A stretch of 64,000 nucleotides of DNA, the filler included, from a bacterium (GTDB taxonomy: Bacteria; UBA9089; CG2-30-40-21; SBAY01): the NCBI GenBank assembly GCA_040757115.1. It is 8 parts of 8 records of this genome, joined end to end, with 100 filler letters (N's around TTAATTAATTAA, not from the genome) between each part and the next. Parts side by side here need not be neighbours in the genome. Positions count along the whole stretch, not along the records: positions 25,982 to 34,377 come from JBFLYA010000162.1; 7 more parts are not named here. One strand, given 5' to 3'. The stretch's first letter is position 1. Every line of letters begins with the position of its first letter. The translations under genes and the position numbers were made by a program. The notes under the pieces are model-generated. The model ran no database searches. It had not been told where the DNA came from and saw nothing but the letters and a program-made list of their open reading frames with translations. Of this stretch, positions 1 to 64,000 are shown one piece after another.

Positions 1-19
1 AAATAAGGAGGCAAAAATT

Positions 20-2116
20 ATGGTGAAAAAGATAGATAAATTAGTTCGGGTTACCTTTCTAATACGACTAATCGTCAGTATCTTCATCATTTTGGTCATT
101 CAATTACCTCATGTAGAGGAGATTAACCAAAATGTAGTTTATATCATTGTGGGAATAGGGCTTTTTCTTAGCCTGATATACGAGTTATTGTTGAGGAATA
201 AAGAAGATTTCCCTTATCTAATACATATTATCGCCGGATTAGATGTGGGATTAATTGGGTTTCTTGTAAATTTCACAGGTGGGATTCAAAGTAATTTCTA
301 TTTGTTGTATCTTATGCCTTTAATCTTAGCCTCATTTGCTCTTGATACTCAATCTTGTGTCTTTTTCGGTATATTAGTAAGTACCGCATATCTTTTTAAT
401 ATACTTTTTGATATAGAAAATATTGATGTGCGAACCTATCAATATTTATTTGCAACAAGACTGCCATTATTCTGGGCAATAGTTATTTTGGGCTCTATTT
501 TATCTCGTTACACAAGGAAATTAGCCGAACAAAGCGTTGAAAAAGACAAAATAGTTGACAAACTTCGTGAAGAAATGAATAAAATGTCAGTATTTTATGG
601 AACGACAAGTAAATTATTCTCTTCTTTAATAGACCTGGAAAATATCATGCGATTTGTTGTTGAACGATTTCCTATCATTGCTAATATGGAGCGCTGTACG
701 GTTATGCTTATTGATGAGCATAGTGGCGATTTACTCGGTCGCACCTCTAACCGCATACCTGTTGGAGAACTAAAATGGTTTATGATAAAAAAAGAAGAAC
801 CCTTATATGATTGGCTCGTGAGAGACAATAAGCCGGTGATGATTACAGACCCTAACCCAAGTAAGTTTAGAGGCCCTGCTGAGGATTTTGCTGAACGGTA
901 TAAAATTAAAACAATGATTACTCTACCATTGATGGGTAATGAAAAGTGCTTTGGAGCGATTCATATCGATAATGTAGATGATGACTCACCAATTTATATT
1001 ACTGATGAAGGATTAAACGAACTACAAAAACTTGTTAAATTGGTCGCCATAGCCATTGAAAATGTTAAATCTCATAAAGTTGCCGCAGAACAGAGGGAAT
1101 TAATGAAAAAAGACGAAGAAGCCCTGCGAGAAAAGATGATGCAATTATCAACCTTATTTGATTTTAGTTCTGAGTTAGCCATATCCCATAAATTAGAAGA
1201 TGTCTTATTGGCAATTGAAAAGAAAATGCTCTGTAACTTTGTTGGAGCAAAAAGTTACAGACTCATACTCATAGATAAGGAAAAAGGAGATGGGTTAAAA
1301 ACACTTATCTTCAACAACTGTGATGAGACAATTGAAGACAGAGATAAGGAAATCCTCAATGAGGTCATAAAAAGTGGTGACTCTTTCATGGCAATGGATA
1401 TTCAGAAAGAAGATATTACTAATAGTGAAGGGACTAACATACTTCTTTGTGTCCCGTTAAAAAAGCAAAATGAAACAATTGCGTTACTTGAGATAAAAAA
1501 ATTAGAGCAAGGTATAACTATAAATCTAACTAAATATGTTATCCTTCTGATTGCGGCTAATGTGATGGCTATCTCTATTTCTAATGCCCAGTTGTATGAG
1601 AAAATCTCTTATTTGTCAATAATCGATGGTTTGACCAATCTCTATAATTACAGTTATTTCCAAGACCGCATCAGTGAGGAGATTTTGCGAGCACAAAGGC
1701 ATAGTCTCCCACTTTCGTTATTAATGCTTGATATTGACCACTTTAAATCTATGAATACTATCTATGGGCATCAGGTTGGAAATCGAATACTGGTTGAGAT
1801 TTCCAATATTGTCAAAACAGATGCACGAAAAATAGATATAGCCGTCCGCTATGGCGGCGATGAAATTGTTCTGATATTGACTAATACAGATAAAGAAAAG
1901 GCAGAGATGGTCGCAAAACGATTGTGTAACCTTATCAGTTCGCATAAGTTTCCTATCGGCAGTGCCGCTTTACCTGTAACGGTAAGTATTGGCGTCATTA
2001 CCTGCCCGGAGGATGGAACTAAAGAGGATGAATTAATTGTTAAAATGGAAAATATAATGCAAAAGGCAAAAAAGCAAGGAGGAAATCAGGTTCAAGTCTA
2101 CAAAGAAGTAGCCTGA
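20..2116 (+). CDS. Membrane-anchored GAF-GAF-GGDEF diguanylate cyclase
   Basis: N-terminal TM bundle, two GAF-like segments, C-terminal IDGLTNLYN...DIDHFK...RKID (RxxD I-site)...RYGGDEI; RBS GGAGG upstream. Confidence 0.9.
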   Translation: MVKKIDKLVRVTFLIRLIVSIFIILVIQLPHVEEINQNVVYIIVGIGLFLSLIYELLLRNKEDFPYLIHIIAGLDVGLIGFLVNFTGGIQSNFYLLYLMPLILASFALDTQSCVFFGILVSTAYLFNILFDIENIDVRTYQYLFATRLPLFWAIVILGSILSRYTRKLAEQSVEKDKIVDKLREEMNKMSVFYGTTSKLFSSLIDLENIMRFVVERFPIIANMERCTVMLIDEHSGDLLGRTSNRIPVGELKWFMIKKEEPLYDWLVRDNKPVMITDPNPSKFRGPAEDFAERYKIKTMITLPLMGNEKCFGAIHIDNVDDDSPIYITDEGLNELQKLVKLVAIAIENVKSHKVAAEQRELMKKDEEALREKMMQLSTLFDFSSELAISHKLEDVLLAIEKKMLCNFVGAKSYRLILIDKEKGDGLKTLIFNNCDETIEDRDKEILNEVIKSGDSFMAMDIQKEDITNSEGTNILLCVPLKKQNETIALLEIKKLEQGITINLTKYVILLIAANVMAISISNAQLYEKISYLSIIDGLTNLYNYSYFQDRISEEILRAQRHSLPLSLLMLDIDHFKSMNTIYGHQVGNRILVEISNIVKTDARKIDIAVRYGGDEIVLILTNTDKEKAEMVAKRLCNLISSHKFPIGSAALPVTVSIGVITCPEDGTKEDELIVKMENIMQKAKKQGGNQVQVYKEVA

Positions 2117-2141
2117 ATATTCAGAGGACAGAAGACCGAAG

Positions 2142-2285
2142 GTAACTATTCAGCCACTGATTAACACGGATTAGCACGGATAAATACAGAGGTCAGAGGG
2201 CAGAAGGCAGAGGACAAAGGACAGAAGACAGAGGTCAGAAGCGGGTTGTCCCCCGCTGGCGGGGGTTAGGGAGTAGGTAGTAGAT
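2142..2285 (+). mobile_element. Left part of composite MITE-like element (GTAACTATTCAGCC end)
   Basis: Near-identical to 8353-8430 and 43672-43826: TIR, CACGGATT repeats, CAGAGG/CAGAAG heptamers, CCCCCGCTGGCGGGGG palindrome. Confidence 0.75.
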
Positions 2286-2732
2286 GGGGTGCGTGTAAAA
2301 TTTATGGGTAAAAAATATTGAGGAATATTCATCTTTTTGCCGATATAAAGAAATAGGGTGGGAGATTGCATAATTCACCTTATTTTAAAATAGGAGGGAG
2401 CAAAAAGATGAAAGTGGAGAATGAATGTATGAGACGATTATGAAAAAAGGGTGGTAGATATAGGAATGAGAAAGGCAAAGAATAAGGAGTTAAAGTTGGC
2501 TGAGACAGAGTTAATGGTTCGAGATATGTTGCAAAGGTAGTGGTGCAATAGAAGGGGTTTGTAAGCATGTAGTTGGTTCTCGTTTAAAATAATCAGGGAT
2601 GAAATGGTCAAAGCAAGGAGCTCAAGGAATTCTACAATTAAGGATTTGCTATCTAAACAATAAATGGGATTTATACTGGGAACAGAAATTGAAGGTAGCG
2701 TAAAAGTTACCCACAAATTTTACATATGCCCC
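2286..2732. mobile_element. Putative MITE/IS remnant with ~25-bp imperfect TIRs
   Basis: GGGTGCGTGTAAAATTTATGGGTAA at the left; TTACCCACAAATTTTACATATGCCC at the right (revcomp GGGCATATGTAAAATTTGTGGGTAA); no credible ORF inside. Confidence 0.55.
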
Positions 2733-2747
2733 CATAAGATCTTGATC

Positions 2748-2776
2748 TTGACAGAGAGGAAAAAGTAAAGTATAAT
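2748..2776 (+). promoter_or_regulatory. Sigma70 promoter
   Basis: TTGACA-N17-TATAAT, 22 nt before ATG 2799. Confidence 0.85.
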
Positions 2777-2798
2777 TGATGAGTGATGAGGTGGTAAG

Positions 2799-5234
2799 AT
2801 GGGTAAAAAAGACCGAAAACAAAAGACAGATTACAGAGGGCAGAAAAAGGGGAAATGGAAGGTTTCTTTTAGGATACCAAAGTTTCTTATACCAAAAGAT
2901 GAACTGATTACTCCAAGAGTATTTACTGTAGTTGATTATGGAGTGGGATTCTTAGTGTTTTTACTCTCCTTTGAGGTATATCTGAAAACATTAACTCCTA
3001 CCTTGCCATTTGGAGATAGTGGTAATTTTATTACCTGTGCCTATACATTAGGAATTACTCAACCAACAGGTTACCCTACTTATTTAATGATAGGACATTT
3101 AGTTACATATCTTCCTTTAGGTAATATAGCTTGGCGAGTAAATCTAATCTCTGCTGTTGTAGCAGCATTAGCTTGTATGACCCTCTATCTTTTACTTTTA
3201 AAACTCCAGAGTTTTAGACCTTATAAACAAGATAGAAAAGATTCTTTGGTGGTTCAATACACTCCTCCAGTTGTTGCGGCTTTATTATTAGCAGTATCCT
3301 CTACCTTCTGGTCTCAAGCAGTAGTAACAGAGGTATATACCCTTAATGCTCTATTTCTATTATCAATGGTATTACTACTTGTAATCTGGCGTGAGCGGAT
3401 AATAAATTATAACTCTCAAATAAATTCAAATGTTAATTTACCACTTTATTTATTTGCATTTGTTTGTGGGTTAAGTTTTACTCATCAGTTATCAACTATA
3501 TTTATAATCCCATCAGCAATATTTTGGATATTAATAACAGATAAAAAGATATTTCTTGAGTATAAAAGACTTGGATTATTAATACTTCTTTTTCTAATAG
3601 GGCTTCTTCCTTATCTATATTTGCCAATTAGGGCAAGTATGGAAGCAGAACCAGTTTGGAGAGATACGAGTACATTATTGAGTCTTATAGATCATGTTAC
3701 AGGAAAAGAATTTCAGGACAGGATGACACTTCTTACGGTTAATGAGTTTAAAGAGATAAAACAGTGGGTATTTCACTTAGTAAATATTGCCAGGATAAAG
3801 GAATATTTTAATTTATTTATTAAACAATTTACGGGATATATATGGTGGATTGGTATAATTGGACTCTGGATACTCTTTAAAAATAATTTTAAATTATTAG
3901 TGTTATTAGTGCTAATTTTCATAGCTGATGTACTTTACTCAATAAATTATCAAATCATAGATATAGAGGTTTATTACATACCATCATTTGTAGTCTGGGG
4001 TGTATTTATTGGATGTGGAATAAAGGGGATAATCAATCTTGTAAAGGTTGTAAGGTTCAAATCTTCTTTTATTAAGATAGGAGGAAGTTATATTCTTTGT
4101 ACTTTATTATTATTTTCTCCAATTATTGCATATAGCCAGAATTATTATCAAAACAATAAATCAAAATATTACTTTGCTTATGACTTTGGTCGAAATATCC
4201 TAATGCAATTACCGGATAAAGCAATCTTAATTGTTCAAGCTGAACCGGATATACTCACTACCTGGTATCATAGATATATTGAGAAGGCAAGAGAAGATGT
4301 AGCTATTGTTAGGGTATATAACCTGAATGAAGCCTGGTATATATCAAACATTAAAAATAGGTATCCTTGGTTAAAGATAGAACTAAATGAGGAACCAGTA
4401 AAAGGTTTATATTCCCATTATCAACCCATATTTAAAAGGATTCTTAATGACAATATTGACTCCTTTTCTATATATTTTGTCTTTAGAGATGCACTTATTA
4501 CGAATGTAGGTATAGAAAAAGGATACTCAATTGATGAAGGGATTCTTTCTAAATGTTTAAAGGAAAAGACAGAGGTTATAAATACATTAAAAAATCCTGA
4601 TTACATTTATAGAGGGATATTTGATAAAGAAAGCTATAAAGACTTTTGGGCAAAGGTTGCTATTCGACGATATGCGATTGACTACAACGATAGAGGGCGT
4701 GAATACTTCCGAGTTAAGAAATATATAGATGCAGAGGCAGCATTCAAAATGGCAATAAACCTGATACCTGAAGGTATTGAATATTATTATAATTTAGGTT
4801 TGGTATATTTCAATCAAAAAAGATATGATTTAGCAATAAAAACATTTCAAAAAGCCTTAAAGTTAGACCCTAAATATATAAATGCATATAAAAGTATAGG
4901 AAATATCTATGAAAAACTTGGTAATATTAAGGAGGCAATTAATAATTATAAAAAGGTAGTTGAAATAGATACACAAGATATAGAGATGCACAATGCATTA
5001 GCTCGTGTCTATTATAAAGATGGGATGTTAGATAAAGTTATTGAAGAATGTAAAGAAATCATAAGAATTGCTCCAAACAATATTGAAGCATATGAAGACT
5101 TAGGTAGTATTTATTATATAAAAAGGATGTATAAGCATGCAGTAGTGGTATTTAATTATTTATTAAAACTTGACCCAGATAATAGTTATGCAGAACAAAT
5201 GCTTGAAATAATAAAAAAAATAAAAAAAAATTAA
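2799..5234 (+). CDS. DUF2723 (TMEM260-like GT-C) membrane glycosyltransferase with C-terminal TPRs
   Basis: TLTPTL.FGDSG.F..AYTLGI.QPTGYPTY motif, FWSQAVVTEVYTLN, many TM helices, TPR tail (YYYNLGLVY, AYKSIGNIY). Confidence 0.85.
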   Translation: MGKKDRKQKTDYRGQKKGKWKVSFRIPKFLIPKDELITPRVFTVVDYGVGFLVFLLSFEVYLKTLTPTLPFGDSGNFITCAYTLGITQPTGYPTYLMIGHLVTYLPLGNIAWRVNLISAVVAALACMTLYLLLLKLQSFRPYKQDRKDSLVVQYTPPVVAALLLAVSSTFWSQAVVTEVYTLNALFLLSMVLLLVIWRERIINYNSQINSNVNLPLYLFAFVCGLSFTHQLSTIFIIPSAIFWILITDKKIFLEYKRLGLLILLFLIGLLPYLYLPIRASMEAEPVWRDTSTLLSLIDHVTGKEFQDRMTLLTVNEFKEIKQWVFHLVNIARIKEYFNLFIKQFTGYIWWIGIIGLWILFKNNFKLLVLLVLIFIADVLYSINYQIIDIEVYYIPSFVVWGVFIGCGIKGIINLVKVVRFKSSFIKIGGSYILCTLLLFSPIIAYSQNYYQNNKSKYYFAYDFGRNILMQLPDKAILIVQAEPDILTTWYHRYIEKAREDVAIVRVYNLNEAWYISNIKNRYPWLKIELNEEPVKGLYSHYQPIFKRILNDNIDSFSIYFVFRDALITNVGIEKGYSIDEGILSKCLKEKTEVINTLKNPDYIYRGIFDKESYKDFWAKVAIRRYAIDYNDRGREYFRVKKYIDAEAAFKMAINLIPEGIEYYYNLGLVYFNQKRYDLAIKTFQKALKLDPKYINAYKSIGNIYEKLGNIKEAINNYKKVVEIDTQDIEMHNALARVYYKDGMLDKVIEECKEIIRIAPNNIEAYEDLGSIYYIKRMYKHAVVVFNYLLKLDPDNSYAEQMLEIIKKIKKN

Positions 5235-5243
5235 ACTTTTTTC

Positions 5244-5272
5244 TTGACATTAATTAGTAATGAGGGTATAAT
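5244..5272 (+). promoter_or_regulatory. Sigma70 promoter
   Basis: TTGACA-N17-TATAAT; a MITE begins 2 nt after the -10 box. Confidence 0.8.
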
Positions 5273-5274
5273 AT

Positions 5275-5587
5275 CTGGAGTTTCGTGAATTCTCTATGAT
5301 TCTTTCCTCCTTTAATCTTTGCGTTCTTTGCGGTTGATTTCTTTGCGTTCTTTGCGGTTAAAAAAAAGGATAAACCACAAAGGGCACAAAGTAGTAACGC
5401 AAAGGACACAAAGGGAAGAAAATAGGTGAAGCATTTTTTATCAACTCAACTTCAAAGGACAAGTTGCAAAAAAATCATCAGGCTTTTGAGCCTAATTTTA
5501 CCATCTTTGAGCAAAATAAACAGATTGATAAGGATAAAGAGAACTTTAGATAACCTCAATAGTAGCATAAAATTTACGAAAGTCCAG
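5275..5587. mobile_element. MITE, CTGGAGTTTCGTGAATT family, with 5-bp TSD
   Basis: 17-bp imperfect TIRs, AATAT direct repeat on both flanks, near-identical copy at 41173-41473. Confidence 0.8.
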
Positions 5588-5838
5588 AATATAAAAAGTC
5601 GATATTTTTACTCGTAATATTTATTCTGAACGCAATGGTGAAAAGGATATATATCCCTTATATTTGTAGCTGCAATTTCTATATGGCGAAAAAACTAACT
5701 ATACAAAGGGATGAACGCAGATTATCAGGATAAAAAAAGTAAGGCAAGCATCCTTGCTTGCCAATAACCACTATGCTCTCACAACCGTGGAAGGTTGTGT
5801 TACTTTTATTCCCTAATTTCTGAAAGGAGGAAAGAACA

Positions 5839-7214
5839 ATGATGAATTTTAAAAATGTGTTAATTGTGGGTTTAATAGTAGGAGGATTAGTTTGTGGAGT
5901 AAACAATAGTTTTGCATCAGAGTCAGGTGTCTGTTGGGTAATTGACTGGTATCGCGGTGAAGTAGTGAAATTATCACCAAAGGGGAGTGAAACAGTTCGA
6001 GTGGGTGGATTTCAACTTCCTGATTCAATTTCAGTAAATCCCGCAGATGGCACATGCTGGGTGGCTGATAGTGGTCACGATCAAGTAGTGAAATTATCAC
6101 CAAATGGTAGTGAGATGGTGAGAGTGGGTGGATTTTCTATACTAAGGGCAGTTTCAGTAAATCCGGCAGATGGCACATGCTGGGTGNNNNNNNNNNNNNN
6201 NNNNNNNNNNNNNNNNNNNNNNNNNNNNNNNNNNNNNNNNNNNNNNNNNNNNNNNNNNNNNNNNNNNNNNNNNNNNNNNNNNNNNNGGTGGCTGATAGTG
6301 GTCACGATCAAGTAGTGAAATTATCACCAAATGGTAGTGAGATGGTGAGAGTGGGTGGATTTTCTATACTAAGGGCAGTTTCAGTAAATCCGGCAGATGG
6401 CACATGCTGGGTGGTTGATCACTTTCATAATCAAGTAGTAAAATTATCACCAAATGGGAGTGAAACAGTTAGAGTCGGTGGATTTGATAGACCACATTCA
6501 GTGGCAGTAAATCCGACAGATGGTACATGTTGGGTAAGTGATCCCTGGCAGGACCAAGTAGTGAAATTATCACCAGAGGGAAGTGTGACAGTGAGGGTTA
6601 AACTTGATCTCCCAGCCGGACTTTCAGTGAATTCAAGCGATGGTACATGCTGGGTGGTTGATCATCCCTATCAAGTAGTAAAATTATCACCAGAGGGAAG
6701 TGAAACAGTTCGAGTTGGTGGATTTTTCTGCCCATTTGTTTCAGTAAATCCGACTGATGGTACTTGTTGGGTGGGTGATTTCCAGCATGATCAAGTGGTA
6801 AAATTATCACCTGATGGAAGTGAGATATTCAGAGTTGGAGGATTTGATGGACCAGGTCCAGTTTCGGTAAATCCAGGGTTACCATTAGCGATTGAGATTA
6901 AGTTAAATGGTATTGAGTTTCATACTGAGGATACAATTACTATTGATGCGCATGTAACTAATGGTAAAGAGGAAGTGGATGTAGAAGGAAAATGTTGGGT
7001 TAGATTTCCTGATGATTCATTAATATCCCTATTGAATGTCCCTAAGGCTACTTTACCACCAGAGCTTGATATTATAATCCCTCTACTTCCTGGAGGCTAT
7101 ACCTTTAATGGTGGTGAACCTGAAGGAGAGTATAAGGCAGGTGGAAGATTAGCCTGCCCCATTACCCTTGATTATTTCAGCACGGACATTAAACCTTTTA
7201 CTTTTACTCCATAA
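5839..7214 (+). CDS. Secreted beta-propeller repeat protein (NHL/SMP-30-like) with C-terminal beta-sandwich; spans a 100-N gap
   Basis: Signal peptide, ~42-aa repeats (VSVNPxDGTCWVxDxxHDQVVKLSPxGSExVRVGGF); ORFs 5839-6315 and 6177-7214 are one gene split by gap 6187-6286. Confidence 0.8.
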
Positions 7215-7255
7215 TCAGGAGAGAACAAATCTCTCTTATCTGTGTATTAATCCAG

Positions 7256-7282
7256 CTTTGGCCTCAGCAAATGAGGCTAAAG
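7256..7282. terminator. Stem-loop, possible terminator
   Basis: CTTTGGCCTCA-GCAAA-TGAGGCTAAAG downstream of the propeller gene. Confidence 0.45.
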
Positions 7283-7328
7283 ATGGAATTTTATTTTGGT
7301 CTTGACAATAAGTATAATTATGGAGCAA

Positions 7329-7703
7329 ATGATGGGAAAGAAGTATAGAGGGCAGAGAACAAAAAATAAGAAACAGAAAAAGAGGAGGTGGGAAATCCTT
7401 TCTAATATCCCAAAAATTTTTATACCAGAGGACAAACCATATATCCCAAGAGCATTTACGATGATAGATTATGGTGGTGGAATATTGGTATTTTTTATTT
7501 GCTGGGCGGTTTATCTTCATACCTTGACTCCAACTGTTGGTCTGCATGATTCTGGAGATATGATAACTGCGGCTTATGTCTTAGGTATTCCACATCCCAC
7601 TGGTTATCCACTTTATTGTCTGCTGGGTAAACTATGGATGACTATTTTGCCATTTTATGTCAACAGCCTGTCAAAGGGATACCTTATAAAGGCTGATATT
7701 TGA
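7329..7703 (+). pseudogene. Truncated DUF2723 paralog
   Basis: HTLTPTVGLHDSGDM..AYVLGIPHPTGYPLY matches 2799 and 57355; homology stops at LWMTILPF and a short unrelated tail follows. Confidence 0.8.
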
Positions 7704-7735
7704 CTTCTGACATCTACTATTTGTGAGACAACAAG

Positions 7736-8287
7736 ATGAAACATCAAAAAGTTAATAAAATTAAACTTGTGATAATAATAGTTTTGATACTAACATTATA
7801 TTTATTTGGTTGGTTTAGACCTGAGCTAACCAGGTATGTCCAGATAAACAATCTTCTTTGCCAAAAACAAAAACAACTTGAAAAATACCCAATCCTGCTT
7901 TCAAATAAAGATGAGCATAAAAACCAAACTTTACTTCTAAAAAATGAGCTAAAAAAGATTAAAGATAAACTTTATGTAAGTGAGACTCCTTTGATAGCCA
8001 CAAGCCAGTTTTTGACAGACATCGAAACAATATCTAACACCACCAATGCCAATGTCCTCACCAAAAATATCCTCCCGACTAAAAAGACAGGTAAATATCA
8101 CCACCTATCTGTTATGCTTAATTTACAAACCAACAGTAGTGGGTTGACTAATTTTTTATATGCAATTAAAACCTCAAACAAACTATATTCAATACCTTAT
8201 TTGAATATATTAGCACAAAAAGATAATAAATTAAGGGTAGCGTTAATAATATCCAGCTATATGGTCGTGAGTAACCGTTCAGGTTAG
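7736..8287 (+). CDS. PilO/GspM-like inner-membrane assembly protein
   Basis: N-terminal TM, coiled coil, ferredoxin-like C-terminus (LTNFLYAIK..KLYSI..LNI); the stop lies inside a MITE end. Confidence 0.6.
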   Translation: MKHQKVNKIKLVIIIVLILTLYLFGWFRPELTRYVQINNLLCQKQKQLEKYPILLSNKDEHKNQTLLLKNELKKIKDKLYVSETPLIATSQFLTDIETISNTTNANVLTKNILPTKKTGKYHHLSVMLNLQTNSSGLTNFLYAIKTSNKLYSIPYLNILAQKDNKLRVALIISSYMVVSNRSG

Positions 8288-8612
8288 GCATCAGGTAAAG
8301 CCTCTCGGAATATTGGTAACCGTTCCCCGCAGAGACGCAGAGAAAAAATTAAGTAACTATTCAGCCACTGATTAACACGGATTAGCACGGATAGATACAG
8401 AGGTCAGAGGACAGAAGGCAGAGGACAACAAAAGGAAAAACCTTCAGCCTAATTACGGACACGGAAAACGGACACGGATTACGAATTTTGGTGGTGTCTG
8501 AAAATAACTCTAATAGTGAAATCTATGCAGATTTGGTGTCCAAAAGGGATTTCCTCCAAAGAGCAAAATGCAAAAAGCAAATATAAAAATTACATATCAA
8601 AATGTAAAATTA
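8271..8612 (+). mobile_element. Stack of nested MITE ends at contig end
   Basis: GTAACCGTTCAGG (8271), GTAACCGTTC (8316), GTAACTATTCAGCC (8353), GGTGGTGTCTGAAAAT element (~8489) shared with 43060-43185 (revcomp) and 59408-59490. Confidence 0.75.
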
Positions 8613-8712
8613 NNNNNNNNNNNNNNNNNNNNNNNNNNNNNNNNNNNNNNNNNNNNTTAATTAATTAANNNNNNNNNNNNNNNNNNNNNNNNNNNNNNNN
8701 NNNNNNNNNNNN
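8613..8712. other. Artificial contig spacer (also 17257-17356, 25882-25981, 34378-34477, 42844-42943, 51288-51387, 59694-59793)
   Basis: N44-TTAATTAATTAA-N44, stop codons in all six frames. Confidence 0.98.
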
Positions 8713-9090
8713 GTTTTCCACAATCAATTTCTACCTATTTCTATAAATTTCAATCTATTTCTATTATCTTATCTCCATATCACTCTTATCTCCTTATCCC
8801 CTTTCTTACACTTTTGATATATAGCCTGAACGGTTACCATTATTGCTTACTTGAAGACACGGAACTGGCTACTTCATTTTCCTTATAAAGAAGAAAGAAA
8901 ATGGTAACTATTCTTAACGGACTCTTGGGGTCAAACCGTGAATGTTGAATGTAAAAGGATGACCCTAATCCTACTACGGATTTCACGGATAACGCTGATT
9001 AGCACGGATTATAAAAATAAAAAATCTGTCTCTATCCGGATCATCCGAGTAATCTGTGTACTAAAAAATAAAAGAGGAGTGTGAAGAAAA

Positions 9091-9852
9091 ATGAAAAAAT
9101 GGAAAAAGATTGTTTTATGGATAGCAGGAGGAATAGTGGTGATAATGAGTATATTGATTATTTATGTCGTTGATACCTTGTTTTATCTCTTCCCAAGAAG
9201 GGATACAGAGGCAATACGGAAAATTTTGGTAGCAGATTTTAGACGAGAGACTAGCTGGCAAAGACATCATCGCACACCACCAATAATTTGGCCTTCCCCT
9301 TTTTATGAGCCTAAATTAAAGAGAATGGGTAAATCAATACTTCCTGCGTTAATAGAAATAATAGAAGATGAGAAAGAAGATAGGTATGTTCGAGGATTTG
9401 CATCAGATTGCTTTGAATTCGTGGGAGAAGAAGGGAAAAAATATGTACCCAGATTGATTAAGATTTTAAAACAAGGGGATGAGACAGGACAATGGTGTGC
9501 AGCAAACGCTTTGGCTATTATTGCATATAAATTTGAAGATAAAAGTATTATAACTCCACTAACAGAAGCATATGTGAAAGATAATCACCCTTTTGTATGG
9601 GAATTAAGTAGAGAAAAATCTTCATTATTTAAGGGTAATAAAAAAGCTATAGGACTACTAAGTGAATATTTATTGACCGAAAAAAAATATCATGGAATAC
9701 GGCGTACAGTAGCTGAAATATTAGGGAATATTGGAGATAAGAGGGCAATTGAGCCTTTAAAGGAGATATTAAAAAGGAAGGATGAACATCCGCATGTTAA
9801 AAAAGCCGCTGAAGAGGCTTTAAAAAAAATGTTAAATAAAGGAAATGAATAA
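9091..9852 (+). CDS. Membrane-anchored HEAT-repeat (PBS lyase-like) protein
   Basis: N-terminal TM; AEILGNIGDKRAIEPL, VKKAAEEALKK. Confidence 0.8.
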   Translation: MKKWKKIVLWIAGGIVVIMSILIIYVVDTLFYLFPRRDTEAIRKILVADFRRETSWQRHHRTPPIIWPSPFYEPKLKRMGKSILPALIEIIEDEKEDRYVRGFASDCFEFVGEEGKKYVPRLIKILKQGDETGQWCAANALAIIAYKFEDKSIITPLTEAYVKDNHPFVWELSREKSSLFKGNKKAIGLLSEYLLTEKKYHGIRRTVAEILGNIGDKRAIEPLKEILKRKDEHPHVKKAAEEALKKMLNKGNE

Positions 9853-10233
9853 AAATGAATAAAAGGATAAGTAAGTTTCTACTAACAATAATTACCATTC
9901 TAATTCTATTTATCCCTATCTTTTCAACTGGAGATGATGAGACTAAACCTCAACCAGGGGATGTATTTTTCAGAACAGACAATGTCACGCCATGACGCAA
10001 TGACGCAAAGAGAAGTAAGAAAATAGTTGAAAGGAAAAGGAAAGTGTGATATAATGGTAGTTAAAGTTAAGGAAGTATCAAATTTTAAAACCACCAAGTC
10101 CACAAAGGGCACAAAGAGAGAATAATCTTATAAATCTTTGTGTTCTTTGTGTGCTTTGTGGTTCAAAACATATAATCAGTTTAATCCGTTTAATCCGCTT
10201 ACTAAAAAAACAAAAAAGGAGTGTGATGGAAAA

Positions 10234-11556
10234 ATGTTAAAGAAGATATTAATAATTGGTGGTATTTGTTTAGTGATGTTAGTGATAGCTTGGGTGTTGA
10301 TGATAGGTTACTTTACTGTAGTGGTAAAGACAAAAGATGAGAAGACAATTCGTCTTGTAGACCAGAATAAGATTATGAAAATTACGGCAATTCCAATTAA
10401 GATTACTAATGCCATCATACCACCACCTAAACTTGAAAGTAAAAAACCAGAAGAAAGAAAAAGGATAATCATAAACTATCTAAAAGAAGCGATTGAGGCA
10501 AATGATAAATGGCTATTATTAAAGGGTGTAGAAATAGATAAGCGGGTACTAAGAATGGGTGATGTTATAGTTCCAGTATTAATAGAGATAGTTAGGGATA
10601 CTAAACAAGAAGGTAGAGTGCGTCAATATGCAGCAAGTATGTTAGAAGAGATGTTTCGTTGTAAGAATAAAACACTTGAAGAATTAATCGGAGATGAAGA
10701 ATGGAAAAAGGATGTATTTACAGAATCGTTTAACTTAATTAAAAAGATAGATATTGAGAGTGCAGTGCCTACATTATTAGAAGCGATTGAGGATGAAAAT
10801 GCGTTCACGAAAGAATGTATAATCGGGATATTCGAAGAAATGAAAGATAAAAGAACAGTTGAGCCTTTGCTAAAGATTTTAGATGAGCAAAGAGTTTATC
10901 AATGGGAAACAAACTTAGGGAAAAGAACAAAAGAGGCATTGTATAAGATATTGAAGGAGACCCATGACCGAAGAATAGCTGAGGCATTAGATAGAAATGG
11001 AAGTGATTATGGGGTTTGGCTATGGGTAGATGAGGCAGGAAGACAAAAAGTAATTAACAGAGCTATGGATATATTAAGAGGTAATTATACCCCAGAAGTT
11101 AAACTTACCTATGAAGATGAAGAGAATATAAAGGCATGGGTTAAGAGGGAGAGGAGAAGATCTGCAGAAGAATTCAGAGAATTAGAATTAGAAAGAAAGA
11201 GGGTTGCAATTAAAGAAAAGGCTATTGGATTATTAGGTGTGGCTAAGGCAAAAGAGGCTGTGCCTATGTTGATTGAGATGTTAGAGAAAGAGGTAGAAAA
11301 GAGAGATTTTTTTGGTATTATGGGAAATATAATTACTGCATTAGGGAAAATAGGAACTGATGAGGCAGTAAATGTATTAATAGAGTTATGCCGAGCCAAA
11401 CAGATAGGGGGGGGGGTAACAATAGAAGCATTGGGAGAATCAAAAAATAGAAAGGCTATACCATTTCTTGAAGAAGTGCTAAACGGTAATGATAAGTTTA
11501 ATGGTGAATTAGCAGCAAAGGCCTTAAAGAAAATAACAGGCAAGGAATATAAATAA
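10234..11556 (+). CDS. Membrane-anchored HEAT-repeat protein (start moved to ATG 10234)
   Basis: AGGAG RBS before MLKKILII; ALGKIGTDEAV, ALGESKNRKAIPFL, AAKALKKITG. Confidence 0.8.
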   Translation: MLKKILIIGGICLVMLVIAWVLMIGYFTVVVKTKDEKTIRLVDQNKIMKITAIPIKITNAIIPPPKLESKKPEERKRIIINYLKEAIEANDKWLLLKGVEIDKRVLRMGDVIVPVLIEIVRDTKQEGRVRQYAASMLEEMFRCKNKTLEELIGDEEWKKDVFTESFNLIKKIDIESAVPTLLEAIEDENAFTKECIIGIFEEMKDKRTVEPLLKILDEQRVYQWETNLGKRTKEALYKILKETHDRRIAEALDRNGSDYGVWLWVDEAGRQKVINRAMDILRGNYTPEVKLTYEDEENIKAWVKRERRRSAEEFRELELERKRVAIKEKAIGLLGVAKAKEAVPMLIEMLEKEVEKRDFFGIMGNIITALGKIGTDEAVNVLIELCRAKQIGGGVTIEALGESKNRKAIPFLEEVLNGNDKFNGELAAKALKKITGKEYK

Positions 11557-11576
11557 TAATAAGAGGTGATAAAATT

Positions 11577-14500
11577 ATGAGAAAGATTAGATTATTAGTA
11601 GTATTGCTAAGTCTATTCGTAGGTTTTAGTGTTTATGCGGATGATGGACAAGGAGGAGGAGATGAAATGGAAATAGAAATTCCACTTGCCCCCCCACCAC
11701 CGCCGCCACCTCCTCCGATACCATCTCCAACTGGCAATGAAAAAGTATATATAGTCTATCGGGATACAAATGGTAAAATGGCAAAAACCCCATTGGAAGC
11801 GGTAACAGGTAAAACTGGGCATGTAGGATTTTTGATTGTTATGCCAGATGGGACAAGTTATGTGATTGATACTATTCCTGATCCCGACGGAAATGGTCCA
11901 CTAAGAGATGGTGTTAGAGAGACAGATTTGAATGGATTTAATGATGGTCAGGCACAAAACCTGTGGTTCATTGATACAGAATTAACTTCAACGGAAGTAG
12001 TGGACATTATTAAGTGGTTAATTACACCAGATAAGCCAGATACTCCTGAGATAGAAGGAGTTTGGGGTAAACCTTATACCAATCCACCTACTCACATAGG
12101 AGGACAACAAAAAGGTCCTAATCAATACGATTGTGTGGGATTGGTTGAGGTGGCATTGGAAATGTTGGCTAAAAAATACCCTCTAAATCATCCTGAAAGA
12201 GAACGACTTAATCTTACACCCGATGAAGTTGAAAAATGGTGGCTCCTCCCTTATGAACAGCTAATGGAGGCATTAGCGAAATTAAAAGAAGTTGATATTA
12301 CGGATATCTTTGGCGGAGAAGAGCTACCACAGCCGACTGATCCTGGGAATGATCATCCTGATGATTATATAGGGGTGTTGGGAAAACCAATACTTAAAGA
12401 GACTGAGGGACCAGTGGCTAATGTGGCGGTACTTTATCATGGATTCCCGAAAGAGGCATCAAGTATTATTGGTGATTCTTGCTGGATAACCCCTGAGTTT
12501 GAAATTGACCAGGTTACTATGTACCCTGCTATAATTATTCCCTCTGGTGGATTTTTTGGGCTGGAGACTTCACAGATACTAAAGTATAAATTAAGGAAAT
12601 ATGTAGAAGATGGTGGGGTATTAGTCTGTTTTGCCCAACAACAGGGGTATGAGTTTAATTGCCTGCCTGGAACTATTACTGCTTATGGGTGGACAGAAGA
12701 CCAATCCTGCTGGCAAAATGCCGCTTATATCGAGACTGACCACCCTATATTCGCCTCACAACAAGATGCTACCTTAGATGTTGGTATTGACGGCTACTTC
12801 ACTCAATGGCCTGATGATGCTACGATTTTACTTCGCAGAACCAAGAATCAAATGCCTGCTATGTTAATGTATAAATATGGCAAAGGCTATGTCATTGCCT
12901 CGACTATTTATACTGACTTTAGTTCAGCCTATAATCGAGCATCAGATGAAGAAATAAGGTTAGTCAATGACCTGATTAGCTATGTTGAGGATATAAATAA
13001 AGAAATTCCAGAGTATAAAGCTGGGGATGAAATAAACCTGCCCATAAAAATCACCTACGAGGAATTCTATGAATTCTTCCAGGAGACCCCAGTTAGGGCA
13101 ACACAAGTAGAATTCACTATCCGCGATTCTGATAAAAAAACACTCTCTACCAGCATCTTACCACTTGCCACTCCGCTTGCTTTGGGGCAATCCACCCAAA
13201 TCAATTTCACCACCACCTGCCCAGACAAATTAGGCATCTTCTGGATAAACTATACCTTAAAAGACCAGGCAGGTAATATTCTCAAGCCAGAGACAAAAGG
13301 TGAACGATTTGTTGTATCCAAGCATCTAACTGGCAGTACAAAGATTGAAGGTTATTCTATCTGGGCGATAGCAGAGGAACAAATTTTAGTTGGAGCTACA
13401 GCTACCTATACTGTTTTTGTTCGCAATGATACGGATGAAGATTTTGAAGGCAATATTGGAATAGGAGTGCATGAAGAAAAGATTAATGGTGGAAGATGGT
13501 GGGCATATGTAGGTACAATTACGGATGTTACTATCCCTAATCATTCCCAAGCTAGCTTTACCTTTACCAGAAAAATGTATATTTCCGCCAGTACCTACTT
13601 TGGTCTGTTCCCTAAAGAAACTACTTGCAATACCTATTTTCTGAAAGGAGCAATAGCTACCTGCGAAAAAGGTGTACGAGTAATGAAACCAGTAGTAGAT
13701 ATTCAAATTATCACAGATAAAAAAATTTATGATCAAGGGGATAAAGGAACTATTACTTTAATCTTGCAAGATAAAGACAATACATATAATTTAAGCTATA
13801 ATCCGGAGGTTAGACTTAAGATAACTGACCCAATAGGAGATGAAGTTTTTGCTACTAATACAACTTTAAGTATTACTTCTAATGGTTCTGTATCTACTAC
13901 AATAGGTTTCCCTTTAATTACAGCAATGGGAGGGGTATATTTGATAAAAGTGGATGTTTATAACAATGAGAGTAAAATAGGAGTATGGACAAGTTCTTTT
14001 GAAATACCAGAACCTGAAATTAGCACTAATATAATTATTCCAGAGATTTTTGTACCAGATTCTACTAACACTACTTCATTTTTATTAAATAACATTAGTG
14101 CTAAAAGTATCTCAGGAGGTAGTATAACAATAGAGTTTAAAGACCAGGATTTAAACTTAATTTTTGGGAGTCAGAGTAATTTTGCGACATTATCAATATC
14201 TGGCTCTACTACTGTAAATTTTAATATTCCAATTGAAAGTATTAAGTTTGGTACATACAAACTTGTTTATATTATATATTATGAAGGGAAAAGTCTGATA
14301 GGTAAAAAAGAGATTTCTTGTAGTGCTATTACTAAAGTAAACCTTGATAAACCAGAATATCGAATAAGAGAAACTCTTATAGGTACATTGACTTTAATCA
14401 ATTCAGGTAGATTTAAAGAGGATTTAGAAGCCACTATAACCATAGATGACTTAAATTTTGTTCCTACTAATACATTCAGTTTATTACCAGAGCAAAAATG

Positions 14501-17256
14501 GACTTTACCACTCAATATATCTATTCCAGAAACTTTAACCTCTGGGTATCATTATGGGACTATAAACCTTCATCTTAGCACTTCTACTAAATCTACCCAA
14601 TTTAAGTTTTATATTCCTCCTGCAGAATTAAAGATAGAGTTAGAGAAAAAAGATTACATAATTGGAGATATGGTAAATGTTACTATTAGTAATATAGGGG
14701 GTGTAGATGAAAGCTGTGATTATAAGATAAAATTGGCTGATAGTATGGGAGTTAAAATTTATGAAGAGAATAATAGAATTGATAAAATAGAATCGGGAAA
14801 AAATCAAATTATTTCTTTCCTTATTTCTGACCAGGCAGTGACGGATAATTATGTTATAAGTATGGAATATTATGGAGAGGAAAGAGGGACTAAAACGGTT
14901 TTTTTACCTCTTAAGATAACTGGTGTGATTAGCAATGTAGATATCTCTCCTGATAAAACTTTATATTCCTTTGGAGAGCCTATCTCTATTCAAGCAGATA
15001 TATTCAATCAAGGCTACCCTATAAATAATGGAAAACTTAATCTTAAAATATACAGGAATTTAAAAGAATTTAGTAAAATAGAGGGGATTTCACCTTCATC
15101 TATTGGTGTAGATGATGATAATGTCTGGTTTACTATCAGCGAGAGTTTGATTAGATATAATAAGGTTACGGGCACAACTACTTTATATGATATAGCGGAT
15201 GAGGTACCAAGTCTTTGTGTAGATGAAAATTATGTATGGTTTCTTGATCATGATACAGGATTAATAGAAAGGTTCAATAAAGAAAGCGGTCAAGTAGAAG
15301 ATTTAGAGAAGAAAAATAAAGTAAAAGTAGGAAATGAAAAGTACTATTTTTATAAAGATATAACCCATGATAATCAAAATATATGGTTTACTTCCTTTTG
15401 TCTCAAATATTGTCCTCCAGAGCCATTAGAAGAAGAGCCATTATTTGTATTTGAAGTATTCTTATATCAATATAATAAATCTGGAGGTCAAAAGAGTATT
15501 ATCTGGAATTATTCAGTAGAGTCCACAGAAGAACCTGACATAATTAATTATCTCCCTCTTTGTGTAGATGACAGATATGTCTATTTTGGAGTAGAAAAGG
15601 TATATCCTGATGGAAATAAAGTACTTAGATATGATAAGACCAATGGAACTGTGATTATTCTATTAATCAGGAACGAAGAAATTACCTCACTTGCAGTGGA
15701 TGATAACCATCTATGGATTGGCACAAATGACAAATTAATATCTTGTAATAAAGATGGAGGTGCAGTTGAGGAATATTTTCAGGGAATGAAGATAACTTCA
15801 CTTTGTAGAGATAATAACTGGATATGGATTGCTACTAATGGAAATGGTTTGATAGAATATGATGAAAGAACAGAAAAGTTCCAGATATATACTACAGAAA
15901 ATAGTGATATGTTAAGTAACAATATCACAACCTTATCGGCTAAAGATAGGGATGTATGGATGATTACAGATAAAGGTGTAGGCGAATATAGGGCAAAATT
16001 GGTAGAAGAAAGTATAAGTAATAACCTCGATATAGCGTCAAATGAGAAGAAATCAATGGTTATAGACATAGGCACACCTACAATCTGTGGTAAATACTAT
16101 ATAGATGCCAAATTACTATCATCTTCAGGACAATTTATCGCCTTTGATTCAGAGAGTTTTTATGTTACTAAAGCTACAGTTACCTTAACATTTAACCTTG
16201 ATAAGCCCGTGTATAAACCGGATGAATTAATAACCATTACCGGAAAGGTTTATAACAAAGATTTAGTTTTGCCAGCATACAATCTTAATCTATACATAAA
16301 CGCAGATGATAAAACGATATTAAGTGAAACAATTAATATAGGGACTAATTCACTCTACGAATTTATTGCTACTACTACAGCGACTAAGTCATTTACCATA
16401 GTTGCAGAGGTTGATGAGATAAGATTAGAAGAATATGTAGTCATTATAGAGGAGCCTTTAAAAATAGATATTACCGAAATAGGTAGTCCAAATAGAGGGA
16501 CAAATACCTTTACTATAAAATTAAATAACACCGGAGATGCAGAAACGGTAATAAATGGAAGATGGAAGATAGGAGATGAGGAGTGGCAGGAATTAGGGAC
16601 AGTCACAATACTACCAGGGGGAATAAAAGAAATTGCACTAAATTATCAATTCCCGCCAGATAATTATCAATCAGGTTATGCTACGCTTACCCTTGTTTTA
16701 TCAGGGGATATAACGGGAACATATACAGGACAGATAGAGTTTGGTGAAAAAGTTGATGTGAAGGTTGAACCAGAGATAGTCTATCCTTTGGGTTATGTAG
16801 AAGTACCATTTACTATTACCAATCAAGGAAAACAGGATTCAGAATTTGAACTAACATTCTTATTGAATAAACAAGAGCAAAAGCAGAATATTAAAGTCTG
16901 TGCTTCTCCCAGACCTAAAGTGCCTTCCTGGTTATTAAGTGAACCAAAGATAGTTATCAAGTCTAACCCTGTAAAGAATCCACACCCTGTAAAGAGTCCA
17001 GCAAAAGCACCACAACCTGATTATTTGGAAGACATAATTAGAATAAATAGTGAATTCTATATCCCAAATGGCGGAACAATTACGGGTAGTCTTATCTATG
17101 AATTAACCGAAGGTGATTATTCCTTAAGTTATGAGTATTTTCGTGGTACTGGAAGTGCTAAGTTCAAGGTAGCAAAAGAAAACATTGCTAAGATTAAGGG
17201 GTTAACCGTAGATAGTCCCCAGTTTAGAGTAAGGGTAGAAAATCCTGGCTCAAATG
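11577..17256 (+). CDS. Giant secreted multidomain protein, 3' truncated by contig end
   Basis: Sec signal peptide, poly-Pro linker, GHVG...QYDCVGLVE domain, GATase/ThuA-like segment (IIIPSGG...YVEDGGVLVCFAQQ), repeated DKxxYxxGE Ig-like units, propeller segment. Confidence 0.8.
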
Positions 17257-17356
17257 NNNNNNNNNNNNNNNNNNNNNNNNNNNNNNNNNNNNNNNNNNNN
17301 TTAATTAATTAANNNNNNNNNNNNNNNNNNNNNNNNNNNNNNNNNNNNNNNNNNNN

Positions 17357-18684
17357 TGATTCCTTTATACCAGAAAACATTAAATAAGTGTGGTATGGAG
17401 AAAACAAAAGATTTTATCAAGTCTATTTTTACCTTTACCAGTATAACCTCTATTTTATTGATGATTGCTGTATTTGTTTTATCTAAATATGTAATCAAAA
17501 TTATTGCCCCATCACTTCCAGAATCAACGATGAAATTGTCAGTTGAAATGTTAAAATGGTTATCTTTATTAGTATTGGGAAACGCCCTTTTTAATGTTTT
17601 ATCTTCAGTCTATAATGCACTACATCATTTTAAGATTCCAGCACTAACTGATTTATTAAGTAATTTATGTGTCATAATTACTTTAATCTTCTTTTCTGGG
17701 CTATGGGGGATATATGCCCTGGTAATAGGATTAATTATAGGCATCTATTTTGTAGTGTTAATTTTATTTTTTAATGCTTTAAGGTTGGAGATTATAGGAT
17801 TCAGAATGGATTTCAAGACAGAAGAATTCAAAAATTTCATTTATTTCAACTTGCCAATCTTACTTTATATATTCCTTCCACAGTTAACGGGGATTATAGA
17901 GAACTTTTTTGCTTCCTCGTTAAAACAAGGAAGTATATCTACACTTGGATATGCAAAACGACTATCTGAGGTAGTATCTACATTATTGGCAGCAAATATA
18001 GCTAAGGCAACATTTCCAACATTTTCATTACTATCCACAGAAAAGAAAATAGTGCAATTACAAGATATTGTTGTTAAACTTAACAAGCAGATAATAGTTT
18101 ACTTCTTACCATTGAGCTTTGGATTGGTATTTTTTAGCAAAGAAATTATTACACTTGTTTTTATGAGAGGAGCATTTGACTCTTTAGCGGTAGAGATGAC
18201 TTCCAATGTTTTTAAATTTTATGCCGCCATATTAATAGCAAATATGATACTACCTATTTATTTCCGACTATGTTACGCTTTTTCAGATACTACAACTCCT
18301 ATTAAGGCATTTGCTATAAGTATTGTATTTATGATTCCACTTTATTATTATTTGACCCCAATTTTAGGAATAAACGGGATTGCATTGACAAGTTCTATAT
18401 CAATTTTACTTACATTAATTTTTACAGGTATCTCTGTGAGAAAAAAAATTCAAGGATTAAATATCTTTGCATTAGGCAAACTCTTTGCCAGGTCTTTCTT
18501 GTGTGCTTCATTAGCCATACTTCCTTTGTTGAAATTTAAGCCTACCAATAACTACGAGATTATAATTTTAATAGGCGCCTACTTTATATTTTATTTTATT
18601 TTGGCCTGGTTTATTATGAACAAAGAAATAAAAAGGGTCGGAAAATCACTCTGGAGGATTAAAGATGATCCGGATGGTCAATGA
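17357..18684 (+). CDS. MurJ/MviN-like lipid-linked oligosaccharide flippase, 5' partial
   Basis: FASSLKQGSISTLGYAKRL, LVFMRGAFD, DTTTP motifs; frame open to contig start. Confidence 0.8.
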
Positions 18685-19999
18685 AATTATTGAACTGGAT
18701 GAAGAAAAAGGAGGATTTACTATGTTGTCGTCTTGGGAAAAACTAAAAACTAGAAAAATATGGATGAGTTCTATTTTTAGTGCCCTATGCTTTCCTGAAA
18801 TAATATTTGCCATATTTATTGCTCCAACCAAATATACCTTTATCAGACAGACATATTTACCTTTTTTACCATCCCCATTAATAATTTTTTATATTATTAT
18901 TATTTTTCTAATTACCTTACAGATATTTCAGAAAGGTAAATTACCGCATATCCCTTTAAGTTTATTATTACCTTACTTTATCTTGGCGTGTATCATAGCC
19001 TTAAGTTTAATATACACATCTAATTTAGAGTATGGTAAAATTAAGTGTTTGGAATTTATGATGTATAGCACTTTAGCTCTGTTTGCACCATTTTTTTTAT
19101 TTAGAGGTTTAAACAATATAAACCGCTTTATCTATACGCTACTTGTCATGGGCATCTTTTTATTTATTATTCTTTTTATTTCAAACCCTTATTTACTTAC
19201 ACGCACTTTTAGTACTATATTTGGGTCCAACTATTTATTAATACAGCATATCTCAGGGATGGCAGTATTAATAATTTGCTACTACTTTCTTTTAAAAAAT
19301 CAACCATTAAAAAAACAAGTAATATGGGTATTTCTATTGGTGATACTTATAATGGCAATTATTTACCCGGGTGGGAAAGGAGCTGTTTTTACATTACTTA
19401 TAACAACAATTATTATCGCAATTCCCTCCATAAAATTTAAGAATAAATTTAAAATAATGAATAAGCGTCTTCTAATCATCCCACTTATAATTTTTATCAT
19501 AGAGTGTGGGACACTAGGGTATTTTCATTTTGTTATGAAGTTTAGTGCTTTAACAGGTCGTCTTGGAGCTATATCATCACCACAACACTACAATCGAATA
19601 GAAAGACTGGAGAATGCTAAAGTCGCTTTAAAGCTATTTTCTCAATATCCTCTATCAGGGGTAGGGATTGGTGGATTCAGTGTCTATTCATATAAATTAG
19701 AGGGGATAGAAAGATTTAAATATCCTCATAATATCCTTCTGGAGGCTTTGGCTGAATTAGGATTAATTGGATTCATCTCCCTTTCCCTTATTTTATTTTT
19801 TGCCTTTAAGAACCTTCTCTATTTGCAAAAAATATATAAATATTCACTTTTACCAGGAGTCTTTATGAGTATTTTTATCTTCACTTTTTTAAATTCTTTA
19901 ACTTCTCAAGACATCACTAATCTTGCATTGTTCGCTTTCATTGGTTGTTCATATGCAATCGAACATAGCTTGAAAGATGAAAAGGAATGTGAGGGATGA
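18665..19999 (+). CDS. O-antigen ligase/polymerase (Wzy_C) family protein
   Basis: Multi-TM; YPLSGVGIGGF, YPHNILLEALAELGLIG. Confidence 0.85.
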   Translation: MIRMVNEIIELDEEKGGFTMLSSWEKLKTRKIWMSSIFSALCFPEIIFAIFIAPTKYTFIRQTYLPFLPSPLIIFYIIIIFLITLQIFQKGKLPHIPLSLLLPYFILACIIALSLIYTSNLEYGKIKCLEFMMYSTLALFAPFFLFRGLNNINRFIYTLLVMGIFLFIILFISNPYLLTRTFSTIFGSNYLLIQHISGMAVLIICYYFLLKNQPLKKQVIWVFLLVILIMAIIYPGGKGAVFTLLITTIIIAIPSIKFKNKFKIMNKRLLIIPLIIFIIECGTLGYFHFVMKFSALTGRLGAISSPQHYNRIERLENAKVALKLFSQYPLSGVGIGGFSVYSYKLEGIERFKYPHNILLEALAELGLIGFISLSLILFFAFKNLLYLQKIYKYSLLPGVFMSIFIFTFLNSLTSQDITNLALFAFIGCSYAIEHSLKDEKECEG

Positions 20000-21243
20000 A
20001 TATCTGGTTAATTCAAACAGGTGAAGTTTTACCCATAGAAGAAGATGTTTGCCAGATGAGAACCTCTTTTTTGGCAGATAAACTTATTGAGAGAGGGCAA
20101 GATGTTCTATGGTGGGCGAGTGCCTTTGACCACTTTAAGAAAGATTGGATAGTTAGAAAAGATACCGAAATACCCATAAGTAAAAGATACAAAATTTTTG
20201 TGTTGAAAGGAATAGGCTACCGCAAGAATATCTCTTTATCCCGTTTTATAGACCATAGAATTGTTGCCTGGAAGTTTAAAAAGATAGCTCCAAAAATGAC
20301 TAAACCTGATATAATAATAACTTCAATGCCACCACATGATTTGGCTTATGAGGTGGTTATGTTTGCTAAGAAATATGATATACCCCTATTGGTTGATATA
20401 AGAGACCCCTGGCCTGACATATTTCTAAATCATACCACCAGAGTCTTCAGAGGATTAGCTAAGGCGATGCTTCAATATGACTTCCATATGATTAGAACAA
20501 CTATGCAAATGGCTGATGGATTGATCGCAGTTACAGATACATTTTTGGGGTGGGGATTGAGGTATGCAAAGAGGGATAGATGTCCATTTGACAAGATATA
20601 TCCTCTTGGCTATAAAAGGTTAATATCCAGTGATACTTCAGAAGTCAGTGAAAGATTTCTACCTCTCCTTCAATTCTTGAATGATAAATTTATCGTCTTC
20701 TTTGTAGGTACAATCTCAGAGGGTCATCATGATCCCTCTATACTTATAAAGGCAGCAGAGAAGTTTAAAGAAGATAAAAGGATTCATTTTATGCTCGCTG
20801 GCGATGGAGAACTCTTTGGTAGAGTGAAAGAAATGTCTGTGAACCTTCCAAATGTAACCCTAACTGGATGGCTTAATCAGAATGAAATAGAGTTTTGGTT
20901 GCAAAGAGTTATGGTTGGTATATGTCCTGCTACAAAAAATGTAGATTTACCTACCAATAAAGCTTTTATCTATCTTTCAGCAGGTTTGCCTATTATATCA
21001 GCCTGGCAAGGAGAGCTGAAAGAAACTATCGAAAAAGACCAGATTGGGTTTTATTATCCCCCTAATAATGTTGATGCCCTTGTAAATTGTATTATAAATC
21101 TGTATAACAATCCTGAAATTTACAAAAACATGTCAGAGAATGCCAAAAGGGTTTTTGATGAGTTGTTTGATGCAGATAAAATATATACAGAGTATGCGGA
21201 GCACATTGAAAAAGTAGCGATTGAATATAGAAAAAGGGGATAG
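19996..21243 (+). CDS. GT4 family glycosyltransferase
   Basis: LVDIRDPWPD, AGDGE, PTNKAFIYLSAGLPII. Confidence 0.85.
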   Translation: MNIWLIQTGEVLPIEEDVCQMRTSFLADKLIERGQDVLWWASAFDHFKKDWIVRKDTEIPISKRYKIFVLKGIGYRKNISLSRFIDHRIVAWKFKKIAPKMTKPDIIITSMPPHDLAYEVVMFAKKYDIPLLVDIRDPWPDIFLNHTTRVFRGLAKAMLQYDFHMIRTTMQMADGLIAVTDTFLGWGLRYAKRDRCPFDKIYPLGYKRLISSDTSEVSERFLPLLQFLNDKFIVFFVGTISEGHHDPSILIKAAEKFKEDKRIHFMLAGDGELFGRVKEMSVNLPNVTLTGWLNQNEIEFWLQRVMVGICPATKNVDLPTNKAFIYLSAGLPIISAWQGELKETIEKDQIGFYYPPNNVDALVNCIINLYNNPEIYKNMSENAKRVFDELFDADKIYTEYAEHIEKVAIEYRKRG

Positions 21244-21288
21244 TGGGTAGGGTAAAAGAGATATTCTAAACTAAAGAGGTAATAATTA

Positions 21289-21909
21289 GTGAAGCGGTTA
21301 TTTGATATAGTTTTTTCGTTAATTGGTTTAATTTTCCTTTTTCCGTGCTTTGGAATAATATCCTTTTTAATAAAAAAGGAAGATAGAGGTCCTGTATTTT
21401 ATCGGGGACTGAGGGTTGGGATATGTGGAATACCTTTCAGAATTTTTAAGTTCAGAACAATGGTAATTAATGCAGATAAAATTGGAGGTCTTTCAACCGC
21501 AGATGATGACCCAAGGATTACAAAAATTGGCAAAAGACTCAGGAAATATAAACTTGATGAGTTACCACAATTAATAAATGTGCTAAAAGGTGATATAAGT
21601 TTTGTGGGACCAAGGCCAGAAGTTCAACATTATGTTAATATGTTCACCGAGGAAGAAAAGGCTATTCTAAGTATCCGTCCAGGGATCACAGATTGGGCTT
21701 GTCTTTGGAATTCAGATGAAGGGGCAATTCTCTCAGGAAGCCCTGACCCTGAAAAAACTTATATGGAAAAGATTCGTCCAACAAAGCTCAAACTTCAATT
21801 AAAATATGTGAAAGAACAATCCTTGTGGACAGATTTAAAAATTATATATCTAACCATTATGACTATTCTAACAAGGAAGCAGGTGTGGAATTATGAGGAA
21901 GAAATATAA
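21289..21909 (+). CDS. Bacterial sugar transferase (priming phosphoglycosyltransferase)
   Basis: KRLFDI, FKFRTM, DPRITKIGKRLRKYKLDELPQLINVLKGD.SFVGPRP. Confidence 0.92.
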   Translation: MKRLFDIVFSLIGLIFLFPCFGIISFLIKKEDRGPVFYRGLRVGICGIPFRIFKFRTMVINADKIGGLSTADDDPRITKIGKRLRKYKLDELPQLINVLKGDISFVGPRPEVQHYVNMFTEEEKAILSIRPGITDWACLWNSDEGAILSGSPDPEKTYMEKIRPTKLKLQLKYVKEQSLWTDLKIIYLTIMTILTRKQVWNYEEEI

Positions 21910-22879
21910 TAAGAACTTTTTGGTAGGATTATATCGGACGATGATGAGGATACGGATATGTGAGGAGAGTTTAGTAGAACCTATTCTGAGGGGTGAGGTT
22001 AAATGCCCATGCCACCTTTATTCTGGGGAGGAAGCAATAGCCACAGGAGTTTGTGCGGCTTTAGATGAAAGTGATTATATCTTCGGAAGCCATCGTTCTC
22101 ATGGCCATTATCTGGCTAAGGGAGGTAGTATGCCAGAACTTATAGCTGAGATTTACGGTAAGGAAACAGGTTGTTCAAAGGGTAGAGGTGGGTCGATGCA
22201 TCTAATTGCTCCTGAAAAAGGTATGCTTGGGGCAGTGCCTATTGTAGGTGGGACTATCTCCATAGCTCTGGGTGCGGCATTGGCTTCAAAGATAAGGAAA
22301 CAAAAGCGGGTAACCGTAAGTTTCTTTGGTGATGGAACAACTGGAGAAGGTGTGCTCTATGAATCTCTTAATTTTGCCTCCCTTAAAAAACTGCCCATTA
22401 TTTTTGCCTGCGAAAACAACCTTTATTCAACCCATCTGCCAATTAGGGAATGCCGCTTACAAAATAATATTTTTAAAACGGGTGTGCCATTTGGTATTCC
22501 AGGGGACAGGGTGGATGGCAATAATGTTTTAAAGGTTTATGAATCAACTAAAGCGGCAGTTGAGATTTGCAAAAAAGGTAACGGCCCGGTATTCATTGAA
22601 TTTTTAACTTATAGATTACGAGGACATGTTGGGCCTGATGATAATATTCATGGGATGCGGACAGATATCAGACCAAAGGAAGAAATAGAAAGATGGCAAA
22701 AAAAGGACCCTATTAAAAGATATGAAAGATTTCTTTTTAAAAATAAGATTTTGGTAAAGCAAGAGGTTGAAATGATTAGAAAAGAAGTAGAACAAGAGGT
22801 TAACAATAGCTTTGCCTTTGCTCTAAGCAGTTCATATCCAAAAGAAATGGAGTTAACAAAATATGTCTTTAAAGAATAG
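21893..22879 (+). CDS. TPP-dependent dehydrogenase E1 alpha-like subunit
   Basis: HRSHGH, KGRGGSMH, FFGDG...CENN TPP motif, TYRLRGH. Confidence 0.9.
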   Translation: MRKKYNKNFLVGLYRTMMRIRICEESLVEPILRGEVKCPCHLYSGEEAIATGVCAALDESDYIFGSHRSHGHYLAKGGSMPELIAEIYGKETGCSKGRGGSMHLIAPEKGMLGAVPIVGGTISIALGAALASKIRKQKRVTVSFFGDGTTGEGVLYESLNFASLKKLPIIFACENNLYSTHLPIRECRLQNNIFKTGVPFGIPGDRVDGNNVLKVYESTKAAVEICKKGNGPVFIEFLTYRLRGHVGPDDNIHGMRTDIRPKEEIERWQKKDPIKRYERFLFKNKILVKQEVEMIRKEVEQEVNNSFAFALSSSYPKEMELTKYVFKE

Positions 22880-23861
22880 AAAATTGCAATACAGCTTAGC
22901 CATAAATGAGGCAATCCATCAGATGATGGAGATTGATGAATCTGTTTTTCTTATAGGCCAGGGGGTGAAAAGTCCATGGTATGTCGGAAATACCGCCAGA
23001 GGGCTTTTGGAGAGATTTGGAGATGAGCGGGTTATTGATACCCCGGTTTCTGAAAATGCCATAACAGGTGCCGCTGTTGGTGCCGCTATTGCCGGAATGA
23101 GACCAATAGTTGTTCATCCAAGAATGGATTTTATGATGTATGCTATGGACCCCATCATTAATGAATCAGCAAATTGGCATTATATGTTTGGTGGAAATTC
23201 AACAGTGCCTGTGGTGATATGGAGTATTATCAACCGGGGTGGAGAGCAGGCCGCACAACATTCCCAGTCATTACATACCCTTTGTGCTCATATCCCGGGG
23301 TTAAAGGTTGTTATGCCTGCAACACCTTATGATGTCAAGGGACTTATGATCGCCGCCATAAAAGATGATAATCCAGTTATCTATATAGATGATAGATGGC
23401 TATATAATTTAGAAGGTGATGTTCCTGAAGAAATCTATTCAGTACCTATTGGAAAGGGTATCATCTGCAAAAAGGGTAAGGATATTACTTTAGTATCTGT
23501 ATCCTACATGGCAATTGAAGCCATAAAGGCGGCTGAATATCTTAAAAAAGAAGGAATTGATGTAGAAGTTATTGACCTTCGGTCTGTTAAACCTATTGAT
23601 AAAGAACTTTTATTTGAATCTGTAAAAAAAACAGGTAGACTTATTATTGCTGATTGTGGTTGGAAGACATGTGGATTTGCGGCTGAGATATCGGCGATGG
23701 TGTGTGAAAATATCTTTGAGTATCTTAAGTCACCGATAGCCCGAATTACCTTACCTGATACTCCAGCTCCAGCAAGTTTTGCCTTAGAAAAGGTATATTA
23801 TCCAAAGAGTGATAATATTATCGCCAAAATACAGGAGGTTCTCAAATGGGAAACCAAATAA
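22863..23861 (+). CDS. TPP-dependent dehydrogenase E1 beta-like subunit
   Basis: RVIDTPVSENAITG, AAQHSQ, EVIDLRSVKP. Confidence 0.9.
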   Translation: MSLKNRKLQYSLAINEAIHQMMEIDESVFLIGQGVKSPWYVGNTARGLLERFGDERVIDTPVSENAITGAAVGAAIAGMRPIVVHPRMDFMMYAMDPIINESANWHYMFGGNSTVPVVIWSIINRGGEQAAQHSQSLHTLCAHIPGLKVVMPATPYDVKGLMIAAIKDDNPVIYIDDRWLYNLEGDVPEEIYSVPIGKGIICKKGKDITLVSVSYMAIEAIKAAEYLKKEGIDVEVIDLRSVKPIDKELLFESVKKTGRLIIADCGWKTCGFAAEISAMVCENIFEYLKSPIARITLPDTPAPASFALEKVYYPKSDNIIAKIQEVLKWETK

Positions 23862-24955
23862 GATTCGTCAATTACCCCAGACAATATCAACAACTGAAGT
23901 CAGAGTTTGACAGCGTCTTTGAAAGGATAATGTCAAATGGTGATTTTATTCTACGGCAGGATTTAGAGGAATTTGAACATAATATTGCCCAATATGTTGG
24001 GACTAAACATGCTATTGGTGTCAATACAGGAACTGATGCCTTGTATCTTTCTGCACATGCCTTAGATTTTGGTGCAGGAGATGAAATCATTACTGTCGCT
24101 CATACATTTGTAGCTACTATTGGTGCTATTGTTCAATGTGGTGCCACACCTATACTTGTAGATATTAAAGATGATTTTAATATAGATGTTGACCAGATTG
24201 AACCCGCTATTACCCCTAAGACAAAGGGGATAATTCCAGTTCACCTTAATGGACATTCATGCAATATGGATAGGATTATGCAATTAGCACAAAAATATAA
24301 TCTTATGATTATTGAGGATGCCGCCCAGGCATTGGGTGCAAAATTCAAAGGCAAACGATGTGGCTCTTTTGGTCATACCAGCATATTTAGCTTTTATCCA
24401 GCCAAAATGTTAGGCACAGCAGGTGATGGAGGAATAATATGCACGGATGACGATAGATTGGCAAGAAAACTTAGGGCATTTCGAGATAACGGAAGGGTTG
24501 ATACGGTTGAAGTGATAGAATGTTTTGGATGGTGCAGCCGTCTTGATAACCTACATGCCGCTTTACTTAATATGAAATTCAAATATTTTGATAAATGGGT
24601 AAATCGCCGTAGAGAGATTGCCAGATTATATGATGAAGGGTTGTCAAACATTCCAGAAGTAATTACTCATCCTCGTCCAAATGATGACTACTTTGATGTA
24701 TATCAAAATTATGTCATTCGAACTAAAAGACGCAATGAATTAGCTCAATATTTGCGTAAATGTGGGATAGAAATATTAATTTCCTGGCCTACACCTCTAC
24801 ATAAACAGAAGGCTTTAGGACTTAGTGATTTCAGTTTACCTGTGACTGAACAAATATCAACTGAAGTTATTTCTCTACCAATGTATCCCGAGTTGACTGA
24901 TGATGAAGTACAAATAGTTATAGAGACTATCTATGATTTTTTTAAGAAGGAGTGA
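23846..24955 (+). CDS. DegT/DnrJ/EryC1/StrS sugar aminotransferase
   Basis: GTDAL, IEDAAQA, FSFYPAKMLGTAGDGG, SLPMYP. Confidence 0.92.
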   Translation: MGNQIRFVNYPRQYQQLKSEFDSVFERIMSNGDFILRQDLEEFEHNIAQYVGTKHAIGVNTGTDALYLSAHALDFGAGDEIITVAHTFVATIGAIVQCGATPILVDIKDDFNIDVDQIEPAITPKTKGIIPVHLNGHSCNMDRIMQLAQKYNLMIIEDAAQALGAKFKGKRCGSFGHTSIFSFYPAKMLGTAGDGGIICTDDDRLARKLRAFRDNGRVDTVEVIECFGWCSRLDNLHAALLNMKFKYFDKWVNRRREIARLYDEGLSNIPEVITHPRPNDDYFDVYQNYVIRTKRRNELAQYLRKCGIEILISWPTPLHKQKALGLSDFSLPVTEQISTEVISLPMYPELTDDEVQIVIETIYDFFKKE

Positions 24956-25733
24956 TGATAGAAATATGTCTGATTTTTCAACAGTGACAGAAATAACCGG
25001 CTATAATGTTACACAGGAACAAATAGAAAGGATGTATACTCGCTACCACTTTGCAGGTTTGTTTTGTGAAGGGAAGAATGTCCTGGAAGTCGCCTGCGGT
25101 TCTGGACAGGGGTTAGGTTATTTAACTCATAAGGCAAAAAAAGTCGTTGGGGTAGATATTGATAAAAAACTATTAGAAACTATCCAGAGACATTATAAAG
25201 ACAGGATACAACTCTTGCGAGCAAATGCACAACAATTGCCTTTTAAGGATAAAAGTTTTGATGTGGTCATCCTCTATGAGGCTATTTATTATCTATCTTG
25301 CCCGGAAAGATTTATAGAAGAATCAGCTCGCATACTTACAGATAAAGGCATTCTTCTTATTTGCACAGTCAACAAAGAATGGCATGATTTCAACCCATCT
25401 CCTTATAGTACTAAATATTTCTCTGTTAGAGAGTTATATTCTCTTTTGAAACAAAGATTTATCAATGTAGAAATTTATGGGGCATCGCCAATATCTGATG
25501 CGGTAAAGGATAAGATTATTTCCATAATAAAAAGATTTGCCGTTAAATTTCACCTGATACCAGAGACAATGAAAGGTAAGGAGTTTTTTAAAAGGATTTT
25601 CTGTGGGAAATTAGTTCCTCTGCCTCCTGAAATAAAGGATGGCATAGCAGAATACATCCCACCTGTGCCAATATCTTATGATTTACCAATTTATCAATAT
25701 AAAGTTTTATTTGCGGTAGGGAAATTAAGTTGA
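24933..25733 (+). CDS. Class I SAM-dependent methyltransferase (start may be ATG 24966)
   Basis: VLEVACGSGQG, LPFKDKSFDVV. Confidence 0.85.
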   Translation: MIFLRRSDDRNMSDFSTVTEITGYNVTQEQIERMYTRYHFAGLFCEGKNVLEVACGSGQGLGYLTHKAKKVVGVDIDKKLLETIQRHYKDRIQLLRANAQQLPFKDKSFDVVILYEAIYYLSCPERFIEESARILTDKGILLICTVNKEWHDFNPSPYSTKYFSVRELYSLLKQRFINVEIYGASPISDAVKDKIISIIKRFAVKFHLIPETMKGKEFFKRIFCGKLVPLPPEIKDGIAEYIPPVPISYDLPIYQYKVLFAVGKLS

Positions 25734-25784
25734 TAAGGAAATAAATTGACGGAGGGTAATGGGTCAGTGAAATGGGGGATTCTC

Positions 25785-25881
25785 CTGAAAGTAGGAAGTA
25801 GGAGAGTAGGAAAGTAGGAAAGGGGGAGACATTGCCCCCAGAAGAGGAATACCGTGCACATCCTTTATCCCTTTCCTACTT
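25785..25881. repeat. Short-period AGTAGG(A) tandem repeats with inverted counterpart
   Basis: AAAGTAGGAAGTAGGAGAGTAGGAAAGTAGG ... CTTTCCTACTT at contig end. Confidence 0.6.
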
Positions 25882-25981
25882 NNNNNNNNNNNNNNNNNNN
25901 NNNNNNNNNNNNNNNNNNNNNNNNNTTAATTAATTAANNNNNNNNNNNNNNNNNNNNNNNNNNNNNNNNNNNNNNNNNNNN

Positions 25982-26147
25982 TTACCCAATAGAATACTGC
26001 ACAAGAAATAAGGAAGGACATAAAAATAGCCCCAATGGAGACATAAGAACTTAAATCCTTATTCTTCCGTGTCCAAAATACGATTATCGGCACGGCTAAT
26101 AATGGTAAAGTTGGCACCCACCAGGTATAAGAAAGCATAATATTCAC
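25982..26147 (-). CDS. nuoL: NADH-quinone oxidoreductase subunit L, 5' fragment
   Basis: WWVPTLPLLA...SSYVSIGAIFMSFLIS N-terminus, downstream of nuoK; cut by contig end. Confidence 0.6.
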
Positions 26148-26584
26148 TCCTTTTGTTTATTTTCTTCTCTTTTCAATATAGAAGTTAATAATCTCTCAAT
26201 CAAAGGGCAATTAGTTTTATACATATTTATTACCTGCCATTTAAGATTGAGATAACGGTGAACTAACCGATTTCTGGCAATAGCTAATTGAGCCATATTT
26301 TGTTGTTCTTCATCTGTCAAACCAAATAAGTTAGCACACTTTTGCATTACCTCAGCATAATTTTCTACGGCAATACCTTCTTGTGTCAGGAGACTTCCAC
26401 TTATTTCAATAAGTGCAGTAAGAATATTTTCAACCGTCCTTTCCATAATCTTCTGAAGTTCTCTATCTTTCTCATATTCCTCCCATGTCTTATCTGCATA
26501 TTTTGTATCAAATTCTTTCATCTCATCAGAGATAAATTGGAGGGATTCGATAATTCTTCCTTTTGCATACTCAAACTTAGCCAT
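26144..26584 (-). CDS. HEPN/DUF86 RNase toxin (HepT-like)
   Basis: RNRLVH = RxxxxH motif; paired with upstream MNT. Confidence 0.85.
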   Translation of the reverse strand: MAKFEYAKGRIIESLQFISDEMKEFDTKYADKTWEEYEKDRELQKIMERTVENILTALIEISGSLLTQEGIAVENYAEVMQKCANLFGLTDEEQQNMAQLAIARNRLVHRYLNLKWQVINMYKTNCPLIERLLTSILKREENKQKE

Positions 26585-27029
26585 ACTTTAGTGCCTCCAA
26601 ATTTTTCCGCGTCATTTCTATCTGCCATTTTATCCCAAATATACTAAAATCTTCCATCTGAAATATAGCTTCGTTCTTTAATTTAACATATTCTTGAAAA
26701 TCGTTAATGTATATTGGGGTACTTAGAATAATGGCATTATAATAGAGCATAGGTTTTCTAAAATCCCTATAAATTGGAAGTATATTTACCTCTTTATTAA
26801 TCTTTGAAGAGAGGTGATATGAAATATCCATAATAATATTGAATATTTCATCATCTGATAGTGACTCTGGTAATAACACAGCTAAATCTACATCTGAATC
26901 TTGTCTGGGATAACCAGTTGCCCATGAACCGTATAAAAAGACCATCTCACTTTTATAATCCGCTGCCTTTTCTTTAAAAAATGTTTTTAATGTTGAAATA
27001 AAGGTATCTTTATCTTGTTGAGTAATCAT
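26577..27029 (-). CDS. Minimal nucleotidyltransferase antitoxin (MntA-like)
   Basis: FLYGSWATG....SDVDLAV. Confidence 0.85.
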   Translation of the reverse strand: MITQQDKDTFISTLKTFFKEKAADYKSEMVFLYGSWATGYPRQDSDVDLAVLLPESLSDDEIFNIIMDISYHLSSKINKEVNILPIYRDFRKPMLYYNAIILSTPIYINDFQEYVKLKNEAIFQMEDFSIFGIKWQIEMTRKNLEALKYG

Positions 27030-27064
27030 TTAAGACCTCTTTCTAACAAACACAAAAGGTTTGT

Positions 27065-27490
27065 TTAATAAAGATCTGTAATCCACTTTCCCTCATGTTC
27101 GGGATTAGGAATTATTCTCTGTGATTTTGTATCAACAACAAAATCCATATCTTCTAATACCAGGTACCCAATTAGAGGCGGTGTAGATGCATCATTTTCC
27201 ATCACCTGCATTTCAATGTCTCTATCCTGAATAATGATAATTGCTCCCCTAAAGATACGGCGATTTACCCGTCCATTGGCAGTTGATATTTCTCGTGTAT
27301 GGGAATATAATAATCCTAATCTTTCAATTATATCTGGCGGCAGACATAGATATGCGGCACCAGTATCCACTATTCCCTCAATTTCAACACTCCTTATTTC
27401 ATTTTCTCTAATCATCCCTTTAGTCTGCAATACCACATCTGCAAAATTTTTAACTACAACCTTTTCAACAGTTCTTCCCATTTTACCCAC
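27065..27490 (-). CDS. Clan AA (retropepsin-like) aspartic protease, AF_0612 type
   Basis: IVDTGA catalytic motif, LIGYLVLEDMDFVVD. Confidence 0.85.
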   Translation of the reverse strand: MGKMGRTVEKVVVKNFADVVLQTKGMIRENEIRSVEIEGIVDTGAAYLCLPPDIIERLGLLYSHTREISTANGRVNRRIFRGAIIIIQDRDIEMQVMENDASTPPLIGYLVLEDMDFVVDTKSQRIIPNPEHEGKWITDLY

Positions 27491-27499
27491 CTCTTCTTT

Positions 27500-27805
27500 T
27501 CACCACTTCATCAAATTTATCTTCTCCATATTGACTGTTTTTATATGGCGATAGATAGCGATAATGATAGCCAAACCAACGGCGGCTTCTGCGGCGGCTA
27601 TGGTTATGGTAAATATAGTAAATATCTGACCGGTTAGTTCATTTGGGGTAACATATTTTGAGAAGGCAACTAAATTGATATTGACCGCATTTAACATTAT
27701 CTCAATGCACAAAAGTATGCCAATGGCATTTCTACGAGTTAAAGCACCATACACTCCAATGGCAAAAAGTATAGCCGATAGAATAAGATAATGCGATAAA
27801 GTCAT
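27500..27805 (-). CDS. nuoK: NADH-quinone oxidoreductase subunit K
   Basis: [29 protein letters not shown]. Confidence 0.95.
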
Positions 27806-27879
27806 TGTCTTTTATCCTTCCTTTTTAAATTTATGATTTTAGATTGATGATTACTAACTTCAATCCTCATCATCAATTG

Positions 27880-28410
27880 TTAATTTGCTAATTCAGTAAG
27901 CTGTTTTATGTTAGTTTTTATTTTTTCATAAATCTCGCACAGTTTATTAGATATTTCAAAGAGTTTATTTATGCCATCTACAATATCTTTTTCTTCTTCG
28001 CTGTATTCATGGGTAAGGATATTTCTCAATTTTCTAAGTATAATCCATTCCTGTGCACTCTCAATTATCTTAAGTTTTTCTGCTCTGTTTAATACATCAA
28101 TAAAAGGGCTGTCTTCTATATCTTCGCCAAGATTCACCAGTAAAATCTTTAATAATCTACCTGCGGTATCCTGAAGTTTGCCAAAGCGATATGACATCTG
28201 GTCTATATATGAGATTTCCTGCTCTGTAAGTTTCTCATATTTTTCTATACTTAAAGGGACTATCTGTTGAAGGACATCTATTCCCGAAATAAGTCTTTTC
28301 ATATGAAGGTTACAGATAGATATGTAAAACTTCAAATTCTCCTGACTAAAATTATATTCTAACCCCTGTTGATTTTGCATATTTATAAATTGGTTCTTTT
28401 CGTGTTTCAT
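27880..28410 (-). CDS. HEPN-type (nucleotidyltransferase substrate-binding) protein; start uncertain
   Basis: YRFGKLQD, FIDVLNRAEKL, LRNILTHEY (RxxxxH). Confidence 0.8.
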   Translation of the reverse strand: MKHEKNQFINMQNQQGLEYNFSQENLKFYISICNLHMKRLISGIDVLQQIVPLSIEKYEKLTEQEISYIDQMSYRFGKLQDTAGRLLKILLVNLGEDIEDSPFIDVLNRAEKLKIIESAQEWIILRKLRNILTHEYSEEEKDIVDGINKLFEISNKLCEIYEKIKTNIKQLTELAN

Positions 28411-28651
28411 TTCTTTTTTTAACCACCAAATCTATTTTTTGGTCTCCTAATGCGATTTCAAGGTTTGCAAGGAATCTTGCCTTTGCTTCAATAATCTCCG
28501 GTGCGATTGAGGTTTCAATATAGATATCAATATCTCCACCCCTTTTTGTATTGTCAATTCTGGAGCCAAAGATAGCTACCTCGCAATCCTTGCCAAAATA
28601 TTCTATGGCAAGTTTCTTGATTAGTTTTAATATCTCTTCTTTAATTCGCAA
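28352..28651 (-). CDS. Minimal nucleotidyltransferase
   Basis: IFGSRID..KRGGDIDI, QKIDLV. Confidence 0.88.
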   Translation of the reverse strand: MRIKEEILKLIKKLAIEYFGKDCEVAIFGSRIDNTKRGGDIDIYIETSIAPEIIEAKARFLANLEIALGDQKIDLVVKKRNETRKEPIYKYAKSTGVRI

Positions 28652-28760
28652 TTTCTATGACCTTTTTAACTCTATTGCACTTGAATAGAGCGCCCTCTGG
28701 TTCATCGTTCATCGTAGTTTATAGAGTTTCTAACTCATTAATTTGCTAATCTCTAATCCG

Positions 28761-29264
28761 CTAATTCTCTTCTTTTTTCGCAATCACAATTGCACCAATC
28801 AGACAGGCTAATAATACCAATGAGATTAACTCAAAAGGAAAAACATAGGTAGTTAAAAGCAAATTACCAATTTTAGCGGTAGTATTAACCACTTCTGAAG
28901 TGGGAGTAACATTCCAGGTTGTCTTCGTCAGCACCGTGATTAAAAGGAATAACAGAAGTCCGGCTAAAATAGCCGAAGTGCTCTTTTGTTCATTGGTTTG
29001 TTTTATACCTTTGTCTGAAATTCTATAAGTCAACATAATTAAGAATAGAAATAAGACAATAATTGCACCAACATAGATTAATACCTGCACCAGAGCAATA
29101 AATTCTGCCCATAGGGTAATGTATAATCCTGCCAGTGTCAATAGCAAAAGTGCTAAAGAAACGACACAATGCACCAGACTTCTCAGACTAACAACTAAAA
29201 TAGCACTTATAACGGCAATTCCTGCCAGGATATAAAATGTTATCATACTACCAACGCCTTCCAT
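28761..29264 (-). CDS. nuoJ: NADH-quinone oxidoreductase subunit J
   Basis: AEFIALVQVLIYVGAIIVLFLF, YVFPFELISLVLL. Confidence 0.95.
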   Translation of the reverse strand: MEGVGSMITFYILAGIAVISAILVVSLRSLVHCVVSLALLLLTLAGLYITLWAEFIALVQVLIYVGAIIVLFLFLIMLTYRISDKGIKQTNEQKSTSAILAGLLLFLLITVLTKTTWNVTPTSEVVNTTAKIGNLLLTTYVFPFELISLVLLACLIGAIVIAKKEEN

Positions 29265-29276
29265 TAAATTTCTCCT

Positions 29277-29753
29277 TTAACAATCGTAATTTTTAAGAAA
29301 TTCATCCACCAGATAAATAGACAGTTCCTTTCGTGAAACCATTTTTTCTTTTAATCTATTATCTGTAGTCAGAATACAACTTTTTGTTGATATAGCAGCT
29401 TTAACTAAATACAAATCATCTTCTGGTGTTTCTTGTATTAGTTCTGAAGATAATGGAATTAAATTATTTTCTTCAAGTATCTCAAATTTTTTACTATTAG
29501 TCCGAAATTGATAAATAAAATTTTTTACCAAACTTCTAATTTCAGGTCTCCAATTACCTGATTCTTTTGCTATCCCCCATATTTTTTTCTCTAACTTTCC
29601 TCCCTTTATTATAACGAATTTATCGCATTTTTCAAAAACCTTCTGTAAAAATTCAAACACTATCTTTTGTTTTTCAGGTGTTGACTCTTTAGGTGATATA
29701 AAATGAATTATCCACTCATCAATAACGATATTCAATCTGTCTCTATGTTTCAC
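29277..29753 (-). CDS. PIN-like domain protein
   Basis: IVIDEWI..., DDLYLVKAA...ILTTDNRL acidic motifs. Confidence 0.6.
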   Translation of the reverse strand: MKHRDRLNIVIDEWIIHFISPKESTPEKQKIVFEFLQKVFEKCDKFVIIKGGKLEKKIWGIAKESGNWRPEIRSLVKNFIYQFRTNSKKFEILEENNLIPLSSELIQETPEDDLYLVKAAISTKSCILTTDNRLKEKMVSRKELSIYLVDEFLKNYDC

Positions 29754-30932
29754 CTATTTTACTCCTAAAATATCCTTAAGGTCTTCTAACTCTCCTTCCA
29801 TAAAAGAAGTCAATCCACCTTCAATCTGGCCATTATCATTTATCCCTTGATATTCAAATTTACTTTCGCGGTTATCTTTCGTGCATAAATAGCAAGATAA
29901 ATTATTCGGTTCAAGTTCTTTTTTAGCGACGGCGCTAAGTAGAGCTAACACAAAATGTTCACTATGAGTAGAGATAATAATTGTTTTCTTTAAGTCCTTA
30001 GTCATTCGGATTAAGGCATAAGCAAGATTCCTTAATGCCTTTGGATGTAAATGAATTTCTGGTTCTTCAATACATACCACCGCCGTATCTCTATAAAGAC
30101 ATTTTGCCAGTAAATAAACCACTTGATTGATGCCAAATCCATCGTTAACTAATTCTGTGGTTAATCCGGTTGTTTTATCAAGGGTATTAAGCCAGAAGAG
30201 ATTAGTTCCTGGTGTCATTTTGACCCGCAAGTCCTTTTGAAGGATTTGTTCAAGATAATGACTGACTTCACCTTCCAGATACGGTTCATTGGCTAAAAGA
30301 GTGGCTACTTCATCTTCTGTAAATACTGGAGGAGCAAGTGAAACTATTCCATAATGTGGTTTTGAAAATCCTCGTTTTAGATGCACAAAATCAGTTTTCC
30401 TGATAATCTCTATATGAGCATTAAGTAGAGTAGCTAATTCCTGAGAAGAACAGGAGGTTATATGTTGTGTTGGTATACTTTTTACTTGAGCAAGAATTCC
30501 ATTCCAGGTTATTGAGAATCCTTCTATATCTACCGTTTCTTGTTGATTTGTAGGATAAGGGAATGTTATTTCAAGGTCAAGTGTAATATTCCATGGTAAA
30601 ATTATGAGTCCGAACCTTCCATTTTTTTTACTCAGGCTAATTCTATAAAAGACCTGTATTGAATTATATTCGCAATTAATTCCTAATTTAATTTGTTCCT
30701 CAACACTATGATTAAACACTATTTGTTCAAACCCACCAAAATTGCTAAATCCAAGATTAAAAAAGCTATCAGTAGTTTGATTAGGATTAAGAACAATATT
30801 TTTAAGAATTGCCAGGGAATGCATAATCGTCGATTTTCCAGAGCCATTTGGACCATAAAGTAGTGTTATCGGAGCAATTTGAATTATCTGTTTCTTAATA
30901 GACCTTAAATTTTCAATTTCAATATTTAACAT
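29754..30932 (-). CDS. AAA_21/AbiEii-like ABC-type ATPase (DUF3696-type C-terminus)
   Basis: GPNGSGKST, GFGINQV, IEEPEIHLHP, ISTHSEH. Confidence 0.85.
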   Translation of the reverse strand: MLNIEIENLRSIKKQIIQIAPITLLYGPNGSGKSTIMHSLAILKNIVLNPNQTTDSFFNLGFSNFGGFEQIVFNHSVEEQIKLGINCEYNSIQVFYRISLSKKNGRFGLIILPWNITLDLEITFPYPTNQQETVDIEGFSITWNGILAQVKSIPTQHITSCSSQELATLLNAHIEIIRKTDFVHLKRGFSKPHYGIVSLAPPVFTEDEVATLLANEPYLEGEVSHYLEQILQKDLRVKMTPGTNLFWLNTLDKTTGLTTELVNDGFGINQVVYLLAKCLYRDTAVVCIEEPEIHLHPKALRNLAYALIRMTKDLKKTIIISTHSEHFVLALLSAVAKKELEPNNLSCYLCTKDNRESKFEYQGINDNGQIEGGLTSFMEGELEDLKDILGVK

Positions 30933-30933
30933 T

Positions 30934-32001
30934 TTAAATACCTCGTGAACTAAATACCATCAGTAACCCCGTAATAATTATATTAATAAATCCCAGTGGA
31001 ACTAAGAATTTCCAGCCAAAGGTCATTAATTGGTCGACGCGTAGTCTGGGATAAGTCCATCTAATCCACATCATTACAAAGACGATGGCATAGGTTTTAG
31101 CTAAAAACCAGATAATTGGTGGTAATGTAACCGGGATTTCTGGTATTGCTTGCCAACCACCCAAAAATAAACTTGTGCAAATTGCACAGACAACAAACAT
31201 ATTTGCGTATTCAGCTAAGAAAAACATAGCAAATTTTATACCGCCGTATTCGGTATGGAAACCGGCGACAAGTTCTGATTCTGCCTCCGGGATGTCAAAT
31301 GGTGCTCGATTGCATTCAGCCGTAGCCGCAATTAAATAAAGTAAAAAGCCAAGTGGTTGATAGCAGATATACCAGATATTTCTCTGGGCATCAACTATAT
31401 CGCCCATTTTTAAAGAACCAGCTATCATCACTATCCCTAAGAGAGATAACACAATTGCGACTTCGTAACTTACCACCTGAGCCGCACTTCGCATCCCACC
31501 AAGTAATGAATATTTATTGCCCGATGACCAACCAGCCATAATTATTCCAATACTTCCAATACTACTCACGGCTAAAAGATATAATAGCCCAAGATTCAAA
31601 TCTCTAACGATAATTCCAGGTGACCAGGGAAGCACCACATAACACATTATCGCCGGGAAAAAGACGATTATCGGTGACAGGAAAAACATTGTTTTATCCG
31701 CCGCCTTTGGCATTAAGTTTTCTTTCAAAACAAGTTTAACGGCATCGGCGGCTGTTTGTAAAATGCCGTGAAATCCAACCCGCATTGGTCCCAGTCTATC
31801 CTGGATATGAGCGGCTATTTTGCGTTCAGCTAAAACTAACATCATCGTATTAACTGCCACAAATCCAGCAAGTATTCCTGCCACGATAACCATAATTCCC
31901 ACAGTTAATACAATAAATGGGATATTATAATCCCAGCATAACTTTTGTAAGAAAATATAGATTCTATCAATTAATTCTTGTGTCTTAAATAATAACTCCA
32001 T
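30934..32001 (-). CDS. nuoH: NADH-quinone oxidoreductase subunit H
   Basis: ERKIAAHIQDRLGP, NRAPFDIPEAESELVAGFHTEY, PRLRVDQLM. Confidence 0.97.
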   Translation of the reverse strand: MELLFKTQELIDRIYIFLQKLCWDYNIPFIVLTVGIMVIVAGILAGFVAVNTMMLVLAERKIAAHIQDRLGPMRVGFHGILQTAADAVKLVLKENLMPKAADKTMFFLSPIIVFFPAIMCYVVLPWSPGIIVRDLNLGLLYLLAVSSIGSIGIIMAGWSSGNKYSLLGGMRSAAQVVSYEVAIVLSLLGIVMIAGSLKMGDIVDAQRNIWYICYQPLGFLLYLIAATAECNRAPFDIPEAESELVAGFHTEYGGIKFAMFFLAEYANMFVVCAICTSLFLGGWQAIPEIPVTLPPIIWFLAKTYAIVFVMMWIRWTYPRLRVDQLMTFGWKFLVPLGFINIIITGLLMVFSSRGI

Positions 32002-32042
32002 CTTATCTACCCCCGTTCATAACCGTTCTCCTGAAAATAGTT

Positions 32043-32110
32043 AATTAGAGATTAGAGAATTAGTGAATTAGAACCTGCACTCTTGCTAATCTCCAATCTC
32101 TAATCTCTAT
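32043..32110. repeat. Inverted short-period repeat (GATTAGA / TCTAATC type)
   Basis: AATTAGAGATTAGAGAATTAGTGAATTAG ... CTAATCTCCAATCTCTAATCTCT; related tracts at 28730-28765, 34695-34720, 50510-50615. Confidence 0.6.
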
Positions 32111-32119
32111 GCTCAATTT

Positions 32120-32626
32120 TCATCCCCTTTTGTGCCCACTCACGGTGGGCATGGCCGTTTCTTCTGTTAACAACATTTTTCTGCCTATCGTTTCACTAAA
32201 CGACTTTGTTTTTTCTATAATCTCTATCAACTTGTGGCTATATTCAATAACAGCCTCAAATATTTCAGTAATATCATCTACCCTATATTCATGAGAGATT
32301 TCATTCCTTAAATCCCTTATCAATTTTAATTCTTCAGCAGAGGATATTTCCAGTTTTTCAAACAAATTTACTCTATCTATAAAAGTATTTGCTTCTTCTC
32401 TTAAAATAAGGATTATCCCCTTCATTATCTTTTGAGTGTAAATATCACTTGTTCTGGCAAATCTCGAAGTAAGGCTTTCAAATCTATCAAGCTCTTCCAG
32501 AGAGTAATCTGTCTTTATCCCAATTTTTTCACACTCCTGCAATGAATGTTGCAACATTTTAACTGCCATATCCAGCCTATTAAGGTCTTTTTTTAACTCT
32601 TCTCTGATTAATGCTTCGGTTCTCAC
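32120..32626 (-). CDS. HEPN-type protein
   Basis: FESLTSRFARTSD, LRNEISHEY (RxxxxH). Confidence 0.82.
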   Translation of the reverse strand: MRTEALIREELKKDLNRLDMAVKMLQHSLQECEKIGIKTDYSLEELDRFESLTSRFARTSDIYTQKIMKGIILILREEANTFIDRVNLFEKLEISSAEELKLIRDLRNEISHEYRVDDITEIFEAVIEYSHKLIEIIEKTKSFSETIGRKMLLTEETAMPTVSGHKRG

Positions 32627-32910
32627 AGCCTTATCCCTTCCTGCAAAACCAGTTCTTTAAACGCATCGTTCTCATTAAACATAGAAGATACTATGTCAAT
32701 TTTTTGCTCGCCAAATTTCTCAAAATATCGCCATTTTATTTTGGCTTTTTCCTTCCATCTTATTTTCCTGTCAGATAGAATCATAATATCTATATCTCCA
32801 CCCTTTTTTTTGTCATCTACCCGTGAACCAAAAAGATAAACTACTGCATCTGGAACAAGAAGCAAAATCTCCCTTTTAAGAAACTCTAGTTGTTCTGCTG
32901 AAATTCTCAT
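32623..32910 (-). CDS. Minimal nucleotidyltransferase
   Basis: YLFGSRVDDKKKGGDIDI, FGEQKIDI. Confidence 0.88.
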   Translation of the reverse strand: MRISAEQLEFLKREILLLVPDAVVYLFGSRVDDKKKGGDIDIMILSDRKIRWKEKAKIKWRYFEKFGEQKIDIVSSMFNENDAFKELVLQEGIRL

Positions 32911-32932
32911 TTTAATTTTCTCTGTCTATAGT

Positions 32933-33373
32933 TTATTTATACCTTGTCACCTCTGGTGGTTTATAGAGAAGCTCTTTTGTGTAAATCATTCCCGCTCGAT
33001 TATAACACGCTAATTCATACTCACCAGTCATAGTCAAGGCATTTTTCGGACAGGCTTCGACACATAATCCACAAAACAGGCATCTGGCAATATTTATTTC
33101 AAAGGATATAACCTCTTTGTTATAATCTGTTCCCTCACCGGTAACAATTTTTATTGCCTGAGAAGGACACATCTGGGCACAAAGGCAACAGCCTACACAT
33201 CGTTCCTCGCCTTTCTCATCTATAGTTAATCTTTCCAATCCACGGTATCTATCGGCTACAATCCAGCGTTGTCGTGGATATTGCAAGGTAACCGACTTAA
33301 CAAATAAATGTCCAAAAGTGACGCATAATCCTTTTATAAGTTCTTTAATTGAGATAATTATATTCTGTCGCAT
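32933..33373 (-). CDS. nuoI: NADH-quinone oxidoreductase subunit I
   Basis: VTLQYP, RYRG, CVGCCLCAQMCP and CLFCGLCVEACP. Confidence 0.93.
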   Translation of the reverse strand: MRQNIIISIKELIKGLCVTFGHLFVKSVTLQYPRQRWIVADRYRGLERLTIDEKGEERCVGCCLCAQMCPSQAIKIVTGEGTDYNKEVISFEINIARCLFCGLCVEACPKNALTMTGEYELACYNRAGMIYTKELLYKPPEVTRYK

Positions 33374-33410
33374 CCTTTAATTTACCACCCTTATATTTAG
33401 TAATTGTAGA

Positions 33411-33744
33411 GTTCTGCAAAACTAAGAAACTGTAGTTTTTAAGCGGGTATTTAAAACCTCTATTTTTATCAATTTCCTCCAAAGAGCAAAATGCACAACT
33501 CGTTTATAGTTTATAGTGTATAGTGTATAGTTTATAGTCCTTCAACTATCAACTATCTACTATCAATTATCAACTATCTTTGCCAAAGTTCACTAAAATC
33601 ATCTCTTTCCTTTCAACGTTAACATTCTCGAAGTCCTTTTTGAAATTTGATTTGTAATTTTGCATTTTGATATTTATATTTGATATTTAATATTTAATAT
33701 TTGATATTTATTTGTTGTCTCCCCCAAATCCTATTTTGCAGAAC
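33411..33744. mobile_element. Composite MITE (TIR GTTCTGCAAAA) carrying a heptamer hairpin and a four-helix-bundle gene remnant
   Basis: GTTCTGCAAAA ... TTTTGCAGAAC; interior shared with 59468-59693. Confidence 0.7.
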
Positions 33745-33792
33745 CATATTAGTAATTGCTTAAATGGTAACTAAATTAGCAATTACTAATTT

Positions 33793-34224
33793 TTATCCCT
33801 TTTGACTTTCAGCCAACACCCTGACAATGTCAGATATAGAAAGTAATCCTGCGGGAAACTTTTTTGTCTCCCCTTCCTTTCCATAGACACCTTTTACCTC
33901 TTCCTGGATGAGTAACCGATGTATTTTTTTCTGACGCATTATCTGACAGGCATTCTCCAGAGGTTCCTCTTTATCAATAGCAATTACCCCTTTTGTCATA
34001 ATATCTTTAACTTTAACTTTAATTAAATCCTCACCAAATACCTTGACAACATCTGTTTCGGATAAAACGCCGATTAATCCTTCTTGAGAAGATGTAACCG
34101 CCAGTCCGCTGACCTTATTATCCGCCATTACTCTAACTGCTTGAGATACTGAGGCATTTTCCGGGATAATCAATACCCCTCTGACCATTACATCCTTTAC
34201 CTTTATAGATTTTAAGTCTTTCAT
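33793..34224 (-). CDS. CBS-pair protein
   Basis: KVKDVM...IGVLSETD and KVKDIM...GLLSISD. Confidence 0.9.
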   Translation of the reverse strand: MKDLKSIKVKDVMVRGVLIIPENASVSQAVRVMADNKVSGLAVTSSQEGLIGVLSETDVVKVFGEDLIKVKVKDIMTKGVIAIDKEEPLENACQIMRQKKIHRLLIQEEVKGVYGKEGETKKFPAGLLSISDIVRVLAESQKG

Positions 34225-34250
34225 ATCTACCTCCTATATTTAAAGTCCAA

Positions 34251-34377
34251 GTGCCTTTCACGAAATTCATAACTCCTTGATTAACAAGAAGTTACAAATA
34301 CACTTTTTTCTTATTGCCCTCCTGTTGTATAACCCCTTGATTTTCATAGACTTACAAATCATAGTTTGCTCGTTTTT
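34251..34377 (+). mobile_element. End of GTGCCTTTCACGAAATT-family repeat element
   Basis: Revcomp homolog at 51388-51532; related ends at 54434, 55622 and 55690-55710. Confidence 0.65.
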
Positions 34378-34477
34378 NNNNNNNNNNNNNNNNNNNNNNN
34401 NNNNNNNNNNNNNNNNNNNNNTTAATTAATTAANNNNNNNNNNNNNNNNNNNNNNNNNNNNNNNNNNNNNNNNNNNN

Positions 34478-34692
34478 ATATAATGAGAGAGCTTGTCGAT
34501 ATAGTAGGGATTGACAAATTTGTGCAAGGGATTGGAGAGGAGAAGGTAATTCGTAGCATTGGGGAAAAGAAGGTAATTCGTAGCATTGGGGAAAAAGAGG
34601 TAATCCGTACCATTGGCGAAGAGAATTTATTGAAAGATCTTATACATCTCCTTGGCAAAGAGAAGATAAAAAAGATGTTGAAGGAAAATTAA
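34478..34692 (+). CDS. C-terminal fragment with 9-aa tandem repeats
   Basis: (IGEEKVIRS)-like x4, 27-nt units; at contig start. Confidence 0.55.
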
Positions 34693-34895
34693 GAAAATTA
34701 GAGATTAGCAAATTAGGAGAAGATGAGAGGATAAGAAGTTAAGAGGATAAGAGATACAGATGGCGGATTGAAAAAATCGAAAATTAAACTGGTGTGTGGG
34801 TATCTATGTGTCTGGTAGTCTATGTAACGGAACTTCCCCTCTATTTAAAGGCAAAAATGTGGCTAAAAACTATTTTTCAGGAGGTAAAAAAAACG

Positions 34896-36725
34896 ATGTC
34901 AGTGAAAAAAGTTTTTCCCAGCCCTTTTGAAATTGAAACACCAGAGGGTGCAAACGGATGGAAGGAAATGTATCCTTACTATCTCTTGTTTAGTGAAGAG
35001 CGTAAAGAACTTGAAGAAGAGAGATTTTGGTTTTGCGATACGATGCATTGGACAACCCCACTCTATCCCTTTGACATTTTTACCGCAGAAAGTGCTATAT
35101 CTGCTCTGGGTCGTTATAACACCCGTGTTTGGCTTATCCCACCCGCACTGGGCATAGATATAAGGTTACTTAATGGCTTCATATATCTAAGTCCTTTAAC
35201 GGTTGATGACCCCGAGGAGATAACAGAAAGGCTAAAGGATTTTAGTCAGCGGGCAGGGTTTTATTATCAAAATTGGGATAGCCTTTATGCTAAATGGAAG
35301 GAAAAGGTAACCAGAGAAATAGAAGGATTAAAATCAATCGCCATTCCTGATTTACCCGAAAAAGAAGACCTCCAGAAGATAACCGATGCGGTTGGCATTT
35401 CCACCGGATTTTCCCTTCTTTCTGCCTACAATCAACTCATAGAAAGTATGACTAAAATCTGGGAATACCACTTTGAGTTCTTAAATTTAGGGTATGCCGC
35501 TTTTCTTGATTTTTCTTGCTTTATGAAAGGTATTTTCCCTGATATTTCAGACCAGACGATTACTAAAATGGTGGCGGGTATAGATGTTATTTTATTTCGA
35601 CCAGATAATGAATTGAGAAGATTATCTAAATTAGCAGTAGAACTCAATCTATCCGAGATATTTCTTGAAGGACAAATACCTGAGGCAATCATCGAAAGAT
35701 TGCAAAGGACTGACTCAGGTAAACAATGGTTAAACAGTTTGGAAGAGATTAAAGACCCCTGGTTCTATTTCAACTCTGGCACAGGGTTCTATCATACACC
35801 CCGAAGTTGGATAGATGATTTATCTATTCCCTTTTCAGCCATTGCTGGATATATCAAAAAATTACAGGCTGGAGAAAATATAGAGAGGAAAACAGAAAAA
35901 ATAGTAGAAGAAGGAGAGAAACTAAAAGAGGGGTATTTTTCGTTATTAAGAAGTGATGAGGATAAAAAGGTTTTCCTGGAAAAATTCTCTCTGGCTAAAA
36001 CCGTATTTAGTTATGTTGAGGAGCATAATTTTTATGTTGAGCACTGGCACCATACTATCTTCTGGAATAAGATGCGTGAGGTAGGGAAGATTTTAGCAAA
36101 AAGTGGCTTCTTTGCGCAAGAAGAGGATATATTTTATTTAAACAGATATGAAATCTCACAAGCCCTCTATGACCTATATTCATCCTGGGGGATTGGTTCT
36201 CTTCCCAAGGGACCTCAATATTGGCCAAAAATAATCTTAAAGAGGAAAGAAATAATCAAGGCACTTGAGAAATGGCAGCCTGTTCCTGCCTTAGGACCAC
36301 CACCGGAGAAGATTACTGAACCATTTACCATTATGCTCTGGGGAATTGTTTCAGAAAAGATAGACGCCTGGCTTGAGGCTATGAGTGGGGAGCAAAAAGA
36401 GGGAGCATTGCTGAGAGGGCACCCTGCTTCACCGGGGGTAGTTGAAGGAATTGCCAGAATAGTGCTTTCAACCGATGACCTGCCTGATGTTCAGGAAGAC
36501 GAGATAATGGTCTGCCCAATTACTACACCATCCTGGACGCCTGTGTTTGCCAGGATAAAAGGTGTAGTGGCTAATGTTGGTGGGATGATGAGCCATGCCG
36601 CCATTGTCTGCAGGGAATACGGCTTGCCTGCGGTGGTAGGCACAGGCTTTGGAACTCGATTGATTAAAACAGGCCAATATTTAAGAGTTGATGGAACTAA
36701 AGGGATAGTGGAGATTGTAAAATAA
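34896..36725 (+). CDS. Phenylphosphate synthase alpha-like PEP-utilising (phospho-His) subunit
   Basis: GWKEMYPY, YHFEFLNLGYAA, HNFYVEHW, GGMMSHAAIVCREYG; GGAGG RBS before ATG 34896. Confidence 0.85.
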   Translation: MSVKKVFPSPFEIETPEGANGWKEMYPYYLLFSEERKELEEERFWFCDTMHWTTPLYPFDIFTAESAISALGRYNTRVWLIPPALGIDIRLLNGFIYLSPLTVDDPEEITERLKDFSQRAGFYYQNWDSLYAKWKEKVTREIEGLKSIAIPDLPEKEDLQKITDAVGISTGFSLLSAYNQLIESMTKIWEYHFEFLNLGYAAFLDFSCFMKGIFPDISDQTITKMVAGIDVILFRPDNELRRLSKLAVELNLSEIFLEGQIPEAIIERLQRTDSGKQWLNSLEEIKDPWFYFNSGTGFYHTPRSWIDDLSIPFSAIAGYIKKLQAGENIERKTEKIVEEGEKLKEGYFSLLRSDEDKKVFLEKFSLAKTVFSYVEEHNFYVEHWHHTIFWNKMREVGKILAKSGFFAQEEDIFYLNRYEISQALYDLYSSWGIGSLPKGPQYWPKIILKRKEIIKALEKWQPVPALGPPPEKITEPFTIMLWGIVSEKIDAWLEAMSGEQKEGALLRGHPASPGVVEGIARIVLSTDDLPDVQEDEIMVCPITTPSWTPVFARIKGVVANVGGMMSHAAIVCREYGLPAVVGTGFGTRLIKTGQYLRVDGTKGIVEIVK

Positions 36726-36838
36726 AGAAATACATAACCACAAATTTGTGGTTGATATATTTTATTTGCTTTAATTCTGCATTATTTGCTAAAACAGTTA
36801 AGAGAAAAACTACCAGATTTTAAAAGGAGGGAAAAACT

Positions 36839-37264
36839 ATGCCAGTAATTGCTGTTCCCAGAGTTTTGAGGGAAAAATTAGGGGAAGATGGGGTGGATTC
36901 CTTAGTTGAACTCTTCAACAAATCAGAAGAAAGAATAAAGGAAGATGTTATTACCCTATCAGCAGAGAAATTCGCAAGAAGGCTTTCTGAGGAAATCAGT
37001 GGAGTAAGGTCAGATATTGCAATCATGGAAGGGAAACTTGAGGCAAGAATTTCTGGAGTAAGGGCTGAAATGAAAGAGGAAGTTACCTCTCTTAGGGCTG
37101 AAATGAAAGAGGAAGTTACCTCTCTTAGGGCTGAAATGAAAGAGGAAACTTCAAAAATCAGAGTTGAAATGGCACAGTTCAAATCAGAAATTATCAAATG
37201 GATGTTTCTATTCTGGATAGGGCAGATTGCTTGTATGGCTGGAATTGTGAAGTGGTTGAGGTAA
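36839..37264 (+). CDS. DUF1640/CCDC90-like coiled-coil protein with 33-nt tandem repeats
   Basis: (RAEMKEEVTSL)x~2.7, KSEIIKWMFLFWIGQ tail. Confidence 0.75.
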   Translation: MPVIAVPRVLREKLGEDGVDSLVELFNKSEERIKEDVITLSAEKFARRLSEEISGVRSDIAIMEGKLEARISGVRAEMKEEVTSLRAEMKEEVTSLRAEMKEETSKIRVEMAQFKSEIIKWMFLFWIGQIACMAGIVKWLR

Positions 37265-37297
37265 AGATAAGAGACAAAAATTTCAGGAAAGAACTCT

Positions 37298-38128
37298 ATG
37301 TACATTAAATGGGATAACGAAATGGTTACATCTGAGGAGGTGGGCAATAAAGCCGCTAATTTATTTGAATTGAAAAGGATAAGTATATCTGTCCCACTGG
37401 GTTTTGTGGTTACCAAAAAGGCATTTGTGGACTTTGTGGCTACACATCAGCTCTATGACTTAGGGCAAAATATTGGTAATCTTTTGGTAGGACTTGAGAT
37501 GCCAGATAAAATGGCTAATGAAATAAGCCATGCCTGCCAACTCCTTTCATCAAGGGTTAAAAAAGAAAGCCGGTTTGCGGTCAGGTCTTCCTCAAGTAGG
37601 GAGGATTTACCACATACAAGCTTTGCCGGAATGTATGAGACATTCCTTAATGTAAAAGAGACAGATGTTTTAAAAAGCATTAAGGGATGCTGGCAGAGCA
37701 CCTTTAATCCCCATTTGTTAAGCTATTTACAGGTATTGGGAAAAGGATACCAGGATATACAGGAGATAGCCATGGGGGTAATTGTTCAGGAGATGATAAA
37801 CTCAACATTTGCGGGCGTTCTGATGACCATAGACCCAATCAGCGGCGACCCCTCGAAGATGGTTATTGAATATGCAAAGGAAGATTCTGTTACATCAGGC
37901 GAGGGAACACCAAATCGTCTGATGATTGACAAAATTACCAACCAGATAGATAAAATAAATGGAGAGATTTTAGAAGAAAGATATAGATATCAACTTGCTA
38001 ATCTGGCTAAAAGGATAGAGCAACACTTTGGCTCTTATCAGGATATAGAATGGGCAATTGATAAGGAAAATGGAGAGCTCATCATCTTACAGGCAAGACC
38101 AGAAAGTGTATGGAATAGAAGAAATTAG
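37298..38128 (+). CDS. PEP/pyruvate-binding (ATP-grasp) subunit, phenylphosphate synthase beta-like
   Basis: VGNKAANL, FAVRSS, SFAGMYETFLNV, DIEWAID, LQARP. Confidence 0.85.
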   Translation: MYIKWDNEMVTSEEVGNKAANLFELKRISISVPLGFVVTKKAFVDFVATHQLYDLGQNIGNLLVGLEMPDKMANEISHACQLLSSRVKKESRFAVRSSSSREDLPHTSFAGMYETFLNVKETDVLKSIKGCWQSTFNPHLLSYLQVLGKGYQDIQEIAMGVIVQEMINSTFAGVLMTIDPISGDPSKMVIEYAKEDSVTSGEGTPNRLMIDKITNQIDKINGEILEERYRYQLANLAKRIEQHFGSYQDIEWAIDKENGELIILQARPESVWNRRN

Positions 38129-38204
38129 TGCCTTGTCACTACTCAATTACTGGGTAGAGTTTCATAAGCGTTCAGCATTTAGCCATCTTTTAGCTAAAAA
38201 AAGC

Positions 38205-38312
38205 GTAACCGTTCAGGGTGTAATGAAGGAAAAATGGAAAAACTGGGGAAAAAAGATATTTTCCTCTCTGTTCCTCTGCGTCTCTGCGGTAAATTACCAC
38301 CTGAACGGTTAC
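38205..38312. mobile_element. 108-bp MITE with 13-bp TIRs and 8-bp TSD
   Basis: GTAACCGTTCAGG...CCTGAACGGTTAC flanked on both sides by AAAAAAGC. Confidence 0.88.
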
Positions 38313-38343
38313 AAAAAAGCGAACTGATTAGGAGTGAAACATT

Positions 38344-40371
38344 ATGAATGAAATTTTTGATGTTATCTTGGAAAGGGCAAAAAAATATTGTCGGGATGAG
38401 TTTGATGTAATTCATCTCGAAAAAGCCTTAGAGATGACAAAAAGGTTAATGGCTATAGAAGGCGGCGATGAAAGGATTATCATCCCGGCAATTCTTCTTC
38501 ACGATACAGGCTGGAGTACCTTTTCCTTTGAGGAAGAAGGGATGATTAGATTGCCTCCCTCCCTTTCAGAAAATTTGAATGGAAGAGGAATTGCCTTTTC
38601 AAATGCCATCTTACTCCATAAGCATGAGATAGAAAGTAGCCTTATCGCTCAAAATATCCTTTCAGAACTTAAATTTCCAACAGACGAAAAGGAAAAGATT
38701 GTTGAGATTATCACCGGACATGATAGTAGAAAACAACCAATCTCAAAAGAGGACGAGGTGGTTAAAGATGGAGACAGACTCTCAAGATACACACCAGAAT
38801 TGTTTTCTGCTCTATGCCAGAAATTTAATCTTGGTGAAGAGGAATTTTTTAAATACCTTAATTTTAATATAGAAAAATGGTTTTACTCTGATACAGCCAA
38901 AACAATAGCCAGGAAATATCTATTAAGAAAAAGGCTAAAGATTTCTGAGGCTGAGTGGCTAACTGGGATAATGGGTAGATTTTTTAATCTTTTCCTTAGA
39001 TTAGAAGGTGAAGCTATTAAAATAACCAAAAAACATGGGGAAAAGATAATGATAAGCCTTACCAGAGAAATAGTCTATAATCTCAAAAAAGCAATAGAAA
39101 TCTATCTTTCATCTCTGCCTTCTGCAACCCTTAAAGGGCTTCAGGAAGATAAAAGGTTTTGTTCCCTTGTTTCTCAAAAGATAGGGGAATTTGGCTACAT
39201 TGGCATTATAGATAGAGAGAGTGGCAGGATTATCTTTCATCCTGATAAAGGGTTGATTAACTTACCCAGAAAAGAACTTAAAGAGAAAAAGAGACCTGCT
39301 CAATATCTCTATGGTTTTTGGAATGTCTATAACCGGGCTTTAAATGGTGAAGAATTCTACGCGCCATATCAGGGGCTAAATGACAAAGGAGAAATTGTAG
39401 ATAAAATTTGGTATGTTGTCCCCATGGATAGCGGGGAATTAAAATGGGCTATAGTTGGAGCGGCTGTTTATGATGATTTTCATAAGCCAATAGACCTTTT
39501 AAGTCAAGATATTATTTACTCCCTTGGTGAGGTTTCCAATCAACTCTATTCCTTACTCAATCTGGTTGATGAACAGAACAAGAAATTAGAAAGACTTAAT
39601 GAAGGGCTTAAACAAGAAATAATTGAACGGCAGCAGGCGGAGGAAAAACTCATTGCCGCAGAGAAATTAGCCGCAGCAAGCCAGATTGCGGCTGAGTCTG
39701 CCCATGAGATAAAAAATCCTTTAACGGTGATTAAGGGTGGAGTCTATTACCTGTCTCAGATTCTAGCCAAAGACGAAATTATCAAAAAAACACTTGGCCA
39801 GATTGATAAAGCTGTAGATAGGGCAACATCTTACATAAACAGCCTTCTATCCTTCTCAAGACCACCTATACTTAAGGTTAGCTCTGTAGATATAAATAAT
39901 CTACTCCAGGAGACATTAAAAGACTTAGAGAATGAGATGAAGGCAGAGGTGAAAATAAAAGAGAATTTAACTAAATCTCTCCCTCCCCTAAAAGCTGACC
40001 CAGAACAACTAAAAGCAGTTTTCTTTAATCTCATCAAGAATGCCATTGAATCTATGGGAGAAAGAGAAGAAAAAAGATTGGAGATTAACACTCAGGAGGT
40101 TACCCATAAAGAAGGTAGGTTTGTCTTGATAAGGATTAAAGATAATGGTGTGGGTATTCGTAGCAAAGAGGTAGAAAAGATATTTAACCCCTTTTATACC
40201 ACTAAGGGAAAAGGCACAGGTTTGGGTTTGGCTATCTGCCAGCGCATCATCGAAGCACATCAGGGAAAGATTGGAGTAGAAAGTAAAGAAGGAAAAGGAG
40301 CAACATTTACGATTAAATTGCCCCAAAAAACGGATATGTCCACGACGGAGAGTGGAGACAAACAGGGATGA
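38344..40371 (+). CDS. Cytoplasmic histidine kinase with N-terminal HD domain and central Cache/PAS-like segment
   Basis: H...ILLHDTG...H...HD...DGDRL; AHEIKNPL; NLIKNA, DNGVGI, GTGLGL; no TM. Confidence 0.85.
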   Translation: MNEIFDVILERAKKYCRDEFDVIHLEKALEMTKRLMAIEGGDERIIIPAILLHDTGWSTFSFEEEGMIRLPPSLSENLNGRGIAFSNAILLHKHEIESSLIAQNILSELKFPTDEKEKIVEIITGHDSRKQPISKEDEVVKDGDRLSRYTPELFSALCQKFNLGEEEFFKYLNFNIEKWFYSDTAKTIARKYLLRKRLKISEAEWLTGIMGRFFNLFLRLEGEAIKITKKHGEKIMISLTREIVYNLKKAIEIYLSSLPSATLKGLQEDKRFCSLVSQKIGEFGYIGIIDRESGRIIFHPDKGLINLPRKELKEKKRPAQYLYGFWNVYNRALNGEEFYAPYQGLNDKGEIVDKIWYVVPMDSGELKWAIVGAAVYDDFHKPIDLLSQDIIYSLGEVSNQLYSLLNLVDEQNKKLERLNEGLKQEIIERQQAEEKLIAAEKLAAASQIAAESAHEIKNPLTVIKGGVYYLSQILAKDEIIKKTLGQIDKAVDRATSYINSLLSFSRPPILKVSSVDINNLLQETLKDLENEMKAEVKIKENLTKSLPPLKADPEQLKAVFFNLIKNAIESMGEREEKRLEINTQEVTHKEGRFVLIRIKDNGVGIRSKEVEKIFNPFYTTKGKGTGLGLAICQRIIEAHQGKIGVESKEGKGATFTIKLPQKTDMSTTESGDKQG

Positions 40372-40428
40372 AAATAAATTATTTTGTCAGAGAGCTCAGA
40401 AAAGTCAGAGTTTTTCAGGAGTAAGCCA

Positions 40429-41145
40429 ATGGCTAAAATTTTAATTGTTGATGATGAACCAGATTTAGCAGATGTGTTGAAACACATCCTTAAGATTAAA
40501 TGTTATGAAGTAAAGCCTGTTCTGGATGGTTATCAGGCTATTGAAGAGGTAAAAAAGACCCATTATGACCTTATCCTGATGGATATCAGGTTACCTGGTT
40601 TAAATGGGGTGGAGACATTTCTTCAAATTAAAGAGATTGATAAAAACACAACGGTAATTATGATGACGGGTTTTGCAGTAGAGGATTTAATAGAGACCGC
40701 TTTGGAAAGAGGGGCTTATGCCTGCCTTCATAAACCATTTGACTTAGACAAGGTCATAACCTTGATTGCCAAAGCCATCAGTGAGAATCGCCCAACTATT
40801 TTAATTGTCGATGATGATGAAGGGATAAGAAAGAATTTATGTCGTATTCTTGAAGAAAAGGGGTATCGGATTTATTTGGCTAAAGATGGGCAAGAAGCTT
40901 TACTAATGCTTAAAACGGGATTATATCACTGTATTATCCTTGATCTCAAACTTCCGAAAGTAGATGGGATTGTTGTTTTGAAAGAGGCTAAACAAGTAAA
41001 TCCTAATGTGGTAGTCATTGTCATTACAGGCTATGATTTGCCAGATTTACTTAACGAAGCCAGGCATTTATCCGCTTATGCCTGTCTGAAAAAGCCAATT
41101 GATATGACTGAATTATTGAGGTTGCTGAAAGAGACGATAAAATGA
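40429..41145 (+). CDS. Double receiver-domain response regulator
   Basis: ILIVDD...MDIRLPG...KP twice; no output domain; AGGAG before ATG 40429. Confidence 0.9.
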   Translation: MAKILIVDDEPDLADVLKHILKIKCYEVKPVLDGYQAIEEVKKTHYDLILMDIRLPGLNGVETFLQIKEIDKNTTVIMMTGFAVEDLIETALERGAYACLHKPFDLDKVITLIAKAISENRPTILIVDDDEGIRKNLCRILEEKGYRIYLAKDGQEALLMLKTGLYHCIILDLKLPKVDGIVVLKEAKQVNPNVVVIVITGYDLPDLLNEARHLSAYACLKKPIDMTELLRLLKETIK

Positions 41146-41172
41146 GAAGCGGTTATGTCCAGGGAAGTGGAG

Positions 41173-41473
41173 CTGGAGTTTCGTGAATTTTCTATGATTC
41201 CTTTCTCCTTTAATCTTTGCGTTCTTTGCGGTTGATTTCTTTACGTTCTTTGCGGTTAAAAAAAGATAAACCACAAAGGGCACAAAGTAGTAACGCAAAG
41301 GACACAAAGGGAAGAAAATAGGTGAAGCATTTTTTATCAACTCAACTTCAAAGGATAAGTTGCAAAAAAAAATCATCAGGCTTTTGAGCCTAATTTTGCC
41401 ATCTTTGAGCAAAATAAACAGATTGATAAGGTTCAGATAGCCTCAATGGCTCCTTAAATTAACGAAACTCCAG
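41173..41473. mobile_element. MITE, CTGGAGTTTCGTGAATT family, second copy
   Basis: CTGGAGTTTCGTGAATTT ... AAATTAACGAAACTCCAG; interior nearly identical to 5275-5587. Confidence 0.8.
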
Positions 41474-41483
41474 ACAAAAATAC

Positions 41484-41512
41484 TTGACATATTATCAGGT
41501 ATAATGTATAAT
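41484..41512 (+). promoter_or_regulatory. Sigma70 promoter
   Basis: TTGACA-N17-TATAAT with TG before the -10 box. Confidence 0.8.
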
Positions 41513-41577
41513 ATATATCCTGTATGTAGAATATCTAATTAAATGGTATGATGGATAACCTGTAAGGAGGATATAGG

Positions 41578-41787
41578 GTGTATAAAAGTGAGATATACTT
41601 ACAAGATGAACAACACGAAATATTAAGGGATATTGCCTATATTTTGACTAAACATACCAAAAAGCGGGTTAGTTTATCCGAACTTGTCCGAAAGGCAGTC
41701 AATCTCTGGATAGAAAAAGAAGGGATGGAAATTCTTAAAAATAATACTTGTGTTGGGAAATATATCGCTACGGATGAACACAAATAG
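41578..41787 (+). CDS. Ribbon-helix-helix/CopG-like small protein
   Basis: SEIYL...L...A.....VSLSELVRKAVN; AGGAGG RBS. Confidence 0.65.
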   Translation: MYKSEIYLQDEQHEILRDIAYILTKHTKKRVSLSELVRKAVNLWIEKEGMEILKNNTCVGKYIATDEHK

Positions 41788-41908
41788 TTCGTGAATCCAG
41801 ACAATTTGATTCTGGTAACTGGTGGTTAAATACCGTTTGGTTGAATTCACGGCGAAGTCATTTAACCAATTATCCGTTTGTCTATGATTTGTTCTTTGAT
41901 AAATTAAT

Positions 41909-41936
41909 TAAACTTTTTGCCCTAAAATGCCGATAA
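41909..41936 (+). promoter_or_regulatory. Sigma28 (FliA/SigD)-type promoter
   Basis: TAAA-N16-GCCGATAA directly upstream of flgB. Confidence 0.7.
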
Positions 41937-41960
41937 ATGTAAATGGAGGCAAAAAATATT

Positions 41961-42392
41961 ATGTTTGACCAATCTACCCATATGCAAACAGTGAAAATAT
42001 TAGAGAACTCACTGGATACTGCGACCTTACGGCAAAAGGTGATTGCGGATAATATTGCTAATGTTAATACGCCAGGTTTTAAGAAAAGTTATGTAAGTTT
42101 TGAAGATGAGCTTGCCCTGGCATTGCAGAAAAAGGAAACATCAAATTTTAAAGCAAGGACGACTGACCCTAAACATATTCAATTTTATAAACCACCAAAA
42201 CATCCAACTGCAGTTCGACCACGAATGTTTGTGGAAGATGATACTACTTTTCGTAATGACCTGAATAATGTTGATATAAATGCTGAAATGGCTAATTTAG
42301 CAAAAAATTCTATTATGTATGAGGCAGTAGTTAATAGAATAAGTGGTATGTTTCAGATGCTTGATATGGTAATAAGAGGAGGCACAAGATAG
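41961..42392 (+). CDS. flgB: Flagellar basal-body rod protein FlgB
   Basis: RQKVIADNIANVNTPGFK, RNDLNNVDINAEM; GGAGG RBS before ATG 41961. Confidence 0.93.
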   Translation: MFDQSTHMQTVKILENSLDTATLRQKVIADNIANVNTPGFKKSYVSFEDELALALQKKETSNFKARTTDPKHIQFYKPPKHPTAVRPRMFVEDDTTFRNDLNNVDINAEMANLAKNSIMYEAVVNRISGMFQMLDMVIRGGTR

Positions 42393-42396
42393 TATC

Positions 42397-42840
42397 ATGA
42401 TGAATCTTTTTCAAACAATTAATACATCTGGCTCAGGACTTACCGCAGAACAATTACGAATGGATGTAATTGCTAATAATATTGCGAATGTGAATACAAC
42501 TCGAACTCCACAAGGAGGCCCTTATCGTCGACAAAGAGTACTATTTACTCCTCGTGAACCGCAGGTATTTTTTAATATACCATTTGTTAAATCACAGGTT
42601 ATCTACAATGGTAAAGGGGTGCGTGTCGTAGGTATTGAAGAAGACCCTTCTCCATTTAAAATAGAATATCGACCTGAACATCCAGATGCAGATAAAGATG
42701 GTTATGTTCGGTTGCCAAATGTAAATGTAGTTTTGGAGATGACGGATATGATTACCGCGACCAGGGCTTATGAGGCAAATGTAGCCGCAATGCGGTCTGC
42801 AAAAGAAATGATGATTAGGGCACTGGATATTAGTAGATAA
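42397..42840 (+). CDS. flgC: Flagellar basal-body rod protein FlgC
   Basis: RMDVIANNIANVNTTR, HPDA..GYV..PNV, ATRAYEAN. Confidence 0.95.
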   Translation: MMNLFQTINTSGSGLTAEQLRMDVIANNIANVNTTRTPQGGPYRRQRVLFTPREPQVFFNIPFVKSQVIYNGKGVRVVGIEEDPSPFKIEYRPEHPDADKDGYVRLPNVNVVLEMTDMITATRAYEANVAAMRSAKEMMIRALDISR

Positions 42841-42950
42841 AACNNNNNNNNNNNNNNNNNNNNNNNNNNNNNNNNNNNNNNNNNNNNTTAATTAATTAAN
42901 NNNNNNNNNNNNNNNNNNNNNNNNNNNNNNNNNNNNNNNNNNNTATCAAA

Positions 42951-43064
42951 ATGCAAAATTACAAATCAAATTTCAAAGAGGAAGTAGCAGGGTTTCTCAA
43001 AGAGTTGGAGGAATTTGGTAATATCTTTGCTTCAAGTATTTTAACGCTGAAAGGAAAGAGATAA
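42951..43064 (+). pseudogene. Internally deleted four-helix-bundle (TIGR02436-like) gene inside heptamer inverted repeats
   Basis: 37-aa mini-ORF MQNYKSNFKEEVAGFLKELEEFGNIFASSILTLKGKR; copies at 59594-59693(-) and 33599-33665(-). Confidence 0.65.
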
Positions 43065-43218
43065 TTTTACATTTTGATATGTAATTTTTATATTTGCTTT
43101 TTGCATTTTGCTCTTTGGAGGAAATCCCTTTTGGACACCAAATCTGCATAGATTTCACGATTAGAGTTATTTTCAGACACCACCGATTTTCTGACCTCTA
43201 TCCTCTAACTGCGGTAAA

Positions 43219-43596
43219 GTGATAAAAATGGATATATTCAAATTAGCTGATTTAGTCAGAACTCAAGAAACTGTTCAAAAAGAACCTGATACCTTTAAAC
43301 GAAAACCTGCTCCTGAAATATCTTTTGAAGAGGCAATTAAACATCCAAAAGAATTTGCTCCGACAAAAGGTCAGGAAACGGTTATCTCTAAAGGTGAGGA
43401 TAAACTTACTTTATCTGCAGAAGGTAAAACTGCCTACGAAATAACTAAACTTATCCTTGCTGTATTAAAAACTGAAGATATAAGAGAAGATAAGGTTATG
43501 ATGGCAAAGGAATTATTAAATACAGGTCGCCTTTTAACCCGCCAGGGTATATTGGAAATAACTGCCAGGAAGTTAATTAAAGGCATAGGAATCTGA
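43219..43596 (+). CDS. FlgM-like anti-sigma28 factor (divergent)
   Basis: DKLTLSAEG...EDIREDKV..AKELLNTG...ITARKLI pattern. Confidence 0.5.
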   Translation: MIKMDIFKLADLVRTQETVQKEPDTFKRKPAPEISFEEAIKHPKEFAPTKGQETVISKGEDKLTLSAEGKTAYEITKLILAVLKTEDIREDKVMMAKELLNTGRLLTRQGILEITARKLIKGIGI

Positions 43597-43671
43597 AATC
43601 TGACACTAATCTTTCTTTGTCATTATTTAATTAGTAACTATATGCCTTTCTAAAAAACTCCTTATTTTTTC

Positions 43672-44037
43672 GTAACTATTCAGCCAGTGATTGACACGGA
43701 TTAACACAGATTGACACGGATAAATAGCAAAGGGCAGAAGGCAGAGGGCAGAAGGCAGAGGGCAGAGGAGACAGAAGACAGAGGTCAGAGGCGGATTATC
43801 CCCCGCTGGCGGGGGTTAGGGGGTAGAAATTTCCTCCACTGACACAGATGAAATCAGGCTCGGGGCACCCATGCAGAGCATGGGTCGTGCGCCTACCAGC
43901 CTTCCCGAGTCCCGAACCCCGAGTCCCGAGTCCCGATTTTCAGAAGAACCCTTCAGCCTAATTACGGACACGGAAAACGGACATGGATTATGAATTTTCA
44001 GTGTTTCATCCGTGTCCATCAGTGGCTGAATAGTTAC
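43672..44037. mobile_element. Complete composite MITE, TIR GTAACTATTCAGCC
   Basis: GTAACTATTCAGCCAGTGAT ... ATCAGTGGCTGAATAGTTAC enclosing several repeat modules. Confidence 0.85.
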
Positions 44038-44072
44038 AAAAATCCTTGACTTCTATATGGTAGTCTAACCCA

Positions 44073-44624
44073 TTATCCCCTAATCCATAAATTTCTGCTA
44101 ATTAAGATAATCCCGGCTAAAATGGCTAAAAAGGTCAAATGCTCACTATTGCCTTTTACCTGTTCAAAACTCCATTTTTTTATCGCTTTGCCTTCTGGAC
44201 GGTATGGAGTTAATTTGGGGATAAGATTGGGGACCTGTTTTGCGTAGGCAATGTATTCTTCCCCGAATATCTTTTCTAATCGAGAACCTTCTTTTTCTAG
44301 TTTATAAGGAAGATACTGAAAGAAAAAAACGGTTAATCCAAAGGCAAGGATGTAGAAATTATAAGCACACAGGCACATACCAATTATCACCAGGAGTGTG
44401 CCTATGTAAAGTGGATTTTTGACATAGGCGTAAGGTCCGGTGATGGTCAAGGATTTATCCTTTTTCAGGTGACCGGCTGCCCAAAACCGAATTGTCTCTC
44501 CCACTGAAACTATCACTACGCCAATTAAAAAAGGCACAGGTCGTGCTTCAGAAAAGATAATTAAAAGAAGAGCAATGATACAAGAAAATATTTGTTTGAT
44601 AGTTATATTTTTTAGTGAAACCAT
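44073..44624 (-). CDS. Isoprenylcysteine carboxylmethyltransferase/PEMT family membrane protein
   Basis: LTITGPYAYVKNPLYIG, LEKIFGEEYIAYAKQVP. Confidence 0.85.
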   Translation of the reverse strand: MVSLKNITIKQIFSCIIALLLIIFSEARPVPFLIGVVIVSVGETIRFWAAGHLKKDKSLTITGPYAYVKNPLYIGTLLVIIGMCLCAYNFYILAFGLTVFFFQYLPYKLEKEGSRLEKIFGEEYIAYAKQVPNLIPKLTPYRPEGKAIKKWSFEQVKGNSEHLTFLAILAGIILISRNLWIRG

Positions 44625-44750
44625 ATCTTTTAGAATTAAGTATACTATAAGATTCTAAAGTTAGTCAACAAAATTTCGACCTGTGCAGTTAGCAATAATC
44701 TGACAACTAACTTTTGCACGAAAATATCTATCACTTTCTCAATAAACATA

Positions 44751-44897
44751 TCGCTCCTACGGAGCTAATTTGATGTTGAGACGATAAATCTATAAACATT
44801 TCGCCCTTACAGGGCTGAATATATTTTTAAACTCCGTTAGGAGTGATATATTTGTAGACTATGATAATCCTTAAAGAATTCAGCTCCGTAGGAGCGA
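44751..44897. repeat. REP-like palindrome cluster, 4 copies (2+2 inverted)
   Basis: TCGCTCCTACGGAGCT, TCGCCCTTACAGGGCT, ACTCCGTTAGGAGTGA, AGCTCCGTAGGAGCGA. Confidence 0.75.
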
Positions 44898-44946
44898 AAT
44901 GTTTAACTTAATTTAACTGACCAATTACACACCTGCGGAGTTTATC

Positions 44947-47484
44947 CTATAGAGGAGAATGCGAATTTCCAAAATTATCTTTATAGAATTGGTCAACCCG
45001 GCTAATATTCTCCACTTGTTTTTCTTCTCCTAACAATGCCTGTAAGAACTCCGGGAACTTTACTGTTTTCCCATTATCTACTTTAAAACAAACTAATAAC
45101 TCATTTGGTTCATTTGCAGTGATTTGGTCGATAAACTGGCGGATATTTAGCTCTTTGCCTTCTCTAAAACTTAAGATTTCCTCTTTTGCCAGAAATTCTT
45201 CAATCTTTGATTTTGAGATACATTCTTTTAGTTGTATTTTGTAGACTAATCGATTGATAAGAGAAGTTAAAGATTGACAATTAGTTGCGACAAAACCTGC
45301 TTGCAGGATTTTTATTCCTTCGGGTAAAGTTTGATTGAGTTGCAGGATTAATTCATCCAACTTTATCGGTCGATATAAATCTAAATCCGCATACTCTGCC
45401 TGACTACTTATTCCTACGGCTAATGCGTGTGAAAGGGAAAGTTTTGGATGAGGATTATAGCCCTGAGTCATCGCCACAGGAATATTTGCCCTTCGCATCG
45501 CCCGCATTAAAACCCGCATCAGGTCTAAATGGGAGATATATTGCACATCCCCTTTTTTGGTGAACTTAATCCTTACCCTTAGTTTGGTAACTGGTAATTG
45601 GTAATTGGTAATTGGTAACTGGTGATTGGTAACTGGTGATTGGTAATTGGTGATTGGCAACTGGTATTTTGGCTCTGTGCTCTGATAAGTGCATTCTTTT
45701 TCCAGACCACATTGATTGCATTTTTGAGTTTCTCTACAATCTGGAGTTTCCTCTCCTTTAATTGCCTTTTGGTATTCTTGCCAGAGAAAATCTTTAGTTA
45801 CGCCTGCATCAATATGGTTCCAGGGTAGAATGTCATTAAAATCCATTGGTCTATTCGCATAAAACATCGGGTTGATATTCATCGTTTCAAATGCCTTCTG
45901 CCATTTGTCAAAGTCAAAATACTCGTTCCAGCCATCAAATTTACACCCTGATTCATAAGCCTTTAATAACACCGCTCCTAATCTGCGGTCGCCTTTTGAG
46001 AAGACTGCCTCTAAAAAACTTAAATTTGTATCATGCCAGCTAATTTCTATTTTTTCCCCTGGCAATTTATCAAGGAGATAATGTTGTCTGGCGATTAATT
46101 CCTCTTTGGGCAATTGTCCACACCATTGAAATGGTGTATGCGGTTTTGGGACATAAGAAGATAGGCTTATCTTTAGATTATGTCTGCCTTTACAAATCTT
46201 ATTTATTTTATAAATAATATCAATAATTCCATCTAAATCCTCATAATTTTCGAGTGGCAAACCAATTATGAAATAGAGTTTCACCCCGCGCCAACCTGCT
46301 TGAAATATAGACTGAATGGCATTAGTTAGTTCTTCAAGCATCACTTTTTTATTAATTACCTTTTGCATCTTTGAAGTGCCTACCTCCGGGACAAGCGTCA
46401 GACCCGTAGGTTTGATTTTAGACAGGATAGATGAAATTTCCGTGATAGGTGGTTTTACCCGTAAAGAAGGTAAGGATAAACTTACACTATTGCCAAATTG
46501 TGTATGGAGACAATTGACTAAATTTAAAATATAAGAATACTGCGAGGTGCTCAAAGAGCCCAATGATAATTCTTCATAGCCGGTGTTAGAGATAAGTTCA
46601 GTAGCCTGATTCAAGAGGCAAGATACCGACCTTTCCCGAAGTGGACGATAGACCATTCCAGCATGACAAAATCGACAGCCTTGCGTGCAACCTCGTTGAA
46701 TCTCTAATGATGCCCGGTCATGAACAATATTCATAAAGGGAATGATTTGTTTAATTGGGAATTTTGCATTATCAAGGTTTTTAATAATACGCTTTTTGAT
46801 TTTTTCAGGGACATCGGCTATTTTTGGACTAAATTTTTTAATCCGTCTATCTCTATCATAATCTACCTGATAAAAAGAAGGGACATACACGCCTTCTATT
46901 TTACTTAAAGCGAGTAAAAGGGCTGATTTTGATTTATGCCGATTTTGTTTATAAACCTCGATTAATTCAAGGATAATTTCTTCTCCATCACCAATGCAGA
47001 ATAAATCAATAAAATCAGCTAACGGTTCCGGGTTAAAAGTTAGAGGACCACCCGCAATAACTAATGGAAATTGTTTATTGCGGGAAGAAGCAAGAAGAGG
47101 GATTTGGGCTAAATCAAGCATATTCAGGATATTCGTATAGGTCAATTCATATTGTAGGCTAAATCCCAGAATATCAAAATCTTTAATGGGTAGTCGTGAT
47201 TCAAGGCTAAAAAGCAGGATAGCGTTTTTCCGCATTACTTCCTGTGCATCAAACCACGGGGTATAGACCCGTTCTGCGGATACATCCTCCACATCATTAA
47301 GTATCTGATAAAGAATCTTCAGACCCAGATGAGACATCCCGATTTCATAAACATCCGGAAAGGCTAAGGCTACTTTTACCGACACCTTTGCCCAATCCTT
47401 ATGAATGCTATTAACTTCATTTCCTAAGTATCGCGTCGGTTTGGATACTTGGGTTAGTAAAGGGGTTATATCAATTTTATTCAT
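44947..47484 (-). CDS. TIGR03960-type B12-binding radical SAM fused to DUF2344 (TIGR03936) domain
   Basis: KPTRYLGNE, FPDVYEIGMSHLG, RGCTQGCRFC, KPHTPFQW, YISHLDL...GYNPHPK. Confidence 0.9.
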   Translation of the reverse strand: MNKIDITPLLTQVSKPTRYLGNEVNSIHKDWAKVSVKVALAFPDVYEIGMSHLGLKILYQILNDVEDVSAERVYTPWFDAQEVMRKNAILLFSLESRLPIKDFDILGFSLQYELTYTNILNMLDLAQIPLLASSRNKQFPLVIAGGPLTFNPEPLADFIDLFCIGDGEEIILELIEVYKQNRHKSKSALLLALSKIEGVYVPSFYQVDYDRDRRIKKFSPKIADVPEKIKKRIIKNLDNAKFPIKQIIPFMNIVHDRASLEIQRGCTQGCRFCHAGMVYRPLRERSVSCLLNQATELISNTGYEELSLGSLSTSQYSYILNLVNCLHTQFGNSVSLSLPSLRVKPPITEISSILSKIKPTGLTLVPEVGTSKMQKVINKKVMLEELTNAIQSIFQAGWRGVKLYFIIGLPLENYEDLDGIIDIIYKINKICKGRHNLKISLSSYVPKPHTPFQWCGQLPKEELIARQHYLLDKLPGEKIEISWHDTNLSFLEAVFSKGDRRLGAVLLKAYESGCKFDGWNEYFDFDKWQKAFETMNINPMFYANRPMDFNDILPWNHIDAGVTKDFLWQEYQKAIKGEETPDCRETQKCNQCGLEKECTYQSTEPKYQLPITNYQSPVTNHQLPITNYQLPVTKLRVRIKFTKKGDVQYISHLDLMRVLMRAMRRANIPVAMTQGYNPHPKLSLSHALAVGISSQAEYADLDLYRPIKLDELILQLNQTLPEGIKILQAGFVATNCQSLTSLINRLVYKIQLKECISKSKIEEFLAKEEILSFREGKELNIRQFIDQITANEPNELLVCFKVDNGKTVKFPEFLQALLGEEKQVENISRVDQFYKDNFGNSHSPL
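45585..45668. repeat. 12 x TGGT(A/G)A(T/C) heptamer array in frame inside CDS linker
   Basis: 84 bp encoding YQLPITNYQSPVTNHQLPITNYQLP. Confidence 0.9.
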
Positions 47485-47511
47485 AATTAATTAGATGGTT
47501 ACCAATCACCA

Positions 47512-47820
47512 TTACTTAAACATCTCTATAAATTTTCCAAAGAATTTATGTTTATGTTCGTGTTCGCGTTTTTGGAGTTCTTCTAATTCACCTTTATCAA
47601 ACCACAGCCCTTCGCATTTATCACATTTATCCAGCACAATTCCTTCTATATTAATGTGGTGCAATTCATGTCCACATTTTGGACAGTGCATAAAATGGAG
47701 TTCTTTTTGCTTTTCCTCTTCCGCTATCCTTTTCTTTTCTTTTGCCGTCTCGATTAAATCCTCTTCATGTTGTTTAAACCATTTATCTTCTTGTTCATGT
47801 TTTTCGACTTCTGATGACAT
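47512..47820 (-). CDS. zf-TFIIB-type double zinc-ribbon protein
   Basis: MHCPKCG...LDKCDKCEGLWFDKGELE. Confidence 0.85.
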   Translation of the reverse strand: MSSEVEKHEQEDKWFKQHEEDLIETAKEKKRIAEEEKQKELHFMHCPKCGHELHHINIEGIVLDKCDKCEGLWFDKGELEELQKREHEHKHKFFGKFIEMFK

Positions 47821-48335
47821 AGTTTTTTCACCTCCTTTTTTTCCTGCTGTTGATGAATTTCCAGGATTGCTTCCATTTCTTTTATTATTGGTTCATCCTT
47901 TGGGCGTCTTATTGCCTTCTTGGACTTAATTAATCCCTCGACGGTTAAAACAGAACAGGGCATTCCATAGATTTCTATAATCTCAGAATATTGGACTACA
48001 TCTTCATAATTGCCAATTCCTTGCACCTCTCCTAATATATCAATATCTCCAATATCGGTTGAAAAGGTAAAATTCAATCCTATGTGGAGTGTTTTCACAT
48101 CAAAGATAAAAGGTAAATCTTTTGGGGCTCCTCTTAAATACGGATGGAATGGAGCAAGTGCTTTTATGATATTTTCTAAATTCTCTTTGTCTCTGGCATA
48201 ACAAATATCAATATCATAAGTTGGATATGCAGAACCCTGTACCACCGCGGCGCGTCCCCCAATTAGAACAAAATGGACATTTTGATTTTTTAGCGTTGTT
48301 AATATTCTTTTAAAATTTAGCATGTTTTTTTTCAC
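47754..48335 (-). CDS. Nucleotidyltransferase-fold protein (DUF6036/AbiEii-like)
   Basis: FVLIGGRA..QGS...TYDIDI, LIKSKKAIRRPKD. Confidence 0.75.
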   Translation of the reverse strand: MKKNMLNFKRILTTLKNQNVHFVLIGGRAAVVQGSAYPTYDIDICYARDKENLENIIKALAPFHPYLRGAPKDLPFIFDVKTLHIGLNFTFSTDIGDIDILGEVQGIGNYEDVVQYSEIIEIYGMPCSVLTVEGLIKSKKAIRRPKDEPIIKEMEAILEIHQQQEKKEVKKLCHQKSKNMNKKINGLNNMKRI

Positions 48336-48510
48336 CGGCTTTCCTTAATTCTGCTATTTCTTTCAAGAAGTTGTCATGTCTTTTCATTCTTTGCGTTGGC
48401 GTCAGTGCCAGGGTGGAATACAGCAAAGTAACATCAAGCCCATAATCTATTGCTTCCTGTATTGCGTTTTTAGTTTTATATTCACCATTTGCTTCTTTTA
48501 TTTTATTCAT
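48310..48510 (-). CDS. Small partner protein of the nucleotidyltransferase
   Basis: YGLDVTLL...LALTPTQR; overlaps the downstream gene. Confidence 0.65.
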   Translation of the reverse strand: MNKIKEANGEYKTKNAIQEAIDYGLDVTLLYSTLALTPTQRMKRHDNFLKEIAELRKAGEKKHAKF

Positions 48511-49024
48511 CTTCCAAACCCTTTATTTTAAACAATACATAGCCTGTAATGATTAATATCACTCCAGATACCGCTACCGGGAGGAGCACTGGTCCAATCC
48601 ATGGCCAGGGAATAAGAAAATAGCAATCTTGAGTCAATAAAGAAGGTGGCCAGCCAAGCAAAATATACAAAGAAATATAATAAACTATATCCCAGATAGC
48701 AAATGTCCAGAGGAAGATACAGAATGACTCTAATTTTCTTTTACCAACTAAGAAAGATAAGGATAAGAGGATAATAATTGTTGCCACCTCGCGAGTCTGC
48801 TCAATAAATAACAGGTTATAGTCACGCATTGTTGTAGCTATCGTTACCTCGGCCCATTTTTCTTGTGGCATAGTTTTTAATATATTCCGAATATAAGCAA
48901 CAACTATCCCTTCAAGATGACCGAAGGCAATACCAAATAAGGTTAATAAACCCATTTTAGAAAGGAATTTTTTCATCACCTGTTTCCTCTGTAAGAATAT
49001 ATCATATCTCTTAAAAAATTTCAA
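48503..49024 (-). CDS. Conserved hypothetical membrane protein
   Basis: REVATIIIL, FAIWDIVYY, WPPSL, FLIPWPWIGPV; four TMs. Confidence 0.7.
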   Translation of the reverse strand: MKFFKRYDIFLQRKQVMKKFLSKMGLLTLFGIAFGHLEGIVVAYIRNILKTMPQEKWAEVTIATTMRDYNLLFIEQTREVATIIILLSLSFLVGKRKLESFCIFLWTFAIWDIVYYISLYILLGWPPSLLTQDCYFLIPWPWIGPVLLPVAVSGVILIITGYVLFKIKGLEDE

Positions 49025-49093
49025 CTATAATTATGCACCTCAGGGAAAAAAATATATTGACAGAGTCCTGATTATATGTTATATATTAACAAT

Positions 49094-50509
49094 ATGAAGG
49101 TATTTTTGATTAATCCACCTGCCGCTAATGGAGTAAAGGTTGTTCGTGAAGGGCGATGTATGCAACGACAGGGTGCCTGGACTTCTACCTGGTCACCAAT
49201 TACCTTAGCCATCTGTGCCAGTGTTTTAGAAAAGGAAAATATTCAGGTTAGACTTATTGATTGTATTATTAAAAATATCGATTCCAATTCCTTAAAGACC
49301 CAAATTGCTGATTTTAAACCTGACCTCATCATCTTAAATACCTCTACCCCATCAATCAAAAGTGATTTAGAGGTAGCTAAATTGGCTAAAACGGTAGTTC
49401 CATCGGTAAAAATAGCCGCTTTAGGAATTCATGTGAGTATTCTTCCAGAGGAATGTCTGATGCGTTTTTCAGACCTTGATTATTGTATTCGTCGGGAGCC
49501 AGAATTTATCGTTAGAGATTTAAGTTTAGCCTTACGCGATTCAAGAGAAATAAAAGATATTCTGGGGCTTTCTTATCGGTTAAATGGTAAAATTATTCAT
49601 ACCCCGGATAGGGAATTTATTTCAAATTTAGACGAATTGCCTTTTCCTGCCTGGCATTTGATAGACCCACAGGATTATCGTATGCCATTTAAAGATGAGC
49701 CTTTTCTACTTGTGGCTACCTCACGGGGTTGTCCTTACAAATGCACCTTTTGTGCCGACAAGGCATTTTATGGGACTAAATTAAGGCTAAAATCACCTCA
49801 AAGAATAGTGGATGAATTAGAATGGGTAAAACAAAGATTTGGCGTAGGAGAATTTCTATTCTGGAGCGAGTCATTTACCATTAATAATAAATTTGTGATG
49901 GAGGTATGTGAAGAAATCATTTCCAGGGGATTAAAGGTTTCCTGGGTATGCAATAGTCGGGTAGATAATGTGAATTTAACCTTACTTCGGGAGATTAAAG
50001 AGGCAGGATGCTGGATGATTGGCTATGGGGTTGAGTCGGGAAATCAACAGGTTCTGGATAGTGTGAAAAAAGGCACGACATTGGAGCAAACAAAACAGGC
50101 TGTGCAATGGGCAAAAGAAGCTGGACTTGAGGTTACAGGGCATTGCATTCTCGGATTACCAGGCGAAACCGAACAAACGATTAACCAAACAATAAACTGG
50201 ACGATTGACTTAGACCTTGACTTTGCCCAATATTATTGTGCCGTTCCTTTCCCTGGCTCGGAGTTATATTCACAGGCACTTGAACAAAAGTGGAGTAATA
50301 CCACCGACTGGACTAAATTTGAGCAAAATTTCTCCGTATTAGACCTACCAACTATAACTGCAGATAAAATTATGGAATTTCGCAAACAGGCTTTTAAAAA
50401 GTTTTATCTTCGAGGAAAATTAATTTTAAAAACACTTCATAGAATTAAATCTTTTAATCAACTCCGTGCCTTTATTAGGATGATTAGAGATTTCTTGACC
50501 TGGATATGA
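49094..50509 (+). CDS. B12-binding radical SAM protein (BchE/HpnJ-like)
   Basis: KVFLINPP, REGRC, TSRGCPYKCTFC, GVESGNQ, PFPGSELY; start likely ATG 49094. Confidence 0.9.
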   Translation: MKVFLINPPAANGVKVVREGRCMQRQGAWTSTWSPITLAICASVLEKENIQVRLIDCIIKNIDSNSLKTQIADFKPDLIILNTSTPSIKSDLEVAKLAKTVVPSVKIAALGIHVSILPEECLMRFSDLDYCIRREPEFIVRDLSLALRDSREIKDILGLSYRLNGKIIHTPDREFISNLDELPFPAWHLIDPQDYRMPFKDEPFLLVATSRGCPYKCTFCADKAFYGTKLRLKSPQRIVDELEWVKQRFGVGEFLFWSESFTINNKFVMEVCEEIISRGLKVSWVCNSRVDNVNLTLLREIKEAGCWMIGYGVESGNQQVLDSVKKGTTLEQTKQAVQWAKEAGLEVTGHCILGLPGETEQTINQTINWTIDLDLDFAQYYCAVPFPGSELYSQALEQKWSNTTDWTKFEQNFSVLDLPTITADKIMEFRKQAFKKFYLRGKLILKTLHRIKSFNQLRAFIRMIRDFLTWI

Positions 50510-50687
50510 GAGAGCGAATTAAGAGATTAAGCAAATTGAGTGAATGGAGAGATTGAGAGAAGGCTAATCCACTAATTAACTAATTCGCTTAATTAACTCA
50601 ATTCACTAATTTGCTATTTTCTTATTGACATAGAGACAATATCTTTGACTAAATGGATATTTTTATTTCAAAATACTAAATTTTTTC

Positions 50688-50716
50688 TTGACAAATTTTA
50701 AATAATATGATATAAT
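50688..50716 (+). promoter_or_regulatory. Sigma70 promoter
   Basis: TTGACA-N17-TATAAT. Confidence 0.8.
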
Positions 50717-50724
50717 TTAAAATA

Positions 50725-51287
50725 GTGAAAATTATGTATGAAAATAGAATAGAAAAATCTGATATTTTAAAAAAAGAAATAGATTCCTGTCGTCCGATAA
50801 AAGGCTCTTTATTAAAACAGATAAGGGAATATTATAGGATAGGTCTTACCTACTCAAGCAATGCTATTGAAGGGAACTCGCTTACTGAAACTGAAACAAA
50901 GATAGTCTTAGAAGATGGGATAACTATTGGTGGAAAACCCTTAAGAGACCACTATGAAGCAGTAGGACATAGTCAAGCTTATGATTTACTTCTTAAATTA
51001 TCAAAAGAAAGAAAAATAACCGAAGAAAATGTTTTAGATTTGCATCGTCTGTTTTTTTATCACATAGATAGAAAGAATGCTGGGCGATATAGAAAAACAA
51101 GGGTTATTATTACAGGCTCAAGGTATATTCCTCCTTCGCCTGAAAAGATTTCAGAACTAATGAAAAAATTTATTGAGGAACTCCCGAGTATAAAGAAAGC
51201 CAATCACCCCATAGAATATTCTGCTTTATTACACAAGGAATTTGTAGGAATACATCCATTTATTGATGGAAATGGAAGGATAGCCAG
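50725..51287 (+). CDS. Fic family protein, 3' truncated by contig end
   Basis: SNAIEGN inhibitory motif, HPFIDGNGRIA. Confidence 0.92.
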
Positions 51288-51561
51288 NNNNNNNNNNNNN
51301 NNNNNNNNNNNNNNNNNNNNNNNNNNNNNNNTTAATTAATTAANNNNNNNNNNNNNNNNNNNNNNNNNNNNNNNNNNNNNNNNNNNNAAGGGGTGAAAAT
51401 CAAAAAAAAGCAAGAAATTGACGTTTGCAACTCTTTTGAAATCAAGGAGTTAGATGGCAGGAGGGCAATAAGAAAAAGAGTGCATCTGTAACTACAAGCA
51501 AATCAACATGTTGTGAATTTCGTGAAAGGCACAATTACCAAACAAAAGGAGGTATTAAAAA

Positions 51562-52761
51562 ATGGCAAAGCAGAAATTTGAGCGGACAAAACCACATATT
51601 AATGTGGGAACAATTGGTCATATTGACCATGGAAAAACAACCTTAACTTCGGTTATCACGAAGGTTTTATCAATGGCAGGACAGGCAGAATTCAAGGCGT
51701 TTGGTGATATTGATAACGCACCAGAAGAAAGGGAGCGTGGGATAACCATTGCCATAGCCCATGTTGAGTATCAGACACAAAACAGACATTATGCCCACAT
51801 AGATTGTCCTGGGCATGCGGATTACATCAAAAATATGATTACCGGTGCCGCCCAGATGGATGGGGCAATATTGGTTGTTTCAGCGGCAGATGGTCCTATG
51901 CCTCAAACACGAGAACATATTTTATTAGCCCGTCAGGTGGGTGTGCCGTATATCGTTGTATTTTTAAACAAAGTAGATATGGTTGATGACCCGGAATTAT
52001 TGGATTTAGTTGAGTTAGAGGTGCGGGAATTATTGTCTGAATATAATTTTCCGGGCGATGAGATACCTGTGGTTCGAGGTTCAGCATTAAAGGCAACAGA
52101 ATGTGGGTGTGGGAAGAAAGAATGTCCTCACTGTGGGGCAATACATAATTTGATGGAGGCGATAGATACATATATACCCCTTCCGAAGCGAGAGAAGGAT
52201 AAGCCATTTTTATTGGCAGTGGAGGATGTATTTTCGATTACTGGACGAGGGACAGTGGCAACAGGTAGAGCAGAACGAGGGGTGATAAAGACAGGGGATG
52301 CAGTAGAAATAGTAGGGATAAGACCGACGCAGACATCAGTTGTTACAGGGGTTGAGATGTTCAGGAAGACATTAGACCAGGGAGAGGCAGGAGATAATAT
52401 TGGATTATTATTACGAGGGATAGATAAAGAGAAGATAGAGCGAGGGCAGGTAATTGCGGCACCAGAGACGATAACACCACATACGAAATTCAAGGCAGAG
52501 GTATATGTATTGAAAAAGGAAGAGGGTGGTAGACATACACCATTTTTTAAAGGGTATCGACCTCAATTTTATTTTCGGACGACAGATGTGACAGGGGCAA
52601 TAGAATTGCCAGAAGGGATAGAGATGGTAATGCCAGGAGACAATGTGAATATGACGGTTGAATTAATCACACCGATTGCGATGGAGAAAGAGGTTCGATT
52701 TGCCATTCGAGAAGGTGGACATACCGTAGGAGCAGGTGTAGTAACTGAGGTGATTGCATAG
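51562..52761 (+). CDS. tuf: Elongation factor Tu
   Basis: [36 protein letters not shown]. Confidence 0.99.
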
Positions 52762-52941
52762 AAAACCAAAGAGCATAGACCAAAGGGCAGAAAGCAGAAG
52801 ACAGAAGTCAGGAGACAGAAAAAATGAACCGCACAGACGCAGAGATATAGAGGAAAAGATAAAATAATAATCATACAGAGGCGCAAAAACACAAAGTTAG
52901 TGGGAGTTACCTCTGCGGTGAAAAAAGGATAGCAGATAAAA

Positions 52942-53133
52942 ATGCAATTAGAAAAAGAAAATCGAAAAATTATAGCACAAAAAATATTTGATCTGGGCAA
53001 CTTTGCCATAGCGGCATTAATATTTGGACTCCTGATTTCTAAACAAACTATTAGTCTATGGTTTGTGTGTCTTGGAGTAATATTATATCTTTCCTGTCTG
53101 GCTATTGGAATTATGCTTTTAAAAAGGAAGTAA
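52942..53133 (+). CDS. Small two-TM hypothetical protein
   Basis: IAQKIFDLGNF..ALIFG; two hydrophobic helices. Confidence 0.6.
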   Translation: MQLEKENRKIIAQKIFDLGNFAIAALIFGLLISKQTISLWFVCLGVILYLSCLAIGIMLLKRK

Positions 53134-53137
53134 AACT

Positions 53138-53263
53138 ATGGAAAATATAGGCATAATTATACTGGGTTTAATCATAATTTTATGGGCAGTATTTGGGCCG
53201 GTAATTTTACATGATTGGCGAGATGAAAAAAAACAAAAAATGTATAAAATCAGAGAACATTGA
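53138..53263 (+). CDS. 41-aa single-TM peptide (not in ORF track)
   Basis: MENIGIIILGLIIILWAVFGPVILHDWRDEKKQKMYKIREH; starts 4 nt after previous stop. Confidence 0.5.
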   Translation: MENIGIIILGLIIILWAVFGPVILHDWRDEKKQKMYKIREH

Positions 53264-53285
53264 TGAATAAAGAGGTATTAAATTT

Positions 53286-54110
53286 ATGATAAGGTATCTT
53301 GAGGCAATAGATAGATTACCCATTGAAATCAAACATCCTATATTGGAGGCATTTGAGCTTTTTAAAGACGAGATTGCCAATACAGTCAAAAAGGAAGATT
53401 TTAATGAGTTAAAGTGGATAGTTAGGAAGCTTGCAACTGCCCAAGAGAGTACAGAATCAAAGGTAAAGGAACTTGTCGAAGCTCATAAAGAGGGTGAAAA
53501 AAGGCTTACAAAATTAGAATTATCTGTTTCTGAGCTTGCTGAAGCACAAAAAAGAACAGAGGTAAAGGTAGAAGAACTTGCTGAAGCACAAAAAAGAACA
53601 GAGGTAAAGGTAGAAGAACTTGCCGAAGCACAAAAGATAACAGAACAAGAAATGAGAGAAGGATTTAACTGCTTAAGTAAAAGGATAGATGACCTTGCCC
53701 AGTGTCAAAAGAAAACAGAAGAAGAGATGAGGGAAGGATTTAAGTATTTAACCAATCAAATTACATCACTTGGGAGTAGATGGGGAATTTATAATGAAGG
53801 AACATTTAGAACAACCATAAGAGCCTTAATGTCTCGCCAACCTGGTGTTGAGGTAAGGGAAGGGTTTTATGGTGGTCATCAGGTAGATATTATTATATCA
53901 GGAAGTGAGCATATTCTGTTAGAAATTACCTCCCGGATGCTAACAAAGGATATTCAAAAGATATACGATGCAGGAGATGATTATAAACAAAAGGAAGGTA
54001 TTGAGCCAATTCTGATGGTAGCTACCTCATATATTTCACCCAACCTGATGAAAAAAATGGTTGACTTAAAAAGGAAGATAGAGATATTTTCTTATGAAGA
54101 GGGAGAATAA
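53286..54110 (+). CDS. DUF3782/DUF1626-like coiled-coil plus PD-(D/E)XK-fold protein
   Basis: 42-nt repeats ([14 protein letters not shown]), LGSRWG..NE..FR, VDIII...LLEITS. Confidence 0.7.
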
Positions 54111-54138
54111 AGAAAAATAAGTCAAAAATCAAATTTTT

Positions 54139-54373
54139 GTAACCGTTCAGGTAATCCTTTACCGCAGAGACGCAGAGAAACAGAGAGGAAAATATCTTTT
54201 TTTCGTGTTTTTCGGTGTTTAAAAAGGCTTAAAAACAGTTAGTCGAAAGTAAGTATTAAAAGATTAATAAACAACGAAAGACTCGAAATGCACAAAAAAA
54301 GGAAATTTCTGTCTCAGGTGAATAGATTTTAATTTTTTCTCTGCATCTCTGTGTCTCTGCGGTGAACAATTAC
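54139..54373. mobile_element. MITE, GTAACCGTTCAGG family, degenerate right end
   Basis: GTAACCGTTCAGG ... GTGAACAATTAC; internal CGCAGAGA/TCTCTGCG inverted repeats as in 38205-38312. Confidence 0.6.
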
Positions 54374-54663
54374 TAACTTTTAAATTTGGAATTTCTCTGT
54401 GGTTAAAATTACAAATCTACATTTTCAGAATATGGCTTCACGAAATTAAATAAAGAGATTACTCTCGGAGAGATGTTCTGTTGGTAGAGAGAGGTTTTAC
54501 AAAATTCAAAATATGATTGTCAGGCAAAAACTTCAGAGGGGAAGAAAAACCACAAAGGCACAAAGTTTTTACAATACATTGATGATGTTGGAATTAATTT
54601 CAATCTTTTTTTCGTGTCTTTGTGGTGAGAATTTGAGTTTTTGCCACCTAAAGGAGTATTTGG

Positions 54664-55545
54664 ATGCGTTTTTTAGATGTTAAAACAGATTATGCCTTCA
54701 AAAAGGTTTTTGGCTCTCAAGGGAGTAAGGATATCCTTATTAGCTTTCTTAACTCGGTGATTGATTTTAAAGAGACTGAAAAAATCGTTGATTTAGTAAT
54801 CGTTGACCCCTACCAAATACCATTAATCAAGGGGATGAAGGATACCTATGTCGATGTTAAAGCCAAACTCTCAAACCAGAAGAATGTCATTATCGAGATG
54901 CAGGTTTTGAATGTAGAAGGGTTTGAGAAAAGGATTTTATATAATGCGGCTAAGACATATTCAGCTCAGCTAAAAGAGACAGAATCATTTACCAGCCTTG
55001 AACCTATTATTGCTCTAACCATTACGGACTTTATCATGTTCGAGGATGTAGATAAGGTTATCACCTATTTCAATCTCATTGAAAAGGAGACTTTAATCAA
55101 ATACCATGATGAAATCGAACTTGTTTTTATCGAATTGCCCAAATTCAAGAAGAATGAGGATGAGCTGGATTCAATCAAAGACAAATGGATATATTTTATA
55201 AAGAATGCAGGCAGACTTGAATATACTCCAGAGAGCTTAGTTAAAGAGATAGAAATAAAGGAGGCATTTGAAATAGCCAATACTGCGGGGATGAGTGAAA
55301 AGGAGTTAGAAATTCAATATAAGCGGCACGATTTTATCCGAATGCAAAGAGGTGCGATAGAGTTTGCCTTAAAACAAGGGTTAAAACAAGGAATACAACA
55401 AGGAATACAACAAGGAATACAACAAGGCAAAATAGAAGTAGCGAAAAGTCTTTTGAAATCAGGGGAGAAAGTTGAAAAAATATCTCAGGTAACGGGATTA
55501 ACAATAGAGGAAATTAAGGGTATTAATTATAGTGAAAGACATTAA
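54664..55545 (+). CDS. Rpn family PD-(D/E)XK nuclease/putative transposase
   Basis: DYAFKKVFG, DVKA...IIEMQ, FIELPKF, (QQGI)n, ISQVTGLTIEEI. Confidence 0.9.
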   Translation: MRFLDVKTDYAFKKVFGSQGSKDILISFLNSVIDFKETEKIVDLVIVDPYQIPLIKGMKDTYVDVKAKLSNQKNVIIEMQVLNVEGFEKRILYNAAKTYSAQLKETESFTSLEPIIALTITDFIMFEDVDKVITYFNLIEKETLIKYHDEIELVFIELPKFKKNEDELDSIKDKWIYFIKNAGRLEYTPESLVKEIEIKEAFEIANTAGMSEKELEIQYKRHDFIRMQRGAIEFALKQGLKQGIQQGIQQGIQQGKIEVAKSLLKSGEKVEKISQVTGLTIEEIKGINYSERH

Positions 55546-55741
55546 TGTGGCCCACGATTTGTGATGATTACCTGAGTATTTACACCTGTGAACGGTTATC
55601 ATTTATGGTTACTTGAATTAGGGCTTCACGAAATTAAATAAAGTAAAATAAATGGAGAGGTGTGTTTGTAAGTTTATTTAAATCAAAGAGTTATGAATTT
55701 CATGAAAGGCTATTTTCAGGAAACAAGGAGGTAAAAGGTAA

Positions 55742-56593
55742 ATGAATTCTTTTAAAACCTTTGTGTTACTTTTAGGTTTAACCTTACTTTTAATATTTGT
55801 TGGTCAGGCTGTTGGTGGTAGAGAAGGTGCGACTTACGCCTTTGGAATAGCATTACTAATGAATTTTGGGAGTTACTGGTTTTCAGATAAGATTGTTTTA
55901 GCTATGTATCGAGCTAAACCGGTAACACAAAAAGAGTCACCTAAATTACATCGGATTGTAGATAATCTATGTCAATTTAGTCAATTACCAAAACCAAAGG
56001 TTTATATTATTCCTGAGCTTACTCCTAATGCCTTTGCTACGGGTAGAAATCCAAACCATGCGGCGGTGGCTGTAACTGATGGAATACTTCAATTATTAAG
56101 CGAAGATGAGTTAGAAGGAGTTTTAGCCCATGAATTGGCTCATATTAAAAATCGGGATATTTTGATTGCGACTATTGCCGCAACTATTGTGGGTGCAATC
56201 AGCTGGATGATTCATTTTGCCAGATGGATACCAATAGGCCGAAGCGATGATGAAGAAGGAAGTAATCCATTAGCATTTATAGTGATGCTTATTGTTGCTC
56301 CTATAGCCGCAATGCTGATTCAAATGGCTATCTCACGCTCGCGGGAATATTTAGCCGATGCCTCTGGTGCACAGATGTGTGGAAAACCACTAAGTCTTGC
56401 CAATGCCTTACGAAAATTAACGCTTGGTGTTCAACGCCTACCAATGGACGCTAACCCAGCTACGGCTCATTTGTTTATTGTCAACCCACTCCTGGGTGGT
56501 GGTTTAATGACGCTATTTAGCACTCATCCACCTATAGAATCAAGAATAGCAAAATTAGAAAATCAGGTTATCGGTAATGAGGTAACCAGGTAA
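55742..56593 (+). CDS. htpX: Zinc metalloprotease HtpX
   Basis: [31 protein letters not shown]. Confidence 0.95.
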
Positions 56594-57349
56594 TTGGAGG
56601 AAATTTTTATGTCAAATGTAAAGATTGGCTCAATAATATTACGAGTCCTTAGTGTCATAGCCGTTTTATTAATAATGGTCGTAGTGGGCACGGCTATATA
56701 TATCTTTTTACCTACATCTGCGGTGGGAAAAACGGTTATTGTTCCAGATGTAACCGGAAAACATTTAATCAATGCCACAAATATTTTATGTAAGTCTAAA
56801 CTGAGGGTTAATAAGATTTATGAGGAACATTCCCTGGAGAAAAATTATATTATTTCCCAGGACCCTCTACCGGGAACAAAGGTAAAATCAGGAAGGACGA
56901 TAGACTTAAAAGTAAGTATGGGCAACTCTATGGTTATTCGAGTTCCAAATCTTCAAAATATTCCTCTTACAGAAGCAAAACATCATCTTAACCGCTTATC
57001 AAATCAAAAATTACAGACAGGGCAAATATCTTATATATACTCTTCGGTAGAAAAAGATTATGTCATTGCTCAAAGCCCGCTCCCTAAAACAAAATTACCA
57101 GAGAATTCTAAAATAAACCTGCTTATCAGCCTGGGTAATAGACCGCTTAGTTTTTATATGCCTGAATTAACTGGCATGAAACTTGATGAGGCAACTGAAT
57201 TAGTTAAAAAAATAGGCTTAAGGATAACTCGAATCCGCGAAGAAATATCCACTGAATATGAACGAGGAACAATCATCAATCAAAAACCCCTTTATGGATA
57301 TAGAGTTACAATTGGGGATGGGCTGACATTAACGGTAGCAAATAAATAG
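56594..57349 (+). CDS. Membrane-anchored triple PASTA-domain protein
   Basis: VPDVTG...IISQDP; VPNL...VIAQSP; MPELTG...IINQKP. Confidence 0.9.
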   Translation: MEEIFMSNVKIGSIILRVLSVIAVLLIMVVVGTAIYIFLPTSAVGKTVIVPDVTGKHLINATNILCKSKLRVNKIYEEHSLEKNYIISQDPLPGTKVKSGRTIDLKVSMGNSMVIRVPNLQNIPLTEAKHHLNRLSNQKLQTGQISYIYSSVEKDYVIAQSPLPKTKLPENSKINLLISLGNRPLSFYMPELTGMKLDEATELVKKIGLRITRIREEISTEYERGTIINQKPLYGYRVTIGDGLTLTVANK

Positions 57350-57354
57350 ATAAA

Positions 57355-59382
57355 ATGGCTAAGAAGAAAAAATCTGTCAAGAAAAAATCCAAACAAGGTT
57401 TTACGGCTATCTTTAACAAGGAAGAAAACTTTTCTCACCTTTCCTTTCCACAAATACTTATTGGCTTACTTATCTTTATTGTCTCTTTCTTCATTTACTT
57501 AAAGACACTGACACCTACGGTTGGCTATCATGATTCTGGAGATATGACCGTAGCGGCATTTTTGTTAGGTATCCCTCATCCACCTGGTTATCCTCTTTAT
57601 TGTCTCTGTGGAAAATTATTTACCTGCATTCCAATAGGAAATATCGCCTATCGACTAAATATGATTTCTGGTTTATTTGGGGCATTAACCGTGATGATGG
57701 TATATTTTATTACTTTAAAAATAGGAAGTAGGAAGTGGGAAGCAGGAAATAAAGAGAATAAACTCATCCCTCATCTCTTATCCTTCATCCCTGCGGTAGT
57801 AGCAAGTTTTATGTTGGCATTTGCCGTGACATTCTGGGAACAGGCAGTTATTGCCGAAAAATATACCTTAAATGCCCTGTTTGCCACGCTTTTAATCTTT
57901 ATCTTACTAAAGTGGGCAGAACCAATGAGCACGGAGCAAAAAACTCAAAACTATCTCTACCTATTTTCTTTCCTCCTTGGTTTAGCCTTCACTCATCACC
58001 TCCAGACCATCTTCCTTATTCCAGCAGGTATTTATTTGGTTTTTATAACCATTGGTCGGAATTATAAAAAAATTTTAAACATACCATTTATCATTAAAAA
58101 TCTTATCCTTTTGGGGCTACCACTCTTTTTATATCTTTATTTACCTGTCCGAGCGATGGCGAAACCACTGGCTAATTGGGGAGACCCTTCAACCTTTGAA
58201 CGATTTAAGGAACATATTACGGCTGAGGCTTATAGTGGTTTTTTTGTGATGAACACCCTTTTTCAGAATTTAATAGAGCACCTGAGCACATTTTTTGTTC
58301 ATCAGATAACTTTACTCCCGGTTATATTTGGCTTATTAGGGGGAATAATACTTTTTATCAAAAGAAAACATCTGGCTATCTTCTTGCTCATTATTGTTAT
58401 TGCGGATACCATTCATTCGATTCGATATACTATTCCAAATATAGAAGATTACTACATCCCGGCGTTTATTATCATTAGTATCTGGATAGGACAAGGAATA
58501 GTCGGAATTATAGAGCTCGGAATTAAAAACTGGAAATTAAATCCATATCTCTATCTCCTTTTCTTACTTTTACCAGTTTTGCCATTATTAACTCATTATC
58601 AACATAATGATAGAAGTAAATATTATTTACCTTACGACCATTGTATGAATATTTTAAACTCTCTAAAAGAAAATGCCCTTTTGATTACTAAAGGAGATGA
58701 TGACCTATTTCCTATCTGGTATTTGCAATATATTGAAAAAAGGCGGGAAGATGTTGCCCCTTTTAATATGATATTATTTAAGAATCCATGGCATATAGAA
58801 CAAAACAAAAGACAACATCCATATCTCAACTTAAGTATTGAGCCGAAAAGGATTGTTAAATCCACAAATCCTCAAGGTGATGGATTAGATGATATTAGCC
58901 GCTCAAGGCTGGTAGATACCGTTACCCGAAATTATGAGAGATACCCTACTTATAGTTATTATATTGATTGTCTGTCTAAAGATTACTCATTGGTGATTGA
59001 GGGATTACTTTGTCGGGTATTACCTTCAGCGGATAATAATAGGCTATTGGCAGGACTTGACGAACATAAAAACTGGCTTAAATGGGCAAGAGGACTCTCA
59101 AAGATTAAAGATAGAAGAGGTATTGATACGCTTAAAACTTATGCGATGACATATTTAAATCGCGGGACAACATATTTTACCGCAGGTAAATTCGAATCCG
59201 CAATGGAGGAGTTTAAGGCTGGGATAAAGATTCAACCTGCCTCCATAGACCTGCATTATAATCTTGGCGGAACTTACCTTAATCTTGGCAGGCGTAATGA
59301 GGCAATTAATGAATTCAAAAAGGTATTGGAACTCAACCCAAATTATCTTCCAGCAAAAAATGTTTTATCAGGATTAAGTTAG
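57355..59382 (+). CDS. DUF2723 membrane glycosyltransferase with C-terminal TPR
   Basis: TLTPTVGYHDSGD, GIPHPPGYPLY, FWEQAVIAEKYTLN, NWGDP. Confidence 0.88.
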   Translation: MAKKKKSVKKKSKQGFTAIFNKEENFSHLSFPQILIGLLIFIVSFFIYLKTLTPTVGYHDSGDMTVAAFLLGIPHPPGYPLYCLCGKLFTCIPIGNIAYRLNMISGLFGALTVMMVYFITLKIGSRKWEAGNKENKLIPHLLSFIPAVVASFMLAFAVTFWEQAVIAEKYTLNALFATLLIFILLKWAEPMSTEQKTQNYLYLFSFLLGLAFTHHLQTIFLIPAGIYLVFITIGRNYKKILNIPFIIKNLILLGLPLFLYLYLPVRAMAKPLANWGDPSTFERFKEHITAEAYSGFFVMNTLFQNLIEHLSTFFVHQITLLPVIFGLLGGIILFIKRKHLAIFLLIIVIADTIHSIRYTIPNIEDYYIPAFIIISIWIGQGIVGIIELGIKNWKLNPYLYLLFLLLPVLPLLTHYQHNDRSKYYLPYDHCMNILNSLKENALLITKGDDDLFPIWYLQYIEKRREDVAPFNMILFKNPWHIEQNKRQHPYLNLSIEPKRIVKSTNPQGDGLDDISRSRLVDTVTRNYERYPTYSYYIDCLSKDYSLVIEGLLCRVLPSADNNRLLAGLDEHKNWLKWARGLSKIKDRRGIDTLKTYAMTYLNRGTTYFTAGKFESAMEEFKAGIKIQPASIDLHYNLGGTYLNLGRRNEAINEFKKVLELNPNYLPAKNVLSGLS

Positions 59383-59407
59383 AGGATAAATATTGGGTAA
59401 CTATTTA

Positions 59408-59693
59408 GGTGGTGTCTGAAAATAACTCTAATAGTGAAATCTATGCAGATTTGGTGTCCAAAAGGGATTTCCTCCAAAGAGCAAAATGCAAAACTCGTTT
59501 ATAGTTTATGGTTTATAGTGTATAGTTTATAGTGTATAGTTTATAGTCCTTCAACTATCAACTATAAACTATCTTTGCCAAAGTTCAGTAAAATTATCTC
59601 TTTCCTTTCAGCGTTAAAATACTTGAAGCAAAGATATTACCAAACTCCTCCAACTCTTTGAGAAACCCTGCTACTTCCTCTTTGAAATTTGAT
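59408..59693. mobile_element. Composite repeat: GGTGGTGTCTGAAAAT end, TTTATAG/CTATCAA heptamer hairpin, four-helix-bundle remnant
   Basis: Blocks shared with 8489-8575, 33472-33665 and 42951-43185. Confidence 0.75.
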
Positions 59694-59866
59694 NNNNNNN
59701 NNNNNNNNNNNNNNNNNNNNNNNNNNNNNNNNNNNNNTTAATTAATTAANNNNNNNNNNNNNNNNNNNNNNNNNNNNNNNNNNNNNNNNNNNNATAGAAG
59801 GAGGCCAATGTCAATCATTTTTGTTAAAAAATCTACAGATTTTTTAACAGATTAACTACTGATATA

Positions 59867-60295
59867 TCAAGGGGTTAACGCTATTCTGGTTAGCTCACTT
59901 GCCGATTGCAGGTTTATATGAGCATTTCCATGGACTGGTTCCAAAAAGTCTAGTTTTTCGCATATTTCAAATTCGTTGCATTCCCAACATCCTTTAATTT
60001 TTCTCTTCTGACAACACTTTCTTATCTTGCAGAAAGGTGGACCACCTCCATTCTTGCATCCCTTCTTACAACGAAATTTGACCATGGTTCCCAGGACTTC
60101 ATAGCACCTGTCGTAGTCCTTAAAGACTTTGCCAAAACCTTCGTCTGCAATAAACTCTGCAAACTTGTCATACCTGCATGACCTCAATTCTTTCCTAAGA
60201 TCTCTTGCCAAATCAGGAATTTTGCCAGTATAGCCGTGGCAATCTCCGCAGTAGAGACCACAATATGCAATCAAATTTTTATCTTCCGCCTTCAT
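59867..60295 (-). CDS. DUF3795 Cys-rich protein, integron cassette; C-terminus probably replaced
   Basis: AYCGLYCGDC...C..GC...CKIRKCC...GCWECNEF..C; diverges from paralog 61837 after HGNAHI. Confidence 0.8.
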   Translation of the reverse strand: MKAEDKNLIAYCGLYCGDCHGYTGKIPDLARDLRKELRSCRYDKFAEFIADEGFGKVFKDYDRCYEVLGTMVKFRCKKGCKNGGGPPFCKIRKCCQKRKIKGCWECNEFEICEKLDFLEPVHGNAHINLQSASELTRIALTP

Positions 60296-60312
60296 CTTTT
60301 TCTCCTCCTGCC

Positions 60313-60372
60313 ACCTAACGATTGAGTTCAGCGGCGGCGTGAAACGCCGTCCGCTTCAGCGATTGGTTATAT
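60313..60372 (-). mobile_element. attC site (60 bp)
   Basis: Minus strand ATATAAC-CAATC-GCTGAAGC...GCTGAAC-TCAATC-GTTAGGT; MBL stop codon lies in R''. Confidence 0.9.
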
Positions 60373-61077
60373 GGTTTCTTGTTTTTTATTTAAACATTTC
60401 TTTAATTCTTCAACGGAAAAACACTTGCCGTGTGCAGGATATATAGTAATAGCACCACATTGTATTATTTTTCCCCAGCTTTTATATACTTCATTAAAAC
60501 TCTCTGCTTCAAGTGGTCTAACTTTTTGTCCAAACACTCTTAATGTATTCATTGCAACATCTCCAACAAAAATATCTCCAGATGAAAGAAGTAATGAAAT
60601 AGAATCTTTTGAATGCCCAGGTGTATGAATTATTTTACCTTGAATACCTGTAAGATTATAAATATCAACGCGATCATTATTGACAATTATATCGTAATTT
60701 GTCAAGTTTATGGGGGTATAGTTATATTTAATAAAAGGAGATAAAATCATATCAAGCAATTTCACCCATATATTATAGCTTTTAGTTTTCTTGGTATATG
60801 TCATTCCTTTTTGCATATAATTGATTGCATTTTTATGTGCAATTATCTTACAATTTGATTCTTTACGTATATCCTCAACTAAAGCAGCATGATCATGGTG
60901 ATGATGGGTTAGTAAAATATATTTTATCGAATCAACGCAAATATTAAGTTTACTCAACTTATTTTTAAAATCACTATATTTCCCCACCCAGCCACAGTCT
61001 ATAAGTAAATAACCTTCCTTACATTTCAACAGATAGTAATTAGTATCATTAATTACGATAATATATACATCTTTCAT
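60367..61077 (-). CDS. MBL-fold metallo-hydrolase, integron cassette
   Basis: LIDCG, THHHHDH, HTPGHS, FVGD, YPAHG. Confidence 0.9.
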   Translation of the reverse strand: MKDVYIIVINDTNYYLLKCKEGYLLIDCGWVGKYSDFKNKLSKLNICVDSIKYILLTHHHHDHAALVEDIRKESNCKIIAHKNAINYMQKGMTYTKKTKSYNIWVKLLDMILSPFIKYNYTPINLTNYDIIVNNDRVDIYNLTGIQGKIIHTPGHSKDSISLLLSSGDIFVGDVAMNTLRVFGQKVRPLEAESFNEVYKSWGKIIQCGAITIYPAHGKCFSVEELKKCLNKKQETI

Positions 61078-61089
61078 AATATTTGCTGC

Positions 61090-61151
61090 ATATAACGACC
61101 AAGCTCACCTGCCCGAGCGAAGCGAGGGTCAGGTGCAGCGATGGGTTAGAC
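61090..61151 (-). mobile_element. attC site (62 bp)
   Basis: GTCTAAC-CCATC-GCTGCACC...GGTGAGC-TTGGTC-GTTATAT; extra base in L'' fixes minus orientation. Confidence 0.92.
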
Positions 61152-61316
61152 TGTCTTTTTACCACGAAGAGCACGAAGGTCACGAAGATTGGACAAGGCA
61201 AATCTTTTTATGCCTTCTTTCAACCTTTCTACATTAAAATTTTGCTAACTTTATTAGATATTTCATCAAATTTCACTTCGTGCTCTTCGTGTCCTTCGTG
61301 GTTTTAATCTCTTTTA
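61152..61316 (-). pseudogene. Non-coding cassette holding an internally deleted GxxExxY-like gene in 9-mer inverted repeats
   Basis: GTG-KFDEISNKV joined out of frame to NFNVERLKEGIKRF; flanked by CACGAAG / CTTCGTG arrays. Confidence 0.65.
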
Positions 61317-61379
61317 GTCTAACGATTGAGCTAAGCTGCGGCGGGCTTGCCCGCCGTCAGCTTCAGCGATTGGTTAAGC
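61317..61379 (-). mobile_element. attC site (63 bp)
   Basis: GCTTAAC-CAATC-GCTGAAGC...GCTTAGC-TCAATC-GTTAGAC. Confidence 0.9.
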
Positions 61380-61487
61380 TTTTAATGGTCGCTGTCCCTA
61401 TTTTTGCTATTTATTTCCAGGGCTGCCACCACTTTTTCACTGTTTTTGGTTGCCGTGTTGTTAGATGGTTATCCTCTTTGTGATCTT

Positions 61488-61760
61488 TCAACCCCAAATG
61501 GCTTTATGGACTATATCCTCTGGTTTATATCCTAACTCTTCCAATTTATTCTTTAGTATCTTTAATTGCAATAAAGGACAACTTGCATCTTCACACGCTT
61601 CATCTGGATCTGTCGTATGTTCATATTCCAGATGGAAGCATATCCAATGCATTTTTTCAAATGTTTCATAATCTTTTCTATGTTTTTTGACTGGTTTACC
61701 ACATCTAACACAAATTAAATCTCTGTCATTTTGACCCACTATTGTCTCCCGTCTTTCCAT
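61488..61760 (-). CDS. Small Cys/His zinc-binding hypothetical, integron cassette (start may be GTG ~61739)
   Basis: CVRC...MHWICFHLEYEH...DPDEAC...CP. Confidence 0.7.
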   Translation of the reverse strand: MERRETIVGQNDRDLICVRCGKPVKKHRKDYETFEKMHWICFHLEYEHTTDPDEACEDASCPLLQLKILKNKLEELGYKPEDIVHKAIWG

Positions 61761-61818
61761 CTAACCACAGAGCTCACCTGCCCGCCAAAGGCGGGTCAGG
61801 TGCAGCGATTGGTTATAT
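61759..61818 (-). mobile_element. attC site (60 bp)
   Basis: ATATAAC-CAATC-GCTGCACC...GGTGAGC-TCTGTG-GTTAGAT. Confidence 0.92.
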
Positions 61819-61836
61819 GGAACCATGTTCAGCCCA

Positions 61837-62301
61837 TCACAGCCAGATATAAAATTTCTCTCTGTATTCTACCCACTTTCTTAAACCATATTCTTTGATT
61901 TTTCTCAGATTTTGTTGAGGACTATCGCCATGAAGTGGTTTAAGAAACTCAAATTTATCGCATGCCTCGAATTCATTGCATTGCCAACAACCATCGATAT
62001 GTTTGGATTGAGCACACCCTTTAATTTTGCAAGATTGCTCACACCCATCACCGCCTAACCTACAGGGATTATCACATCTCAGTTTGATTATTGTCCCTAA
62101 AACTTCAAGGAATTTGTGGTAATGGTTAAGTTCTTTTATGGAGTTAGCTTCAACTTCTGCATAGTTGTCAAATCTATCTTTTTGTAGTTTAGTAGATAAT
62201 TCTCGTGCTAAATCAGCAGTTTTACTTCTATAGCGTATACAGTCGCCACAATATAGACCACAATATGCAGTGAGATTTGTTTCTTCCTGGTTTCTATTCA
62301 T
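61837..62301 (-). CDS. DUF3795 Cys-rich protein, integron cassette
   Basis: AYCGLYCGDC...C..PC...CKIKGC...GCWQCNEF..C. Confidence 0.82.
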   Translation of the reverse strand: MNRNQEETNLTAYCGLYCGDCIRYRSKTADLARELSTKLQKDRFDNYAEVEANSIKELNHYHKFLEVLGTIIKLRCDNPCRLGGDGCEQSCKIKGCAQSKHIDGCWQCNEFEACDKFEFLKPLHGDSPQQNLRKIKEYGLRKWVEYREKFYIWL

Positions 62302-62337
62302 TGTTTACGCTTCCTTTCCGCGAGATGTTACAATTCC

Positions 62338-62398
62338 ACATAACGACTGAGCTCAGCCGCCGAGCGTAAGCGAGGTCGGCTGCAGCGATGGGTTAGGT
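62338..62398 (-). mobile_element. attC site (61 bp)
   Basis: ACCTAAC-CCATC-GCTGCAGC...GCTGAGC-TCAGTC-GTTATGT. Confidence 0.92.
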
Positions 62399-62468
62399 GG
62401 CAATATTATGCATAAAACCTTACCCACAGGAACTGTTTAGCCCAACAATATCTCAAAAAATCTCTCTT

Positions 62469-62744
62469 TCATTTTAGAAGTGCATCTGCCTCCGATGGAG
62501 TTGCTAAAGGATAAATGTCAAAACTCACTGGTACAATGCTTAACCATTGGGTCATCAGTTTATGAAGCTCATCATTTGAAGATACATCAAAAATTACGAT
62601 AGAACCTCTCCCTACTCTGGGATAGAAACAGATTACCTTGTTTTCTGATTCTAAACCCTTAATCCAAGACCTAAATTCTGATCTCGCATTTTTTACATCT
62701 TCGAGCTTAGAAGGATGAGGAGTACTTATCACCAAATACAACAT
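62469..62744 (-). CDS. Muconolactone isomerase/DUF3303-like dimeric alpha-beta barrel protein, integron cassette
   Basis: MLYLVI...GRGSIVIFDVSSNDELHKLM..W....FDIYPL. Confidence 0.65.
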   Translation of the reverse strand: MLYLVISTPHPSKLEDVKNARSEFRSWIKGLESENKVICFYPRVGRGSIVIFDVSSNDELHKLMTQWLSIVPVSFDIYPLATPSEADALLK

Positions 62745-62778
62745 AGCTACCCTTCTTTCCTTGTTGAATTAGTTGTCC

Positions 62779-62910
62779 ACCTAACGATAAAGTTCAGGTG
62801 CGGCGGGGAGAATTACCACAAAAGTTTGATAGCAAGATAAAACTTTGAGAGACCACAAAACTCTGACCACGGCACAGTCCCCCGCCGTCAACTGCAACGC
62901 AGGGTTAGAC
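62779..62910 (-). mobile_element. Long attC site (132 bp)
   Basis: GTCTAAC-CCTGC-GTTGCAGT...CCTGAAC-TTTATC-GTTAGGT with GACGGCGGGG/CCCCGCCGC stem. Confidence 0.82.
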
Positions 62911-63097
62911 AAAAGCTCTGATTCGCTGTCTTTTCCTTTTCCTCTGCCTCACCGAATTATTGTGCATTCCACATTCACGGTTTGCCCCTAAAATATCTCC
63001 TTTTTATTTTCTCACACAAAGCCACAAAGAACACAAAGGTTTATTGTTTTATTCAATTCCTTTGTGACTTTGTGTCTCTGTGTGATTATTTTTATTA

Positions 63098-63231
63098 GTC
63101 TAACGATAGAACTCACCTGCAGCAGGGAGAATTACCACTAAACTTTCATAAGCAAGATAAAACTCTGGTAAACTACAAAACTATCTCAATCACGCCCAAC
63201 CCCTGCTGTCAGGTCCAGTGAATGGTTAGAA
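63098..63231 (-). mobile_element. Long attC site (134 bp), homologous to 62779-62910
   Basis: TTCTAAC-CATTC-ACTGGACC...GGTGAGT-TCTATC-GTTAGAC; shares GGAGAATTACCAC and AGCAAGATAAAACT. Confidence 0.82.
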
Positions 63232-63337
63232 AAAGCTGCACTTCGCCGTCTTTTTCCTTTCTTCTTTTTGATAGTTAATTCTCAATTCGAGGTCTGACCC
63301 CAATCCCTGACTGACCCCAATCCCCCGCCTTAATTTG

Positions 63338-63808
63338 TTATGCCTTATTTTTCTTCCTTTTTGATTTTTGCTTTGTATTTGTGTCAATGCGATGTCGAAA
63401 CATCCAGTAATGGGTCTTTACTCTTTGAATGTATGCCTGGTCCTGGAGAACAACTTTTTCCACCATGTCTAAAATCAGAGGTGCAATCTCCGATTGTGGA
63501 CTGGCTAAATTCAGAACTGGGCCTTTCAACTCGTCTATGATTTTCGGATCGTCATCTCCCATCCATTTCGCATAAAACTCTGGACTTTCCCACCCATAGG
63601 CAATAACTGCTTCGGCTTGTTTGGTCAGCGAAGATACAACATAGAAAAAGACCCGTCGGCAATCACAATCGGGCTCGTCACAATACATTTCGAGCAAAGA
63701 ATAATGAGCAGGTGGTAAATCCCATGATGAGTTTTCAAGTACGGTAATAGTGCGTGTTTCTCGTTCTGCTATTTTGGGAAAATAATCATGAAATAAAACA
63801 TATGGCAT
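63338..63808 (-). CDS. Conserved hypothetical, first integron cassette
   Basis: AERETR, EMYCDEPDCDCRRV, IAYGWES; AGGAG RBS just after GTTAGAC. Confidence 0.75.
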   Translation of the reverse strand: MPYVLFHDYFPKIAERETRTITVLENSSWDLPPAHYSLLEMYCDEPDCDCRRVFFYVVSSLTKQAEAVIAYGWESPEFYAKWMGDDDPKIIDELKGPVLNLASPQSEIAPLILDMVEKVVLQDQAYIQRVKTHYWMFRHRIDTNTKQKSKRKKNKA

Positions 63809-63823
63809 TTATCTTCTCCTTAT

Positions 63824-63860
63824 GTCTAACCTTAGATTATACTGCCTATTGGCAGTTTTA
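63824..63860 (-). mobile_element. Putative attI site
   Basis: GTTAGAC core starting cassette 1 without an attC stem upstream; preceded by GGCAGTATAAT motif repeated at 63970-63984. Confidence 0.6.
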
Positions 63861-63890
63861 TATTACTGCATTATAAGTTAGGCTATTTAT

Positions 63891-63919
63891 AGAGTAGCAT
63901 AAATAAAATATTCTGTCAA
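63891..63919 (-). promoter_or_regulatory. Putative Pc cassette promoter
   Basis: Minus strand TTGACA-N17-TACTCT with TG extension, pointing into the array. Confidence 0.65.
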
Positions 63920-64000
63920 GAAAAATTTTAATATCAAAATTAGAAAATACTGAAAAATAACATCCTGGTATTATACTGCCTATTAGCGGTTTTTATTTTA

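Follow-up and report, generated by a model that had tools for sequence, protein, structure and literature searches.

The nuo genes and the genes inserted between them lie on one metagenome contig of 8,396 bp, at positions 25982–34377 of the analyzed window, a 64-kb stretch of MAG contigs concatenated with N44-TTAATTAATTAA-N44 spacers at the joins. ORF calling together with Pfam and NCBIfam scans gave the following order on the minus strand: nuoI, an MNT–HEPN pair, nuoH, an ABC-type ATPase with a small PIN-like protein, nuoJ, an MNT–HEPN pair, nuoK, a retropepsin-like protease with a MntA–HepT pair, and nuoL. This confirmed the order claimed in the preliminary description, and also its claim of co-orientation, as all genes were on the minus strand. 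They were intact, except for nuoL, which is cut by the contig end. Inserts occupied all four junctions between the five nuo genes, and this cargo made up about two thirds of the nuo gene stretch.

The four intact nuo genes were assigned by protein family models. NuoI (146 aa, 32933–33373) matched TIGR01971 (136.9 bits, cut-off 113.05) and carries two 4Fe-4S motifs (CxxCxxCxxxCP, twice); NuoH (355 aa, 30934–32001) matched Pfam NADHdh (1.5e-123) and NF004741 (369.7 bits, cut-off 305); NuoJ (167 aa, 28761–29264) matched the full Oxidored_q3 model of Pfam (6.4e-38), and NuoK (101 aa, 27500–27805) matched NF004322 (153.9 bits, cut-off 128). The first 52–55 codons of nuoL (25982–26147, minus strand) were recognized by tblastn and end at the contig boundary; at no more than 56% identity, they matched the ORF located just 3′ of nuoK in 45 comparison loci. 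Placement of nuoI before nuoH was seen in none of 75 comparison loci. The upstream neighbor, which is outside the nuo string and co-oriented with it, encodes a CBS-pair domain protein (33793–34224, minus strand; Pfam CBS 5.5e-24, two stretches).

In the first MNT–HEPN pair, MNT1, a minimal nucleotidyltransferase of 95 aa (32623–32910) and the predicted antitoxin, scored 31.9 bits with NTP_transf_2 (cut-off 21) and 40.2 with Polbeta. Its partner HEPN1 (168 aa, 32120–32626), the predicted RNase toxin, carries RNEISHEY and has a start confirmed by the N-termini of its homologues. HEPN1 itself had no Pfam match; in its alignment A3, which includes HEPN2, 18 of the 33 rows matched HepT-like and 15 of 33 matched NTase_sub_bind, below threshold. 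In the second pair, the predicted antitoxin MNT2 (99 aa, TTG start, 28352–28651) scored slightly under the cut-off with both NTP_transf_2 (20.0 bits, cut-off 21) and Polbeta (20.6). The longest ORF of the predicted RNase toxin HEPN2 (RNILTHEY) starts at 28410, but we took TTG 28335 as its start because of an AGGAG and the alignment with HEPN1, which gives 151 aa (27880–28335); its matches to NTase_sub_bind (7.4e-05) and the HI0074 family (1.7e-08) were both under cut-off. In the third pair, MNT3, the predicted antitoxin, is a MntA-like nucleotidyltransferase of 150 aa (26577–27029) that exceeded the cut-offs of Polbeta (48 bits) and NTP_transf_2 (37 bits), with 49.3 bits for MntA_antitoxin (cut-off 60). 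HepT3, a HepT-like HEPN RNase of 146 aa (26144–26584; RNRLVHRY), scored 48.7 bits with HepT-like (cut-off 23.5) and 53.1 bits with HepT_toxin, for which the cut-off is 60.

That all three HEPN proteins keep RxxxxH, as described before, was borne out, and the motif is present in each in its full form, RX4HXY. Both MNT1 and MNT2 contain GSX9DXD, while the translation of MNT3 read by eye contains GSX10DXD, for which a scripted pattern gave the shorter GSX8DSD. MNT1 and MNT2 are 40% identical and HEPN1 and HEPN2 31%, and pair 3 had no significant blastp similarity to pairs 1 and 2 (best E 0.06–0.3). By sequence, pairs 1 and 2 would be HI0073/HI0074-like MNT–HEPN modules, and pair 3 a MntA–HepT module.

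The insert between nuoH and nuoJ starts with an ABC/SMC-type ATPase of 392 aa (29754–30932, minus strand; Pfam AAA_15 2.9e-23, AAA_21 2.2e-22) with the Walker A motif GPNGSGKS. It was closest to the Menshen NsnB model of PADLOC (3.9e-39, model positions 4–343 of 345), followed by AriA (5e-28); the HEC and GajA models matched in part, and an OLD-family nuclease was matched in PDB (9e-08). The next gene encodes a protein of 158 aa (29277–29753, minus strand). It was said to abut the ATPase gene, which is true for the GTG start at 29753, with AGGAG upstream, but TTG 29735, located 18 nt later, could also be used, and homologues align from residue 8 onward only. These form a family without a name (249 representatives at E ≤ 1e-3), in which E13, W14, D44, K57, K89, D113, Y115, T129 and D131 are conserved. 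The label "PIN-like" stays a lead: the nearest named clusters in the Atlas were PIN (score 0.92–0.93), and PIN_9 matched 3 of 70 family members (best E 0.016), but the protein itself had no match in PDB, PADLOC or Pfam. It is a probable PIN-like partner of the ATPase, to be treated as such a lead. The gene preceding pair 3 encodes a retropepsin-like clan AA aspartic protease (27065–27490, minus strand, 141 aa, likely start ATG 27481), with a DTGA motif, a gag-asp_proteas score of 36.3 bits (cut-off 28.2) and a TIGR03698 match of 7.3e-14, under the cut-off.

Several boundaries are very tight. The ATPase ATG is 1 nt past the nuoH stop and the MNT1 start 22 nt past that of nuoI; MNT1 and HEPN1, which starts with GTG, overlap by 4 nt, and HepT3 overlaps MNT3 by 8 nt. 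The coupling is not as tight everywhere as had been described, as three boundaries have spacers of 74–118 nt: HEPN2 stop to nuoK (74 nt), nuoJ stop to MNT2 (109 nt), and HEPN1 to nuoH (118 nt). The HepT3 stop does overlap a nuoL GTG by 4 nt, as claimed, but an ATG located 9 nt downstream of this GTG and preceded by AAGGAG is the likelier start, as other NuoL proteins align by tblastn from residue 4 onward. Each gene in the string has its own ribosome-binding site.

The spacer between HEPN1 and nuoH (32002–32119, minus strand) contains a long hairpin, formed by arrays of 7-nt repeats that oppose each other, and then UUAACUAUUUUC. The minimum free energy of this hairpin is −31.6 kcal/mol (z −4.14), and none of 200 shuffles was equally stable; it could insulate or terminate. 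The 419-nt spacer upstream of nuoI (33374–33792, minus strand) is likely the promoter region of the gene string, although its two weak promoter-like matches (33586–33545) were overall not above those in shuffles. It contains 7-nt tandem repeat arrays (GTTTATA, TCAACTA, TTTGATA) and a copy of a dispersed genome repeat, which aligned with a copy at 59468 and includes an exact 23-mer common to three other contigs. One long spacer within the string has a promoter-like match (27863–27836). No canonical terminator was found at the insert ends, and all six minus-strand matches were within nuo coding sequence. As previously noted, the inserts are not bounded by a transposase or terminal inverted repeats: Pfam/NCBIfam scans found no transposase or integrase families on the contig, and a repeat search of it revealed neither repeats bracketing the inserts nor a boundary motif common to them.

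The ATPase and HEPN1 differ from NuoH in their relatives. In the protein collection, NuoH had one relative at 95% identity (P0001) and others at 82–87%; the nearest source-named NuoH was that of Ca. Desantisbacteria (68%), and NuoH in 80 loci of other phyla was at most 58% identical. The 90% cluster of the ATPase had one member and its next relative was 68% identical, in contrast to the 95% of NuoH; a Bathyarchaeota MAG encodes relatives at 60%. HEPN1 is far closer than NuoH to its homologues in MAGs source-named as other phyla: homologues 67–90% identical to it were found in MAGs named Nitrospirae/Nitrospirota, Nitrospinae, Omnitrophica and Ca. Magnetobacterium. Of the 17 NuoH relatives with at least 71% identity, none matched in contig size any listed ATPase or HEPN1 homologue. 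The top HEPN1 cluster, P0241 (90% identity, four members), could include an unnoticed orthologue encoded by the 95% relative. Moreover, GC3 of the ATPase gene (0.23) and the 158-aa gene (0.19) is lower than that of the nuo genes (0.32–0.37). The inserts look like independent horizontal acquisitions rather than duplications. For the ATPase, the protein-collection statistics suggest an insert that is recent and variable among relatives; for HEPN1 this is less certain. The window and P0001 have in common a derived form of the NuoH C-terminus, which could mean that something was already downstream of nuoH in their common ancestor.

Co-oriented extra genes between nuo cistrons were found also in other phyla, but as single genes, most of them present in at least two related loci, and from families other than toxin–antitoxin or defense: a TPR-histidine kinase between nuoH and nuoI in four scanned Cytophagia-type loci (L058, L067, L072, L074), with an ORF of like size in L071; a 240-aa membrane protein between nuoK and nuoL (L001, L020, with the same gap in L021); and a GltD-like oxidoreductase in L060. 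The nine insert proteins had no tblastn match in the 80 nuo loci of other phyla, in which 256 junctions were examined. What is unusual here is the occupation of all four junctions and the position of nuoI ahead of nuoH, as single MNT–HEPN insertions in operons have already been published. The nuo contig is an unusually dense case of a known selfish-gene habit.

The explanation that we prefer, with a probability of roughly 0.6, is that four separate horizontal acquisitions put selfish or defense modules into the four nuo junctions and that selection shaped which of them survived. Horizontally mobile modules would have landed independently: two HI0073/HI0074-like MNT–HEPN pairs, one MntA–HepT pair with the retropepsin-like protease ahead of it, and an NsnB/AriA-like ABC ATPase with its small PIN-like partner. 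Transcription from the nuo promoter would extend through them, and every cistron would use its own Shine–Dalgarno sequence. By analogy with HepT/MntA, the MNT proteins may neutralize the HEPN RNases by AMPylating the Tyr of RX4HXY, and the ATPase may, like those of Menshen, PARIS and Septu, hold or control its small nuclease partner. Presumably only insertions that are co-oriented, terminator-free and exactly between cistrons persist, because all others would have polar effects on complex I. Loss of established modules would be difficult, as toxin addiction acts against it and imprecise deletions damage nuo genes. Their accumulation in one operon would then resemble defense-island-like accretion beside highly conserved genes, which can possibly act as homology arms for exchange between strains.

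Precise placement can also be read as active targeting, in which a mobility mechanism not yet recognized would direct modules to the stop/start junctions of transcribed operons, as the preliminary description proposed, along with high expression of the operon and a possible link of the RNase toxins to respiratory expression. Its observations stood in that MNT–HEPN pairs and the defense-like ATPase pair fill every junction and are co-oriented; the insert ends are also without canonical terminators. All four insertions are exactly between cistrons in the orientation of the operon, some only 0–22 nt from their neighbors, and transposase, integrase and terminal repeats were not found on the contig. 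However, selection alone clears intragenic, antisense and polar insertions, so that precise, co-oriented survivors are expected without targeting. In addition, at least three unrelated families are represented among the four cargoes, which speaks against a single dedicated machinery, and neither a common boundary motif nor, in the 80 other nuo loci, a homologue of the nine insert proteins was found. A reading without targeting fits the data equally well or better, and we consider targeting quite unlikely. Saturation of the whole genome with small selfish modules, of which four in a row in nuo would be a chance extreme without any preference for this operon, is unlikely as well, if somewhat easier to accept. 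The 64-kb view of the genome leaves room for it, and other selfish-looking genes are located within or next to gene clusters in the rest of the window: a 141-aa LA_3696-family gene between PRK08296-family and PPDK_N genes (34794–38128), a DUF3782/PDDEXK_10 gene and an Rpn-family gene after tuf, and a three-gene overlapping cassette with weak nucleotidyltransferase matches (47754–49024). Against it, none of the 59 other ORFs, in the remaining 55 kb, matched MNT or HEPN at E ≤ 1e-4, the nine insert proteins had no tblastn match in the rest of the window, and an eight-gene polysaccharide cluster (17395–25733) and a kinase/regulator pair are uninterrupted. The odds of four events on the given four of about 57 junctions, a rough post hoc estimate, are of the order of 1e-5 to 1e-6.

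Recruitment of the modules for complex I, for instance for the processing of the polycistronic nuo mRNA by HEPN/PIN RNases or for coupling of growth arrest to the respiratory state, would agree with the intact genes, their catalytic motifs and own ribosome-binding sites, with the strong hairpin in one spacer, and with the derived NuoH C-terminus, which adjoins one insert and is shared with the 95% relative. We regard it as very improbable: the ATPase has no relative above 68% identity in spite of the 95% relative of NuoH, HEPN1-type genes 67–90% identical are spread over MAGs given the names of many phyla, as is typical for mobile genes, 80 nuo loci of other phyla gave no homologue of the inserts, and the titles and abstract openings retrieved in a literature search link none of the insert families to complex I. 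An assembly or binning artifact, a chimera that joins nuo fragments with unrelated toxin–antitoxin-bearing DNA, is hardly credible, even though this is a short contig of a fragmented MAG in which dispersed repeats break the assembly elsewhere. All eight joins would need to coincide with cistron boundaries and bring back the H-J-K-L order after each insert, and these joins are without repeats. Moreover, 7-nt repeats of the types typical of this genome are present in the spacers, three other contigs of the bin have copies of the repeat located upstream of nuoI, and the GC of the inserted genes (0.28–0.37) overlaps that of genes on other contigs (0.30–0.44). Judged by its 7-nt and dispersed repeats, the contig belongs with the rest of the bin; it most probably carries a genuine and intact distal segment of the nuo gene string of an uncultivated bacterium with AT-rich DNA.

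The inserts have parallels in known systems. The type VII class I module HepT/MntA, with RX4HXY and GSX10DXD motifs, is reported to act through polyadenylylation (PMC7641770), and an MNT–HEPN pair is described as inserted in the lysine operon of T. thermophilus HB8 and absent there in HB27 (PMC2701414), a habit of recent operon insertion that resembles the nuo inserts. As in that module (PMC7641770; PMC2701414), MNT is directly upstream of HEPN, overlapping or close; RX4HXY is present in all three HEPN proteins and GSX10DXD in MNT3, and pair 3 is above the cut-offs of PF01934/PF01909. In contrast to HepT/MntA, MNT1 and MNT2 carry GSX9DXD, HEPN1 lacks a Pfam match, HEPN2 and MNT2 are under the cut-offs, even pair 3 is under those of the NCBIfam HepT/MntA equivalogs, and a single respiratory operon contains three pairs, with a retropepsin-like protease ahead of one of these. 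Toxicity and AMPylation are predictions here.

The ATPase pair is comparable to defense systems that combine an ABC ATPase with a nuclease, such as Gabija, PARIS AriAB, Septu PtuAB and Menshen NsnABC. Its ATPase fits the NsnB model over the whole length and is directly followed by the small PIN-like candidate; in Menshen, NsnB is predicted to bind a PIN-like domain of NsnC (PMC12065111). Unlike in Menshen, there is no NsnA (ParB/DUF262) gene, the neighbors being nuoH and nuoJ, and the partner, of about 150 aa, has no C-terminal effector domain; it keeps conserved acidic residues, unlike the PIN domain of NsnC, described as inactive. Neither a TOPRIM/DUF4435 partner, as AriB in PARIS, nor an HNH partner, as PtuB in Septu, is present. 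Finally, defense hotspots located between core genes and without scars of mobile elements have been described, for which homologous recombination in the conserved flanks was proposed as the route of exchange (PMC10250203). As in such islands, unrelated modules are gathered here within a few kb, bounded by core genes and without mobile-element genes or scars, but instead of forming one block between two core genes, they alternate with the nuo genes, one at each junction, in a presumably co-transcribed operon of the essential type.

The ORF listing, together with the Pfam and NCBIfam scans, confirmed the gene order claimed in the preliminary description. All of the genes concerned lie on the minus strand of one contig (25982-34377; 8,396 bp, GC 0.343), which reaches from within nuoL to a point just upstream of a gene for a CBS-domain protein. 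Read along this strand, the gene for the CBS protein and a 419-nt spacer are followed by nuoI, MNT1, HEPN1, nuoH, a gene for an AAA_15/AAA_21 ATPase, a gene for a 158-aa protein, nuoJ, MNT2, HEPN2, nuoK, a gene for a clan AA aspartic protease, MNT3, HepT3, and nuoL, where MNT stands for a predicted antitoxin and HEPN or HepT for a predicted RNase toxin. NuoI, NuoH, NuoJ, and NuoK are full length (scores vs. curated cut-offs: NuoH, 369.7 vs. 305; NuoK, 153.9 vs. 128; NuoI, 136.9 vs. 113.05 with TIGR01971; and for NuoJ, 130.2 vs. 33.2 with Pfam), and both CxxCxxCxxxCP motifs are kept in NuoI. Only the first ~55 codons of nuoL precede the contig end; its N-terminus was matched by tblastn, and the fragment matches the ORF located directly downstream of nuoK in 45 of the comparison loci listed. 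The canonical H-I-J-K-L contiguity is absent: nuoI (32933-33373) lies upstream of nuoH (30934-32001), and each junction is filled. No nuoA-D genes were found on the contig or elsewhere in the window. The inserts, 931, 1,669, 955, and 1,352 nt long by their coordinates, fill roughly two thirds of the 7.4-kb gene string.

The tight coupling of these genes, as initially described, does not extend to three of the boundaries, where it is loose. MNT1 starts 22 nt after nuoI and overlaps HEPN1 by 4 nt, and 118 nt separate HEPN1 from nuoH. The ATPase gene follows nuoH after 1 nt, and the 158-aa gene follows the ATPase gene after 0 nt (GTG start, with AGGAG upstream) or 18 nt (TTG start) and ends 12 nt before nuoJ. 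Between nuoJ and nuoK, the spacers are 109 nt before MNT2, ~16 nt between MNT2 and HEPN2 from an inferred TTG start (an overlap if the longest ORF is taken), and 74 nt after HEPN2. The protease gene starts 9 or 18 nt after nuoK and is separated from MNT3 by 35 nt, MNT3 and HepT3 overlap by 8 nt, and HepT3 either overlaps nuoL by 4 nt, with a GTG start, or ends 5 nt upstream of an ATG that has AAGGAG ahead of it. Most cistrons are preceded by a Shine–Dalgarno-like sequence of their own, as read by eye in the 40 nt upstream. Promoter-like matches were not above those in shuffles (41 vs. 35.5 ± 6.1), and terminator-like matches were (12 vs. 4.0 ± 2.1). The six terminator-like matches on the coding strand are all within nuo genes, and none was found at the insert ends. 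In the spacer between HEPN1 and nuoH (32002-32119), opposed heptamer arrays form a predicted hairpin (−31.6 kcal/mol, z −4.1), and four other spacers folded no better than most shuffles (66, 11, 56, and 200 of 200 shuffles at least as stable). No Rfam family was found in the window at gathering scores. The simplest reading of this arrangement would be read-through from an upstream promoter combined with independent translation starts.

The claim that all three HEPNs keep RxxxxH was borne out, as the RX4HXY motif is present in the form of RNEISHEY, RNILTHEY, and RNRLVHRY. Recognition by domain models differed between the pairs. Pair 3 (MNT3/HepT3, between nuoK and nuoL) scored above Pfam gathering thresholds (HepT-like, 48.7 vs. 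23.5; NTP_transf_2, 37.0 vs. 21; Polbeta also above) and just below the cut-off of the NCBIfam equivalogs (53.1 and 49.3 vs. 60). In pair 1 (between nuoI and nuoH), MNT1 was above the PF01909 threshold (31.9 vs. 21), and, as a correction to the preliminary description, HEPN1 gave no match in the Pfam scan. Both proteins of pair 2 (between nuoJ and nuoK) fell just under Pfam gathering (HEPN2, 23.2 vs. 31.8; MNT2, 20.0 vs. 21). In an alignment of 33 HEPN1 family rows, HEPN2 included, sub-threshold matches were to HepT-like (PF01934) in 18 rows and to NTase_sub_bind in 15. The RN...HEY block is (near-)invariant in this family: R107, N108, and Y114 show no variation, and conservation of H112 is 90% or more. 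The family members listed (P0241-P0360) are ~150 aa long and carry no precomputed Pfam domain.

According to excerpts of PMC7641770, the defining motifs of class I HEPN/MNT modules are RX4HXY, carried by the toxin, and GSX10DXD, carried by the MNT encoded upstream, and the HepT RNase is neutralised when MntA attaches AMP to the RX4HXY tyrosine. All three pairs resemble this HepT/MntA type VII toxin–antitoxin system in the RX4HXY motif and in the predicted MNT gene being placed directly upstream of the HEPN gene. MNT3, as read from its translation, has GS-X10-DVD, in agreement with GSX10DXD, whereas MNT1 and MNT2 differ in carrying GS-X9-DID, one residue shorter. Judged from the sequence, pair 3 is a putative plain HepT/MntA-type pair, and pairs 1 and 2 appear to be of a different, shorter kind, HI0073/HI0074-like. 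The motifs and gene order suggest tyrosine AMPylation by MNT as the likeliest mechanism for all three pairs.

The ATPase encoded between nuoH and nuoJ is of the ABC/SMC type with an intact Walker A. Its best match in the PADLOC library, which is without curated cut-offs, was NsnB (3.9e-39; residues 3-389 on positions 4-343 of the 345-position model), and further, partial matches were to AriA (5e-28, residues 238-328 only), HEC, Old, and GajA. The product of the gene next to it, labeled PIN-like in the preliminary description, gave no PADLOC or Pfam match, so that this label, too, lacks Pfam recognition. It belongs to an unnamed family of ~150-aa proteins (249 representatives at E ≤ 1e-3) with conserved E13, W14, D44, K57, K89, D113, Y115, T129, and D131, including the four acidic residues E13, D44, D113, and D131. 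Its language-model look-alikes include PIN clusters (0.92-0.93, 137-149 shared features), which is a lead only, and PIN_9 was matched weakly in 3/70 family members (best E 0.016). A PDB profile search returned no relative of this family and nothing meaningful for the HEPN1 family.

In passages of PMC12065111 on the Menshen (NsnABC) defence system, NsnB is predicted to clamp the effector NsnC by its N-terminal, PIN-like domain, similar to the grip of PtuA and AriA on their nucleases, and NsnC is described as consisting of an inactive N-terminal PIN-like domain and a C-terminal nuclease domain. The ATPase fits the NsnB model near full length. However, no NsnA (ParB/DUF262) family was detected on the contig with Pfam, NCBIfam, or PADLOC, the ATPase gene being flanked by nuoH, the 158-aa gene, and then nuoJ, and the partner is a single-domain protein of 158 aa without an effector domain but with the acidic residues kept. 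The locus is therefore not Menshen, which was ruled out on both NsnA and NsnC. PARIS (AriA/AriB) was rejected as well, AriA being matched only partially and the partner showing no TOPRIM/DUF4435 AriB-like match in PADLOC. We read the ATPase and the 158-aa protein as a putative minimal ATPase-plus-nuclease module; as a two-gene combination of an ABC ATPase and a small PIN-like protein, it resembles a minimal Menshen-type system. The protease encoded downstream of nuoK is retropepsin-like, with an intact DTGA and a Pfam gag-asp_proteas match above the cut-off; to our knowledge, such proteases have no established link to MNT–HEPN.

The closest NuoH relative, P0001 (on a 31,851-bp contig), is 95% identical to that of the window, and after it come twelve sequences with 82-87% identity, four with 71-73%, and then that of Ca. 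Desantisbacteria with 68%. The ATPase is the sole member of its 90% cluster, and its next relative is 68% identical and encoded on a 1,971-bp contig; relatives at 60% include a Bathyarchaeota MAG, and those at 49-51% are from MAGs named Thermoplasmata, Thermodesulfobacteriota, and Armatimonadota. If the 95% relative had an orthologue of the ATPase, its identity should lie well above 68%; within the collection searched, the two therefore do not share this insert. Additionally, by an indirect fingerprint, none of the 17 NuoH relatives (≥71%) could be traced to the same contig as any listed ATPase or HEPN1 homologue, although the top HEPN1 cluster (P0241, 90%, four members) could conceal an orthologue from the closest relative. 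Among the matches listed, HEPN1 has 120 homologues (P0241-P0360) at 65-90% identity, and their sources include MAGs named Nitrospirae/Nitrospirota, Nitrospinae, Omnitrophica, and Ca. Magnetobacterium. Identity of 65-90% across such phyla far exceeds the conservation of housekeeping proteins; NuoH reached at most 58% among the 80 other-phyla loci listed. This difference between HEPN1 and NuoH is what a module moving between phyla would leave as its signature. GC3 of the ATPase gene (0.23) and the 158-aa gene (0.19) is lower than that of the nuo genes (0.32-0.37), and in comparison with other genes of the bin (0.22-0.37) both were reported as within range. A plasmid collection yielded no match to HEPN1 and only 20-34% identical matches to the ATPase, and neither plasmid nor phage collections had a match to the 158-aa protein; no carrier element was identified in these searches. 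The NuoH C-terminus ...MVFSSRGI (nuoH 3' end, 30934-30960) is common only to the window and P0001, the other NuoH relatives shown ending in ...MVIK(G). This argues for an earlier event at this end of nuoH, and the tail may be its scar.

As a background, we used 80 nuo loci of other phyla listed from a NuoH profile scan (≤58% identity), which include no close relative of the window NuoH. In all 75 listed loci having both genes, nuoH precedes nuoI. The loci offer 256 junctions (75 at H|I, 68 each at I|J and J|K, and 45 at K|L), of which 21 have gaps of more than 300 nt; 17 of these gaps were inspected, the other four measuring 323-368 nt. Some hold an extended NuoI or NuoJ. At H|I, Cytophagia-type loci contain a TPR-histidine kinase (scanned in L058, L067, L072, and L074, with a like-sized ORF in L071), and the Chloroflexota MAG of L060 has a GltD-like oxidoreductase. 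At K|L, a conserved membrane protein of 240 aa was seen in Zixibacteria-type loci (L001 and L020, the gap being the same in L021), and at I|J, L004 has a 153-aa ORF without assignment. Lineage-specific genes inside nuo operons occur, then, in other phyla too. None of the nine insert proteins matched any of the 80 listed loci in tblastn.

Within the window, the module density in nuo stands out against the rest. MNT or HEPN at E ≤ 1e-4 was found in 0/59 other ORFs in the remaining ~55 kb, the nine insert proteins matched in tblastn on the nuo contig only, and an eight-gene polysaccharide cluster is uninterrupted. A minus-strand cassette at 47754-49024, with three overlapping genes (193, 66, and 173 aa) between two divergent radical-SAM genes, may be another TA-like one, as its first gene has weak nucleotidyltransferase matches at relaxed thresholds (DUF2204, 6.9e-4; DUF6036, 2.6e-3). 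A 141-aa LA_3696-family/CCDC90-like coiled-coil gene (36839-37264), which contains a perfect 33-nt tandem repeat, is co-oriented with the genes on either side, one for a PEP-utilising protein of the PRK08296 family and one for a PPDK_N ATP-binding protein; this stretch (34794-38128) may be a second example of a junction taken up by a small gene. Downstream of tuf (53286-55545) are genes for a DUF3782 and PDDEXK_10 protein with 42-nt tandem repeats and for an Rpn-family (PDDEXK_2) recombination-promoting nuclease/putative transposase. These other selfish-looking genes indicate that the genome is permissive in general. The window is no continuous piece of chromosome: its MAG contigs are arranged in descending size, as is usual for a concatenated metagenome-assembled genome, and linked by N44-TTAATTAATTAA-N44 spacers (8613-8712, 17257-17356, 25882-25981, 34378-34477, 42844-42943, 51288-51387, and 59694-59793), and a 100-N gap is present at 6187-6286; no feature should be followed across any of these positions. 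A giant ORF at 11577-17256, 1,911 aa as listed including spacer read-through, runs off its contig end.

An interleaved string of this kind could be an artifact of assembly, and the window does contain a dispersed repeat, an exact 23-mer in four copies on four contigs (0 expected; 8550-8572, 33473-33495, 43102-43124 on the minus strand, and 59468-59490). The 23-mer sits in a modular element of ~100-300 nt with a core of variable 7-nt tandem arrays. Three copies are within ~250 nt of contig ends, which suggests that the repeat probably breaks the assembly, and one is ~100 nt upstream of nuoI. Many short tandem arrays with units of 7 nt (ACAGAGG, GTTTATA, TCAACTA, TTTGATA, GCAGAGG, and TTGGTAA) occur throughout the window, several of them in intergenic spacers (e.g., 2186-2239, 33502-33578, 33639-33709, 43727-43791, 45584-45666, and 59497-59573); similar heptamer repeats are found in some cyanobacteria. 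A chimera nevertheless appears unlikely, because eight joins would have had to hit cistron boundaries and to restore the H-J-K-L order each time, because the joins are without repeats, and because the spacers bear the same 7-nt tandem-repeat types as other contigs. The recurrence, on three other contigs, of the exact 23-mer found upstream of nuoI adds to this argument. As far as sequence can tell, the feature is real.

A recent tandem duplication of the MNT–HEPN pairs is ruled out by the identity of only 40% between MNT1 and MNT2 and 31% between HEPN1 and HEPN2; moreover, neither pair has significant BLASTP similarity to pair 3. An integron cassette array was rejected too, as Pfam and NCBIfam scans gave no integrase family on the contig and the boundaries have no recurring inverted repeat. 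The proposal in the preliminary description that the genes are targeted to junctions and linked to respiration is unsupported. What we see is mobile modules of known kinds, interleaved with the nuo genes at unusual density, and module exchange through the conserved nuo flanks is our preferred guess at their delivery route. In a broader reading, which we regard as doubtful (a probability of roughly 0.2), the nuo junctions would be cargo slots of an operon-embedded defence island: each would have captured one unrelated module, which would live off operon transcription, be shielded from deletion by flanking essential-type genes, and be swapped from strain to strain by recombination through nuo genes, the nuoI-before-nuoH order and the NuoH tail being scars of this process. 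Such swapping by homologous recombination would explain the absence of mobility genes.

If confirmed, the arrangement would show how much selfish load such an operon tolerates with its nuo cistrons intact, that intercistronic junctions may be safe harbours, and that conserved core genes may serve as homology arms for the exchange of defence cargo without mobility genes. Additionally, the highly conserved HEPN family in MAGs named as several groundwater and sediment phyla, whose member HEPN1 escapes Pfam, is a testable item, and so is the two-gene module of the ABC ATPase and its small PIN-like neighbor. TA and defence modules are usually placed in islands, prophages, and plasmids, and single operon insertions are mentioned only in passing. 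Among the titles and abstract openings searched, no paper on TA modules in nuo junctions was found. An extract of Makarova et al. (PMC2701414) records that T. thermophilus HB8, but not HB27, has an MNT–HEPN insertion in its lysine operon, and parts of PMC10250203 describe defence hotspots of P. aeruginosa that are bordered by core genes, are without mobile-element scars, and are possibly exchanged via flank recombination. The present locus combines the features of both, with one module per junction, in four of four junctions, within a complex I operon.

Follow-up and report, generated by a model that had tools for sequence, protein, structure and literature searches.

Known integrons and their relation to the locus

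The superintegron of Vibrio cholerae is a sedentary chromosomal integron with species-specific long attC repeats (VCR). Integron integrases cut between the G and the TT of the R' core, and the bottom strand of an attC site folds as single-stranded DNA into a hairpin with a paired R box, an unpaired central spacer, a paired L box, extrahelical (bulged) bases and a variable terminal loop.

The window analyzed here is a 64,000-nucleotide stretch of DNA from a groundwater bacterium whose HtpX has its closest named relatives in Nitrospirota, at 63-64% identity. Positions 59794-64000 of the window make up one whole contig of 4,207 bp (C221), which very probably represents the attI-proximal part of a chromosomal integron, with an attI-like region followed by eight minus-strand cassettes, seven of them ended by an attC site. 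An integron cassette array had been proposed in the initial annotation, and the proposal is borne out by an independent covariance model, covarying stems, the boundary signature of the cassettes and the occurrence of the same site types beside intI genes elsewhere in the genome.

The integron content of this genome resembles the V. cholerae superintegron in several respects. Cassettes are many, with at least 144 paired attC sites on 42 contigs, all on a single strand within 41 of the 42; one long attC type dominates (130-139 nt in 108 of the 144 sites); the small ORFs are mostly of no known function and some cassettes are gene-less. The integrase is 50-60% alike to VchIntIA over residues 127-319, and one intI locus (on C223) has an orthologue at the corresponding chromosomal position in a genome of the same genus. 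However, in contrast to V. cholerae, the cassettes are distributed among several integrase loci instead of sitting at one, seven of the eight intI loci are broken (only that on C322 is intact), a second, short attC class is interleaved with the long one in the same arrays (five short and two long sites in the window), and the host belongs to an uncultivated, unclassified lineage.

Taken alone, the contig would be called a CALIN; like the CALIN of Cury et al. (2016, PMC4889954), as far as the sections of that survey used here describe them, it has attC sites and no integrase. According to the same sections, intI pseudogenes lie within 10 kb of 15 of 279 CALIN, and more than one integrase occurs in 36 genomes, or 20% of the integron-bearing genomes. 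The eight intI loci found here in one genome are well above this "more than one", and, unlike in the CALIN with intI pseudogenes reported there, the cause of the gene disruption is visible, namely a MITE insertion.

attC sites

The extents of the seven attC sites run from the start of R'' to the end of R'. They were scored with a covariance model (R2) whose training set of 51 attC sites came from five other contigs of the genome, with none from C221:

63098..63231, minus strand, attC A: long type, 134 nt; R'' TTCTAAC, R' GTTAGAC; R2 110.1 bits, E 7e-25
62779..62910, minus strand, attC B: long type, 132 nt; R'' GTCTAAC, R' GTTAGGT; R2 152 bits, E 3e-35
62338..62398, minus strand, attC C: short type, 61 nt; R'' ACCTAAC, R' GTTATGT; R2 59.8 bits, E 1.9e-12
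61759..61818, minus strand, attC D: short type, 60 nt; R'' ATATAAC, R' GTTAGAT; R2 57.5 bits, E 7e-12
61317..61379, minus strand, attC E: short type, 63 nt; R'' GCTTAAC, R' GTTAGAC; R2 68.8 bits, E 1e-14
61090..61151, minus strand, attC F: short type, 62 nt; R'' GTCTAAC, R' GTTATAT; R2 47.9 bits, E 1.7e-9
60313..60372, minus strand, attC G: short type, 60 nt; R'' ATATAAC, R' GTTAGGT; R2 54 bits, E 5e-11

Two sites of ~133 nt, the type dominant in the genome, thus stand beside five of ~61 nt, at a spacing of 227-777 bp and all on one strand. All seven score between 47.9 and 152 bits (E 1.7e-9 to 3e-35), and the best other match of R2 in the rest of the 64-kb window has E = 0.06. A second model (R1), for which the seven sites themselves served as input, gave no further site in the window up to E = 10. 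Both models derive from attC sites of this genome and substitute for the attC model of IntegronFinder.

The seven attC coordinates given in the initial annotation are exactly the last bases of the minus-strand R' cores. Its description of RYYYAAC-like/GTT ends with 5/6-nt spacers also agrees with our alignment and consensus fold, where ...AAC stands on the left and GTT... on the right of all seven sites and the 5-6-nt spacers are unpaired; the minus-strand orientation that it assigned to sites and genes alike is shared by all seven attC and all six ORFs. Strict RYYYAAC/GTTRRRY consensus is matched by four of the seven R'' and about four of the seven R' cores, the remainder being off at one or two degenerate positions; the departing cores are TTCTAAC, ATATAAC (twice), GTTATGT and GTTATAT.

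The consensus fold of the seven sites contains 22 pairs, 12 of which show compensatory changes, and consists of an R helix, a 5/6-nt unpaired spacer and a 3-bp L helix; its R''-L'' arm has two bulges of one base each, and the loop varies from ~4 to ~75 nt. Folded as bottom-strand DNA, attC A reaches -17.1 kcal/mol (z -3.3) and attC E a z of -4.0, the latter with two single-base bulges on its 3' arm. When the bottom strand of these sites is folded, C and T are bulged out; the pair commonly described for attC is G and T. Among the 51 sites on other contigs, paired cells amount to 88.1% (79.2% after shuffling), covariation scores 0.278, a value that 0 of 500 shuffles reached, vs 0.127 in the shuffles, and pairing falls to 30-48% when the 3' partner is slid by 1-3 columns.

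Since they form GC-rich hairpins 3' of ORFs in a genome rich in other hairpin repeats, the sites might instead be read as ordinary palindromic intergenic repeats, such as REP-like elements or terminators, and not as recombination sites. This reading is extremely improbable in view of the R''/R' cores, unpaired spacer and conserved bulges, which are all present, and of the strict co-orientation of the sites inside arrays. The sites are moreover associated with intI genes and attI junctions, are not equally frequent elsewhere or in both orientations, and delimit cassettes whose start core fits their own end core better than the physically adjacent core does.

Cassette boundaries

The seven attC-ended cassettes measure 726, 319, 441, 579, 442, 227 and 777 bp. 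Four cassettes had been noted to carry exactly complementary start and end cores, which we could reproduce (GTTAGAC/GTCTAAC twice, GTTAGGT/ACCTAAC and GTTATAT/ATATAAC); in the remaining three, 1, 1 and 3 of the 6 positions fail to match. In array order, the start core differs from its own R'' at 1, 0, 0, 1, 3, 0 and 0 positions and from the R' of the same site at 1, 2, 1, 1, 2, 2 and 2, those for site G having been read by eye. Genome-wide, the mean start-core mismatch is 0.98 for the own R'' vs 1.48 for the same-site R' across 97 consecutive site pairs, and 1.50 +/- 0.08 for random partners. Complementarity of a start core to its own end core is a mark of site-specific insertion.

attI-like region and its probable link to an integrase gene

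The array begins at the following region:

63824..64000, minus strand, attI-like region: two ~38-nt direct repeats, each with a 6-4-6 palindrome; junction core GTTAGAC at 63830-63824

Eight copies of this region were found in the genome; as far as the GTTAG core they are 94-100% identical, and past it their sequences are unrelated. Four of the copies adjoin intI (on C22, C20, C223 and C423). As initially observed, no integrase is found on the contig itself, because the contig ends at 64000. The expectation that intI would lie divergently beyond this end is supported by the last 106 bases of the contig (63895-64000), which are identical to C423:1-106. The intI ORF of C423 starts at C423:201 on the plus strand, 95 bases past the window end and divergent from the array. 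The expectation needs amending in that this gene is split by a MITE and that the link runs through a repeat. The integrase gene of the array most likely adjoins the contig end, on C423; the C221-C423 link is inferred across the repeated attI region and was not seen on one molecule.

No other contig continues the C221 end at 100% identity, the remaining attI copies matching the C423 start at 98.4% (C162), 96.8% (C223 and C408), 87% (C20) and 82.5% (C22). The end of C119 overlaps the same C423 start over 127 nt at 100%, so that C423 may follow only one of C119 and C221, or be a collapsed repeat. In the best run, Logan contigs break at every attC and none bridges the C221 end.

If the array were linked to no intI, that is, if it were a true CALIN, the 106 identical bases would be a mere copy of a repeated attI-like sequence, and some other sequence would adjoin the array. 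The presence of the region in at least eight copies and the convergence of both C119 and C221 on C423 are consistent with such a reading. The same is true of the last ~45 nt of attI, ending in GTTAG, which stand without intI at the expected attC place inside the arrays of C253, C322 (17775-17819), C151, C146 and C461, and of C408, where the attI region is followed by a MITE alone, with no matching intI DNA behind. CALIN also outnumber complete integrons, with 279 vs 164 in complete genomes, in the sections used of Cury et al. (2016, PMC4889954). We nevertheless regard a true CALIN as unlikely: C221 carries the full 177-nt attI region and not the core alone, intI or its remnant follows in all four contigs that show the full attI far side with coding DNA (C22, C20, C223 and C423), and C423 is the sole continuation at 100%.

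The attI ends within arrays recall the Delta-attI-type cassettes, which the consulted part of PMC12901181 reports from class 1 and class 2 mobile integrons in clinical settings, with attI remnants of 14-18 nt. In contrast, the remnants here are longer (~45 nt), occur in an environmental chromosomal setting and are known from sequence alone. A sigma-70 scan of the attI region gave 8 sites vs 13.7 expected, and no promoter better than chance.

Integrase genes and proposed cassette movement

The intI loci on C322, C223, C22, C20 and C423 lie next to arrays of the same attC types. The C223 integrase reaches 327.8 bits with TIGR02249 vs a cut-off of 265, which no sequence exceeds in 14 control genomes, and it aligns to V. 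cholerae IntIA (2a3v) over residues 127-319 with E 7.6e-63, including the integron-integrase-specific extra segment and the HxxR and Y motifs. On C423, TIGR02249 matches residues 1-164 and 160-315 (227.3 and 241.9 bits) in two pieces around a 181-bp MITE, which splits the gene at residue ~164 and has ATAGAG on either side. The N-terminal ORF ends within the inserted element and the reading frame is not intact, so the integron is probably not autonomous.

By cutting at the R' core, an integrase would release the cassettes as circles, which would enter at attI. With the C423 gene split, any present-day cassette movement would need an integrase supplied in trans, for which C322, holding the sole intact intI of the genome, is the candidate. 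The cassettes may be expressed from a promoter in attI. We infer this recombination chemistry, which is that of established integron biology, as well as supply in trans and expression. Neither excised circles nor empty sites were observed; the Logan joints have short sides of 21-44 nt at repeated attC and are indistinguishable from other arrays.

Cassette cargo

Six cassettes contain a compact ORF:

63338..63808, minus strand, cassette 1 ORF: 156 aa, Cys-rich, no known family; AAGGAG 8 nt before ATG
62469..62744, minus strand, cassette 3 ORF: 91 aa, DUF3303 (YCII / muconolactone-isomerase-like)
61837..62301, minus strand, cassette 4 ORF: 154 aa, DUF3795; PF12675 E 1.9e-11
61488..61760, minus strand, cassette 5 ORF: 90 aa, Cys/His-rich, no known family
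60367..61077, minus strand, cassette 7 ORF: 236 aa, MBL-fold metallo-hydrolase; PF00753 E 3.4e-19
59867..60295, minus strand, cassette 8 ORF: 142 aa, DUF3795; PF12675 E 3.4e-12; no attC after it

The ORFs of cassettes 1 and 5 match no family in Pfam, NCBIfam or PADLOC; the nearest Atlas clusters of the former are hypothetical proteins, and for the latter, the putative Zn-binding protein of the initial annotation, Atlas gives hypothetical clusters only. The MBL hydrolase named in the initial annotation corresponds to cassette 7 and is confirmed by its PF00753 match. As a class B beta-lactamase this ORF was rejected, with 55.1 bits for subclass B3 against a cut-off of 240 and 47.1 for the class B core against 100, and all NCBIfam beta-lactamase, lactonase and glyoxalase models were far below their cut-offs. 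The profile matches support the general MBL fold alone for the predicted protein, with no beta-lactamase family assignable.

The 91-aa ORF, for which an isomerase-like barrel had been suggested, matches DUF3303 (PF11746, E 4.6e-7) above its cut-off, and YCII (PF03795) and muconolactone isomerase (PF02426) below theirs. Both presumed DUF3795 paralogs do match PF12675, but the copy in cassette 8 is cut short by a repeat: it parts from its paralogue after ...HG, its C-terminal part being replaced from ~59914, and a repeat begins at 59914.

Gene-less cassettes and repeat elements

Three repeat elements were delineated in the array:

63012..63085, minus strand, cassette 2 hairpin: perfect stem of ~26 bp, at the start of gene-less cassette 2 (63097-62779)
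61155..61302, minus strand, MITE-like hairpin filling cassette 6: arms of three CACGAAG units; TAAAA on both sides
59794..59920, minus strand, multi-copy end repeat, at which the contig ends

"Non-coding gene cassettes" is a term used in the literature (PMC1382264, PMC2945992 and PMC8876359). Two of the eight cassettes here are likewise without a plausible ORF, as had been proposed, but they consist of hairpin repeat elements and not of empty DNA. Unlike the cassettes described under that term, cassette 6 is almost empty, holding little beyond a genome-wide MITE-like hairpin (-28.2 kcal/mol as DNA, z -6.25) that gives 99 BLAST matches on 72 contigs, with an attC no more than 400 nt away in just 8 cases. 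Cassette 2, also unlike them, is present in about 20 identical copies in the genome, some of them in tandem. An 88-nt stretch around its hairpin (-22.5 kcal/mol, z -7.55) has 28 matches, distributed over 19 contigs; 21 of these are 100% identical across 87-88 nt, and 26 have an attC no more than 400 nt away. In the consulted part of PMC12901181, identical cassettes in tandem are described as uncommon (28 of 1,685 class 1 integrons). An Rfam scan returned only two sub-threshold miRNA-like matches, on a hairpin.

These repeats also bear on the origin of the contig. A 4.2-kb contig of a metagenome-derived assembly of 462 contigs could stem from a different organism in the groundwater sample and have been misbinned; integron contigs of this genome are short and bounded by repeats, and the same attC types are present in a same-genus genome. 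Such an origin is, however, quite improbable, as the matches of the cassette 6 element include long chromosomal contigs, the MITE of the C423 intI is present at 97-100% identity on dozens of other contigs, and the end repeat is common to eight others. Word depth over the unique parts of the array is even (275-318, run X1), and the estimated contamination is 1.41%.

The end repeat matches C137:1-127 at 100% over 127 nt and seven more contigs at 92-100%, mostly at their ends. A longer copy on C247 leads into TTGACA-17-TATACT, followed by a small ORF.

Organization of the cassette array

The window is not one molecule: it consists of nine contig pieces strung together by N44-TTAATTAATTAA-N44 linkers (for example at 6187-6286), and neighbourhood across these linkers is not real. 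Its last piece, contig C221 (4,207 bp), corresponds exactly to positions 59794-64000 and carries the array. Because the array is on this separate contig, no physical link between it and the genes left of 59694 is known; position 64000 is the contig end, and anything 'beyond 64000' lies off the contig. The stretch 59794-64000 is a real integron cassette array and was read correctly in the initial annotation, whose seven attC coordinates coincide exactly with the ends of seven minus-strand sites. Two of these are long, at 134 and 132 nt, and the other five, of 60-63 nt, are short.

Sites of the C221 array, in the order of the cassettes counted from attI
attC A, 63231-63098, minus strand, long, 134 nt
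attC B, 62910-62779, minus strand, long, 132 nt
attC C, 62398-62338, minus strand, short
attC D, 61818-61759, minus strand, short
attC E, 61379-61317, minus strand, short
attC F, 61151-61090, minus strand, short
attC G, 60372-60313, minus strand, short

All seven sites share the same arms, namely a TAAC end, a 5-nt spacer, a 3-bp box, a bulged base and a 6-bp stem, with the right side mirrored and ending in GTTA. RNAalifold predicted 22 base pairs from the seven sites with compensatory changes in 12 of them, and its consensus fold includes the R helix, the unpaired spacer, the L helix and two single-base bulges. When attC E was folded as DNA, an identical hairpin was obtained from either strand, the bottom-strand bulges being located on the 3' arm. 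The strict pattern RYYYAAC...GTTRRRY matches two of the seven sites and misses the other five because several cores are degenerate; it was replaced by a looser pattern and then by an alignment and covariance models.

The first model, R1, was built from the seven window sites, recovers them by construction, and was used only for collecting sites elsewhere. It produced 122 matches at E <= 0.01 among 150 candidates scored (of 559 candidates genome-wide), and 51 matches on five other contigs. The second model, R2, was built solely from these 51 non-window sites of the same genome. With R2, each of the seven window sites scored between 47.9 and 152 bits (E 1.7e-9 to 3e-35), and the next-best match within the 64 kb had E = 0.06. 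Among the 51 sites, 88.1% of cells are paired versus 79.2% in shuffles, and the covariation score is 0.278 versus 0.127 (none of 500 shuffles reached the observed value), although both figures are somewhat favoured by an alignment that was fitted to the structure of the model. Sliding one stem partner by 1-3 columns reduced pairing to 30-48%. An Rfam scan of the contig returned no attC match, as Rfam has no attC family.

Cassette boundaries

Integron recombination occurs at G|TT, such that the first six bases of a cassette were once part of its own attC. In the window, the start core of each cassette differs from the R'' end core of that cassette's own site by 1, 0, 0, 1, 3, 0 and 0 mismatches, compared with 1, 2, 1, 1, 2, 2 and 2 mismatches to the adjacent R' core of the same site (counts were scripted, except for attC G, which was read by eye). 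The four cassettes without mismatches are those for which exactly complementary start and end cores had been reported initially. Across the genome, 97 consecutive site pairs gave a mean of 0.98 mismatches to the own R'' versus 1.48 to the same-site R', and random partners gave 1.50 +/- 0.08.

Cargo genes and the truncated end

Six ORFs are co-directional with the sites, and each starts at most ~45 nt from the preceding core. Of the functions proposed earlier, the two DUF3795 proteins and the MBL-fold hydrolase were recovered by Pfam; the ORF described as isomerase-like was reassigned to DUF3303, with sub-cut-off scores for the YCII and muconolactone isomerase models. The MBL-fold protein scored far under all NCBIfam cut-offs for beta-lactamases, lactonases and glyoxalases, and the product of this cassette is no recognizable beta-lactamase. 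The 156-aa and 90-aa Cys-rich ORFs had no match in Pfam, NCBIfam or PADLOC, and their matches in the protein Atlas are exclusively clusters of hypothetical proteins. No defence family was found among the six ORFs by PADLOC, a single match at E = 0.0046 being disregarded.

The last DUF3795 ORF diverges from its paralogue near the C-terminus. Beyond ~59914 only a repeat follows, common to eight other contigs (mostly at contig ends); the eighth cassette is therefore truncated and lacks an attC. A degenerate attC considered after the last ORF (~59918-59842) was rejected: it folds poorly (z -0.6), has no R1 or R2 match, and is a stretch of the repeat, which is found elsewhere without arrays. The repeat (59794-59920) is multi-copy, and a longer copy at C247:2699-3020 includes TTGACA-17-TATACT, which resembles a strong promoter, as well as a small basic ORF.

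Gene-less cassettes

The two cassettes initially annotated as non-coding are indeed gene-less, but they are not plain empty DNA, since both are repeat elements. A 148-nt hairpin element (61155-61302, z -6.25) with TAAAA on either side nearly fills cassette 6 (61316-61090). Of the 99 matches to this element, spread over 72 contigs, only 8 are near an attC, and we read cassette 6 as a nearly empty cassette with a genome-wide MITE-like element inside.

Cassette 2 (63097-62779, ~320 bp) begins with a perfect 26-bp hairpin (63012-63085, z -7.55). Of 28 matches to its 88-nt core, distributed over 19 contigs, 21 are 100% identical over 87-88 nt; ~20 copies of this gene-less cassette carry an identical core. 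Twenty-six of the 28 matches have an attC no more than 400 nt away and invariably stand right behind the GTTAG core of an attC or attI, and most copies continue with an identical 93-94 nt and a long attC. Copies were found on C461, C456, C322, C22, C308, C204, C110, C57, C407, C36, C46, C253, C229 and C420; they often form the first cassette after attI and occur in tandem on C22 and C322. Tandem identical cassettes are described as uncommon in PMC12901181. Cassette 2 could be selfish, could act as an antisense terminator or could give a small RNA. In public data, the hairpin cassette shows a far higher summed depth than the unique array parts, a value that is not a copy number. Two sub-threshold Rfam matches to miRNA precursors on the hairpin (63005-63092) were taken as chance. 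The arms of the cassette 6 element contain three CACGAAG units and those of the cassette 2 hairpin three similar CACAAAG-type units; judged by these motifs, the two elements may be related.

The attI region and the probably linked integrase

The 177 nt at the right end of the window (63824-64000) recur on C119, C22, C20, C420, C408, C162 and C223 at 94-100% identity. Every copy turns unrelated right past the GTTAG core, as expected for an attI junction with different first cassettes. Two ~38-nt direct repeats within attI each hold a 6-4-6 palindrome of the ACTGCC...GGCAGT type (63841-63856 and 63975-63990), which looks like a binding site of a dimeric regulator or accessory protein. Two plus-strand terminator-like matches are these same palindromes. 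The promoter scan gave 8 promoter-like sites against 13.7 expected, and a Pc promoter chosen by eye (TTGACA at ~63917) was dropped, as it is not among them.

The last 106 nt of the window match C423:1-106 at 100%, and no other continuation was found at this identity. We infer from this overlap that C423 probably continues C221; C119 converges on the same C423 start. A divergent integrase gene of the kind predicted past 64000 was found there, as a plus-strand ORF starting at base 201 of C423, 95 nt off the window end. Public contigs, assembled from three runs belonging to a single study, bridged neither end of C221 and break at every attC. Among the 15 joints listed of 31, the sides comprise 21-44 nt on repeated attC sequence, and what lies between them is mostly given as not known. 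We read these joints as other arrays rather than excision products.

The C423 intI is split past residue ~164 by a 181-bp MITE (C423 686-866) with inverted ends and ATAGAG on either side. The array's own integrase is thus probably inactivated. Dozens of contigs carry the MITE at 97-100% identity, and it also lies in the intI remnants C22:6695-6971 and C408:5823-6050.

Integrases and arrays across the genome

A search with TIGR02249 identified eight integron-integrase loci, in addition to XerC/D-like matches. An intact intI was found only on C322 (368.6 bits, 460-aa ORF); the other seven loci are degraded, and in one of them a MITE is the visible cause.

Degraded integrase loci other than C423
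C223 intI, N-terminal third lost
C251 intI, internal deletion
C22 intI, same 181-bp MITE as C423, 3' end absent
C20 intI, 72 codons kept

The C223 product aligns to residues 127-319 of Vibrio cholerae IntIA (2a3v; E 7.6e-63), across the integron-specific segment. The C322 gene (C322:13613-14995) encodes an N-terminal extension of ~150 aa, and relatives 50-75% identical to its product occur in Nitrospirota, Desulfobacterota and anammox Planctomycetes MAGs.

Pairing of left-arm and right-arm HMM matches gave 144 attC sites on 42 contigs, a lower bound, with 108 sites of 130-139 nt and 28 of 50-69 nt. The attC strand is uniform per contig with the exception of one contig. At least 119 R1 matches were found in a same-genus genome and 6-27 in four same-family genomes, and an integrase over the cut-off occurs in 8 of the 31 genomes searched, the present one included. 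For this unclassified organism, the best HtpX matches are two 'MAG: bacterium' records (80-82% identity), followed by Nitrospirota at 63-64%, and the runs containing the contig are groundwater metagenomes.

Cury et al. 2016 (PMC4889954) report two or more integrases in 20% of the genomes that carry integrons, as well as intI pseudogenes close to 15 of 279 CALIN (attC arrays without an integrase gene); integrons that are multiple or decayed are therefore known. The number of integrons and intI genes in the present genome is high, and the genome is unusually rich in arrays and degraded platforms. The array itself adds a further example to the environmental integrons, from a lineage without a cultured member and with cargo that is mostly unknown. 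Its setting is more useful: the genome, of 4.3 Mb, contains at least 144 attC sites, and two attC length classes are interleaved in the same arrays. Such a genome provides a natural test bed for the persistence and shuffling of arrays once their own integrase is gone, for whether a single surviving integrase serves many arrays in trans, and for whether gene-less cassettes spread as selfish elements.

Platform boundaries

The 3' ends of intI on C423, C223 and C251, all that are readable, are alike up to a GTCTAA core ~50 nt past the stop codon, which on the cassette strand is the cassette start G|TTAGAC. The flanks are unrelated from the base after the core, precisely where the G|TT crossover falls on the cassette strand, and lead into an attC (C423), an hdrA-like gene (C223) and a DUF2723 gene (C251); the opposite end of each platform is an attI junction. 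These boundaries would fit integron platforms (intI and attI, perhaps with cassettes) copied to new sites by integrase-type recombination as giant attI-type cassettes, a process that would account for the eight intI loci, for integrons in succession (C22 and C423) and for attI cores inside arrays. We nevertheless consider such copying unlikely: just three platform copies have a readable 3' end, the assembly is fragmented, the 52 nt containing the core are absent from a same-genus orthologue of the C223 locus, and the candidate empty site for C251, a same-genus sequence that seems to be rearranged itself, already diverges 21 nt ahead of the core. As a same-genus genome carries the C223 locus with intI, the C223 integron is old.

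On C22 and C423, integrons follow one another in one direction. C22 1-12391 contains four attC sites, a gene for a 974-aa glycoside-hydrolase-like protein, a broken intI, attI and then eight more same-strand attC sites. On C423 1-2400, a mini-array of two attC sites adjoins the intI 3' end; it starts at a different junction, ...AACTT|GTTAGAC, which stands behind a TTGACA-17-TAAAGT motif. The last ~45 nt of attI, ending in GTTAG, also occur inside arrays or far from intI, at C253:~3320-3367, C322:17775-17819, C151:400-443, C146:2844-2890 and C461:1790-1816; these lone attI ends are like the delta-attI-type cassette ends of clinical integrons.

Follow-up and report, generated by a model that had tools for sequence, protein, structure and literature searches.

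Among the closest described systems to the locus considered here are the REP/RAYT/REPIN systems, reportedly set out by Nunvar in 2010 and by Bertels and Rainey in 2011, which carry an IS200/IS605-type tyrosine (HUH) transposase gene and whose ends are formed by a single palindrome. The 23S rRNA intervening sequences of the Leptospira type that contain an ORF code for four-helix-bundle proteins, and Correia-type hairpins are cut by RNase III.

Integrons, too, are a setting for comparison, and their non-coding, ORF-less cassettes are a documented class (PMC8876359). The protein family concerned here, GxxExxY/PDDEXK_3 (TIGR04256/PF13366), is very large and its function is unassigned: 22,062 clusters at 50% identity match it at E up to 1e-3, and one of its subfamilies is 80-95% identical across distant phyla. 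The superfamily catalogue of PMC3424549 contains a row for PDDEXK_3/PF13366 that is marked 'Unknown', and in an extract of PMC8934634 the term 'GxxExxY' appears in an unrelated gene-neighbourhood annotation. A full-text literature search did not find the gene-plus-array architecture described below, although curators' notes for TIGR04256/PF13366 may mention flanking repeats; a search on the array motifs returned primer noise only, the combination of integron and PDDEXK gave one preprint, which in its excerpt deals with other nucleases, and titles and abstracts found under 'intervening sequence protein' or 'four helix bundle protein' held nothing relevant. The gene-in-hairpin module seems undescribed so far. 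Here we report an integron cassette whose 165-bp cargo is very probably a dead copy of this module, together with the intact form of the module in other genomes.

The window, meaning the whole 64-kb stretch of DNA that was analysed, consists of pieces of ~8.5 kb each, chained by linkers of 44 N, TTAATTAATTAA and 44 N at positions 8613, 17257, 25882, 34378, 42844, 51288 and 59694. It is AT-rich (G+C 31-39%) and the assembly is fragmented. Among the proteins listed, none exceeds 88-90% identity to the EF-Tu encoded on one of the earlier pieces, the best named matches being metagenome bins labelled 'bacterium' or Nitrospirota (88%) and Candidatus Desantisbacteria (83%), which points to an uncultured lineage. 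The last piece (59794-64000) is a separate contig holding an integron cassette array on the minus strand (60306-63238), with 7 attC sites. All cassette ORFs share this strand, as does every notable ORF between 59867 and 63808. The ORFs in the array alternate with imperfect palindromes that have an RYYYAAC-like core at their start and a GTTRRRY-like core at their end. Five of the attC sites are short, with a mean column identity of 76% (alignment A1), and a covariance model of 22 base pairs, R1, was built from them. R1 recovered its 5 training sites and, untrained, the 2 long attC sites (~133 nt), at E about 1e-6; all 7 matches lie on the minus strand and none lies elsewhere in the window. Read by eye on the minus strand, the attC at 61759-61818 has its extra unpaired bases in the R''-L'' arm, in keeping with the ORF direction. 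An Rfam scan of the whole window at gathering thresholds gave 0 matches.

The array contains seven complete cassettes, two of them ORF-less and both of these with array hairpins; recognisable cargo comprises two DUF3795 proteins, a metallo-beta-lactamase-fold protein and a DUF3303 protein. No integrase gene (intI) was found within the contig part 59794-64000, where the window stops, and for now the array counts as a group of attC sites to which no integrase can be assigned. At 63824-64000 a core-like GTTAGAC stands after two direct repeats (63841-63856 and 63975-63990), a candidate attI.

The cassette of main interest (61097-61322, minus strand) is 226 bp long as measured between the G/TT positions of the R' cores, and is made up of a 165-bp cargo and its own 61-bp attC. 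The attC of the upstream cassette (61317-61379, minus strand; R1 85.4 bits; alignment A1) has the minus-strand cores GCTTAAC...GTTAGAC, and its R' core GTTAGAC (61323 to 61317) holds the crossover where the cassette starts. The cassette's own attC (61091-61151, minus strand; R1 73.3 bits; alignment A1) has the minus-strand cores R'' GTCTAAC (61151-61145) and R' GTTATAT (61097-61091). On the plus strand GTTAGAC is thus read at 61145-61151 and GTCTAAC at 61317-61323. A preceding sequence-only reading of this DNA had proposed a cassette of ~170 bp with matched GTTAGAC/GTCTAAC cores; both 7-mers are present, but one is R' in the preceding attC and the other is R'' in the attC that belongs to the cassette, and the cassette runs on the minus strand and measures 226 bp. 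Because the attC boundaries are intact, an integron integrase could still move the 226-bp cassette.

The cargo (61152-61316) is a 142-bp element with flanks of 14 and 9 nt, and nothing beyond the element, including any trace of another ORF, was found in it. The locus is like the known ORF-less integron cassettes in its bounding attC sites with RYYYAAC/GTTRRRY cores, in the one-directional array and in having no intact ORF; it differs in that its cargo is a recognisable pseudogene of a hairpin-bounded nuclease module and not a promoter or sRNA.

The element is bounded by two inverted arrays of three CACGAAG 9-mers each. The 5' array (61276-61302, minus strand; ACCACGAAG GACACGAAG AGCACGAAG) abuts the GTG start codon, the GTG being inside its last unit, and pairs in folds with the 3' array (61161-61187, minus strand; CTTCGTGAC CTTCGTGCT CTTCGTGGT), which reads ACCACGAAG AGCACGAAG GTCACGAAG on the plus strand. 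The arrays had been taken for mutual inverses; they are inverted, but inexactly so, with 23/27 positions complementary around an 88-nt loop and all four mismatches confined to the two variable bases of the 9-mers. The pattern CACGAAGNNCACGAAG occurs 11 times in the window at <=2 mismatches, against 0.07 expected from shuffles, and its exact matches number 4, every one in the element (61161-61302). By a strict three-unit criterion the window has 7 arrays against 0-1 in each of 20 shuffles, and only one element within it is of the CACGAAG type. Folded as RNA, the element forms one long interrupted stem of -49.5 kcal/mol (z -6.6), and as DNA it forms the same stem at -28.6 kcal/mol (z -6.75), with 0/200 shuffles as good in either case.

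Between the arrays the minus strand translates as V-KFDEISNKV-SKILM* and as QNFNVERLKEGIKRFALSNLRDLRALRGKKTV* in different frames, in agreement with the earlier description of a GTG-KFDEISNKV joined out of frame to a C-terminal peptide. The N-terminal remnant (61247-61276, minus strand), GTG followed by KFDEISNKV, corresponds in the PSSM scan to family positions 2-10, and the C-terminal remnant NFNVERLKEGIKRFAL (61194-61241, minus strand) corresponds by hmmsearch and PSSM to positions 108-123. At the deletion junction between them (61242-61246, minus strand) ~97 codons (positions 11-107) are gone, and the frames differ on either side. The normal stop codon is also lost, so that translation in the C-terminal frame continues across the 3' array and ends at a TAA in the attC R'' core.

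The assignment of these peptides to the two termini of GxxExxY proteins, also part of the sequence-only reading, is borne out by a profile and PSSMs that were built from 113 family members and scanned on the six-frame translation of the whole window. KFDEISNKV scored 13.6 against a next best of 2.8 (73,973 positions) and NFNVERLKEGIKRFAL scored 29.0 against -19.7 (52,841 positions), each the top of the window, and in hmmsearch the C-terminal peptide matched model positions 108-123 with an E of 0.0023, the sole match in the window below E 1. Neither remnant (24 aa and 32 aa) was matched by Pfam or NCBIfam with E allowed up to 10, because the peptides are too short. The conserved G24, E27, Y30, D67, E77 and K79 (alignments A2 and A4) are all inside the deleted stretch; the deletion, of ~290 bp, therefore took both the GxxExxY motif and the D...ExK catalytic residues. 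The cassette copy, while its peptides align to the family, differs from it in lacking ~97 codons that include all conserved catalytic positions. Because positions 11-107 are missing and the two remaining parts are out of frame, the remnant is a GxxExxY/PDDEXK_3 pseudogene, and with every catalytic residue deleted and the frame shifted, no nuclease can be made from the cassette copy. Annotation and a profile search of the 64 kb found no intact GxxExxY copy in the window.

The peptides are short (9 and 16 residues), are without a match in Pfam or NCBIfam and come from a fragmented assembly, points that would suit a chance resemblance or an assembly artefact. We give this explanation hardly any credence, since both peptides head the window by wide margins, are correctly ordered and oriented and border on the arrays just as in the intact homologue described next, while the arrays are far above chance and an independent collapsed copy is present in another genome (L081).

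CACGAAG arrays in other genomes were collected by searching genomes, one per species, for three exact units; this search gave at least 127 stretches, with flanks examined for 80, and is a sample and not a census. The matches listed come from Proteobacteria, Acidobacteriota, Planctomycetota, Chloroflexota, Verrucomicrobiota and others, with complete Herpetosiphon genomes among the Chloroflexota listed. One locus, L037, from a Desulfobacteraceae bin, contains a 123-codon ORF (966-1334) exactly between two arrays of the CACGAAG unit (939-964 and 1341-1365). The ORF matches PF13366 at 1.7e-43 and TIGR04256 'GxxExxY protein' at 7.3e-45; it begins LEFDELSNQV... and ends ...NFNVTKFKNGIKRFVL-stop, after which the array follows. 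The N-terminus LEFDELSNQV of L037 can be set against VKFDEISNKV of the window copy, and its C-terminus NFNVTKFKNGIKRFVL against NFNVERLKEGIKRFAL, with the arrays in equivalent positions. That intact genes carry equivalent arrays, as was anticipated in the sequence-only reading, is thus found in L037, with the CACGAAG unit on both sides.

Six independent lines agree that gene and arrays are one unit: array-gene adjacency, translated arrays, plasmid genes, N-terminal repeats, the tracking of protein lineage by unit type, and a block between fabD and fabG. As to adjacency, six-frame translations of the 127 listed loci were searched with an HMM of the subfamily, which would miss distant family members, and gave a GxxExxY signal in eight (L037, L022, L068, L120, L105, L008, L077 and L081); in 8/8 of these the array lies directly against the gene end with the expected polarity. 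Of 488 candidate ORFs close to arrays in the listed loci, 50 were run against Pfam: the L037 ORF alone was PDDEXK_3, 4 belonged to unrelated families and 45 had no match. Translated arrays were seen among 120 listed homologues, seven of which are longer than 123 aa; six of the seven have translated arrays (for example HHEEHEG, HHEEHEGTRR and PRRARRTRR) immediately before the Met. In the wider family, 52 of 150 representatives have >=12 residues before the domain, and 10 of these 52 N-terminal extensions contain period-3 repeats above the 95th percentile of background, such as TTKDTKSTK and HQAHQGHQ.

A protein-first search of plasmid records gave 8 GxxExxY genes. Three of them (Bacteroides finegoldii, Bernardetia and Sphingomonas parapaucimobilis) have 25-30-nt inverted 9-mer arrays that are 86-92% complementary and are built of other units, namely CACAGAG, CGCAGAG and CGCGAAG. 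The Treponema gene has a 16-nt inverted repeat, the Gemmatirosa gene is preceded by one unit and followed by a separate array hairpin, the flanking repeats of the Fusobacteria and Prevotella genes (2/8) are direct, not inverted, and no flanking repeats were found at the Persicobacter gene (1/8). All GxxExxY traces in the listed CACGAAG loci scored against the profile of the 80-95%-identical subfamily, and relatives at 44-56% identity carry other units, for instance CACAGAG or CGCGAAG; the type of array unit tracks the protein lineage.

In S. parapaucimobilis a 437-bp block of arrays plus gene stands between fabD and fabG, whereas in S. paeninsulae the fabD-fabG spacer is ~32 nt long and lacks both hairpin and gene. 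The difference in span is 436 bp, and the two regions are only ~74% identical. The earlier proposal of gene and inverted arrays as a unit is upheld by this block, by the arrays of L037 and by those of the plasmid genes. Gene and arrays are accordingly a heritable, co-inherited unit that is present or absent as a block, and probably a mobile one, and the gene-inside-hairpin module is widespread in bacteria.

The intact module, of ~430 bp, consists of a promoterless 123-codon gene and two inverted arrays, the 5' array abutting the start codon, and the array consensus is (TT)(C/A)AC-CACGAAG-RR-CACGAAG-RR-CACGAAG. The module ends are sharp: in 157 unique array ends a conserved AC (A 82%, C 92%), with TT(C/A) ahead of it, precedes the first unit, and conservation does not extend past the third. 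The flanks tend to lengthen the inverted repeat (TTC...GAA, TTA...TAA). No direct repeat that might be a target-site duplication was found around the element here or in the loci inspected, and the empty fabD-fabG site is too diverged for one to be recognised. The module gene has no room for a promoter of its own. In each of the six plasmid loci with annotation, the genes on either side have its orientation, and the module takes up the intervening spacer.

The protein was modelled with AlphaFold. A first model, from a shallow alignment, had a pLDDT of 53.6 and was set aside; the model from 74 diverse sequences has a pLDDT of 96 and an alpha-alpha-beta4-alpha-beta layout. A fold search of the PDB placed it nearest to Cas4 SSO0001, lambda exonuclease and the Holliday junction resolvase Hjc (TM 0.4-0.5, best E 3.4e-3); these matches are to a generic PD-(D/E)xK fold and do not identify a substrate. 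A sequence search of the PDB with the L037 protein gave 0 matches. The module protein is predicted to be a minimal PD-(D/E)xK nuclease.

Several loci retain parts of the gene. Like the window copy, L081 has lost the middle of the gene: positions 2-19 and 112-123 remain between its two arrays. In L022 positions 1-70 run straight into the 3' array, and all that is left is 96-123 in L077 and 1-21 in L008. The earlier suggestion that the unit can shrink gains support from the recurrence of internal shrinkage in unrelated genomes (L081, L022 and L077), and such units have recurrently decayed to gene-less hairpins. The listed loci hold 182 seed arrays, 112 of which have an inward-facing partner at <=700 nt, with loops of 12-400 nt that are mostly <130 nt. 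When loops of >=180 nt were checked for cargo genes, L037 was the sole coding one and the rest were nested or composite hairpins; hairpins nested one inside another occur in L073, L092, L099 and L124. Most hairpin loops in the listed loci have no similarity to the GxxExxY gene, a trace of which is present in only 8/127 listed CACGAAG-array loci and an intact copy in 1/127, and loops differ even inside one genome (L011, L032 and L044 are from the same bin). Since most loops are unrelated to the gene and are heterogeneous within genomes, descent of all hairpins from a gene-bearing form is not established.

That gene-less hairpins far outnumber gene-bearing ones and that their loops are heterogeneous would also be expected if the direction were reversed, with the array hairpins primary and kept by the host in a REP-like manner, GxxExxY genes homing into their loops, and the cassette first holding a hairpin only. 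We regard this order of events as quite improbable: the protein subfamily and the array unit go together, the empty fabD-fabG site has neither hairpin nor gene, and the truncated genes that keep both arrays (L022, L081 and the window copy) point to decay from gene-bearing to gene-less.

For the cassette, the presence of the element and nothing else in the cargo is most simply explained if the cassette once carried an intact module as its gene, which then collapsed in place. The intact module would have come first; an internal deletion of ~290 bp would then have removed codons 11-107 and shifted the frame, leaving a 27-bp interrupted stem with its 88-nt loop, in sense orientation, as the only content of the cassette. 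Alternatively, the module or a shrunken form of it may have transposed into an existing cassette or into the space between attC sites without ever being the cassette's gene. Elsewhere modules and hairpins occupy the short gaps that separate genes of like orientation, beginning 2-20 nt past a stop codon, and the space between attC sites is similar; the nested hairpins imply insertion activity, and the second ORF-less cassette offers a comparable arrangement. In this cassette (62785-63102, minus strand; located by R1 and by reading of the sequence) the cargo begins, 15 nt from the R' core, with a hairpin of inverted CACAAAG-type arrays (63013-63076), after which come ~100 nt of other non-coding DNA; the attC of the cassette is long (62779-62911; R1 34.8 bits, outside the training set), and the family-profile search detected no GxxExxY remnant in it. 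Such an insertion is possible, but we hold it to be unlikely, since the cargo at 61152-61316 is the element alone between its two short flanks, with no trace of another ORF, and the near-empty target cassettes that would be required are not otherwise seen among the 7 complete cassettes.

The hairpin might, in a further explanation, be kept for a function, as an RNA processing site, insulator, attenuator or regulatory RNA, the coding remnants being incidental. The stem is very stable, both ORF-less cassettes among the seven have array hairpins, and promoter or regulatory-RNA roles of ORF-less cassettes are documented (PMC8876359). We nevertheless judge a functional non-coding cassette improbable: a scan of the array contig found no sigma-70-like promoter or terminator-like site in 61097-61322, the loop is a recognisable, frameshifted and decayed coding sequence that looks like neutral decay, and the variable 9-mer bases have not been kept complementary.

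The direct tie between integrons and the module consists of one cassette with a dead module as its sole cargo and one ORF-less cassette with a CACAAAG hairpin. The sequence-only reading had gone further and linked integrons to the hairpins scattered through this genome, a link that was not found: 10090-10165 and 54549-54626 (hairpins) and 5317-5412 and 41217-41310 (repeats) are built of CACAAAG or CGCAAAG units and lie on contigs other than that of the integron, and a search of the window with R1 placed no attC near any of the four. Nor was a full attC match found in 135 loci from other genomes, which is a weak negative because R1 is tuned to the attC type of this genome; partial R1 matches in L055 and L056 (E 0.48, model positions 20-57) were taken as noise. 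A translation of the 54549-54626 loop (...GINFNL...) that resembles LINFNV of the family was not significant and was dropped. The link between integrons and the module is a weak one.

The module can now be compared with the systems named at the outset. It resembles REP/RAYT/REPIN in having a small gene between inverted short repeats, in that gene-less hairpin doublets are commoner and intergenic, and in that no target-site duplication was seen; it differs in that its protein is a PF13366 PD-(D/E)xK nuclease and not a tyrosine transposase, in that its ends are three tandem 9-mers, and in that gene-less loops vary within a genome. With MITEs the window element shares terminal inverted repeats that are kept, an interior that is deleted and remnants of both ends of the parent gene, and its three-unit CACGAAG arrays with the ACC end match those of the gene-bearing L037; unlike MITEs it has no recognisable transposase, no visible target-site duplication and no near-identical family of copies that could be seen in the window. 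The 23S intervening sequences and Correia-type hairpins are similar in that a small ORF or spacer lies in a long stem, is co-transcribed and is tolerated inside transcription units, but the module is outside rRNA and its protein belongs to another family.

As to mechanism, we tentatively favour, at somewhat less than even chances, a selfish mobile element in which the arrays serve as terminal inverted repeats that the nuclease it encodes recognises, either folded or as duplex DNA. Carried along in the operons of its host and in cassette arrays, the module would depend on read-through for its transcription and would leave gene-less hairpins behind as a MITE-like residue. A role at the RNA level is a live alternative or addition, in which, by analogy with rRNA intervening sequences, the stem could bracket and process the transcript; it might be cleaved, or might mask the start codon and the purine-rich Shine-Dalgarno-like units. 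The broadest reading, which we offer as speculative and on balance doubtful, is that GxxExxY genes with three-unit arrays form a pan-bacterial mobile class in which the nuclease acts on its own hairpins and which also moves as an integron cassette. Its gene-less descendants would then make up a large share of the 'purine 9-mer' intergenic hairpins of many phyla, and the module would travel through integrons as a cassette because it is promoterless, compact and hairpin-bounded, so that two hairpin-based mobility systems would intersect.

The cassette itself is a modest curiosity, and its value lies in the module that it exposed. For integron biology it may serve as a concrete case of an ORF-less cassette that is the wreck of a mobile gene, and it suggests that cassette arrays collect such modules. 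A gene within three-unit arrays, a sharp ACC end, presence or absence as a block and decay to hairpins together point to a selfish or mobile nuclease module, from which some at least of the intergenic hairpin repeats that are common but so far unaccounted for would derive. For the GxxExxY family, so far without an assigned function, this fixed architecture would provide a testable role.

The window is composed of contigs of ~8.5 kb chained by N44-TTAATTAATTAA-N44 linkers (8613-8712, 17257-17356, 25882-25981, 34378-34477, 42844-42943, 51288-51387 and 59694-59793), and a run of 100 N lies at 6187-6286. Physical linkage is absent in the data for features on different pieces. A TTTATAGTGTATAG-like tandem repeat of ~14 nt is present at 59490-59570, close to the end of the contig preceding the integron piece.

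The integron piece carries a second ORF-less cassette (62785-63102), the cargo of which opens with a CACAAAG-type inverted-array hairpin (63013-63076) located 15 nt past the R' core. The hairpin is followed by ~100 nt of non-coding DNA, and a search of this cassette for a GxxExxY remnant detected none. The last stretch, 63824-64000, has a minus-strand GTTAGAC core with a pair of direct repeats, ACTGCCTATT(G/A)GC(A/G)GT, ahead of it at 63841-63856 and 63975-63990; this stretch may be an attI with integrase-binding repeats, the window stopping at 64000, ahead of any intI. Two cassettes of the piece, at 59867-60295 and 61837-62301, encode paralogous, cysteine-rich DUF3795 proteins.

Array hairpins were also found on other contigs. 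Those at 38203-38314 and 54137-54223 pair CGCAGAG-type 9-mer arrays with an outer inverted repeat (GTAACCGTTCAGG...), and thereby represent a third unit type within the same genome. The CACAAAG hairpin at 54549-54626 is located between a DUF3782/PDDEXK_10 gene, which lies upstream of it, and a PDDEXK_2 (Rpn/YhgA-like 'transposase') gene at 54664-55545, which follows after ~40 nt; the hairpin loop translates as ...GINFNL..., a weak, non-significant echo of the GxxExxY C-terminus. The hairpin at 10090-10165 is immediately followed by a TTTAATCCG tandem motif (10171-10198), and a similar direct repeat, CAGATTTAATCCGTGTACCTAT, flanks a GxxExxY gene from Fusobacteria (locus L132); the TTTAATCCG/CAGATTTAATCCGTGTACCTAT motif may be another repeat type tied to the GxxExxY family.

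A repeat of ~260-330 bp occurs on two different contigs, at 5275-5535 and 41185-41445, with a largely identical core and with both copies beginning right after the stop codon of a gene. Its 9-mer arrays are 'inside-out', CTTTGCG units coming first and CACAAAG/CGCAAAG units second, and a GGT end faces an ACC end across 15 nt. The repeat looks like two abutting element ends, or a junction.

Among the loci fetched from other genomes, array hairpins form tandem runs in some, with 7 copies at ~155-nt spacing in L052 (2001-3256) and a spacing of 1557 nt in L054-L056. Long one-directional runs of 8-9 units, without an inverted partner, were found in L018 (2001-2079) and L046 (2001-2070). Many family representatives with a length of ~265-295 aa (P0241-P0245 and similar) consist of two GxxExxY domains truly fused in tandem, and their linkers contain no translated arrays.

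Genes for NADH dehydrogenase chain 4L, chain 6, chain 1 and a 4Fe-4S subunit lie at 25926-33373, each set apart from the next by co-oriented inserted genes. Among the inserts are small unknown ORFs, an AAA_15/AAA_21 ATPase and toxin-antitoxin-like pairs of the HepT/nucleotidyltransferase kind. The inserts resemble the placement of GxxExxY in the Sphingomonas gene pair fabD-fabG, and the NADH dehydrogenase operon is colonised by small selfish-looking modules.
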